Shown here: positions 1 to 38,902 of the stretch, piece after piece
How positions within the stretch are numbered: the first letter of the stretch is position 1
Layout of the letters: each line of letters begins with the position of its first letter
Virus record (IMG/VR): IMGVR_UViG_3300009111_000009
Location: 1-38,902 of that record
From: a virus
Taxonomy: Duplodnaviria > Caudoviricetes
Reading direction: 5' to 3' (one strand)
DNA: 38,902 nucleotides
Position numbers and translations under genes: made by a program
Notes under the pieces: model-generated
What the model was told of the DNA's origin: nothing
What the model saw: the letters and a program-made list of their open reading frames with translations, nothing else
Databases searched by the model: none

Positions 1-2021
1 GCCAGCGGGTTCAGAATGTCGTAAAAATCTTTCCAATCCCCTTGCAATTCACCCTGCCTGCCGGTCCTAAGCATGTCGATATACTTCACAAACTCATCCG
101 GAGTGGCGGATCTAAGGCGTTTTCCCGTCTTGGCTAAACGTAATTCAAGGGTGGTGATCAGTTTGTCTTTCTGTCCCTTCATGCGATAAAGGGCAACCTT
201 GCTTTCTCCCGTTACCCCATGTTCGGGATAGAAGATAAAATCCATTATCCGGTTGTAATCCTTGACCGGTTTGGATTCCTTCAGGTCCGAAATGTATTGC
301 TTAACCTCCTTACGGGTAGGGGGGGCAGGCTGGGTAATGCCCTCCGCCGTGACGATGGGGGGTCTCTCTGGGGGGGCCAGGGGTGTTTCCTTGCCTTTTG
401 GGGAGATAGGTCTGCCAAAGGCGTCATACTGGTCGAATTTGGAAATAACCCCGAGGTTTTCAGCAGCAGTAAATATCCTGTCTTTTTCCTCCGGTGACAT
501 ATTTGGATCGTCGCGGATGCCATCCCTAAAAGACTTGTTCGCCAGATCCATGGGGACAAAGGGCCAATTTTCATCCCAGCCTGCATCCTGCTGTTCTTTT
601 AGCGATAGATCACGAACAGAGGGGATTGCTTCGGCTGACTTACCTGACGAGATAATCTCAGCCGCCTCGTCAGGTTTCATTTTATTGATCGCGGCCTGAT
701 CATAACCAAGACCCCTTAAAGCAATCTCGTCAGCCTTGGTGATCATCATCTTTACGCTGGCTTCTTGACCTTTACCTATTTGGGAGTCTTCTTTTGGAAA
801 GGGAAGCTCTTCTTGCCTTTCTGTGGTCCCTTCTGGGGCAACACTTGGGGCAACATTGGATTTTTCGAATCCAGGGAGAAGGGGTTGACGTTCTTCGAGG
901 CTTTGGGTTTCATCGGCATTTTGGAAGTTTTGGGTTTCATATCTTTCTCCTGGTTTTGGTTTGTTAACTGCTCTTTTGACCTGTTCTTCTACAGCCGTTG
1001 CGTGGTCAATACCGGTTTCTTTTGAAGGCATAACGTTTTCTGTCTGCGGCTGTTCTCCTCCAACCGGGGGTGCCGGTTTCGGACCAGGCACCTTAATTCC
1101 CTTAATCAGACCCGTTATGCCATGAGCGGCACCGAACGCTCCCGCGCCGGTCAGTACATTCGTCAACCGTTCTTGCCAGTTTTCAGCGGGTTCGGTTGCG
1201 CCAGCCCCCGCCCCCAAGGCGGCGCTGCGTCCATATTCAAATCTGTTAAGGATCTTCTTTTCGTAGCTATTCAGCGGAGTATTGCCCTTGATCTTGTCGA
1301 AGATAAGCTTGACAGTAGGATTCATCTTGGATGCCAAAGCTTCTATTGCTCCACCGGCACCCTCAAACATGCTGAACATGGCAGCGTCTTTCAAAGCATT
1401 ACTACCACGGGTTTCGCCTTCTTCAGGTTTACGGAGTCCGCCCCACAACCCGCCGATTTCCGCGCCCCGCGCCATCCCACCAATGATCGAGGCAGCTCTG
1501 GGCACCAAACCGACCGCCTGAAGCCCTTTTGCCACCGGGGCTATAGCAAGACCCATGCCGACCAAATGAGCGCTGTTAGCGGCGATCTTGTGCCCCATAC
1601 CGGCATTTTTTGGAGTCTCAATGGTATCGTCAGCATACCCCCCGGTGATACCCTTCATAAGTTTCGAGGGGATGTCCCCATACTGGGGCATTTCCTGTTT
1701 CAAAACGGTATTGACTTGTCCCGTAAAGGTAGGGTGTTGCTCAACAAACTGCTCTCCCTCCCGGCCAGCTTCCTCAAGGGCCTTGTTGCCGATAAGCTTT
1801 CCTAGCCCGGTAATCCCTTTTTGGGCGTACTTGGAAACAAAGCCATAGGGGTTGAAACCCATGCCTTGAGATTTCTGCGAAAGATGCCTGATAATATCCT
1901 GATCCTGGTAGCCCTCTTTCCGCGCCCCCTCTATATCAAACTTGCGGGACTTGGCGAGATAGTTGGCTATATCGGCATCTCCATAACCTTCTTTTCGTGC
2001 TGCTTCAATATCAAAGGCCAT
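1..2021 (-). CDS. Large internal virion (ejection) protein, runs off the left window edge
   Basis: Missing from the ORF track because it has no stop in the window. ATG at 2021; frame open in every segment I translated, including at the edge. N-terminus has two repeats FDIEAARKEGYGDADIANYL / FDIEGARKEGYQDQDIIRHL, then a Gly/Ala-rich segment and the motif MITKADEIALRGLGYDQAAINKMKPDEAAEII. It sits at the end of the virion operon. Confidence 0.75.
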   Translation of the reverse strand, partial: MAFDIEAARKEGYGDADIANYLAKSRKFDIEGARKEGYQDQDIIRHLSQKSQGMGFNPYGFVSKYAQKGITGLGKLIGNKALEEAGREGEQFVEQHPTFTGQVNTVLKQEMPQYGDIPSKLMKGITGGYADDTIETPKNAGMGHKIAANSAHLVGMGLAIAPVAKGLQAVGLVPRAASIIGGMARGAEIGGLWGGLRKPEEGETRGSNALKDAAMFSMFEGAGGAIEALASKMNPTVKLIFDKIKGNTPLNSYEKKILNRFEYGRSAALGAGAGATEPAENWQERLTNVLTGAGAFGAAHGITGLIKGIKVPGPKPAPPVGGEQPQTENVMPSKETGIDHATAVEEQVKRAVNKPKPGERYETQNFQNADETQSLEERQPLLPGFEKSNVAPSVAPEGTTERQEELPFPKEDSQIGKGQEASVKMMITKADEIALRGLGYDQAAINKMKPDEAAEIISSGKSAEAIPSVRDLSLKEQQDAGWDENWPFVPMDLANKSFRDGIRDDPNMSPEEKDRIFTAAENLGVISKFDQYDAFGRPISPKGKETPLAPPERPPIVTAEGITQPAPPTRKEVKQYISDLKESKPVKDYNRIMDFIFYPEHGVTGESKVALYRMKGQKDKLITTLELRLAKTGKRLRSATPDEFVKYIDMLRTGRQGELQGDWKDFYDILNPL

Positions 2022-2030
2022 ATCTCTTAC

Positions 2031-3992
2031 CTACTTATCAAAAGCAGACAAAGGTTTTACTGGTTGCTTCCGATTTTGAGGGACTACCGCCTCCGGTCTT
2101 CCACCAGTAAATTCATTATATTCAGCTACTGCTTTATCATACTTTGCTTGCAAAGCTGGTTTTTCAGCCCTAGTAGCCTTACCAAGTTGAGTACTTAAGT
2201 TATTTACCTTCCTGGTTAAGTATCTTTCTCTTTTTGACGGTTTATCCTCTTTCAAATACTTAGCTTGTTCCCGTTTTAACCCAGCACCAGCAATAGATTC
2301 TGTTGCACTAGCTCCTGCTTCTCCAGCCTGTGCATTCGCAAGCCGTGTTTTGGGTCCAGTAATAAAACCTCTCTCATCCAGTATCTTGCCAATTTCCGCC
2401 TCTTCCTTCCTTGCAGACCAATTTTCCCTGTTAGCCTTTGCCTTTATCTCATATATTTCCGCCTTAAGCTTCGCCAGCTTACCTTCCGCTTCCGTAGTAG
2501 GAGCCAACCCTTCCATTGCTCGATAAAATTCAGGCATAGTCAACCCAGCAGGGATTGTTTTGTATGCAGGCATCTTACCTGTTGCTTCATCCGGATAGAT
2601 CCACTCGACGGTTTTTGAAGTCCCATCGCGTGAGGTAATCGGTACGCCCATATTATGCGTTGAGAGTACATCTCTTGAAATAAGTCCTTTTCGTTCCAAT
2701 CCCTGTAATTGACGTTCCCAATCCTGCAATCCTTTTTTTGCTTTGTTTTCACGTATTAAATCGTCTCTCATGCCACCGATCTTCCCGGTCACCTCGGCAT
2801 CCTGTCTCTCGTCCAGTAATGCCGCAAGCCGAGGATCGTTGTCGTCAAGAGGGATATATTTACCGGTTGCGGTATCAATCGCCGTATGTTCAGCTACGAT
2901 ACCTCTGCCGGGTTTCCACGAAGCAACCCTGCCGTAATATTTCAAGCCTTCAGCTTCAGGATGAGGGTAGGTGTAAGCTGACTCGTCGTCATTCTGAAGG
3001 GGTTTGTAGTACGGCTTAAAAAAATCACTATCGGGATTGTAGAAAGTATTTTTTTGTTTTGCCGCCAAGGCATCAATGGTCTGTTGAAACGCTGCCGCTT
3101 CGTCAGGCGTTGTAGCAGAAGTTGCACTAGAAGCTGCGCCAGACACACCGGCAGAATAACTTCTTCGGTTCGATTTCTTCCGTGACGCTTTACCTTGGAC
3201 CCCTCCCGTGGTTCGACGGGGAGCGGGGGTGGAAGAGCCAGCCTGTACCCCAGACGGTGTTGGCTGAACAGGACTGACACCAGGAGCAGGAGCGGGAGCA
3301 GCGGGAGCCGGGTTCATGACAGGAGCCGACGAAGAAGTAGGGGTATCAGTAATGAAATCAAGAAACTTATTAAATTTCTGTATCCCTCTGGCATAATCCT
3401 GCTTCGTTTCCTGTACCCAATTAGGGTTATAGTGAGACTGCTCTTGGGTAACCGGACGAGCAGACTGCTCTATAGCAGTGGGGTTCAACCCAATCCCCCG
3501 TATGGCATCCATCTGCTTCTGTTTCCAGTCGAGGTCGAATTGGACTTCTCCACCACCCGCATAGCCTTGAGGGCTAACGCCTGTTGTCAACCCCTTTCCC
3601 GGTCCAGTAGTAGGCCGCTCCTGTGAACGATCAGCTAGTCCTCCGTTCCGCCGTGCAATAGCCTTCCCGGCATCAATCACCCCCAAGAAGTAATCAGAAC
3701 CGAACACGTTCACAACTTCATTCGGGATTACGATCTCTCCCGGCTCTGCCATGATCGGGATCTTGTCGCCCACTCCTTGGCCGGGGACAACTTCGCCGCC
3801 ATCCTGGTAGCCCGGATAGGAGTCCGTGGTATCTTCACTTTTGAATTGCGGTGTCGTAGTCGAAGATATACCCGGATTGGCCCTGAACGTATTGGTCATA
3901 GGGTTCGATGAGGGCAGCTTTACCCCGCTGCTGTACTCATGCATCGCCTCTTGTATAAATGATTGCCAATCGGAAGTCATGGGGGCCATCAT
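2031..3992 (-). CDS. Internal virion / DNA ejection protein
   Basis: 653 aa, low-complexity Pro/Ala/Ser regions. Motif YQDGGEVVPGQGVGDKIPIMAEPGEIVIPNEVV resembles the GG.V.GPG..D.IPAML..GE.VIP..VV motif of tape-measure and internal proteins. Confidence 0.65.
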   Translation of the reverse strand: MMAPMTSDWQSFIQEAMHEYSSGVKLPSSNPMTNTFRANPGISSTTTPQFKSEDTTDSYPGYQDGGEVVPGQGVGDKIPIMAEPGEIVIPNEVVNVFGSDYFLGVIDAGKAIARRNGGLADRSQERPTTGPGKGLTTGVSPQGYAGGGEVQFDLDWKQKQMDAIRGIGLNPTAIEQSARPVTQEQSHYNPNWVQETKQDYARGIQKFNKFLDFITDTPTSSSAPVMNPAPAAPAPAPGVSPVQPTPSGVQAGSSTPAPRRTTGGVQGKASRKKSNRRSYSAGVSGAASSATSATTPDEAAAFQQTIDALAAKQKNTFYNPDSDFFKPYYKPLQNDDESAYTYPHPEAEGLKYYGRVASWKPGRGIVAEHTAIDTATGKYIPLDDNDPRLAALLDERQDAEVTGKIGGMRDDLIRENKAKKGLQDWERQLQGLERKGLISRDVLSTHNMGVPITSRDGTSKTVEWIYPDEATGKMPAYKTIPAGLTMPEFYRAMEGLAPTTEAEGKLAKLKAEIYEIKAKANRENWSARKEEAEIGKILDERGFITGPKTRLANAQAGEAGASATESIAGAGLKREQAKYLKEDKPSKRERYLTRKVNNLSTQLGKATRAEKPALQAKYDKAVAEYNEFTGGRPEAVVPQNRKQPVKPLSAFDK

Positions 3993-4006
3993 CGTTTCTC
4001 CTCACG

Positions 4007-5542
4007 TTAGCTGTTATACTCGGTAAATACGTTGGTAAGTTTGGCGTTCTTGAGTTCATCAGCCATATCCACCCTTGCTTGGTCCAACGTCCTCTCCATC
4101 TCTTGATACCTAATCTGTTCCATCACTATCCCATGTAAAACGCGCCGGGATTGCTCAATATCCCGATATTCACCAGCTAGAATGGCCGCAATATAATCTG
4201 CTACGGCTTGTGCCGGTTTTGCATTGGAGATAGCGAGTTCCGCCTGAACTTCAGCCAGCCTTGCCCGTTCCCGTTCCTCTATATTGGTCACCTGGGCGTC
4301 AATAAGCGCTCCTTGGGATTCAGCCTGCATTTCCAGGGCAGGCGGGTAGGACTGCATCATGGTATTATGAGAGGCAACAATCTTTAACTCGGTGCTGTAT
4401 TTATTTTTCAATGCGTCAAGCTCTACCTGCAAAGATGCTGCCTTGATCCGGACATCTGCGGCATACAATTGCGCTTCCTCGGTCTTTGCCATAATAGTAG
4501 CCGTCTGGGCGCTAAGTACTTGCTGGTGAGCTAGCTCAACAATATTTTTAACACCAAGGATAAATGCTTCAACAGAGACCCTAAATGTATCTATGTTAAG
4601 AGCTATTGCTTCCGCTTCTTTTTTTGCAAGCTGCATTTGGGCATTATAAAGACTGATCAGATCTTCATTCGCCTTCACTTCTGCCATATACCGAGCAAGT
4701 ATCGACCTAGCTAGTTTCGCTTTAACCTTTTCAGCAGCTATCAACGCTTCTATCATCTGAATACGTTTTCCAGCCAAATCGACTTCCGCCACATACAAAT
4801 CAGACATAACACGATAGGCATTGATGTATGCCTCATACTGTTTCAAGAGAAGGTTGTAGTGCTCTATGGACTTTTTAATCGCATCCTTTGCAAAAACCAG
4901 CTCCAAGTCCTTCTGCATGGAATACTGGGTTCTCTTTTGCTTTTCAATCTCCAAAACGATAGAAAGGTAAGTCTCCAGATTCCTGACTCGGATTGCTTCT
5001 TTTAAAGAATCTCGTGCCCCTGCATAGAGCGATTTGTTGTATGCCAACTCTTTGTTCCGGTACGAAGACAGGACATCGGTATAACCAAAAACCTCAATGG
5101 CGTTATAAGTGCCATCCCATGTAGCGTTGTTGATCCTCTCGAAGTTTGCCCACACAGAATCCGTGGCATTATCCAAGGTGGCAACCTGGAGAGCGATGGT
5201 GTCCAGGATAAGGTTGAGATAGGCGGTATAAGCCCAGTTCACCGAAGCATCAGGTATGACAACGGACATTTCGGGAACGGTCATGGTGAACTGCGAAAAC
5301 GTAATACTGGGAGGTGTCGGAATATGGATGACTGCCTTGTCCGGTGGAGTGGCGGTAGGGTAGGTATACTCGGGTGGAGGTAAAGTCAGTTCGGTAAATT
5401 CAGGAGGAGTGCCGGTGTCCACATCCCCGAGCCCCGGATAATTGAATACGGGTAACGGAGGGACAGAATAGCTCACGCTCGGCCATACTACCGACCCAAG
5501 AGTGACATTCGGGATTGTTGGCATTTGAAAATTTACCGGCAT
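4007..5542 (-). CDS. Virion protein, Pro-rich N-terminus plus long coiled coil
   Basis: 511 aa, about 95-aa Pro/Thr-rich head, then heptad-like Ala/Glu/Lys helix; within the tail/internal module. Confidence 0.6.
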   Translation of the reverse strand: MPVNFQMPTIPNVTLGSVVWPSVSYSVPPLPVFNYPGLGDVDTGTPPEFTELTLPPPEYTYPTATPPDKAVIHIPTPPSITFSQFTMTVPEMSVVIPDASVNWAYTAYLNLILDTIALQVATLDNATDSVWANFERINNATWDGTYNAIEVFGYTDVLSSYRNKELAYNKSLYAGARDSLKEAIRVRNLETYLSIVLEIEKQKRTQYSMQKDLELVFAKDAIKKSIEHYNLLLKQYEAYINAYRVMSDLYVAEVDLAGKRIQMIEALIAAEKVKAKLARSILARYMAEVKANEDLISLYNAQMQLAKKEAEAIALNIDTFRVSVEAFILGVKNIVELAHQQVLSAQTATIMAKTEEAQLYAADVRIKAASLQVELDALKNKYSTELKIVASHNTMMQSYPPALEMQAESQGALIDAQVTNIEERERARLAEVQAELAISNAKPAQAVADYIAAILAGEYRDIEQSRRVLHGIVMEQIRYQEMERTLDQARVDMADELKNAKLTNVFTEYNS

Positions 5543-5553
5543 AACATTTTCCC

Positions 5554-7005
5554 TTAAGGTGGCGCTTTCTGACCACCATCCACCTTATAAAAATCAGATC
5601 TAACTAGGGCATTCGCCGCGTTCACAGCCGCTTCGATCATTAGCGCTTTTCTCTCCATGGCTACTAAAGACATTTGCGTCCGATACAAACTTTCGGCGTC
5701 AGTAAGAGCCGCCTCTGTTTCTTCCTTGGAGTTCTGGGCAACGTCTACTTCAGCCTTTCGTCTCTCCTCCCTCTCGAAGGCATCGTTGTAGATTTTTTGC
5801 AGTGCATTTGCTATGGCCGTGTTGGCAATCACTCCGGATACGGCTGTTTCAGCCCTTGCAATCGCAATTCTGGCCTCATCTATTGCAGCCGCCAGATTCT
5901 CCCTTGCCAGCGTAACGATATTCCTTTGTCCCTCATATTCCGCGTCAGCCAGTTCGATAGCAGAGCTTAATTCCGATTTTGCTTTTTGCACCAAAACAGC
6001 ATTCTCTTCCAAATTACTCTTCGCAACTTCAACCGCAATTTTATATTTTTCGAGTTCAGCAAGGTTGATTTCAGCTTTTGCCTTCTGGACTTCGTACTGC
6101 GCTGTTACCGCATTAGTCAGAGACAAAGTAAGTTCGGCGCGGGACACCTCTGTTTGAGCTTCCAGCTTCTCTATTTCCAACTGGATTATATAGACTTCGT
6201 AAGAGAGTAACGCCAGCTTCGCCTTATCAACCTCAAATTGGATCGCTGCGCTATACACTTCAAGCATAAGGATTTCGATCTCAATTTGCAGTTCAGGTAT
6301 CTGTAGTTGTGATATATAGGCTTCAAGCTCCTTAATCTTTGCCTCATTCTCGGCTACAACCTGCCTGATCTGCTGTTCAACAGCGGACAAACTCTTGTTG
6401 TAAGCTTCTATTTTCAGAGCTGCACCTTGCAAACCCGCCTCTATGACGGTTGACGCGGCTTCGAAAGTAGCTGATTGTAGCCTGTGATGGGAATCAAACT
6501 GGATAGCATTGTCATCCAACCCCAGTTTTAAAGCCTTTTCTATGGCATCGAGGGAGAAGATAACTCCATTCTCGGTAAGCTTTAATGCTTCCTCGGAGAG
6601 GGTCCGTCGCTCCTCCATGGTCAGGTCTTTCATTGCCGACATGATGTGCCCAGGCATCTGCACATAATTTTTCTTGCCAGCGTCCTGAAGTAACTGTCTC
6701 CTCGCTTGGTCGTATTTCCGCAGAACCTGATCTTTTGCCAAAAGCCAGTTCGCAATCAAGGAGCTATTCGGGATCACATAAGAAGTCAGATCAACTATTT
6801 TGCTATCAAGATCGGATTGAAGAATGGATGCATAGGCTTGATAAACAAAGGGAATTGTCCCCATTACCGTGCTCTCCGGCTCCAGGGGGAGAATCCCGGT
6901 GAAGGTAGGGAGCACCAACGGTTCTGGCAAGATCGTGTCAAAAGTCGGCAGTTCGCCAAGAACCGGAGTTGTTAATACAGGAGGTATAGGTAAAGGTATG
7001 TTCAT
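5554..7005 (-). CDS. Virion protein, Pro-rich N-terminus plus long coiled coil (probable paralog of 4007-5542)
   Basis: 483 aa, same architecture as the neighbouring gene. Confidence 0.6.
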   Translation of the reverse strand: MNIPLPIPPVLTTPVLGELPTFDTILPEPLVLPTFTGILPLEPESTVMGTIPFVYQAYASILQSDLDSKIVDLTSYVIPNSSLIANWLLAKDQVLRKYDQARRQLLQDAGKKNYVQMPGHIMSAMKDLTMEERRTLSEEALKLTENGVIFSLDAIEKALKLGLDDNAIQFDSHHRLQSATFEAASTVIEAGLQGAALKIEAYNKSLSAVEQQIRQVVAENEAKIKELEAYISQLQIPELQIEIEILMLEVYSAAIQFEVDKAKLALLSYEVYIIQLEIEKLEAQTEVSRAELTLSLTNAVTAQYEVQKAKAEINLAELEKYKIAVEVAKSNLEENAVLVQKAKSELSSAIELADAEYEGQRNIVTLARENLAAAIDEARIAIARAETAVSGVIANTAIANALQKIYNDAFEREERRKAEVDVAQNSKEETEAALTDAESLYRTQMSLVAMERKALMIEAAVNAANALVRSDFYKVDGGQKAPP

Positions 7006-8180
7006 CTCAACATCACCAGTGCTGTCAACTCGACAAAATCAACAGCATCCACTTGAGTAAGGTTAAACGTCCATTCACGTCCTTCATGACCTTTAACAAC
7101 CTTGATTCTTCCGTCAAAGATGTAGTACTGGACTTCACCTAATTCCGTTATCATCTTTACCGCAGGAGTTTCGCCAACTACTCCGAAATACCCCCTATAC
7201 AGACGTTTTTTATAATGAAACCCCATGTTGTAGAGATTGATCTTTACGCCTGTCTGGATCTCTTCAGAGTCATCATCTGTGCCCTCCACCAAAGTATAAA
7301 TTCCACCACTATCGGCAGCATAAACAGTGCTGTCCAACTCCACAAAAGAGTTAAAATTGAAGTTTGTGTATATCGAGGGGGCCAAAGATTCCGTGTTTAA
7401 CACCCAACATTGATAGATCTGTCCGTCCAGAACCAACCTGAAATCAATATCAATCTCATCCAGCAGACTGTTGCTGAAAGAAGCCGTGCTGATACCCGCG
7501 TCAACAGCACTCAAGGCGCTGATTACCACGGCATTTCTGGTAAGGGATTGCCCGACTGTTTCTGTCGTGCCCACGATCTCATGGATCGCGCAACCGAGGA
7601 CAAACAGAGCAAGCCCACTGTCAGACCCGGACAAAACCTCTGCCAGTGTTTTCCCAAAACCCTTCACGGCAGTACCGGTAATGCTGCATGCGTCCAATAT
7701 CCTGTCAGTGCCTTTTCGATTGATAATCACGGTATCCAACGTATTCAAATACTCTTGGATAACCAACATCATCCGGCTGTCAAAGCTTTCGGCCAGGGCC
7801 AGTGCTTCGGCCAAAGTCAAGCGGAGCACCTTGGCCAAATCAGCGTGATCGTAAATCATCACTGCGTCTTGCGCGATTTGAGTCCCCCTGTATTTGGGGG
7901 TCAAAACATCTTCCAGGGAAAGATTGTCGTAGGCAAGAATGGCACGAATACCAATCACCGTCATAACCGCAGCGAAAGAATCGCTGATCTGTCTTCCCCA
8001 GCCAAAAACCAATGATGGCGAAGTGAGATTGAACGAATCCGAATTCGTCGCGGTATTAGCCCAAGCATTCTGGTCTATCGTGGTACAGGCAAACGTGTCC
8101 TGAATCCTCATGCCAACGCCACTTACGTCCGCTTCGGTAATATTGGTGGTTTCGGCTATGGTTTCATTGTAGTCACTCAT
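7002..8180 (-). CDS. Putative tail structural protein
   Basis: 392 aa, periodic Asp/Ser/Thr region, C-terminal beta domain (WVLNTESLAPSIYTNFNFNSF); 4-nt overlap with the next gene. Confidence 0.55.
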   Translation of the reverse strand: MSDYNETIAETTNITEADVSGVGMRIQDTFACTTIDQNAWANTATNSDSFNLTSPSLVFGWGRQISDSFAAVMTVIGIRAILAYDNLSLEDVLTPKYRGTQIAQDAVMIYDHADLAKVLRLTLAEALALAESFDSRMMLVIQEYLNTLDTVIINRKGTDRILDACSITGTAVKGFGKTLAEVLSGSDSGLALFVLGCAIHEIVGTTETVGQSLTRNAVVISALSAVDAGISTASFSNSLLDEIDIDFRLVLDGQIYQCWVLNTESLAPSIYTNFNFNSFVELDSTVYAADSGGIYTLVEGTDDDSEEIQTGVKINLYNMGFHYKKRLYRGYFGVVGETPAVKMITELGEVQYYIFDGRIKVVKGHEGREWTFNLTQVDAVDFVELTALVMLR

Positions 8181-8188
8181 GCCTGCCT

Positions 8189-8353
8189 CTAAAATTCAGG
8201 TTTAACTCCAGCCGAACAGTAGCCAACAGTATGTTCCGCATCAGCCCATCTCCAGTAAGAAGCGCATTGACTGGCGCAACAGGCAATCAGTCTTGGGCCA
8301 GGCCCTGCGAACACCAAACAATTCTTGGTTCTTGCTTCGTCTTCTGTGAACAT
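8189..8353 (-). CDS. Small Cys-rich protein (MFTEDEARTKNC...CCASQCASYWRW...GYC)
   Basis: G-rich RBS before ATG 8353; pattern like a common phage MTEEEA.TK.C...C..C..WRW...GYC family. Confidence 0.65.
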   Translation of the reverse strand: MFTEDEARTKNCLVFAGPGPRLIACCASQCASYWRWADAEHTVGYCSAGVKPEF

Positions 8354-8363
8354 ATCTTCCCCC

Positions 8364-9914
8364 TTAAGGACGAACTGGGTTTGCAACCATCTTTAAGTCC
8401 GGAACATAATAAGCAAAATATTGGTAAGTAGCCATGGAGCCATCCTCTTTTACCGTAAACTTTGCTGCTTCGTCGGTTACATCATGATATCTCATTACCA
8501 TACTGTATGTCTTTTGCTTGGTTACCGGATCGGTACTTCTGACAAACAAGCATGCTCCTTGGTATCCTTCTCCTGCAAAATCATTGGTATGGATTAGCCA
8601 TGAAAAAGTAATGTACTTGCCATGATCATACATCAATATATTATAGCTCCATAGTTGCATGTTTTCCGGCCAATCCAGTTCCCACGATTGGCTACCTATG
8701 TGAGCGGTATATGAAAAATGAGTTTCCGTAGGTAACTGGATAGGAGAAGTATAGTAAGTATACATTTGATACCCATTCATTAAAACATATAGCACAACTT
8801 CTTCATAGCTTTTGGCCGGGTCTGGACTATCTCCAGGATAATCGTTCGCTGCCACCACGGAATCGAAATACTCTTCCAATTCACCAACAATATATCGGCC
8901 AGTTGATCCTCCATCCGTATGATAGGGGACATCAACCATGAGAACAGTACTCGTCCCCGGCTCCAGAATTTCATCCATCGCAAATACAGTGTTCCTGAAG
9001 TTTTCAGCAGGAATTTCTTCGATATGCATTATCGGCACCGAAGACGTATCCCCACCTGCCTCCCAATAAGGCGTCGAATACACGGCAGAGATAAGCCCGT
9101 CGTTCTCCCGTACCAAGAGGTTCTGTGTAAAATATCTTTCATGTACTCTTGTACTGGTTCCGAGGGTGGTATCATATTCACGACGGGTTTCCGTGATATA
9201 GCCAAGCTCCCCTGAGAAACCAGCCTGCGAAAGGTAGCCGTGCAGTCTCCCGTCCGCATGCTCCAGTCCCGACAAGAGCACCGTTACGTCAAGATCATCA
9301 GCGATTGTTTCATAAACATCCAAGGGCCAGAAACTTGTCCAAGTCATCCCGGCCCACGCGATTATTGTTCCTGCGGGTCCATAAACAAAAACACATGACC
9401 AATGCTGACGGGTGATGATAAGAGGGTTATAACCAAACAAAGGACCATAACTGGCTGTCTCGTTAAGAGTGGTAACGTAATCCCAGTTCCACGCCCCCAT
9501 TTCCGTTAATTCATCATACGTCTGGGCGCAAAACAGATCCTTTAGCTGGAAGGTATCGACAATCACGCCAAGGTGACCGGATGTCTCACCCTCAACCAAA
9601 GAGACTTCGCCGCCAGAGCGTCCATAATATGACCAACTAAAGGTGTATATCCTCCCCAAGTCGTAAATCTGGAAAGCAGGATAAACGTTTGCCGGAATGG
9701 CGAGAGCATTCCAGACAACATCACCGTCTACCCCAGGAACTGAATAACCTCCGGAAGAAGTCCCCGGTATCGGCATCGGGGATGGGTAGTCCATCCCCGC
9801 CATAGTCCAGCGCCGATTTGCCAAGTCCTGAAAAGACCTGCCAACAGGATCGCCCTGCATAAGCCTTTGTGTCGGCACCCAGAAATCTGGTATGTAGTTC
9901 GGTTTTTGAGCCAT
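8364..9914 (-). CDS. Putative tail or receptor-binding protein
   Basis: 516 aa, Tyr/Trp/Thr-rich, acidic; tail module position. Confidence 0.5.
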   Translation of the reverse strand: MAQKPNYIPDFWVPTQRLMQGDPVGRSFQDLANRRWTMAGMDYPSPMPIPGTSSGGYSVPGVDGDVVWNALAIPANVYPAFQIYDLGRIYTFSWSYYGRSGGEVSLVEGETSGHLGVIVDTFQLKDLFCAQTYDELTEMGAWNWDYVTTLNETASYGPLFGYNPLIITRQHWSCVFVYGPAGTIIAWAGMTWTSFWPLDVYETIADDLDVTVLLSGLEHADGRLHGYLSQAGFSGELGYITETRREYDTTLGTSTRVHERYFTQNLLVRENDGLISAVYSTPYWEAGGDTSSVPIMHIEEIPAENFRNTVFAMDEILEPGTSTVLMVDVPYHTDGGSTGRYIVGELEEYFDSVVAANDYPGDSPDPAKSYEEVVLYVLMNGYQMYTYYTSPIQLPTETHFSYTAHIGSQSWELDWPENMQLWSYNILMYDHGKYITFSWLIHTNDFAGEGYQGACLFVRSTDPVTKQKTYSMVMRYHDVTDEAAKFTVKEDGSMATYQYFAYYVPDLKMVANPVRP

Positions 9915-9915
9915 T

Positions 9916-10491
9916 TTATGTCGAAGTAGCAGTAATCTGGTACGTCACATAAAGAATGTCACCATTAAGTACTGCCCGAGAGCTATCAAACTTTTTCCCT
10001 GCCAGAAGTTTGCCCGTGGTAGCGGTCTTTGCTTGGGAGGACGCAACAAACGCGCCATACACAGTAATCCCGGCAACAATGTCGAACTCGGCCTTAGAAG
10101 CGGAATTGGTAATAACCCCGCCTGACGCCCCTACGATGGTATATGTTGGGCGATTGGTAGCCGGGGTATAGTCGGCATCCTGGCATTCCCCGTAATAACC
10201 GGCCACGCCCAATGAGTTTGCGGCTGTATTGGTGTTTATCGGAGTGTAATTGGTCTTGAAAATCCCAACATACCAAGTAGTAATCTGCGCTGCTCCGCCT
10301 ATTGACGTATCAAGGATTGAGTTCAGTCCCTCGGTAGGGATGATGTTCTTACCCTGATATTGCTCAAAACAAAGATAATGACCATCTCGTTTGTGGTCCA
10401 AAAATACTTCGCCTGTAACTTGTATTCTGGCATCTCTCTCTTGAGTTGCTAACTTGAGATCGTCCAGACTGTAAATATTAACCTTCCCCAT
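9916..10491 (-). CDS. Tail/baseplate-type structural protein
   Basis: Motifs KNIIPTEGLNSILD...TWYVGIF...ITVYGAF...VLNGDILYVTYQIT, typical of phage virion proteins. Confidence 0.65.
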   Translation of the reverse strand: MGKVNIYSLDDLKLATQERDARIQVTGEVFLDHKRDGHYLCFEQYQGKNIIPTEGLNSILDTSIGGAAQITTWYVGIFKTNYTPINTNTAANSLGVAGYYGECQDADYTPATNRPTYTIVGASGGVITNSASKAEFDIVAGITVYGAFVASSQAKTATTGKLLAGKKFDSSRAVLNGDILYVTYQITATST

Positions 10492-10504
10492 GTCTCTCTC
10501 CTTT

Positions 10505-11527
10505 TTAAGTGATCACCCCATTACGGATGATTTCACAGGTTGCGCTATCACCAAACCCCACCTCACCCGGCAAACCAAACCTTGACAGGTATTGAGGTGC
10601 CCCATCTTTCATGCGATATAACGAGCTTGCCGGTCCAGAGGCGTCGAACCTGATCCGCTCCTTGGTCAGGGGGACAAGCCGTCCACCCACCCCAGCATAA
10701 ATGCCGTCCCGAGCAGTCCAGATCGGTACGTCACTCAACCCCCTGAACGTGGTGGCATACTGCAAACTCCCGGATAATGCCCCGTTTCCTATCTCGGTAA
10801 ACGGCATATCCGTAGGGTCAAAACCGATACCAAACCACGTTCTGGAAGCGGAAGCGAAATACATCCCTTCCGGGGTCTGGGCGATCATCGTCAATGATTC
10901 CGAGAATTCGAGGAAGCTTTCCGGCCTATACAATTCATAGGCTAGGGGAGGGTCGTTATAGTAAACCCGGTTTCCCACGGTTCCCCATATCCGGCTCCCG
11001 CATCGGCACAGATTCTCCATGCAGGGGGCCGGGATGGCGTTAAGGGTCAGCATCATTTCAGAGGTGTAGTAATCGCTAAGATCTGACGGATCGTCGCTAT
11101 ACATGGCTCCCCATGGACGCAACACGGTATAGTCGTAGACGCCATTCCAGATCCGCGAGGACAGATAGATACGCCCAGGCAAGACAACACTGGAAACCGG
11201 ATACCCCCCGCCCCTGATAGGACCGATTTCAGTCAATGCCTTATCCACGGTTATCTTCCACAGGCTTTCCAAGGATGCGGTCCCTGTTGCTATGCAAAAC
11301 AAATCAAGGCCGTCAGTGAAAACAGAATGCGCCCCCGGCAGAGCAAGCCATTGATCGAAACCGGGGCGCTTAACAAGCTTCTGGTCGTCGGTCACATCCA
11401 TATTGAGGATTGCTTTGTAGGGAGACTGGCGAGATACGTTGTCCATGCCGGGAAACAAATCAATGGTGATCTGTTTCGATCTCAATCCAGCAGCCGCATC
11501 AACGCCTAATGACTGTCTTGCTCTCAT
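10505..11527 (-). CDS. Tail nozzle/stabilization-like beta-propeller protein
   Basis: F.GMDN...NMD...LVKRPG N-terminal motif of podovirus tail tubular B-like proteins; directly follows the adaptor gene. Confidence 0.6.
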   Translation of the reverse strand: MRARQSLGVDAAAGLRSKQITIDLFPGMDNVSRQSPYKAILNMDVTDDQKLVKRPGFDQWLALPGAHSVFTDGLDLFCIATGTASLESLWKITVDKALTEIGPIRGGGYPVSSVVLPGRIYLSSRIWNGVYDYTVLRPWGAMYSDDPSDLSDYYTSEMMLTLNAIPAPCMENLCRCGSRIWGTVGNRVYYNDPPLAYELYRPESFLEFSESLTMIAQTPEGMYFASASRTWFGIGFDPTDMPFTEIGNGALSGSLQYATTFRGLSDVPIWTARDGIYAGVGGRLVPLTKERIRFDASGPASSLYRMKDGAPQYLSRFGLPGEVGFGDSATCEIIRNGVIT

Positions 11528-12225
11528 AGGAAAGCTCCACGCGGTCTATTGGTATGAATCCCTGACAACCTGCGGTGTGTTTCGATTTTGATCTCGTCGA
11601 TACGCGCCAAAAACTTTTTGGCGTAGTAGTCCGCAAGATCGGGGCGGTCGGTTTCGGCGTCTTTCTTGAGAAAAGCAAGGTGAAGTATCCAAGGGATCAG
11701 ATCCTCTCCGTACTCTTCCCGGATTCCCAAGGCTTCCGATTTAGCGGTACAGGTAAGTTGAGACAAGGGAAGTCGATAAACCGTGAGAGAGGCGGTGTCG
11801 TTCGTGTCCGGGGTCGGAATCAGCCGGATCTTGTCTGTGTCCAGATCGGGGCAATATGCCCATGGTGGCCCGGCGTCGGCTCCTTCCCAGTCGTAGCAAT
11901 AGGTGTCAAGTTCGTCTGCATAGACCCTTGAAAGAGGCACCGATTGTGAGGCAAGCTTAACCCTGACGATTTCCAAAATCTTCGGACTAAGAGCGTAAGA
12001 AGCGGTGTTTGCAACAACCGTTAACTGGCAAAGAGGTAAATTGGCCGCGTCGAGATGGGAGGTGGAGTCCACAACAAGCCTGCGGCACAGGATAAAAAGT
12101 TTGTTCCTGGCGGCGTTAGCGTAGTCGTCGATCAATTCGGCGTCTTCCCACAAACGCTGTTCAGACGTTCCAAGTTCGTCCCGCAGTCGATGCCTGACAG
12201 ATCTTAACAAGTCCTGGACGAGCAT
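11524..12225 (-). CDS. Head-tail adaptor protein
   Basis: LLRSVRHRLRD...W.D.EL..Y.N.A, G.P..Y, IRLIPTPD, L..W..HLAFLK.D.ET pattern of podovirus adaptors. Confidence 0.75.
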   Translation of the reverse strand: MLVQDLLRSVRHRLRDELGTSEQRLWEDAELIDDYANAARNKLFILCRRLVVDSTSHLDAANLPLCQLTVVANTASYALSPKILEIVRVKLASQSVPLSRVYADELDTYCYDWEGADAGPPWAYCPDLDTDKIRLIPTPDTNDTASLTVYRLPLSQLTCTAKSEALGIREEYGEDLIPWILHLAFLKKDAETDRPDLADYYAKKFLARIDEIKIETHRRLSGIHTNRPRGAFL

Positions 12226-12226
12226 A

Positions 12227-12535
12227 TCACTTCACCTTTGACTTCAACTTCTTCAGGAAAATGTCCAATTGCTGCTTTGTGTTTTCCAGCCCCCGAATCC
12301 GGGGGCCGATTGGTTTGTCATTCTGGTCAACAATCCCGTACCATCCGTTAAGGTGCTCCACTATCCGTAATGATGCCGTCGCTTCTCCTTGGAGATTTTC
12401 AACCGGTATCTCGGGCTCAACGGTTTTCAGGGGATAAAACGGGACCATATCCCCCCTCTCCGCAAGCAATGGAGTCCAGATGTGGTAATCCCATACGGGC
12501 GCATTCGGAAGCTTCAGAAATTCGGGATGAGTCAT
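12227..12535 (-). CDS. Hypothetical head-module protein
   Basis: 102 aa, tightly packed in the operon. Confidence 0.6.
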   Translation of the reverse strand: MTHPEFLKLPNAPVWDYHIWTPLLAERGDMVPFYPLKTVEPEIPVENLQGEATASLRIVEHLNGWYGIVDQNDKPIGPRIRGLENTKQQLDIFLKKLKSKVK

Positions 12536-12546
12536 TACTTGTCCCC

Positions 12547-12897
12547 CTATTCAGGTTCGATATAGCCCACAACCGTCACGTTGCCGCCTGTTCCGCCAGC
12601 CGCGCCAGATAGAACAACTTTGATCTGATAATCATAATCAAAGGGAACAAGACCAAATGCCGGTGTAGTGAGAGAGTCAATCCGGTTAGTAGTATTTTTC
12701 GTGAGAGCACTACTTGACCACACAACATAACCGTCAACATCAAGGATGCTGACCGTAGCGGTAACGCTATTGGTAAAGTCAGCTACCAGAACGATCAACA
12801 TGTGGCAAAAACCGTTCTCCTGTACCTTTTGAGTCAAAGTGGTAACAGTACCGTCAAATGCCAATATATTTTTAATCCTAGTCATTGGTTCCCCCAA
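12547..12897 (-). CDS. Small beta-rich virion protein
   Basis: 116 aa, Thr/Val/Gly-rich; start may be 12885. Confidence 0.55.
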   Translation of the reverse strand: MGEPMTRIKNILAFDGTVTTLTQKVQENGFCHMLIVLVADFTNSVTATVSILDVDGYVVWSSSALTKNTTNRIDSLTTPAFGLVPFDYDYQIKVVLSGAAGGTGGNVTVVGYIEPE

Positions 12898-12900
12898 GGC

Positions 12901-12926
12901 AAGGGAGGGGAGCTTTCCCCTCCCTT
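12901..12926 (-). terminator. Intergenic hairpin (terminator or processing site)
   Basis: AAGGGAGGGGA-gctt-TCCCCTCCCTT inverted repeat; weak U-tract. Confidence 0.5.
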
Positions 12927-12933
12927 CCTATAA

Positions 12934-13950
12934 TCAAGCGGTTCTCACGATATAAAGCGTCACAACCATTGAACCAGCGGAGATCGACGTGAAGTCCGCG
13001 CCGCCCGTTACGGTAACCCGAGCAGTCGTAGCCGCCGCACAATAGCTGGTTGCTACCGCTGAAGCGCTACCCACTTCAGTGGAACTCGTCAAAACAGAGT
13101 TGGCTGTATTGGCCGAAAAATTCGCCACTCCTCCCGAGATCCCAACTTCAATGGTTGCAGTCGTATCTCCGGAGAAACCGGTCGTTACCACGGCTTTCCA
13201 ACCAAGAACGATGGAATGAGCCGGGATCTGGGTCGTGATGTCGATATAGCCAGTGGCGTTCGTATTGTCAGTGAAAGCCGAGAACAGCAGCGCTTGGGAA
13301 GTAATGGCGGCGACCTTCGGATAAGCCAGAGTAACAACCCCGGCGTTTGTCATCGTTGCATCACCACTCAAAACGTGAGCCGCACACGTAGTCGCCGCGC
13401 CCTGACCGATAACAATTGATCCTGACGTGCTATTGTCGATAGCGGTGACATCACCAGAGGTTGTCGTGCCCCCGAGAACTGTCCCGGCAGCGGCGGCGAT
13501 CATGGTATTCACAACCTTTTTCGCGCCTATAGTCACGGCACCAGCGTTAGACATAGTGACATCGCCGGAAACCGCGACTGACGTTATGGTCGTGCCATTG
13601 CCGACCAAGATCTGGCCATCGGTTTTCGCGCTCAAAGCCGCAGCAACACCAGAGCTGTTGCCAACCAAAACGCTCCCCTCGGCTAAGGTTATTTCCCCGG
13701 CAGTTACGGTCCCAAGCAGACTGAATGTGCAGGAAGTCGTGGACCCGGTGTTCTCATACAGCCCACTCGCGCTGGCATCGGTCTTGATAAAAATACATCC
13801 CTTCGCATACCCAGCCGCAGCAGACGGTGCGGAAGTGCCGGAACATTGAAGGATATTCCCGCTTGCATCCTTTGAAAGAACTGTAACAGCGCCATTGCTA
13901 GCGCCTTCCATTGTCAGTTCGCCTACGGAAAACCATTGTTTCCTTGCCAT
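12934..13950 (-). CDS. Head/tail fiber-like structural protein with internal repeats
   Basis: Repeats G.[IV]L[VI]GN and SGD[VA]TM[ST]NAG.VT occur twice; Gly/Ala/Thr/Ser-rich; C-terminal jelly-roll-like domain. Confidence 0.7.
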   Translation of the reverse strand: MARKQWFSVGELTMEGASNGAVTVLSKDASGNILQCSGTSAPSAAAGYAKGCIFIKTDASASGLYENTGSTTSCTFSLLGTVTAGEITLAEGSVLVGNSSGVAAALSAKTDGQILVGNGTTITSVAVSGDVTMSNAGAVTIGAKKVVNTMIAAAAGTVLGGTTTSGDVTAIDNSTSGSIVIGQGAATTCAAHVLSGDATMTNAGVVTLAYPKVAAITSQALLFSAFTDNTNATGYIDITTQIPAHSIVLGWKAVVTTGFSGDTTATIEVGISGGVANFSANTANSVLTSSTEVGSASAVATSYCAAATTARVTVTGGADFTSISAGSMVVTLYIVRTA

Positions 13951-13988
13951 GTTGAACTCCTCTCCGCTCCTTATGCGGAATAGACTTG

Positions 13989-14015
13989 AGGGAGGGCGAT
14001 AACACCCTCCCTCCC
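13989..14015 (-). terminator. Intergenic hairpin
   Basis: AGGGAGGG...CCCTCCCT inverted repeat right after the decoration gene stop. Confidence 0.45.
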
Positions 14016-14019
14016 TAGA

Positions 14020-14466
14020 TTAATTGCAGTCAATACAGACGGCAGAGATCCTGAACTTCGGGCCTGCCGTAATTGCCGTAGCAACCGTATACGCAACATC
14101 AATAGAATCCGCCGTGGCGTAATAAGTGCCCATGGTTTCTCCGACTGCGTAGGTATCAGTCCCGACAAGCGAGGTATAGATGGTACCAGCCGCGCCTTTA
14201 TGATCTTCTGAAGCATCCCAACCAGTCGTTGCGCTACCATCGCCAACCGTTGCCGTAAGAGTAGTGCCTACAGCGGCGGTCAGCATGTGGACTCGCACTT
14301 GCGAAACCACGGTGCCAGCCGGAATCGCAAGGCATTGGTAGGTGTCGGTTGACATTGCTTGAGCAGTCAGATCGACAGTATTGGAAATTACATACGTTTT
14401 ATTGAGCCCGGCATACGGGATCTTTCCGTAGGTAGGTCCGCATCCGGTCTTGTCAATTGTTGCCAT
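14020..14466 (-). CDS. Capsid decoration/cement protein
   Basis: 148 aa, IPAGTVV...TVGDG motif, directly after the major capsid gene; GGAGG RBS. Confidence 0.7.
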   Translation of the reverse strand: MATIDKTGCGPTYGKIPYAGLNKTYVISNTVDLTAQAMSTDTYQCLAIPAGTVVSQVRVHMLTAAVGTTLTATVGDGSATTGWDASEDHKGAAGTIYTSLVGTDTYAVGETMGTYYATADSIDVAYTVATAITAGPKFRISAVCIDCN

Positions 14467-14523
14467 TTTCAGCCTCCTGGGTAAGGGGGGTCTGTCGGGA
14501 TTCCGGTAGACCCCTGTTATGGT

Positions 14524-15462
14524 TTAGGACTTGTAGCAGTACAGGACGCCCAAGGATTCAGGCTTGATGGTTTTCCAGTCATAAACCTGGAGACCTTTCA
14601 TGCCCTTACCGAAGGTTGTTTCCAGCTTTTCGAAGTACTCGGTTTCGACGAGCTGGCTGACAAAGCAGATCCCCGACTTATGGCCGAACAGCACGTTGTA
14701 TGCGCTATGACCGGTATCACTGACTGCGGTGTAGAGGTTGGTGCCGTAGAGAGTCCAACGGTCGAGCATGCCAAGGCGTCCGGTACGGAGAGTTGATTTC
14801 CCGTCGCCGGTCATGCTGGCATCCTTAAGGTCAGACTGCTTGAGGAGGACGGAAGCCCAGGTCGGAAGCACGATGTAGCGGTCGCTTTCCGGCCAGTTCT
14901 GTTCGTCGGCAACACCACCGAGATTGATGATCAGGTCGATGATGTTGGTCTTGGTGATCGCCACGGGAGTAGTTGTGGTGCCGAGGTTGTAGGAAGAGGT
15001 CTTCCGACCTGCGGTTGATCCCTTATTGGCAGCGGCAGCGTCGGCATAGACCGAACCGAGGAATTCGGTGTCGATGTAAATCTTCTGCTGTTCGGCGGCA
15101 TCCTGAGCACAAATATCCATGTAGTTCTTGAGGAGGAACTGTTTGATATCAATCTTGTCCATTTTGAATGCAAACTGAATGGCGCGATTGACAACCAGTT
15201 CAACAGCCGGAGATTCGGCTAGTTGCCAATTGGTTGTTGAGCCTTTGGTGTACTTGGTGACGGAAATATCAGGGATTGTGTTGATTATTACTTTGTCTCC
15301 CTGACCTGTAACATCACCTTCATAGTCAGTATTGGTGATGTTGGGGACGATACTGGAGTCATAAAACTTCAGGATAGTCTTTTTACTGAACGCCCAAGGG
15401 ATGTTCTTATTGGTCCCTGCTTGGGTATAATCGGGATATCCCGGAACAGTGGCGACGGACAT
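14524..15462 (-). CDS. Major capsid protein
   Basis: IP..[FW]S.K...KFY...ITNTDYEG.....GDKV.I and G..GL.VY..K.IKPE motifs; position after scaffold. Confidence 0.9.
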   Translation of the reverse strand: MSVATVPGYPDYTQAGTNKNIPWAFSKKTILKFYDSSIVPNITNTDYEGDVTGQGDKVIINTIPDISVTKYTKGSTTNWQLAESPAVELVVNRAIQFAFKMDKIDIKQFLLKNYMDICAQDAAEQQKIYIDTEFLGSVYADAAAANKGSTAGRKTSSYNLGTTTTPVAITKTNIIDLIINLGGVADEQNWPESDRYIVLPTWASVLLKQSDLKDASMTGDGKSTLRTGRLGMLDRWTLYGTNLYTAVSDTGHSAYNVLFGHKSGICFVSQLVETEYFEKLETTFGKGMKGLQVYDWKTIKPESLGVLYCYKS

Positions 15463-15473
15463 GGTAACTCTCC

Positions 15474-16454
15474 TTATGTAACCCTGCCCTCAATAATGGC
15501 TTTATTGTATTCCGCATCCATGGCGGTTTTTTCCTCAAGAGTTCCTTTGAAGGTTCCCTTGACTACTGCATCATAAAAGCGGTTTACTTCAGCCTGAGAG
15601 TAGGTCTTTGGTTGGGTTGAGTCGGGTAAGGAACTTCCCTTACCCGTCTTATTCGGGTCGATGTACTGATTGATGTCGGCTGGCTTTTGGGCGGGAGCCG
15701 GAGCAGCGGGTTTAGGTAGAGAAGCTTTGAACAGGTTGAAGATCTCAACTATCTTTCTGGCGTTTCCTGTTTGCTGATACTGCTGAATCAGGTCGTCATA
15801 GGTGTAGTCGGTCCCCGGTATTGCCTGCTCAATGAAGGCGGTGAAGGCTGGGTTCTGCGGGATGTTTTCAGCAGCCCATCCATTGATCTGTTTCCAGTCA
15901 GGGCACCCCATGGTGATCGTATTGAAGAACTGTTCCCCAGCGGTTTGAGCCTGGGCTTGTTCTACTTTTGCGATCCGCTCTGCATAAGGCTTCAAATGTT
16001 CCTGCAACTTGCCTTCCGAACCTGCCTGTCGCTCAATCAACGATTTCACGACATCGGCTACTTCCTTGCCTACATCATCAACCAACAATTTGTAGGTATC
16101 GGAGGTCATTAACGGTTCGGGAGTTACTGCGGGTTCATTGTTAGCTGGTGCCTGTCTTAACTCCTCTTTCAACTCCTTCATTTCTCGGTTGAGCTGGTTG
16201 AACATGCCCTGCAAAGTTGCATATTTGGCTTTCCAAGTAGGATTGTTCTCGTCCGCAAGCTGTGCTTTCAATCTGTCGCTTTCAGCTTTAAGGATGTCGA
16301 TATCCGGTGCTGGTGCCTGCTGGTCTTCAGGGGGGGCACTTCCCTCCGGGACTACTCCTGTATCAGGTGTCCCTTCTGGAGGGGGCGGAGCCATTAATCC
16401 ATCCAAAAACTCATCCGCTTCCGCTGCTGCTGTTGTCATTCTGTTCAAACTCAT
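15474..16454 (-). CDS. Capsid scaffolding protein
   Basis: Acidic Pro-rich N-terminus, WKAKYATLQGMFN coiled coil, PDW..IN, C-terminal AIIEGRV. I prefer ATG 16454 (GGGAGG RBS) over 16487. Confidence 0.8.
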   Translation of the reverse strand: MSLNRMTTAAAEADEFLDGLMAPPPPEGTPDTGVVPEGSAPPEDQQAPAPDIDILKAESDRLKAQLADENNPTWKAKYATLQGMFNQLNREMKELKEELRQAPANNEPAVTPEPLMTSDTYKLLVDDVGKEVADVVKSLIERQAGSEGKLQEHLKPYAERIAKVEQAQAQTAGEQFFNTITMGCPDWKQINGWAAENIPQNPAFTAFIEQAIPGTDYTYDDLIQQYQQTGNARKIVEIFNLFKASLPKPAAPAPAQKPADINQYIDPNKTGKGSSLPDSTQPKTYSQAEVNRFYDAVVKGTFKGTLEEKTAMDAEYNKAIIEGRVT

Positions 16455-16557
16455 TGATGCCTCCCGGCTCGGCTTTACGGTCGCCATGTTTTGGTCGGGT
16501 CTCCACAGAGTATCCCGTTACTTATCCACAGAGTGTCTGTGTTAAAAGGTAAAAAAA

Positions 16558-16794
16558 TTAACGCTTTACGGCGTTGTACTCCTTTCTGGCGTTATCAATA
16601 CTGTTCAGAAATGTCTCTAGGGCTTGCGCCATTCCCTGTCCCCACCTTAGCCTGACCTCATCTTGGAGCATGGTGTTGGTATGAAGCTGGTCGTTATACC
16701 CCTGACGGACCCACTTGATCACAATTTGAAAATCAGGTGAGGTTTCCAGGTTAATAACAGCCCTTAAAAACATTTCATATTCGCTGTTTATCAA
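16558..16794 (-). CDS. Small helical protein following portal
   Basis: 78 aa, R..QG.AQAL motif typical of the post-portal gene in podoviruses. Confidence 0.65.
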   Translation of the reverse strand: MINSEYEMFLRAVINLETSPDFQIVIKWVRQGYNDQLHTNTMLQDEVRLRWGQGMAQALETFLNSIDNARKEYNAVKR

Positions 16795-18857
16795 CGTCGC
16801 TCCTGTTGAAACAGATTGCTTTCCCCGCCACCAGCGGGGTTACCCGCCGCATCCGTTGCTGTTGGGGCCTCGCCTTGCTGGGGAGGTCCAGGCGGGGGCA
16901 GCATGGATTCAGGTGGCATCTTCTCGATCTCGGCCAGATTCGGCAGCGCACGGGCGGGGTCCATCTCAAGCGATTTTATGTTTTCGCCCAAAATGTAAGC
17001 CCGGCCTTTGATCCCCATGATCTGCTGATCTATCGGGTTCATCGTCTCTGCCAAGAATTCCTTACGCCGCATGGCAAGCTGATCCTTGACAACCAAAGTG
17101 CTGGAACCACGGGGCTTGACAGTCAGAGATCCCTTGATCGAATCATCGTCAACAAAGCGCATGTTGTGCGTAAACAGCCGCTCAATCACCGGGATCGTTA
17201 TATCCTGGTCAACGTTCGCAACCGCCAGCTTGATATTCCTGCTTGCGGCTGACATAAGCATCGCCAGTCCGGATGAAGTGTTGCCAGCGCCTTGGACATT
17301 GGCGTCACCATGCCCGTAAGCGGGGACAACCAGATCGTCCGCCTCCCGTTTGAACTTTTCGTAGACCAGGAGGAGATCCTTGGCCAAAAGGTTCGCCTGA
17401 TAGAACCGGACAGCCGGTCCCTCCTGCATTCTTTTGTTGGTTGTCTGGATTACTTTGTGCGGCCAGATGTCAGGAGTCTCGCCTGCTGCCAGACGCTCGA
17501 TGTCGATCTCTGTCAAGGGTCCGGAAGAGGTCGCTACGTTGTTGACTAGGGCGCGGACAGTGGCGTTACAGATAGATTGGATGTCTTCCATGAACTCGGC
17601 AGGGCATTCACCGAACTGAGAATCGTTGGATTTGCTGAAAGAGGTCACCCCATAGGGTTTTCTGCCCAGCGGGTCGGGGTTTAACACTGCTTTTATGACG
17701 TGCCTGCCAACCATTTTGCCATTGATCTGGTAATCCAGATCCGGGTCGGGCACCTCTTCAGGGGTCATACCCCATTCCAGCAGCATTTTGCCCTGAACCT
17801 GTCCCCAGTAGTTCAAAAGGTCTATTTTGTCGGTTTTTTTGTCGAAAAAGCCGGTATTATTGTCTTTTTCGAGCTGAAAACGCTCCTGATCTATGGGTGT
17901 TGTCTCATGATAACCTTGCGAATATTCGTTAAGAGCAGCCCTAATTTCGTCATCTTTGTAGCCAGGAACGCCCAAAAGCTTGCTAAAATCGCTCCTCGTG
18001 AGGTGTTCAACCTCGACTGCATCACCGTCGTCCACGCCAATACTATTTGCTGCTGGATACCAGTCAAACGGCGAAACTCTTTCGAACTCAAGGCGTACCT
18101 CCTCTACCACTTGCGCCTCAAATTTCCCGGTTGTTTGGTGCGGAACGTACTTCAACGTCTTTGCCATGCGGAAAATCGGGCCTTTCATGACGCAAATCTT
18201 CATCCTGGACAGATCGCAGATACATGCCTTGAACGCCTGATGCCATCCGCCCTGGTCGAGTTGTTTGAGGATCAGTTGCTCCATGTTGGTGGACCGCTCC
18301 TCGGCCAGTTGTTGAGCCCGGAGGAGCACCGACTTCTTGATTTCTTCCTCCATACCCTGCATTACGGAGGTCAGCATCTCGGTACTCGGCGGGAGTCCGG
18401 ATTGTTGGGCTTGAGCAACAACCTGCTGGACTGCCGCCTGCCTGACCTGCTGCTGTATGATCGCCAAAACATCGGGAGGGATGTCGGCAATAGGCTCCGG
18501 CTCGATATCCCAAGTGCGATCACCCCACGGGTTAAGCACGTCGGTGATCTGCGCCTCACAATCCCGGACTTTATGCATCGTCAAGCGGATGAAATCGTCT
18601 GATCCGCCCATTTCCTGGATAGCGCTCAACTTATCAGGCTCGTATTCACCCTTGATCTGGCGCAAGGTGGAGATCATTTCCTGCTCGATCTGGAGTTTTG
18701 CGGTTTTGGCTGACTGAAAAAAGTCCTGAATATGGGAAGCGAGGCTGATTAAAGGTTGAGTTGCGGGACGTGCGGCGAGTATCTGGTCGTCATGCATCTT
18801 ATCCAGTTGATCATTGGATAACCATTTTACGACACCATTTGGATCTAATCCGGCCAT
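16791..18857 (-). CDS. Portal protein
   Basis: 688 aa between terL and scaffold; ERVSPFDWYP, VLNPDPLGRKPY, RALVNN...SGP, TSSGLAMLM motifs; Pro/Gln tail. Confidence 0.9.
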   Translation of the reverse strand: MAGLDPNGVVKWLSNDQLDKMHDDQILAARPATQPLISLASHIQDFFQSAKTAKLQIEQEMISTLRQIKGEYEPDKLSAIQEMGGSDDFIRLTMHKVRDCEAQITDVLNPWGDRTWDIEPEPIADIPPDVLAIIQQQVRQAAVQQVVAQAQQSGLPPSTEMLTSVMQGMEEEIKKSVLLRAQQLAEERSTNMEQLILKQLDQGGWHQAFKACICDLSRMKICVMKGPIFRMAKTLKYVPHQTTGKFEAQVVEEVRLEFERVSPFDWYPAANSIGVDDGDAVEVEHLTRSDFSKLLGVPGYKDDEIRAALNEYSQGYHETTPIDQERFQLEKDNNTGFFDKKTDKIDLLNYWGQVQGKMLLEWGMTPEEVPDPDLDYQINGKMVGRHVIKAVLNPDPLGRKPYGVTSFSKSNDSQFGECPAEFMEDIQSICNATVRALVNNVATSSGPLTEIDIERLAAGETPDIWPHKVIQTTNKRMQEGPAVRFYQANLLAKDLLLVYEKFKREADDLVVPAYGHGDANVQGAGNTSSGLAMLMSAASRNIKLAVANVDQDITIPVIERLFTHNMRFVDDDSIKGSLTVKPRGSSTLVVKDQLAMRRKEFLAETMNPIDQQIMGIKGRAYILGENIKSLEMDPARALPNLAEIEKMPPESMLPPPGPPQQGEAPTATDAAGNPAGGGESNLFQQERR

Positions 18858-18874
18858 CGTTGCTCCAAAATGGT

Positions 18875-18968
18875 GAAAGCCCAGTCTTAACAGCAGGGGG
18901 GAACCTCTGTTAACGACTGGGCTTTCTAGTACGTCCCCCGGCGAGTAGGGACGGTAAAAGGGAACCAG
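18875..18968 (-). promoter_or_regulatory. Structured leader/attenuator upstream of portal
   Basis: 12-bp GAAAGCCCAGTC/GACTGGGCTTTC plus 7-bp TTAACAG/CTGTTAA hairpin, preceded by a CTGGT/ACTAG and CGTCCC/GGGACG stem-loop. Confidence 0.6.
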
Positions 18969-19124
18969 CTATCTATATTGAGTTGTGAATTCTATTGCAC
19001 CAATTGTTCTTTCGGGAGTGATGTAGATTGTCAGTTTACCTTCCCTAATTGGTAACAGTTTAATGCTTTCCAAGGTTTTAGCAAGTATTTTTTTATCATC
19101 TTTTGTCAATGGATGCAATCTCAT
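18969..19124 (-). CDS. 51-aa small protein coupled to terL (helix plus beta hairpin; DUF2292/YezD-like shape)
   Basis: Not in ORF track. ATG overlaps the terL stop (ATGA). MRLHPLTKDDKKILAKTLESIKLLPIREGKLTIYITPERTIGAIEFTTQYR. Confidence 0.7.
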   Translation of the reverse strand: MRLHPLTKDDKKILAKTLESIKLLPIREGKLTIYITPERTIGAIEFTTQYR

Positions 19125-20857
19125 GTCCACCCCGCAGAAGATGGTTTCTTTCTACCAAACAATCCGGTTTTGTTTACCCTAGTGTTAAACCCTGCTGATA
19201 CCGCATAAGGCAAATTCTTTGCCACGTAAAATCCAATAGCAATACTGATAACCCTGTCGTCAAAAGTTCCGGGGTCAGCTCCACGCTTTCCATCTTGCTG
19301 GACCTTGAAGTTAAGCATTTCGTCGAATGTTTCAGAGCATCTGACTCCGCAACCTTCTTGGGAAACCATTTCCACCAGATTATCCAAGATTAAGTCCCGG
19401 CTTTTCTTACTTGTTACCCATCCGAAACGCTTCCTCGGTTTATTCGGGAAGTCGGGAACGGTTTCAACATAAATGTAGGGATATTCCATCTCGATCAACC
19501 GCTCGATCACCGTTTGTCCATGGTTGTTCTTTTCCGGAACAATCCAGCCGTTGTTGTATCTCATGCCGACGTGGAAGAGCAGGGTGGCAAACTGCGATGG
19601 GGACATCTTCCCGTGGAAGTGAGCCACCTGAACATTGGTTGTATGGTCGATAACGTCGATGCTATCGAAGTCCCCATGGGACAAACCCTCCGCCACGTCG
19701 GCGGAAATGACGTATGGTCGGCCTGCAACCGGTTCTTCCCACACCTTGAACGGTCCGTCCGCATTAGCGGTGAACTGGCCGATCTCCAACAGGCAGTCAT
19801 ACCGCGCCAATGGCTTAACGCAACGGTCCTTGAGAAACATAACCCGCCCGATGTCGAACGCGGGGGTTCCAGATCCGATAAAAGCGGCTTTGGCGTTCGG
19901 CGGATACTCCTGGTCCCGCTTGTTTTTGTCGCCATTGCACTTGTTCGCCAGCACCCAGCGATACCAGTAGAGCTGATCGTCTTCCAGATTGTACGTCAGG
20001 ACCAGCTTTTCCTCCTCTTCCGTCCGCTTAAATCCATCCGGAGGGGTCATTTTGTACCGCTTGAATACAAACCAAGGGATGAAGACCGCCGAATATTCGT
20101 TGTTCTCGTCAGCGTTTTCATTGATCTTCACGCGCCACTTAGCCTCGTGGTGCTCGTCCAGATAGATCTCATACACATAGCGGGAGTTGTAAAAACCGTT
20201 GTAGAACTCCCCGCCCAAACCCTTGGCCGTGCTCTCGATGATAACGGCGGTGTTCTTCTCCCTCGGCACCGGCTGGGCCAGGGAGATGAAGAGATCCTTC
20301 TGGTTTTCCATGGGGAATTTAGCGAACTCGGACAGGTGGAGGAAGTGGATACCCTGTCCGGAACCGAAGTCCTTGACGCCAGCAGTGCCGACGCGGATGG
20401 CGGAATCCAGACCGGTCCCCTCCTCGTTGTTGAACTGAATCATCTTGGCGTTGTTCTTTTTGGTGACAGGTTTGAATTCGCTGGGAAGGTGCTGGTAATA
20501 CCGCTTTTGCATCTCAAAGAGAAATTCCGTCGCGGCGGGTTCGTGTGTAACGAGGACAGCGTTCTTGTTCGGCCAGACAGAGGTTCGATGGAAGATCTTG
20601 CCGGTAGCCCAGGTGGATATTCCCTCCCGCCTTGCCTTCAAGACATACATCCTGACGACACGTCCGGAGTCGGTGATGTCTTTCCAGATCTCCTCAAGGA
20701 GGAGCTGGACTTCGTTCAGTTTGAAGGGGATAAGTCGGCTGTCTTCAGTCTGGACCTTCAGACAGTGTTCGGCGTAATAGGGGAATTCCTTGGCGCATCG
20801 TTCGTAATGCAACTCAAGTTCGTTGAGCTGTTCCTGTGTTAAGGCGGCTTTAGCCAC
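19121..20857 (-). CDS. terL: Terminase large subunit
   Basis: Walker A VLKARREGIST, Walker B FLHLSE, coupling motif IIESTAKG, nuclease ISADVAEG and DDRVIS. Confidence 0.95.
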   Translation of the reverse strand: MAKAALTQEQLNELELHYERCAKEFPYYAEHCLKVQTEDSRLIPFKLNEVQLLLEEIWKDITDSGRVVRMYVLKARREGISTWATGKIFHRTSVWPNKNAVLVTHEPAATEFLFEMQKRYYQHLPSEFKPVTKKNNAKMIQFNNEEGTGLDSAIRVGTAGVKDFGSGQGIHFLHLSEFAKFPMENQKDLFISLAQPVPREKNTAVIIESTAKGLGGEFYNGFYNSRYVYEIYLDEHHEAKWRVKINENADENNEYSAVFIPWFVFKRYKMTPPDGFKRTEEEEKLVLTYNLEDDQLYWYRWVLANKCNGDKNKRDQEYPPNAKAAFIGSGTPAFDIGRVMFLKDRCVKPLARYDCLLEIGQFTANADGPFKVWEEPVAGRPYVISADVAEGLSHGDFDSIDVIDHTTNVQVAHFHGKMSPSQFATLLFHVGMRYNNGWIVPEKNNHGQTVIERLIEMEYPYIYVETVPDFPNKPRKRFGWVTSKKSRDLILDNLVEMVSQEGCGVRCSETFDEMLNFKVQQDGKRGADPGTFDDRVISIAIGFYVAKNLPYAVSAGFNTRVNKTGLFGRKKPSSAGWT

Positions 20858-20913
20858 GGGTTTCTCCTGATTGCAGGTATCCCCCCTCCTTGTAGCCTCG
20901 CCGCCTTAAGGTG

Positions 20914-20938
20914 AGTTATCCGGAAATTCCGGATAACT
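20914..20938. repeat. Perfect 25-bp palindrome
   Basis: AGTTATCCGGAA-A-TTCCGGATAACT. Confidence 0.9.
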
Positions 20939-21075
20939 GATAGTGCCGGTCTGTTCCCGGCTGTCAAGTACCCACTGTTACACCCGTATCTCTGAACACA
21001 TGGGGGTCCATAGGACTTGGGCCATGTGCAGTTCCCTAATTACTAGGCCACCGGTTAAGGGAGGGACACTACTCA
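20938..21075 (-). ncRNA. C4 antisense RNA-like ncRNA
   Basis: 3' end TGACAGCCGGGAACAGACCGGCAC matches the recalled C4/CI signature UGACAGCCGG-GAAAGA-CCGGC. Closing stem TAGT/ACTA, internal stems TCCCT/AGGGA and CACATGG/CCATGTG. Confidence 0.6.
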
Positions 21076-21090
21076 CCCGTCAATCCCTTC

Positions 21091-21229
21091 GTTGAGCGGA
21101 CCGGACTCGATACCGGCTAGGGGGTTCTCACCCTGACTCTAACCCCCGGCTTCGCCACGCTGCGTTCAGGTTTAGCGCGTGATCTACTCTACTTCACCGC
21201 CTGCGTGTCCTTCCACGCCGCCGCTCAAC
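21091..21229 (-). ncRNA. tRNA-like RNA with an expanded central region
   Basis: 9-bp acceptor-like stem GTTGAGCGG/CCGCTCAAC, D-like arm GCGTG-GAAGGA-CACGC, T-like arm GCCGG-TATCGAGT-CCGGT; no canonical anticodon loop. Confidence 0.7.
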
Positions 21230-21231
21230 CG

Positions 21232-21474
21232 TCAACAACCCTTCTTTCCTCTGGTAACAATGCCGCCCTTCTTGTATCCCTTGACCGGTTGCGGTTTCGG
21301 TGGTGGCGGTTTGTTCCCGCCGACGGCAGACTTTACCTTGTCCACAACCTTCGCCCCAAAAGTCTTGGCGGCCTGGACTGGCGGACTTGGTGGTGATGAC
21401 GGTTTGCTCCCGCCCAACGTGCTGTTAAGTTTGTCCAATGGATTTGCGAGTCCCATAATCTTCTCCTTCTTCAT
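21232..21474 (-). CDS. Small basic Pro/Lys-rich protein ending GYKKGGIV
   Basis: Start likely at MGLANP (GGAGA RBS); disordered composition. Confidence 0.6.
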   Translation of the reverse strand: MKKEKIMGLANPLDKLNSTLGGSKPSSPPSPPVQAAKTFGAKVVDKVKSAVGGNKPPPPKPQPVKGYKKGGIVTRGKKGC

Positions 21475-21874
21475 CCAGCCACTTGATATCTTTCTCTTCT
21501 ACTCCTGCCTCAACCCCCGAGGAAAGCCCGAACCTGCCACCGGCAAAGGTACACAGCCTACCGATCCTCGGGATTTCCTTTTTGTTGGTAGTCTTCAACA
21601 GGATGCCGTAATATTCATACCTTCCTCGCCAGCTTTCATGAAAGTCCACGATCTCAACCAACCGATAATCCCTAGCCTTATAGCCAACCGTGATGACCAC
21701 CTTGTCACCGGGGGCATGTTTGGGCACCTGTACTGTCTTGTCCTTCTTGCTCCTGTGTTTCAACTCCTGCCGCTCTTCTTGCGCTCTGTGACGTACCGAC
21801 CGGAACTTGTCGTCTCCAATCCCCCACTGGCTATGTCCTATGCCTATCGACCTGTCCACGACTGGGGCCTGCAT
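21425..21874 (-). CDS. Hypothetical protein
   Basis: 149 aa ORF abutting the upstream gene. Confidence 0.55.
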   Translation of the reverse strand: MQAPVVDRSIGIGHSQWGIGDDKFRSVRHRAQEERQELKHRSKKDKTVQVPKHAPGDKVVITVGYKARDYRLVEIVDFHESWRGRYEYYGILLKTTNKKEIPRIGRLCTFAGGRFGLSSGVEAGVEEKDIKWLDEEGEDYGTRKSIGQT

Positions 21875-22063
21875 TCAGTACCCCCTCCGCTTCTTCGACG
21901 CCTGCCGCGTTGTGATACCGTGCTGCTGGGCGTATTCCTTGTTGGTGGGTTTCCTGTTGCGGACCTTGACTATACCAGATGGCTTGCCAATAACATTGCC
22001 CCTCTGGCCATCCGGGATAATATCGCCTGCCGTATAGACGCCTGCATTCGGTTCGAATCTCAT
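21875..22063 (-). CDS. Small basic protein (HGITTRQASKKRR)
   Basis: ATGA overlap with the upstream gene. Confidence 0.6.
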   Translation of the reverse strand: MRFEPNAGVYTAGDIIPDGQRGNVIGKPSGIVKVRNRKPTNKEYAQQHGITTRQASKKRRGY

Positions 22064-22221
22064 TTTTTGGTTTTCCTCTCGGGCAGCTTCTTCTTGCTGC
22101 CAGTATCGGCTTTGTTGAACTCCTTGGCCACCTTGACCGGGATGCCCAGCTTCTTGGCGAAGGCTGGATTGTGCGCTGCTGCGCCCATGGTACGTTTTTG
22201 TGCTTTAGATACTGACGGCAT
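22060..22221 (-). CDS. Conserved 53-aa basic phage protein
   Basis: Not in ORF track. MPSVSKAQKRTMGAAAHNPAFAKKLGIPVKVAKEF matches a widespread small phage family; AAAGGAG RBS. Confidence 0.85.
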   Translation of the reverse strand: MPSVSKAQKRTMGAAAHNPAFAKKLGIPVKVAKEFNKADTGSKKKLPERKTKK

Positions 22222-22486
22222 AACGTGCTCCTTTATCTGTGTCCAATCTCTCCAATCCCCTATGGCTCATCCATTCAGCCATCTTAACTTTACTTCCCCA
22301 ACATCCTAGAGGCATATTCTTGCGGATATGCCGTACCAGCTCCATCAAACACGCCTGATGATCGGAGTCCGCACGGTCGAAAGCGCCCAGCAGATCGTTG
22401 CAGAGGACTGCTTCCAGAAAGCCGCCCACCGGCTGGCCGTGTTCGACGTACATCTTAAGCGAGTGTATCGTGTGTTCTGGGATCAT
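22205..22486 (-). CDS. Conserved hypothetical phage protein
   Basis: G.P.GGFL.AVL.NDL..A..RAD...P..CWGS motif. Confidence 0.75.
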   Translation of the reverse strand: MIPEHTIHSLKMYVEHGQPVGGFLEAVLCNDLLGAFDRADSDHQACLMELVRHIRKNMPLGCWGSKVKMAEWMSHRGLERLDTDKGARYAVSI

Positions 22487-22497
22487 AGTGCCCCCCC

Positions 22498-23313
22498 CTA
22501 TATGACCGCGTATTGTTTGTGGATGGTCCCTTTATTCGGGTCTCCAACCACGCAGGGTTGTATCCAGATATTGTCTTTTGGCAATCTCCTGATATGTCCC
22601 CGCCTCAAGTGCTGACGGGGTGAGGCGTGTGTACCGCCGAGATAAACCCCTTTACTACTTACCATCGCCCGTGTGTCCACAACCAGCATCTTTGTTTCAT
22701 AGAAAGGGAGTTTGCCTTCGCTAATTCGTTTGCCGTTTTTGGTCGAGGCATCCTGGTAGTTGGTTGTCGAGACATTACGGCAAGAGAGAGCTTCCAAGAG
22801 TTCTATTACGGCTGAAATATACACCGTAGCCATACCCGCTACATCAGTTTTCTTCTCGACTATTTTTTTGATAGTCGGAAACAATATTGCATAGGAATCT
22901 GTTTTCACCATGCCTACTTTTGTTATGCCCTCTGTTATCCATGCCGCGATTGGACATGGTAGCCATAAATTGCAATCATCCTTCCAGTATGATGCGCCTG
23001 TTACTGTAACTCCACCAGCAGTCTCATTCTGGTAAGCTAATGCAACATACTTTGCTTGGTATCTATCTGACCAGTATTCCACGGTAATTTTAGGGTAGGG
23101 CAAATTAAAGTCCTTGCCCAGGAGCCCGGCACCGCCACCCCCTAACAAAGAGCATCCATCAGGCACAACGAAATGCACCGAATCCCTTATTAAGTCCGCA
23201 ACACCATTGAAATTTTTTATTTCTCTTGGATCAAATTGGAGTTTAGGAGACATCTCTACCGCCTTCCTGAGTGAAGCCTCCGCCTGCGCCGCATAATTCT
23301 TCGCCGTTATCAT
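22498..23313 (-). CDS. Conserved hypothetical phage protein with HxRRGHxR C-terminus
   Basis: GTHASPRQHLRRGHIRRL...IWIQPCVVG; more AT-rich than its neighbours. Confidence 0.75.
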   Translation of the reverse strand: MITAKNYAAQAEASLRKAVEMSPKLQFDPREIKNFNGVADLIRDSVHFVVPDGCSLLGGGGAGLLGKDFNLPYPKITVEYWSDRYQAKYVALAYQNETAGGVTVTGASYWKDDCNLWLPCPIAAWITEGITKVGMVKTDSYAILFPTIKKIVEKKTDVAGMATVYISAVIELLEALSCRNVSTTNYQDASTKNGKRISEGKLPFYETKMLVVDTRAMVSSKGVYLGGTHASPRQHLRRGHIRRLPKDNIWIQPCVVGDPNKGTIHKQYAVI

Positions 23314-24149
23314 GATGCATCCCCTATCAACGCCAGATCTGGTTCCCTCCCGTAAAACAACGCCAATCTTGCCAAACCTTTTGGGGTGAGCCGTACCTGC
23401 TCACTAATCGCCTCGCTTCCATCCGGAAGCTGGTATGTGCCAACCTTGTGCTCCACCCACCCTTGAGTTACTTTTTCGGAGCGCCCCAGCCAATTTTTGT
23501 TTCCCTGTCGCCTGTAGATACAACGGAGGGTCGTTGACAGATCCCTGATCAATTTTTTCCGTGTTATCTGAAGCGCCTTAGAAGTTTCGGTAAGATTCAG
23601 GGAACCATCAGCTAGGGAGATCCGCCGCAAAGCTTCCGCTTGCGGAACAAGCGCTGCATTCTCGGCTTGAAGCGTTATGACCTTCTCCGAGTATGTCAAA
23701 AGCAGACCACGCATCGCCACCGGATCATTAAGGGCCTGCATAGGGTCAATAGCGGCTTGCTTCGCTCTCCGCTCGCAGGCGATGAAGTATATCCGCGCCT
23801 TTTTGCCTTGGTCGTTCCGCTCAACCATGGAGATTTCTTTCGCCATGTCGAGGGCGAGAGCGTATTCAATTGATGGCCGACCCCCAGCAGAGTTTTCCAT
23901 AATTTTATGGAAAACTATAAAGTCCTGATTTTCCACGAAACCGTATTGAGCGATACGATCTTTAATCCAGGTCGAGAAATCCTGCTTGCTCCCTAAAAAC
24001 TCATGCAGCTTTCGAGCGTCCACCGTCTGAACACCCTCATCCCCAATCCTCCGCGTTTCCACAGGGATCAGCTCGTGGCTTTCCGTGCTCTCCTGCCTGT
24101 TGAACTCTATCTCTGTCTGCGGGTTTTCATCCATGTTCAACCACTTCAT
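23310..24149 (-). CDS. ant: Antirepressor (AntA/AntB N-terminal plus KilAC/ANT C-terminal domain)
   Basis: VDARKLHEFL...DFSTWIKDRI..YGF.ENQDF, GGRPSIEY...DMAKEISMVERN..GK.AR.YFI.CE; C-terminal QVRLTPKG. Confidence 0.9.
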   Translation of the reverse strand: MKWLNMDENPQTEIEFNRQESTESHELIPVETRRIGDEGVQTVDARKLHEFLGSKQDFSTWIKDRIAQYGFVENQDFIVFHKIMENSAGGRPSIEYALALDMAKEISMVERNDQGKKARIYFIACERRAKQAAIDPMQALNDPVAMRGLLLTYSEKVITLQAENAALVPQAEALRRISLADGSLNLTETSKALQITRKKLIRDLSTTLRCIYRRQGNKNWLGRSEKVTQGWVEHKVGTYQLPDGSEAISEQVRLTPKGLARLALFYGREPDLALIGDAS

Positions 24150-24187
24150 AGCTTCCCCCCTTTACAGTGTTGACTTCGCCCTCGCCT

Positions 24188-24484
24188 TTACTCCTCCTCT
24201 TTCCATCCCTCCGGGTCCATCTTGGTAATCGGCAACCACGGCACTCCATCCAAAAGCCCAGGTTGTTCGTCGCCCAAATCAATCCGCTGCTTCGCCTTCC
24301 ACAGTTCACGCCTCTTGACGATCACCGGCAGGGTCGTAATCCCTTTCAGGCTCAACAGGCTGTTCAGGTGACTTTCGTTTCTGGACAGATATGGACCGAA
24401 TCTGATCTGGCCGTCCACAACCAGATAGAACGCCGGGACCATCTCGTCCCCTCGCGGCTTCTTATACGTCCTGACTCTCGACAT
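24188..24484 (-). CDS. Hypothetical protein
   Basis: 98 aa with GAGGAG RBS. Confidence 0.6.
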   Translation of the reverse strand: MSRVRTYKKPRGDEMVPAFYLVVDGQIRFGPYLSRNESHLNSLLSLKGITTLPVIVKRRELWKAKQRIDLGDEQPGLLDGVPWLPITKMDPEGWKEEE

Positions 24485-24812
24485 CTTCGCTCCTCAATAA
24501 TTCGAACAGTAAGCCATGGGCATTGAAGACGATTGCGCAGAGAGAGTCATGTATGCTCTCCGTCATTTCCTCCTGGTAGCCCTGATTCCACAGCCACACG
24601 TCCATGTAGTGCCGGTGAAGGGAGCCCACATAGCTATCAACCGGTATCCCCTTCTTCCAGTTGTCCGGATCTCGCACACTTCCGTCCGGGCAAAGGCGGT
24701 GCGTTTGCAAATATTCGGCGCATCTCTTCATCACCCGTGAGTCGAAGAAACGGTCGAAAGCCATTTTCTCCCCACTCGCGGACCTGATCGCGCCAGTAGA
24801 GAAAGTCTTCAT
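24462..24812 (-). CDS. DUF5664-like dATP/dGTP diphosphohydrolase domain protein
   Basis: FSTGAIR, DNWKKGIP, SLHRH, LCAIVFN motifs; family-typical start MKTFSTG at 24812. Confidence 0.7.
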   Translation of the reverse strand: MKTFSTGAIRSASGEKMAFDRFFDSRVMKRCAEYLQTHRLCPDGSVRDPDNWKKGIPVDSYVGSLHRHYMDVWLWNQGYQEEMTESIHDSLCAIVFNAHGLLFELLRSEDVESQDV

Positions 24813-25308
24813 CAACTCGCTCGGGCTTGACGGGTTTGGGTCGTTTCTTTTCGTATCTGGCATCGCTGACCCGCTTACAGATCCGGCAGAATCCGAATGG
24901 CGTTGTGTTTTCTGGCGTTCGTTCATGACCTCTCCTGCAAAACTGTCTTCTGGGCATGGGTTTCTTGGCGAGGCGTCGTTCCGTTTGGCAGAGAGCGCAC
25001 AGTCCTCCCCCGGTCGAACTCTTCTTGGTCGTATTCTCCTTGGTCGCCGGATGGAGGTCGGGATGATCGCAGAGCCGAGGGTTGACAGCTTTCAGCGCCG
25101 CGTATTCCGCTATCCGCTGTTCTTTGGATTTCCCCGTCCGCTTTCTCTTCCGTACCCTCTTGAGCAGCATTTCCTTTTTGGCCTGCATGTCGATCTCGTT
25201 GCAGATCGCGCATCGTGCAAACTGTAAGTTGTCCGGAGTCAGGGGGTGTCCCCTGTCACAGTGGGTCCGGTTATGTAAATGCTTCTCTCCGGGCTTGGTT
25301 TTCCTCAT
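24637..25308 (-). CDS. Basic protein with three C-x2-GH...T.EN...CxxC zinc fingers
   Basis: HCDRGHPLTPDN..CAIC, CDHPDLHPATKENT..CALC, FCRRGHERTPENT..CRIC. Confidence 0.7.
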   Translation of the reverse strand: MRKTKPGEKHLHNRTHCDRGHPLTPDNLQFARCAICNEIDMQAKKEMLLKRVRKRKRTGKSKEQRIAEYAALKAVNPRLCDHPDLHPATKENTTKKSSTGGGLCALCQTERRLAKKPMPRRQFCRRGHERTPENTTPFGFCRICKRVSDARYEKKRPKPVKPERVDEDFLYWRDQVREWGENGFRPFLRLTGDEEMRRIFANAPPLPGRKCARSGQLEEGDTG

Positions 25309-25567
25309 ATCTCATCTCCGCCCAGTCCTGTCTAAGTCCGGACAGGATACGGACCTCTATCTCGTGGAAGTCTCGGGAGGACATGATCTGGGTGATCTCG
25401 GTCTCGTTGTGGCAATCGCAAACCAGATAGATCTCGTTGATCTGGATGTCCTCCGGCTCGTCCGGATCAAGGAGGAGTCCATGCTCCCTGGTCCCCCTGT
25501 GCGAACGCAGGTAGTCGTAATCGACCAGCAGCGTCAATCCCTTGTAGATAACTCCGCTACGCGCCAT
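25271..25567 (-). CDS. Small acidic hypothetical protein
   Basis: TAATG coupling to the upstream gene; DPDEPEDIQI motif. Confidence 0.65.
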   Translation of the reverse strand: MARSGVIYKGLTLLVDYDYLRSHRGTREHGLLLDPDEPEDIQINEIYLVCDCHNETEITQIMSSRDFHEIEVRILSGLRQDWAEMRYEENQARREAFT

Positions 25568-25743
25568 TACAGTTTCTCCAGCCACGTAGAGGGTTCTCCC
25601 TCGTCATGCCTGCCGACACGCCAGAAGTACACATCTGCTAGGGCGAACGTTCGTCCGCAGCAATCGCAGGTGACGGTCTTCCCGCTCGGGCGGCCATCAT
25701 GGATGCCGAGGAAGCAGGCTATCTTCCGAAGTATCGTGTTCAT
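25567..25743 (-). CDS. Small Zn-binding protein (CFLGIH...CDCCG)
   Basis: ATGA overlap with the upstream gene at 25740-25743. Confidence 0.65.
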   Translation of the reverse strand: MNTILRKIACFLGIHDGRPSGKTVTCDCCGRTFALADVYFWRVGRHDEGEPSTWLEKL

Positions 25744-25934
25744 AACCCCTCGCTGGTGTTCCTCATTTTGTTCACTGCGAACGCGATTACCGTGAAAGCA
25801 CATGCGGCCAGCTCCTTCTTTTCGTCCCTCCGGACCATGTACAGGGCACACATCGGCGTACATCCGCCTGCCTGGAAGGGGCAGGCCATCATCTCTGTCG
25901 TGTTCTTGTTGAAAGCGATGTCGAAATATTCCAT
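25740..25934 (-). CDS. Small Cys protein (CPF...C...CALY...CA)
   Basis: RBS AAAGGA; Cys spacing. Confidence 0.6.
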   Translation of the reverse strand: MEYFDIAFNKNTTEMMACPFQAGGCTPMCALYMVRRDEKKELAACAFTVIAFAVNKMRNTSEGL

Positions 25935-25938
25935 GGGG

Positions 25939-26352
25939 CTATCCTTTCAGTTGGAAGTGCATCGGATCTGGGGTGTGCCACGTCCCTCCCCAGTCGAAGC
26001 CTGCATCGGTAAAGCATCTGACGAGTTCAGGCGGCTGGGCAGAGGGCTCTCCCATCGGGTTGAGAGCGGCGTTGATATCTACTGCGACTCCCCACGAGTG
26101 GAGGGACATGCTGTTGCCGTGTCTCATTTTGCGAATATTGGTGCAGCCGTCGTAAGTCTTGAGCTGGTGGGAGAGTCCTCTGTCGAGGATGTTGTGCAGG
26201 GCGGTATTAAGCGGTATCGCCATATCTATGTTGCAGTAGATGGAGGAGGGGAGCCGTAGGGACTTGAGTTCGGGTGGTACGTGGTACACTGTCCGGTTGA
26301 GAGCGGCGTAGGGATCGCCGTAGCGCTTGAAACATTCGTCGGAAGTGAGCAT
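25939..26352 (-). CDS. M15-family metallopeptidase, probable endolysin
   Basis: SLHSWGVAVDIN and WGGTW...DPMHFQ zinc-binding motifs. Confidence 0.9.
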   Translation of the reverse strand: MLTSDECFKRYGDPYAALNRTVYHVPPELKSLRLPSSIYCNIDMAIPLNTALHNILDRGLSHQLKTYDGCTNIRKMRHGNSMSLHSWGVAVDINAALNPMGEPSAQPPELVRCFTDAGFDWGGTWHTPDPMHFQLKG

Positions 26353-26368
26353 TCGTTGTCCTTTCTGT

Positions 26369-26660
26369 GAAAAATCGGGAGAAAAAATTTTGACGGAAAG
26401 AAAAAAATTGGATCACGGAAAAATGGGTTCGGCGTCAGTCTCCTGTTACGATAAGATATAGTTGCTACGGCACCACCCTCTTGTAGCAGGGGTAGGGGGG
26501 GGTGGCATCCAGGGACCAGGGACCAGGGCAGGGCCAGGAGCTGGGAGCTGGGAGCTGGGAGCCGGGGCAACTGTGAGCGCTACGCTTGCCGGGCAACTCC
26601 TTGACAATGATGTGACCACGAAATATAAAGAACAGTGAATCCAAGTACTTAAAACAATTA
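26369..26660. other. Candidate packaging initiation / genome terminus region
   Basis: Non-coding, just downstream of terS. Phased A-tracts (26369-26425), G8 run, tandem heptamers CCAGGGA and GGAGCTG (26509-26565), IHF-like ATCCAAgtacTTA near 26640. Confidence 0.55.
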
Positions 26661-26690
26661 TTAACTACTTACAATCATCACAGTCACATA

Positions 26691-27146
26691 TCAATCACAA
26701 TCAGATCCGCGCAACCTTGCCATTCTTTGTTCATGAGTTTCGACCAACATAGTACTTTCGTCCTTTAGCACGTCCAAAACCTTGTATGCCAGCTCCAACA
26801 TCTTCCCCTGAGTAGCGTTATCTGGGACTTCAATCGTTCCGGTTGCTGTATTTATGATTTTCTTGGCATCAATTAGCTGTTTGTGCTTATGGAATAACAG
26901 GTCTTTTGTTAGTCCATGGAGAGCCGCTTGCTCGATTTTATTCACTACTTCCCTGACTTTAGGCTCGTTTCCAGCCGAAACCACGGTAGAAATGCCGTAA
27001 GGAAGTGCAAAACCGACTTGCTCTGCTATAGCTTTTCTGGACATTCCTTTAGCCAGACCAAGCGCAATCCTACGTCTGACGGGGCTTAGCGGTTTCAGAG
27101 CCTCGATAACTCCCCTCATTAGTTCTTGCTCCACCTCGGACACCAT
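26691..27146 (-). CDS. terS: Probable terminase small subunit
   Basis: N-terminal HTH (GMSRKAIAEQVGF), helical middle, PDNATQGKMLELAYK motif; first gene of the leftward operon. Confidence 0.7.
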   Translation of the reverse strand: MVSEVEQELMRGVIEALKPLSPVRRRIALGLAKGMSRKAIAEQVGFALPYGISTVVSAGNEPKVREVVNKIEQAALHGLTKDLLFHKHKQLIDAKKIINTATGTIEVPDNATQGKMLELAYKVLDVLKDESTMLVETHEQRMARLRGSDCD

Positions 27147-27223
27147 ACTACTTGCTCCTCATAACTAGCATATTTTCACTACTTACCCTATCCCTAATAA
27201 TCTTAATGAAAGACATTAACTAG

Positions 27224-27251
27224 ATTATACTCATTACCAAATACTTGTCAA
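27224..27251 (-). promoter_or_regulatory. Consensus sigma70 promoter for the leftward arm
   Basis: TTGACA-16 nt-TATAAT on the minus strand. Confidence 0.8.
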
Positions 27252-27349
27252 GCGTCTCTGTGAAAATAAAACAGACTCTCTGTTATTATTAAAAATAAAT
27301 AATGCCGGCCGACAGCTAAGTCACCGAAATCACAGCCATAAAAAAGTTC

Positions 27350-27379
27350 TTGACTTTTCATCATCTTGAAGAGTAATGT
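27350..27379 (+). promoter_or_regulatory. sigma70-like promoter for the rightward arm
   Basis: TTGACT-18 nt-TAATGT with upstream A-tract; predicted start near 27386. Confidence 0.55.
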
Positions 27380-27385
27380 TTTAAT

Positions 27386-27691
27386 TGAAAGCGGAGAAAT
27401 CCACTTTCCCTCCCCCGACGGGGGGAGCCCATAGCCGGGCAAGCTGACGCGGTAACGGCCAGGGGAAAAACCCCCGGTGCATATCCGCGCAACGGCCAAA
27501 CGAACGGCACCACAGCGAAAGTCCACCAACCGCGACCTATGGTGATAGGTATCCAGCGGGAACGGACAGAACGCTGGCGACTAGGCACGTAACGGACGAT
27601 AATGTCCCCCCGAGGGGCTGGACAGCCTAGACCGCATAAGTCCCAGAGCCGAGACTAAAACTCCGGGGGCACTGTTATTTTGACGCTTTCA
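27386..27691 (+). ncRNA. Candidate ~305-nt structured ncRNA or leader
   Basis: Closed by TGAAAGCG/CGCTTTCA; several nested GC-rich stems; no credible ORF. Confidence 0.6.
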
Positions 27692-27840
27692 GCAGGTTAA
27701 GCGAACGAAAGCTCGTTGTTTTGTGGCTTTTTCAGAGCATGCGGCATCAGTCCGCATGTTGTGGCACAAGGCCACAAATGCAATGGATTGCATAGGAGGT
27801 ATCACTCCAAGGCCAGAAACGGCAGACAAAGGGGCACACC

Positions 27841-28158
27841 ATGGCAACAACAAAAAACGGCAAAGGGAACGGCAAACTTGCAATGGCGGACTTTGTAACC
27901 ACGGCTATCCTGAAACTGCGGAACGTGGAAAAGTCCAAAGGTATCCACAGCGTATTCTCGGGCTTTAATGAGGCATTCCGCGAGTATTACGGTCTGGACA
28001 AAGACCACGCCATCGCGGCAGTCAAGGAGCTGGAAGCTAAAGGGATCATTAAAAGCCATTTCGCAAGGGGTGGCGTTATGCTTTACATCCCTGCGGACTT
28101 CCCAACAAAAACCAACGGACACAACGCAACGGCCACGCTTAATAAAATCTTAGGTTAA
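27841..28158 (+). CDS. Small winged-helix-like protein
   Basis: FV..AI.KLR...KGIHSVFSGFNEAFREYY...L...G.I...GGVMLY; resembles a conserved bacterial hypothetical family (from recall). Confidence 0.75.
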   Translation: MATTKNGKGNGKLAMADFVTTAILKLRNVEKSKGIHSVFSGFNEAFREYYGLDKDHAIAAVKELEAKGIIKSHFARGGVMLYIPADFPTKTNGHNATATLNKILG

Positions 28159-28175
28159 CAATCGGCAATGGATTC

Positions 28176-28199
28176 AAGGGGGGTGGCAACATCCCCCTT
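28176..28199 (+). terminator. GCAA-tetraloop hairpin
   Basis: AAGGGGGGTG-GCAA-CATCCCCCTT. Confidence 0.5.
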
Positions 28200-28224
28200 A
28201 CCCTTTCCAGAGAGGAGAGCAACC

Positions 28225-28458
28225 ATGGAAGCGGTTAAAGCCAAGACAAAAAGCGGCAAAGAAGTCTTCCGTCCGAAAATGGACGATTGCGAGTATGTCC
28301 AACTGTCAGACGATTACACCGGTTTTTGCATCTCATGCGGCGAAACCCAAGAGGGATGCGAACCGGACGCAAGGGGCTATGAGTGCGAAAGCTGCGGACA
28401 GCATAAGGTCTATGGTTTGGAAGAGTTAATGATGATGGGCTATATCATCCTGGTTTGA
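28225..28458 (+). CDS. Zinc-ribbon protein
   Basis: GFCISCG...CEPDARGYECESCG..KVYG.EE, a conserved phage family. Confidence 0.85.
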   Translation: MEAVKAKTKSGKEVFRPKMDDCEYVQLSDDYTGFCISCGETQEGCEPDARGYECESCGQHKVYGLEELMMMGYIILV

Positions 28459-28549
28459 ACATCGGTACACCATGCCTTAACAAGATCCACCAAACAGTTA
28501 AGACATGGTAACGGGTGGTCAACGCACACCAGAAAGGAGGTAAGCAGCC

Positions 28550-28684
28550 ATGTTGACAAAATACACACCGGACTATGAATGCCGAGTCCTTAACCGTCTT
28601 GCCGATATGGCATACAAGCACGGTGGCACGGCTAAGGTAAGGGAAACATTGGACAGGGCTATGGTTCACATCTGGGAGCTATAG
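28550..28684 (+). CDS. 44-aa hypothetical protein
   Basis: Not in ORF track; AAAGGAGGT RBS; MLTKYTPDYECRVLNRL... Confidence 0.65.
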   Translation: MLTKYTPDYECRVLNRLADMAYKHGGTAKVRETLDRAMVHIWEL

Positions 28685-28715
28685 CCGCAACAAACATGGT
28701 AAGGGGGTGAACGAA

Positions 28716-28853
28716 ATGAGATGCCCAAGGTGTAACAAGGTCATTGCCCCTAATGAGTATACAAGGGGTCATTGCACAAACTGCGGTAAGGCAATTGAAC
28801 GTGAAAAGCGGTATGAAATCGAAATTCACGTTCCTTTCGAGGAGACAACCTGA
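28716..28853 (+). CDS. 45-aa zinc-ribbon protein
   Basis: Not in ORF track; MRCPRCNK...HCTNCG; GGGGGTG RBS. Confidence 0.7.
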   Translation: MRCPRCNKVIAPNEYTRGHCTNCGKAIEREKRYEIEIHVPFEETT

Positions 28854-28897
28854 AAAAGAGCGAAATCAACCCGAAAATAGCTCGTTCTCTCTTTCAC

Positions 28898-29289
28898 TAT
28901 AGATATGTATGTATCTATGACATGCTATCCTTATAAGTATAGAGAATGATTATTATATCTCTATCTATCTATGGTGATACGCATGATGATACGCTTGATA
29001 CGCTTGATACGCTAATCATAGAGAGCTATCTATACCCAGCGTGTCAGTCCGCTATAAGAAATGCACACACACCAAAAAAACAGCACACTTCCAAGCTGGC
29101 AGAAAAAGCGATTAGCTCGCTTTAACACTAAGCCGGTGAGCCTGTTGTGGTAACGGTTAGCACGGCACACACCCGAACCAAACGAACATGGCAAGTGACA
29201 CGCTGAAAAAAAAGAAGCAATGATTCCAACACGTTGAAAAAAGGAGTGTCACGGGCGTTCATAGGCGTGTCATTACCCATGTGACACGC
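28898..29289. repeat. Iteron-like TGAYACGC array with AT-rich tract (candidate origin)
   Basis: Direct copies at 28975, 28987, 28996, 29005, 29196 and 29282; inverted copies at 29039 and 29265; AT-rich 28898-28972. Confidence 0.6.
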
Positions 29290-29313
29290 TCAAATGCACG
29301 CAGGAGGTGCAAA

Positions 29314-29823
29314 ATGAAACTCAATTCAAAGGTCAAAAAGGTCTTGGCAAGCGACCGCTTCCACAACTGCGCTTACGTCTATACAGACGGCATAGTCATT
29401 AATGAAAAAGCGCAAGGGGTGGCAAGGGGTCTGGCATTCGAGACGGAAATCATCCACATCATACCCTTTACGGAAGAGGTAAAATTCCGCATATCAGGGA
29501 AGTCACACGACGACAATCAGCGGATCTTCAAAGGCCGTTATGTTTTCCACAACCCGACACTGTTAATCGACGGCATCACGCGCCTGGAAATCTATCTCGG
29601 CAATACCAGCGATAAGATGAAAGAGATGGGTATTTCCTGCGATACCATCACGTTGACAACGGACAGCGGCATGAAAATCAGTGAAGATTGCTTCACGTTC
29701 ATATCTTCGGACATAGCGTTCCAGAACGACAGGGCGCTGTCCATTATGGACTGGGACACCTGGGAGTATAAAGACCGGATCATCTGGCATGGGGCCAAAC
29801 CGGAGCACAAAGAGGCGGCATAA
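29314..29823 (+). CDS. Hypothetical protein
   Basis: AGGAGGT RBS before ATG 29314. Confidence 0.75.
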   Translation: MKLNSKVKKVLASDRFHNCAYVYTDGIVINEKAQGVARGLAFETEIIHIIPFTEEVKFRISGKSHDDNQRIFKGRYVFHNPTLLIDGITRLEIYLGNTSDKMKEMGISCDTITLTTDSGMKISEDCFTFISSDIAFQNDRALSIMDWDTWEYKDRIIWHGAKPEHKEAA

Positions 29824-29838
29824 CAAAAGGGGGACATC

Positions 29839-30240
29839 ATGAAAAAGCACTTAACACGGGACGACTTCCAGCACATCGGGAGCCTGATAACCTATCAGGC
29901 AGACGATAAACAGTATTGCCTTGGTTACCTGATCGACTTCAAAGGTCATGGCGTTTTCGAGCCTAACCTTGGCAAGGTGGACATAACACCGGAAGAGGCG
30001 GACATACACAACGCCTGCCTGGACACTGCCATGCTTGAGGGTCTGGACAAAAACTGTGAGGTTGGCATGGGCGGCACGTTTTACCTCCTAGACGGCAAGG
30101 TTAAAACGTTCACAGGAAAAATAGTCAGCGAAGATGTTGCAATCACAGGCAAGCACATCGTTTTTATCAGGGGCGGCATGACATTTAAGGGAACGCTACA
30201 GAAGGATGCGGACTGCTTTAACTTCAGGCGCACGGATTGA
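29839..30240 (+). CDS. Hypothetical protein
   Basis: 133 aa, G-rich RBS. Confidence 0.75.
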   Translation: MKKHLTRDDFQHIGSLITYQADDKQYCLGYLIDFKGHGVFEPNLGKVDITPEEADIHNACLDTAMLEGLDKNCEVGMGGTFYLLDGKVKTFTGKIVSEDVAITGKHIVFIRGGMTFKGTLQKDADCFNFRRTD

Positions 30241-30316
30241 ACGCTCATACACGTAGCGCCACGTCAAAGATGGCGCTGCGGAATGGGTAGTCAAGCCCAA
30301 GGGGGAGGTGATAACA

Positions 30317-30550
30317 ATGCCGACAACAGGAAAGTACACGGTTAAACCGTACAAATGTTCTAAATGCCAGACCGAAAAGCTGATCGGCACGAACCACTGG
30401 GGAGACATTTACCCCTACTGCAAAAAGTGCTGCAAAATCACGGTTTGGAACTGCCTGGAACCATTGCCCGAAGGGTACGAAAAACCAGAGCCCTGGAAAC
30501 TGGTGACTTTGGGCGAGATATGCGAGATCAACATCGACAGAAGGAGGTAA
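30317..30550 (+). CDS. Zinc-ribbon protein
   Basis: YKCSKC...TNHWG.IY..CKKC; GGAGGTG RBS. Confidence 0.75.
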   Translation: MPTTGKYTVKPYKCSKCQTEKLIGTNHWGDIYPYCKKCCKITVWNCLEPLPEGYEKPEPWKLVTLGEICEINIDRRR

Positions 30551-30555
30551 CCATC

Positions 30556-30966
30556 ATGTCAGCATACATCTGCGAAGACAAGACCATCAACCGCATAGTC
30601 ACATATTTACAAAACAGTGACGATATGGGCTATGCACGGGAAAGAGTACTTGGCAAGCTGGGCTACACCGGCAAGTTTGCAGGGGAGCTTGGCAGGGCAA
30701 TGTTTGAGCTTAACTGCCAGAGCATCGAGGAGCGCTACGGGAAAGGGCAAGCCAAGGAGTTCAGGAGTCTGGATTACAAATACAAACCTGTCCCGTTAAT
30801 ATCTGCAATCCAGGTGTACAAGTCCCTTCTATGCTACCTGTACCAAAGCTGCGAAGGAAAATGCGACAAGACCGAACTGTATACAGCCCTTGACGAAATC
30901 AGCAACCTGATGGCCGCTGAAATCGTTAGGGGACTACCGGCCTACGAGCAGGCCATCTGGGGGTAA
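30556..30966 (+). CDS. Conserved hypothetical protein
   Basis: MSAY...N..S...RY...K.L.CY.YQSCE family; AAGGAGGT RBS, so the start is 30556 rather than 30364. Confidence 0.8.
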   Translation: MSAYICEDKTINRIVTYLQNSDDMGYARERVLGKLGYTGKFAGELGRAMFELNCQSIEERYGKGQAKEFRSLDYKYKPVPLISAIQVYKSLLCYLYQSCEGKCDKTELYTALDEISNLMAAEIVRGLPAYEQAIWG

Positions 30967-30980
30967 TACCCCAAGGGGGG

Positions 30981-31262
30981 GTGAAAGCAATGAGGTTGTT
31001 AATCGAGCTTAACAGAGACGAGTTAGACGCCTTGCAATATCCGGTTATGGTTGAAGGGTGGCACAAGGTGAAAGACCAGGGCAGCAAGCGCCGAAAGTGG
31101 CTTGCGGAATTTGACGAGAAGGAACGGGCTCTCCTGGGGAAATACTACAACCTGTTTTACGACTGGCATTTACACAGGGGAACGCCTGAACACTTGGCAT
31201 TCAGGAAAATGGAGACCATCGACCTGATAAAAAGGGCAGTCGAGTTTTTCGCCACGGTATGA
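30981..31262 (+). CDS. Hypothetical protein
   Basis: Packed ORF with G-rich RBS. Confidence 0.7.
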   Translation: MKAMRLLIELNRDELDALQYPVMVEGWHKVKDQGSKRRKWLAEFDEKERALLGKYYNLFYDWHLHRGTPEHLAFRKMETIDLIKRAVEFFATV

Positions 31263-31277
31263 ACGGGGAGTGAGGTC

Positions 31278-31574
31278 ATGAAAATTCCACCATTAACAGA
31301 AGTCAATTGCAAATACGGTGCTCCCATGGGACGTGCGGACGCAATCGAAGAACCAGACGAACCGATTAAATTCAATCTGGTCAGACTTCCGTGGGTTGAT
31401 TACGACTATGACCCCGGCGGCGCTTACTGGGGGTATGTCCAAGGCGACCACATCTACCGCGCCGTAGGGGAGGGGCCGGAGTTTGTCAATGAAATGTTTG
31501 TACGGGCAAAAAGCAGGGGGGAAGCAAAGATGAAAGTCAAGGAGACTTTCAAGCTGGCAACGTTTTACAGGTGA
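31278..31574 (+). CDS. Conserved phage protein (YGAPMGR...YD.GGAYWG)
   Basis: Recognisable motif; RBS. Confidence 0.8.
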   Translation: MKIPPLTEVNCKYGAPMGRADAIEEPDEPIKFNLVRLPWVDYDYDPGGAYWGYVQGDHIYRAVGEGPEFVNEMFVRAKSRGEAKMKVKETFKLATFYR

Positions 31575-31586
31575 GGGGGTAAGGTC

Positions 31587-31832
31587 ATGATAACCACGCA
31601 ATACGAAATCCGTCTGGATCTGAAGGGTGAAGTCACTTACCGGAAAGCCGATGAACGCTTAACGAAATGTCATGAAGCGTTATATACCGAAAACACAGTC
31701 AGCGTCGAAAGCATGAGCGGCAACGGCGTATGCGCTCCATACATCAAGGTTATTGTCGAAGATCTGGAGCAAGCAAGGCAAATCGAAGCCAGACTTCAGA
31801 AGATACTGGGGCGCTGGCTGGACAGGGGGTGA
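31587..31832 (+). CDS. Hypothetical protein
   Basis: Packed ORF, RBS. Confidence 0.65.
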   Translation: MITTQYEIRLDLKGEVTYRKADERLTKCHEALYTENTVSVESMSGNGVCAPYIKVIVEDLEQARQIEARLQKILGRWLDRG

Positions 31833-31836
31833 GAGC

Positions 31837-32034
31837 ATGAGACAAGTCAGCAAATGGCACACATTAGCGGACGGTACAAAGTGCGCTAAATGGCTCGGTA
31901 ATGGCGATGTTCGCGGATTCAGACCTGTTCCAGATGGCTATGGATGCAAGGCGGATCTGGTAGAGATCCATCCCGTCACCGGCAAGCGCATGAAAAACAG
32001 CGAATGGTGGATCTTCCTGACACCGGAGAGATAG
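31837..32034 (+). CDS. Hypothetical protein
   Basis: GGGGGTG RBS before MRQVSK. Confidence 0.65.
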   Translation: MRQVSKWHTLADGTKCAKWLGNGDVRGFRPVPDGYGCKADLVEIHPVTGKRMKNSEWWIFLTPER

Positions 32035-32045
32035 GGGGTGGGGTT

Positions 32046-32225
32046 ATGACAGCGGAAGAGAAGTTTGGCGTCGAAATGATTCAGGCGCTGCAAAAAGTAA
32101 GCGGCATCGACGAAAGCGACAGCGATGCTCTCAACGGTTGGCGGTCTATGTCAGAAGGCGAACGCGAAACCACTAGGATGGTCTACGGTTTATTGTTCGC
32201 AAAGAGGGAGGGGGCGAGAGTATGA
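32046..32225 (+). CDS. Hypothetical protein
   Basis: G-rich RBS before MTAEEK; ATGA overlap with the next gene. Confidence 0.65.
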   Translation: MTAEEKFGVEMIQALQKVSGIDESDSDALNGWRSMSEGERETTRMVYGLLFAKREGARV

Positions 32226-32764
32226 AGAAAGAAAAGGCAACCTGCAACGTAATAGACCCAACTACCGGGAAAGTTTGCGGTGAACCGGGATTAATAGACG
32301 GGTGCTGTTACGACCACGCCAAAATGTGTACCGAATGCCAGGAACCGGCACACCCTGACACCAAAATTTGTGCAAGGTGCCAAAAATACCACGCAACAAA
32401 CCTGCAAGCCCTAGCCAAGGGCTTGCGCTGCGAACTGTTTGCAGACCGGCCAACAATCAAAGAGGCGCACGAATATGCTTCCAAGATTGCCAAGGCTTGC
32501 GGCAAGGAGCAAGAGATCTACGTCCTGACAGCCTTGCATGTCATGATGAACACCATAGCGAACGAAATCGAGAGGGTAGCTGGCAACGAGCGGAAGCTTA
32601 TAGCCAAGTTGTTTGAGATCTGCGAGGGAGAATACCCCGAGGATCAATGGGACATTGACTATAAGCCTGTCAGAGAAGCGCAACGGTTTCTCAAAGGGGT
32701 AAGTCATGAAAGCGGCGAAACGGAAACACACAATGGGAACCCTGACAGCAACGCTGATTGCTGA
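32222..32764 (+). CDS. Cys-rich N-terminus plus helical domain protein
   Basis: Several Cys pairs; VLTALHVMMNTIA. Confidence 0.65.
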   Translation: MKKEKATCNVIDPTTGKVCGEPGLIDGCCYDHAKMCTECQEPAHPDTKICARCQKYHATNLQALAKGLRCELFADRPTIKEAHEYASKIAKACGKEQEIYVLTALHVMMNTIANEIERVAGNERKLIAKLFEICEGEYPEDQWDIDYKPVREAQRFLKGVSHESGETETHNGNPDSNADC

Positions 32765-32912
32765 AGGGGTGGAAAAAACCGACGAAGAGACCACATTGGA
32801 AGCATGGCAGGTGTTAGTTGACACCGGCCTATGCTGGCAATTACAGGGGTACTTCGGACGGACGGCAGAGGTGCTGATCGAGCACGGACTGATCAAAGCT
32901 GCGGACAAGTGA
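32706..32912 (+). CDS. Conserved small phage protein
   Basis: AWQ.LVDTGLCWQLQG.FGRTA..LIE.G motif. Confidence 0.8.
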   Translation: MKAAKRKHTMGTLTATLIAEGVEKTDEETTLEAWQVLVDTGLCWQLQGYFGRTAEVLIEHGLIKAADK

Positions 32913-33060
32913 GGGGGGTGGAATTTGAGCCGATTTGAGCGTTTGATTTTAAAACCAATAGTCAGATAAGGGGGGCGCTTTTAAAACGCCCCCACGGGCT
33001 CCACAGAGCGTCTGACGGCACAAAACAGAAACTCTGCGATAGGGAAAGCGAGGTTGAACC

Positions 33061-33462
33061 ATGAAAAATTTTATTGAACTTCACGAAACAATGGATCGCT
33101 ATGTGGACGGGCGAACCCTAACCAAGATGGTCACCCACACCTACCTGATTCAGGTCAAATACATCACCAGCGTTCAGAATCTCAACACCAGTTGCCATGT
33201 GGAATTTGAGGGAGACGCCGGTTACCGAACGCATAAAATTAAAACCGATGAATCCTATGAAACCGTTAAGCGTTTGATAGCGGAAAGCGAGGCCAACGCC
33301 AACCTGATAGCCGCCGTTCCCGAACTGTTGGAAACGCTGGAGGGGCTACACAAGGCTCTCTCTCGGATGATTGACAAACACGATCCTGACAGCATCGAGG
33401 CTGAATGGCTTTCACACTCTCACGAGGTTATCACCAAAACGAAAAGAGGTGAGACAAAATGA
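33061..33462 (+). CDS. Hypothetical protein with ANA.LIAA.PELLE.L motif
   Basis: Common phage motif; RBS GAGGT. Confidence 0.7.
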   Translation: MKNFIELHETMDRYVDGRTLTKMVTHTYLIQVKYITSVQNLNTSCHVEFEGDAGYRTHKIKTDESYETVKRLIAESEANANLIAAVPELLETLEGLHKALSRMIDKHDPDSIEAEWLSHSHEVITKTKRGETK

Positions 33463-33656
33463 AAATCTTCACGGTTGAACTGTCTGGCGGTTACGGCGAT
33501 AACCATTATTGGAACCTGATCTATGCAGGCAACGATTATGCAACCGCCAAAACACTGGCGACAACAGCACCATTTCAGGACGATTACAACAACTGGGCAG
33601 TTATCAAGACCTGGGAAAACGGGATAACCACGGCAGCCGAAGAGGTCAACCGTTGA
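33459..33656 (+). CDS. Hypothetical protein
   Basis: ATGA overlap. Confidence 0.65.
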   Translation: MKIFTVELSGGYGDNHYWNLIYAGNDYATAKTLATTAPFQDDYNNWAVIKTWENGITTAAEEVNR

Positions 33657-33669
33657 GAGGAGAACAACC

Positions 33670-33954
33670 ATGAAACCAATGCTAACCGCCGAAGACTGGC
33701 AGCTCTACACAGACATGCTCGGTTGCGAGATCGTCGCCCGTGCTATGACCGATGAACTCAACAGACTATTAAAGATTGCCAAGTATGAGATCATCGAAAA
33801 CGACAAAGATCAAACCTTGGCGGCAAAAGAAGTCAGAGACGAAATGCTCCGCTTCATGGAGAAATACGCCAAGTACGGAGCAAGGGACACCGAGCCTGAA
33901 TGGGCTTTGGTGGATGCCATCAACAGAGCGCTGAAAACGGAAATCAGGAGGTAA
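33670..33954 (+). CDS. Hypothetical protein (YGA.DTEP motif)
   Basis: GAGGAG RBS. Confidence 0.7.
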   Translation: MKPMLTAEDWQLYTDMLGCEIVARAMTDELNRLLKIAKYEIIENDKDQTLAAKEVRDEMLRFMEKYAKYGARDTEPEWALVDAINRALKTEIRR

Positions 33955-33957
33955 GCC

Positions 33958-34383
33958 ATGAGAACCAAAACGAGAGGATACAGCGACAAGTCCTATGTCA
34001 CATTGGAGCAAAAACAGTGCATCGTATGCGGATGCACGTATGACAGCGGGGCGCTCCTGCTGGACATGAAGCTGCGGGACACGTTCGATCATTACACCGT
34101 CACCGGCAACGGCTTGTGTCCTGAGCACGACAAGCTGTTCAAGGACGGATTCCTTGCGCTTGTCGAGTGCGATGAAAAGAAAAGCACTATCCACGGCAGC
34201 ACAATCAAACCCGAGAACGCTTACCGTACCGGCAAGATCACACATATCAAGCGGACGGTGGCCAGGAAGATCTTCAACGTAGAGATCCCCGACAAACTGC
34301 CGATGATGTTCTGCAACGAAGAAACCACAGCCTTGCTGGAAAGCATGAGACCGAAAGGAGAGGACGAAAATGGGAAACATTAA
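33958..34383 (+). CDS. Zn-binding protein of a family common in ICE/plasmid leading regions
   Basis: KSYV.LEQ..C.VCG..YD.G.LLLD..L...TG.GLCPEH.....GF.ALVECD...AYRTG. Confidence 0.75.
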   Translation: MRTKTRGYSDKSYVTLEQKQCIVCGCTYDSGALLLDMKLRDTFDHYTVTGNGLCPEHDKLFKDGFLALVECDEKKSTIHGSTIKPENAYRTGKITHIKRTVARKIFNVEIPDKLPMMFCNEETTALLESMRPKGEDENGKH

Positions 34384-34645
34384 CGAAAAGAACTTTGGGA
34401 GATTCAAAGCGCTCTACGATGAGGCGGTCGAACAGGACAAGAAGTCCTTTATGTTTGAGGGGGACGAGATCCTGACCGCGTATGCAAAATACGTGATCGA
34501 GTACTTCAACCTATCGCGGGGCTACATCTGCGGACAGTGCGGTTATGGCCCCTGGAAATCCCGCGTAGAAGGGGGGCCGAAGTTCTGCCCGTCCTGCCAT
34601 AGCAAGGACTATGACAAACCAAAGAAGGCCAAGAAAGGGGTATAG
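34370..34645 (+). CDS. Small helical domain fused to a zinc ribbon
   Basis: FKALY..A...F.FEG.E.LT.YAKY.IEY plus CGQCG..W..R...PKFCPSC.S. Confidence 0.7.
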   Translation: MGNINEKNFGRFKALYDEAVEQDKKSFMFEGDEILTAYAKYVIEYFNLSRGYICGQCGYGPWKSRVEGGPKFCPSCHSKDYDKPKKAKKGV

Positions 34646-34647
34646 GG

Positions 34648-35160
34648 ATGGAATACCTAGAAGAGCGTTTAGCGGAATTGCTGGAACTTAGCAAGGGCTT
34701 CCTTGAAAAACAGGGAAGCCTTTCAACCATGGCAATCTTTGAAAAACTGGGACTTCCGCCGGTTGTCGAATGGCTTGATATGAGCGAAGAGGGCGCGGAA
34801 AAAAGCCACAAAAAAGTCCAGCAGGTAATACTCCGCGCCCTGCCTGATGCGGTCTTTGTCGTGTCCGACGCCTGGATGGTGCAAAGCAAGAGCCCGAAAA
34901 TACCCAAAGACTACAAACGTGGCTGGGTGGAACAGCAACCCAACAAGACAGAAGCCATAGTGATAACTGCGGGGTCTGTCAACGATGGGGTCAAGGCTAT
35001 CATCCAGCCCTACAAGCGGAAGGGCAAAAAGATCATCTATGGCGAGGTGCTCAAACAAGGAACAATCGAATCGGCTTTCTTCGGGAACACCTGGAAGATC
35101 CGGCGCAACGCCGAGATCAAACAGGCCCAGAGGGAAGCCGAGAAGTCAGTGATTCATTAG
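34648..35160 (+). CDS. Hypothetical protein
   Basis: VSDAW...PNKTEAIV motif. Confidence 0.7.
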   Translation: MEYLEERLAELLELSKGFLEKQGSLSTMAIFEKLGLPPVVEWLDMSEEGAEKSHKKVQQVILRALPDAVFVVSDAWMVQSKSPKIPKDYKRGWVEQQPNKTEAIVITAGSVNDGVKAIIQPYKRKGKKIIYGEVLKQGTIESAFFGNTWKIRRNAEIKQAQREAEKSVIH

Positions 35161-35178
35161 AAGGGAGGTGATTGAATC

Positions 35179-35568
35179 ATGAGAGAACAGAAACTAGCAT
35201 GGGGACTCAACGCCGAGATCCCCGAAGAGGTTGAGGTTTGCTGGGGGGCACGATGGATCTACCCCGACGACATGGTACACGACCGGCAGGACTTCAAGGG
35301 TATCGACACCCCAGAAGGCAAGAGGTTGAAGGAATGGCTGAACAACGGCGCTATCAGGAGAGCGCAAAAGAAAGCTAGGGAATGCAATATGCTCCCGAAT
35401 GAGGACAGAACAATCGTCCTCTATGAAGACAAAACCGGTATCGTCAAGGGGAACTGCAACGGGTCATACGGCTACCTGTATGTCTGCGCTTACCTGAAGA
35501 AGAGGGGGCCAGCCGTTGAACCCGAACCGAAAGAGCGAGTCAAGAAAGAGACGCAACCGAGATTTTAA
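35179..35568 (+). CDS. Hypothetical protein
   Basis: WGAR...NGSYGYLYVCAY; GGGAGGTGA RBS. Confidence 0.75.
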   Translation: MREQKLAWGLNAEIPEEVEVCWGARWIYPDDMVHDRQDFKGIDTPEGKRLKEWLNNGAIRRAQKKARECNMLPNEDRTIVLYEDKTGIVKGNCNGSYGYLYVCAYLKKRGPAVEPEPKERVKKETQPRF

Positions 35569-35574
35569 GGGGAG

Positions 35575-35907
35575 GTGAGACCAATGTTAAAAGAAATCAA
35601 GCCGGTATTGGAACTCGGTCAAGTGTTGACGACCGCAGGGGTAGCCGCCGACATGGAGAAAGACGACAGGTTTGCGGCGCTTGTCCAAGTATCCCTATCC
35701 AGGCACCAGAGAGGGGACTGGGGAACGATATGCAACGCGGACAAGAAGACCAATGACGAGGGACTGAAGAATGGCGGCAGGGTTATGTCCGCCTACACCA
35801 TCGACGAATCCAAAGGTATATCCAAGGGATTCGGTGAGAATACGATCTGGATCATAACCGAGTGGGACCGCTCGGTGACGACCATTCTGTATCCGAACGA
35901 GTATTAG
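35575..35907 (+). CDS. Conserved plasmid/phage protein (RH..GDWG...WIITE.DRS.TTIL.P.EY)
   Basis: Recognisable family motif; start may be ATG 35584. Confidence 0.85.
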   Translation: MRPMLKEIKPVLELGQVLTTAGVAADMEKDDRFAALVQVSLSRHQRGDWGTICNADKKTNDEGLKNGGRVMSAYTIDESKGISKGFGENTIWIITEWDRSVTTILYPNEY

Positions 35908-35920
35908 AGGGGGGGGTACT

Positions 35921-36139
35921 ATGACAATACAAAAACTGCTTGAACTGTTTTGGGGTCTCTTGCCGACAAAGATATTGAGGCTGGAAAGCGGAAGCTGTAT
36001 CAACGAGATCCGGGCTTATATCCGAGAAGTAGAAAACAACGTATGGCTGTATAAAGACGCGGGAGGATACCAACTGTTTAACGATCTTCCTCCCGCGCCC
36101 AAGGGATTCCAATGGAAGGAACATCCGAACGAGTATTAG
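35921..36139 (+). CDS. Hypothetical protein
   Basis: Poly-G RBS; ends PNEY like the preceding gene. Confidence 0.6.
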   Translation: MTIQKLLELFWGLLPTKILRLESGSCINEIRAYIREVENNVWLYKDAGGYQLFNDLPPAPKGFQWKEHPNEY

Positions 36140-36155
36140 AAGAGGGGGTGATTTT

Positions 36156-36428
36156 GTGAGAACGAGAAAGAGGCTCTTCAGGCTCCATGCGGGTCCATTC
36201 GACGGGAAGAAGGTTTTTCTATCGGAAGACTCCAACACTACGCTAACCTTCGGACTCCATGGGTTTTATGGCCGGTATGTCCTGACAGGCGGAAGCTTCG
36301 ACATGAGCTGGCATGAACAGCAGAGCACGATAGCTAGAAAGCCTGTCAAGACGATAATCGGAAAACCTGTCCGCAAGACAAGCAGAGCAAGGCGGACGCT
36401 TGACGTGATACTTGCGAAAGCAGCATGA
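36156..36428 (+). CDS. Hypothetical protein
   Basis: GPFDG motif; last gene before the terminator. Confidence 0.6.
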   Translation: MRTRKRLFRLHAGPFDGKKVFLSEDSNTTLTFGLHGFYGRYVLTGGSFDMSWHEQQSTIARKPVKTIIGKPVRKTSRARRTLDVILAKAA

Positions 36429-36448
36429 TTGTTATCAATCGGGACATC

Positions 36449-36494
36449 GGGGACGCGAGAGATTTTTTAATCTTCCGCGTCCCCCCTTTTTTTG
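36449..36494 (+). terminator. Intrinsic terminator of the early operon
   Basis: GGGGACGCG...CGCGTCCCC followed by a T8 run. Confidence 0.8.
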
Positions 36495-36544
36495 TGCTTA
36501 AAATTCTGCTCATGATTTTTTTAAAATATAAATTCATTTTTTTC

Positions 36545-36584
36545 TTGACAGTTCCCCAGTGTTAGTGCGACAGAATGGTAAAAT
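36545..36584 (+). promoter_or_regulatory. Possible promoter
   Basis: Extended -10 TGGTAAAAT (36576-36584); TTGACA at 36545 is too far for canonical spacing. Confidence 0.4.
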
Positions 36585-36607
36585 AATCTTAAAGGGGGGA
36601 GCTTGAA

Positions 36608-37864
36608 TTGGAAGAAGACCTGGACAGGACAAAGTACATTTTCTATGATCCAAATCGTAGTTTTTACTTGGCGAAGATCCATGACGGAGAGGGCAACATT
36701 TACGTCTTCAATTGTCCCCACGACATAACGCTCAAGATGAAAGATGTGCTCAAGAGGGGGGAGTTGATTTCCTTCCGCTTGAAGGGCAAGACAAGCAAGA
36801 AGATGGATAGCAGTTCCGACCTCTTTGCCCGAAGCTACAACAAGATCCTGCCATTAGAGTTCAAGGACTCCAAAATGGAGCAAGACGAGTTTGTAGAATT
36901 GCTGACGGAAAGCAAGAAACACGCCCCGATCCCCGGCAGGGAAACAAAACACGCCCCCCCGGTTTTTGTCGCTCCCGAAATCACCGATATTCCGACCCCC
37001 GCAACAAACGAACACGGCAAGATCATCGGCAGGTTTCGCGGCCAAGATCTCTACAGACCAAACCCCAGATATTCCCCCTACGCCCTCATTGACAAGGAAT
37101 GCAGGGGCTGTCAAGCCCCCATCCACGGCAAGCTTACCGTGTCAAGCAATACCAATGGCAGTTATAGCCGGTTCCAAGCGTTCACCCCTTTCGAAGCGGC
37201 AAAGCAGGAAAAACCTGGGGGCCATCACTGGCTATGCGTCAAATGCGCCAACCAACCGCCTGAACAAGCCCAGCCCGAAACCGCGTCAACACCTGATGTT
37301 GAGACACCGGCAATTGAAACGCTTCAACCTCCCACCAGCGCTCCTGACGAAATCATCTTGGGACCGAACTATTTCAAGTTTGAGCGGTACGGTGAAGATT
37401 TTTTCTACAAAGGGGCCAAGATCTTCAAGACCTCCACCGGCTATCATACGCGACGAACGGTAGCATGCAGTGAATGCGGCGGTCCTATCGAGCTTGACGC
37501 GACAGCAACATTCAAGGACGGTAAACCACATTGCATGTCGGCACAAAAAGCTGTTGTTAAGGGATTTGCTGTCCCCATAAAGCCAAAATCCAAATACTGG
37601 AAGCATGTCGATTGTCAGGACAATATCCCAGAGCCTGCACCACCCGAAACCCCGCAACCCCCCCCGGCGCTGAAAACGCTTAAAATCCCCATGAAAACAT
37701 CCCAACCTCCTGATATAACTAGACTGGACAGTAGCGCTGTCCTGCTCGGATTAATAAACCGATTAGAAGAAATGTCAAAAGACGAATCGCTGGAAGACAA
37801 GGCGTTCAGAGGAGCTGCCTGGATGCTTTGCCGTTATGCTACGACGAGAGGAGAATCAGCATGA
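36608..37864 (+). CDS. Multidomain protein with two Cys-rich modules and Pro/Thr linkers
   Basis: CRGC...WLCVKC and CSEC...WKHVDC modules; helical C-terminus. Confidence 0.75.
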   Translation: MEEDLDRTKYIFYDPNRSFYLAKIHDGEGNIYVFNCPHDITLKMKDVLKRGELISFRLKGKTSKKMDSSSDLFARSYNKILPLEFKDSKMEQDEFVELLTESKKHAPIPGRETKHAPPVFVAPEITDIPTPATNEHGKIIGRFRGQDLYRPNPRYSPYALIDKECRGCQAPIHGKLTVSSNTNGSYSRFQAFTPFEAAKQEKPGGHHWLCVKCANQPPEQAQPETASTPDVETPAIETLQPPTSAPDEIILGPNYFKFERYGEDFFYKGAKIFKTSTGYHTRRTVACSECGGPIELDATATFKDGKPHCMSAQKAVVKGFAVPIKPKSKYWKHVDCQDNIPEPAPPETPQPPPALKTLKIPMKTSQPPDITRLDSSAVLLGLINRLEEMSKDESLEDKAFRGAAWMLCRYATTRGESA

Positions 37865-38902
37865 CTAGCATGATGAATATCGGCGGAAGTGATAGCCCCG
37901 AAATAGTCCGTGAATGCAAGCGCAAGAAACCCTATCCAACCGAAGCGTCTGCCAAGGAAGCAGCAGCACAGGCGTCAAAAGATGAAGGAATCCCCTTTAA
38001 CCATTTCAAATGCCGCCACGGGAATCATTTCCATATCGGTAAAACACTGGTCTACACCGTAGATCCAAACTACAAATTTATGGTGAGGTTCGACAATGTG
38101 CTTTGGGCTAAGATCAGGATTCAGGCGGATCAATGGCTTTTCATGTGTCCCCCTGGGACGCCCGAAATCGAGGAAGAAATCCTTGTAAACGGTCACCTAG
38201 TAGCGCACAAAGAACTGATGGATTGCTTCAAAACTGTCGGCGGATTAAGAGCACGGCACTCCCACATCTTCAACCAGATGCCGACGATCTACCCCGCCAA
38301 TCCTACACAAATCAAAGAAGATATCCTGAAGATGCAGATGATTACACAGGACAGCGCAATGGAAAAGATAGCCAAGAACGGCTACGCCGCTACGAACGGG
38401 GGACCAAAGAGGATCATCATTACACCCCCCGAGATCCAAAAGGAAAAAGAGCTATACAAAGGGAAGGAAGTGTTCCGGACACCGGAAGGCAGACCATTCT
38501 TGCAAGACAGGGCCACCTGTTCTGTTGAAGGCTGTTCAAACGTGATCGAGTTGAGAGCCTACATCACAACGGGGAAAGAAGGTCAGCTTAATTACGTCTA
38601 TGGCCGCGTCCCTCTTGACGGGAAAGCAATCAGAAAAGAGGGATCAAGCAAGCAATTCCCGTTATGGATCTGCAAGGAGTGCGTTAAAAAAGAAAGGCAA
38701 CAACAACCCGTAAGTGAACCGCAAGAGGTTCCGATCAGGATTGATGGCTCTATTATCGAGGAACAGCCGGTGAAAAGGGAGACGCCTGCCTATGTCCCCC
38801 CAGCCGAAACAGCACCAGCACTCGGTAAAAATCACGTCCTTCTCGACCTGCAAAGGATCGCCAGCGATCAGTCCATTGACCCGCTCTTTGTCAAGGGTGC
38901 AA
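37861..38902 (+). CDS. Paralog of 36608-37864, truncated by the right edge
   Basis: Not in ORF track. Open from ATG 37861 (ATGA overlap) to the end. N-terminal C..K..Y....A...CRHGNHFHI finger, then YKGKEVFRT...CSVEGC...WICKEC. Confidence 0.8.
   Translation, partial: MTSMMNIGGSDSPEIVRECKRKKPYPTEASAKEAAAQASKDEGIPFNHFKCRHGNHFHIGKTLVYTVDPNYKFMVRFDNVLWAKIRIQADQWLFMCPPGTPEIEEEILVNGHLVAHKELMDCFKTVGGLRARHSHIFNQMPTIYPANPTQIKEDILKMQMITQDSAMEKIAKNGYAATNGGPKRIIITPPEIQKEKELYKGKEVFRTPEGRPFLQDRATCSVEGCSNVIELRAYITTGKEGQLNYVYGRVPLDGKAIRKEGSSKQFPLWICKECVKKERQQQPVSEPQEVPIRIDGSIIEEQPVKRETPAYVPPAETAPALGKNHVLLDLQRIASDQSIDPLFVKGA

Follow-up and report, generated by a model that had tools for sequence, protein, structure and literature searches.

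The locus examined here raises the question of what is encoded by the roughly 300 nt that lie at the head of the early gene arm of a phage genome and contain no credible gene. The genome is represented by record IMGVR_UViG_3300009111_000009, which is linear, 38,902 nt long and 53% complete; the whole record was analysed and is referred to below as the window. The minus strand carries genes for a major head protein, a portal or adaptor, a large terminase, an anti-repressor and an endolysin, and the plus strand from 27841 consists of a run of small genes, almost all without a family. The gap between these two arms contains a perfect leftward promoter (TTGACA-16-TATAAT, 27251–27224, minus strand), found by consensus scan, which would drive the late arm together with the gene at 26691–27146, whose position suggests a terminase-small-like product. 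It also contains a rightward site on the plus strand (27350–27379) composed of TTGACT at 27350–27355, an 18-nt spacer and TAATGT at 27374–27379, as had been reported in the preliminary description. This predicted sigma-70 promoter has 8/12 consensus matches, and was therefore unlisted by the scan, for which the cut-off was 9/12; if active, it would place the +1 position at about 27384–27387. An operator-like inverted repeat at 27353–27374 (7/8 bp, 6-nt spacer), the only copy of its kind in the window, overlies the promoter and may be bound by a repressor. The open reading frames overlapping 27386–27691 are of 20–22 aa on the plus strand and 33–93 aa on the minus strand, none of them credible, in agreement with the earlier claim of about 305 nt free of coding sequence.

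The plus strand of 27386–27691 was predicted to fold with an energy of -121.3 kcal/mol and a z-score of -3.38, and 0/100 shuffled sequences folded equally well, so that the stability expected of the proposed structured RNA was recovered. When the window was scanned with a 306-nt frame, the RNA had the lowest energy and the third best z-score of 64 positions (15 shuffles each). Tiling of the genome at 150 nt gave z <= -3 for 14/259 tiles, and the three tiles over the RNA gave -4.59, -1.28 and +0.44. The minus strand of 27386–27691 had a z-score of -3.93. Because the minus strand and other genome tiles score similarly, the z-score alone is modest evidence and gives no strand. The unpaired bases of the plus strand fold are A-rich (60/130), as expected of a real RNA, and those of the minus strand are U-rich. 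The plus strand is favoured because of the promoter, the A-rich loops and the changes in a natural variant that give G-U pairs on this strand. Low z-scores (-4.8 to -5.3, from 15–20 shuffles only) were also obtained for 12853–13158 on the minus strand and for 2701–2850 and 16951–17100.

The predicted structure is closed by a helix, P1, in which 27386–27393 pairs with 27684–27691 (pair probability 0.996 over the 306 nt); among 20000 shuffles, 44 produced a perfectly complementary partner of the +1 octamer within the following 400 nt. Every helix named in the preliminary description was found where it had been placed, with all domains on the plus strand. An alternative 5' hairpin with a GAAA loop (27387–27408) is exclusive with P1 and is predicted to win in long read-through transcripts. 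Two short hairpins follow at 27410–27440, one of 7 bp with a GACG loop and one of 3–4 bp with an AUAGCC loop; the first (27410–27427) and the GCCC/GGGC helix (27427–27440) share G27427, and both are predicted only, in a part of the RNA outside variant coverage. The arm at 27448–27489, with a UAACG/GCAUAU internal loop and a GGGG-A5-CCCC tip, and the long arm at 27513–27576, with three A-rich internal loops and most pairs at a probability >= 0.9, are likewise predicted only. A three-way junction domain with an AACGG-loop hairpin is predicted at 27577–27635, where the CTAGGC/GCCTAG region was located at 27581–27630, and at most one change occurs in 27592–27629 of the variant described below.

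Several likenesses suggested by the fold were rejected. An 8-bp pseudoknot between 27451–27458 and 27672–27679 was no better than chance (739/2000). By eye, some motifs recall RNase P, a group I intron, the hairpin ribozyme or the cobalamin riboswitch, with the order wrong or the partner strand absent in each case and no Rfam score. The CsrB/RsmZ sponges present many GGA motifs in hairpin loops; the RNA contains 7 GGA, with 0/7 wholly in loops of the predicted fold, and a CsrB-type sponge was discarded.

A natural variant of the 3' third was obtained from run X8 as one 161-nt contig (27592–27752, depth 2.2) with 12 differences from the window. The 11 listed differences all lie within 27630–27684 (55 nt), the other 106 nt having at most one, and the part beyond the RNA (27692–27752), which covers part of a hairpin at 27714–27786, likewise having at most one. 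This cluster may reflect constraint on the flanks, or a patch recombined in from a more distant homologue. At the stacked pairs 27649:27666 and 27650:27665 both sides are changed and remain paired, a result that supports base pairing in this hairpin. A compensatory stack of this kind arose in 1074/200000 trials in which 11 changes were placed randomly, and double compensation arose in 22387/200000 trials with the changed positions fixed. The same changes break both the minimum free energy register of the last hairpin and the register of the preliminary description, in which GTCCC paired with CGGGGGC and GAG/CTC enclosed CGAGA...TAAAA; the arrangement CC-GAG-loop-CTC-C-GG is retained. The last hairpin was therefore redrawn at 27640–27670 as 4 bp, a CAGAG bulge, 2 bp, a C bulge, 3 bp and a 7-nt loop, in which CGAGA is mostly stem and not a T-loop. 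Thus the multidomain RNA proposed for the head of the early arm stood as regards its fold and a limited covariation, and was abandoned as regards the shape of the last hairpin and the CGAGA T-loop.

Other changes in the variant bear on neighbouring helices. A candidate pseudoknot of 5 bp joins the loop at 27656–27660 with 27678–27682; both loop changes of the variant keep the pairs, being one-sided transitions and as such weak support. In P1, the change at 27684 results in a G-U pair if the partner outside the contig is unchanged; pairing at the changed positions 27630 and 27635 would be lost unless the partner bases, also outside the contig, differ too. The covariation thus consists of two stacked compensatory pairs from a single partial variant of 161 nt, and the 5' two thirds of the RNA is without one. 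The segment 27640–27663 is reminiscent of a tRNA T arm and acceptor strand read from the opposite strand, a likeness which is probably due to chance, as the complement of CCA is absent and the variant breaks the T-loop consensus.

The motif AACGG is repeated in the RNA, with 5 copies compared to 0.9 in shuffles (5/5000 shuffles). Any 5-mer as enriched as this was found in 71/2000 shuffles, giving a p value of about 0.035 after correction for multiple testing. AAC is unpaired in all five copies of the predicted fold. The motif also occurs five times in 27818–28128, four of these as Asn-Gly codons, and the 500 nt upstream of 84 other loci encoding relatives of the first early protein contain at most 2 copies each.

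Comparison with known RNA classes returned no match. Rfam 15 at the gathering threshold gave 0 matches in the window, ROOL, GOLLD, raiA, RNase P, 6S, SRP, riboswitches and CRISPR repeats being included, and at E <= 10 the region 27200–27900 gave only a 14-bit chance match outside the RNA; the earlier statement that the RNA is of no recognised class therefore holds. Searches using blastn gave 34 short matches with E >= 0.6 among 50,697 phage records and none among 72,556 plasmid records, and a search of 401 genomes at the DNA level returned a single match of 30 nt, as expected by chance. Pattern scans of IMG/VR produced 15, 9 and 43 loci, one in each being the RNA itself and none a homologue; the corresponding scan of JGI metagenomes produced 14 loci, 1 of which was the RNA's own and most of the others, by eye, the reverse strand of tRNA T arms. 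Viral scans anchored on the winged-helix, large terminase, small-terminase-like and capsid proteins gave no homologue of the RNA, the capsid-anchored scan yielding 64 loci, of which the 63 non-own loci were negative by nhmmer. Two covariance models were used (R1 and R2), each of which holds one sequence, so that distant relatives can be missed. R1 matched 1/88 sources (its own) and 0/5; on 32 of the 63 capsid virus records it matched 1/32, an overlap with itself, and on genomes 0/68, 0/151, 0/5 and 0/5. R2 gave weak matches of 17.9 and 13.5 bits that R1 did not back. The closest relative is a 62-kb contig with a capsid 90% identical and probably also the 72% identical winged helix. Either the RNA family is rare or it lies beyond the reach of models built from one sequence. 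No description of the RNA was found in the literature searched, and the three of six supplementary files searched of a catalogue of 10,000 candidate viral RNAs (PMC10690425) contained 0 matches, an entry elsewhere in that catalogue being possible.

The stretch was contained in sequencing runs labelled wetland or freshwater. Capsid relatives were found in 4/301 and 2/401 genomes of the two phyla searched, which does not settle the host. The anti-repressor gene ant at 23310–24149 (minus strand; PHROG E 1.6e-49) hints at a temperate lifestyle, and in that case a quiet prophage could be a source of the RNA. G-rich tandem heptamer repeats lie at 26488–26570, downstream of the terminase-small-like gene, and are possibly a packaging or terminus signal. 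An origin-like stretch at 28890–29015 contains AT-rich palindromes and four GATACGC repeats (28976, 28988, 28997 and 29006), and the 306-nt frame in this region has a folding z-score of -4.49. Strong intergenic hairpins occur within the early arm at 30251–30281 and 36447–36490, the second being followed by a U tract and looking like the terminator of the arm. The decamer GCAATGGATT has 2 copies only in the window (27780 and 28165), each copy preceding one of the first two early genes. The RNA is neighboured by a 105-aa winged helix and a 151-aa helix-turn-helix-like protein, and none of the reverse transcriptase, nuclease or recombinase families that accompany retron, DRT, omega and bridge RNAs was present among the 33 and 19 proteins scanned. 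ARAGORN found 0 tRNA or tmRNA genes in the window, the record being 53% complete, and a tmRNA was rejected accordingly.

A hint of the transcript itself came from assembled sequencing runs. A search with 27300–27900 identified 8 runs from 5 studies that hold the stretch. Two of these, X2 and X3, are labelled METATRANSCRIPTOMIC WGS and were rated 'RNA? (probably DNA)'; both were chosen by this very stretch. None of the 8 runs is recorded outright as RNA, a blank that counts neither for nor against expression. In X2 the sole contig on the compared region 19000–38900 (19.9 kb) is 27401–27725 (325 nt), and in X3 the sole contig on the same region is 27399–27696 (298 nt), each identical to the window. 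These contigs start 13–15 nt inside the predicted 5' end, stop 5–34 nt past P1 and have no loose ends. From the DNA runs of that study, X4 yielded 13 pieces in 9 of 30 bins and X5 yielded 17 pieces in 15 bins; the predicted 5' end is spanned by DNA contigs in X4, X6 and X7. A contig of equal length placed at random, but still retrievable with the search region, would meet both ends at 21/809 and 18/782 positions, or 21/353 and 18/326 by a stricter share, which corresponds to a rough chance of 2–6% per run with tolerances set after seeing the data. Run X1, of which 35% was read, had no contig on the region. The pattern is the one that a discrete stable RNA would leave, and constitutes a weak hint: X2 and X3 are one study with contigs of depth about 5, falling below the bar of the tool for even a weak hint from two studies, and the contigs give neither strand, ends nor level. 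The gaps in their cover are no proof of silence, and the capsid gene lies outside the compared region. The transcript predicted in the preliminary description is thus weakly hinted at by two contigs suggestive of a discrete species, from runs of one study that were rated as probably DNA.

The sequence downstream of P1 offers two ways in which such an RNA could be released. A weak terminator-like hairpin at 27700–27723 (plus strand), unlisted by the scan, has a GAAA loop, one mismatch and an interrupted U tract, with an energy of about -4 kcal/mol and a pair probability of 0.19–0.64. It overlaps a long imperfect 73-nt hairpin at 27714–27786 (plus strand), between the RNA and the first gene, which has an energy of -38.5 kcal/mol and a z-score of -6.23 (0/200 shuffles). 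The X2 contig stops within the 5' arm of the longer hairpin. A long imperfect intergenic stem is expected of an RNase III processing site, and 27714–27786 is such a stem; compared with the anatomy of the T7 RNase III processing hairpins, it would be a plausible site for an RNase III cut. The probability of P1 depends on the position of the 3' end, being 0.996 for the 306-nt span, 0.97 at 27725, 0.54 at 27790 and 0.04 at 27845, where the 5' hairpin at 27387–27408 replaces P1. As the probability of P1 falls with 3' length, the released RNA is predicted to be closed and read-through transcripts to be open. The 3' strand of P1 can instead pair into the terminator (27685–27690 with 27707–27712). 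The terminator has a probability of 0.51 with P1 forced compared to 0.38 with the 5' hairpin forced, and because this link is weak a sharp attenuator is disfavoured.

The first early gene (27841–28158, plus strand) encodes a 105-aa winged-helix protein of an unnamed family, with no Pfam, PHROG or NCBIfam family. The family contains 23 close matches and 872 representatives at E <= 0.001, with 327 loci in GTDB genomes, 80 of which were fetched, and 8 viral loci. A model of the protein (pLDDT 79.4) shows a winged helix for which no single structure stands out as nearest: no Foldseek match reached E <= 0.001, and the fold ties among DNA- and RNA-binding domains, namely SelB (Z 7.5, rmsd 2.6, 66 aligned), DsrD (Z 8.1) and MCM (Z 8.3). 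The preliminary description had expected homologues of the RNA upstream of such genes. At the 87 other family loci (80 bacterial and 7 viral) nhmmer detected no sequence match to the RNA (0/87); in 86 of them R1 detected none, and the one R2 match there, of 17.9 bits, was unsupported by R1. Many bacterial copies lie less than 100 nt behind another gene, which leaves no room upstream. As its gene travels without the RNA, the RNA is not a fixed partner of the winged-helix protein and an obligate RNA–protein pair is unlikely; the inverted repeat at 27353–27374 is a more ordinary possible DNA target for this protein.

The winged-helix family is itself well conserved, with the motif KGIHSVFSGFNEAFR and in some cases up to five tandem copies, and occurs in Nitrospirota, Binatia, Aminicenantes, Methylomirabilota and others. 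In the Nitrospirota loci L063, L071 and L079 (~1600–4200) the gene lies between what we take, from the N-termini, to be a queC-like gene and a selA-like gene of ~469 aa. At L084, L086 and L087/L088 it seems to be the leading gene of a divergent phage arm, with two tandem copies at L086, and at L084 and L086 repeat-rich stretches similar to that at 28890–29015 lie ahead of the early arm. The protein may be a host regulator repeatedly captured by phages.

From these observations 27386–27691 is taken to encode a genuine, uncatalogued structured RNA of the phage; the support for its expression and pairing is thin, although consistent, and its function is conjectural. It is probably a discrete and stable RNA that is likely separated from the early transcript by cleavage or termination. 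For an RNA of that kind a decoy role is slightly favoured, so that the complete explanation, a trans-acting decoy that ties up a host RNA-binding protein of defence or regulation, is put forward tentatively. Transcription from the predicted promoter would begin at about 27386, and the 3' end would be set by the weak terminator at 27700–27723, by an RNase III-type cut in 27714–27786 or by both, with subsequent trimming towards P1. Release would favour the closing of P1, which is computed to open in read-through transcripts, and the closed RNA might then outlast the messenger, as the contigs weakly hint. The A-rich loops, five with AAC unpaired within AACGG, would be the likely protein-binding surface. 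A decoy is preferred because the RNA would be made first from the early arm and is seen as a discrete piece, because the window contains no antisense target for it, and because it repeats AACGG five times. A more ambitious form of this explanation, in which a new class of pseudoknotted, self-folding phage RNA of ~300 nt is the first phage product, snaps shut on release, accumulates far above every phage messenger and disarms a host immune or regulatory protein via its AAC loops, is considered unlikely; if true, the phage would possess an RNA counter-defence that is large and multidomain, in contrast to the short mimics of repeats or guides described to date.

The main rival, considered somewhat unlikely, is a cis-acting early leader (attenuator, antiterminator or stabiliser), in which the fold or a bound ligand or protein decides between a stop at 27700–27723 and read-through, the stable piece being a by-product. 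In its favour, the RNA is preceded by the only predicted promoter and followed by the first gene, with no second promoter there in the scan, P1 and the 5' hairpin are mutually exclusive, and the P1 3' strand can enter the terminator instead. Leader-only contigs are also expected of an attenuated leader, and a leftover of this kind, if stable, would give the same X2 and X3 contigs, which counts against the decoy. A precedent for the position is HK022 putL, which sits just behind an early promoter (PMC9378689). However, the computed coupling is weak, the terminator has an interrupted U tract and an energy of only about -4 kcal/mol, no match to a riboswitch or leader family was obtained, and the RNA has four times the length of put. 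Quite unlikely is an RNA-only self-assembling scaffold like ROOL, GOLLD or OLE, without a single protein target. The RNA is phage-borne and multi-junction, possibly pseudoknotted and possibly abundant. Self-kissing of its GACG loop is conceivable from the example of retroviral kissing loops. The ROOL, GOLLD and OLE classes form RNA-only multimers (PMC12286853), but the present RNA has half the length of ROOL (581 nt, PMC5737381), no tRNA genes in the window and no Rfam similarity, and raiA, at 205 nt, was a monomer in the study of ROOL and GOLLD multimers (PMC12286853).

Adjacency and the ties of the winged-helix fold among DNA- and RNA-binding domains would suit an RNA that is the partner of the adjacent protein, as a ribonucleoprotein or an autoregulatory leader; this is improbable given the 80 bacterial and 7 other viral loci without an RNA match and the plain DNA target that the operator-like repeat offers. 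It is very improbable that the region is a DNA-level element or an accidental GC-rich fold without RNA function. Both strands fold beyond shuffles, other genome windows score equally and the expression runs may be DNA, yet the bulged helix has compensatory pairs, G-U and one-sided changes are tolerated on the plus strand, the loops are A-rich and the contig ends match the fold. The least probable of all these readings is an RNA anti-CRISPR. With a start at 27384 the RNA would begin with AUUGAAAG, a crRNA 5' tag that could load Cas subunits; this octamer is the Pyrococcus Cmr tag (PMC4215187), and Racrs lie behind their own promoters (PMC10651486). The 8-nt handle ATTGAAAG is present at 27384–27391, and ATTGAAAG/C occurs on the same strand just once more in the window. 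Against it, the handle is mostly paired, 6/8 tag bases being locked in P1, no Rfam CRISPR repeat family matches, the rest of a repeat would fall in the untranscribed promoter, and the motif was picked out post hoc.

Large structured RNAs occur rarely, and many prove to have unusual biochemistry; ROOL and GOLLD, both phage-borne, are still without a function. The RNA described here has a predicted start and release signal, is of a size amenable to cryo-EM and SHAPE, and may already have been captured in environmental RNA. Its +1 position in the early arm makes a role in counter-defence or host take-over directly testable. Even if it acts only in cis as a leader, it would represent an uncatalogued phage attenuator of unusual size. 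The rarity of the RNA limits the reach of the finding.

When the RNA is compared with known systems, the closest in general character are ROOL (RF03087) and GOLLD (RF02032), which are phage-encoded, multi-junction and possibly abundant, with a protein-independent fold as is predicted here (PMC12286853, PMC5737381). Those RNAs are often found near tRNA islands, have several conserved pseudoknots and form RNA-only homo-oligomers (PMC12286853, PMC5737381), and ROOL reaches an abundance like that of rRNA (PMC12286853). One difference is length, ~580 and >800 nt compared to 306 nt here (298 and 325 nt for the contigs); the present RNA is moreover without an Rfam score or tRNA neighbours in the window, lies at +1 of the early arm and is very rare. 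The raiA motif RNA is of a similar size class and is also a compact multidomain non-coding RNA of obscure biochemistry (PMC5737381, PMC12286853), but is chromosomal, widespread and highly conserved, and the present RNA has no Rfam match. HK022 putL is similar in lying directly behind an early promoter, here a predicted one, and ahead of a long early operon (PMC9378689). The put RNA binds the beta-prime zinc-binding domain and suppresses termination, acting while tethered to RNA polymerase, and has two stems in ~70 nt (PMC9378689), whereas the RNA described here has six domains plus a closing helix in 306 nt and appears discrete, so that the put-like antiterminator of the preliminary description is disfavoured. 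The transcripts of T7 are processed by RNase III (PMC6938266), and the hairpin at 27714–27786 is like the T7 sites in being a long, imperfect stem between genes of an early polycistronic transcript, differing in that its cleavage, as proposed, would release a large structured leader. RacrIF1 and the viral sgRNAs mimic a CRISPR repeat or a ~90-nt guide, unlike the 306-nt multidomain fold without an Rfam repeat match considered here. They are nevertheless phage non-coding RNAs that are expressed behind their own promoter and sequester host Cas proteins (PMC10651486; 10.64898/2026.06.01.729453), and in both respects, position and action as a protein decoy, they resemble the mechanism proposed for this RNA.
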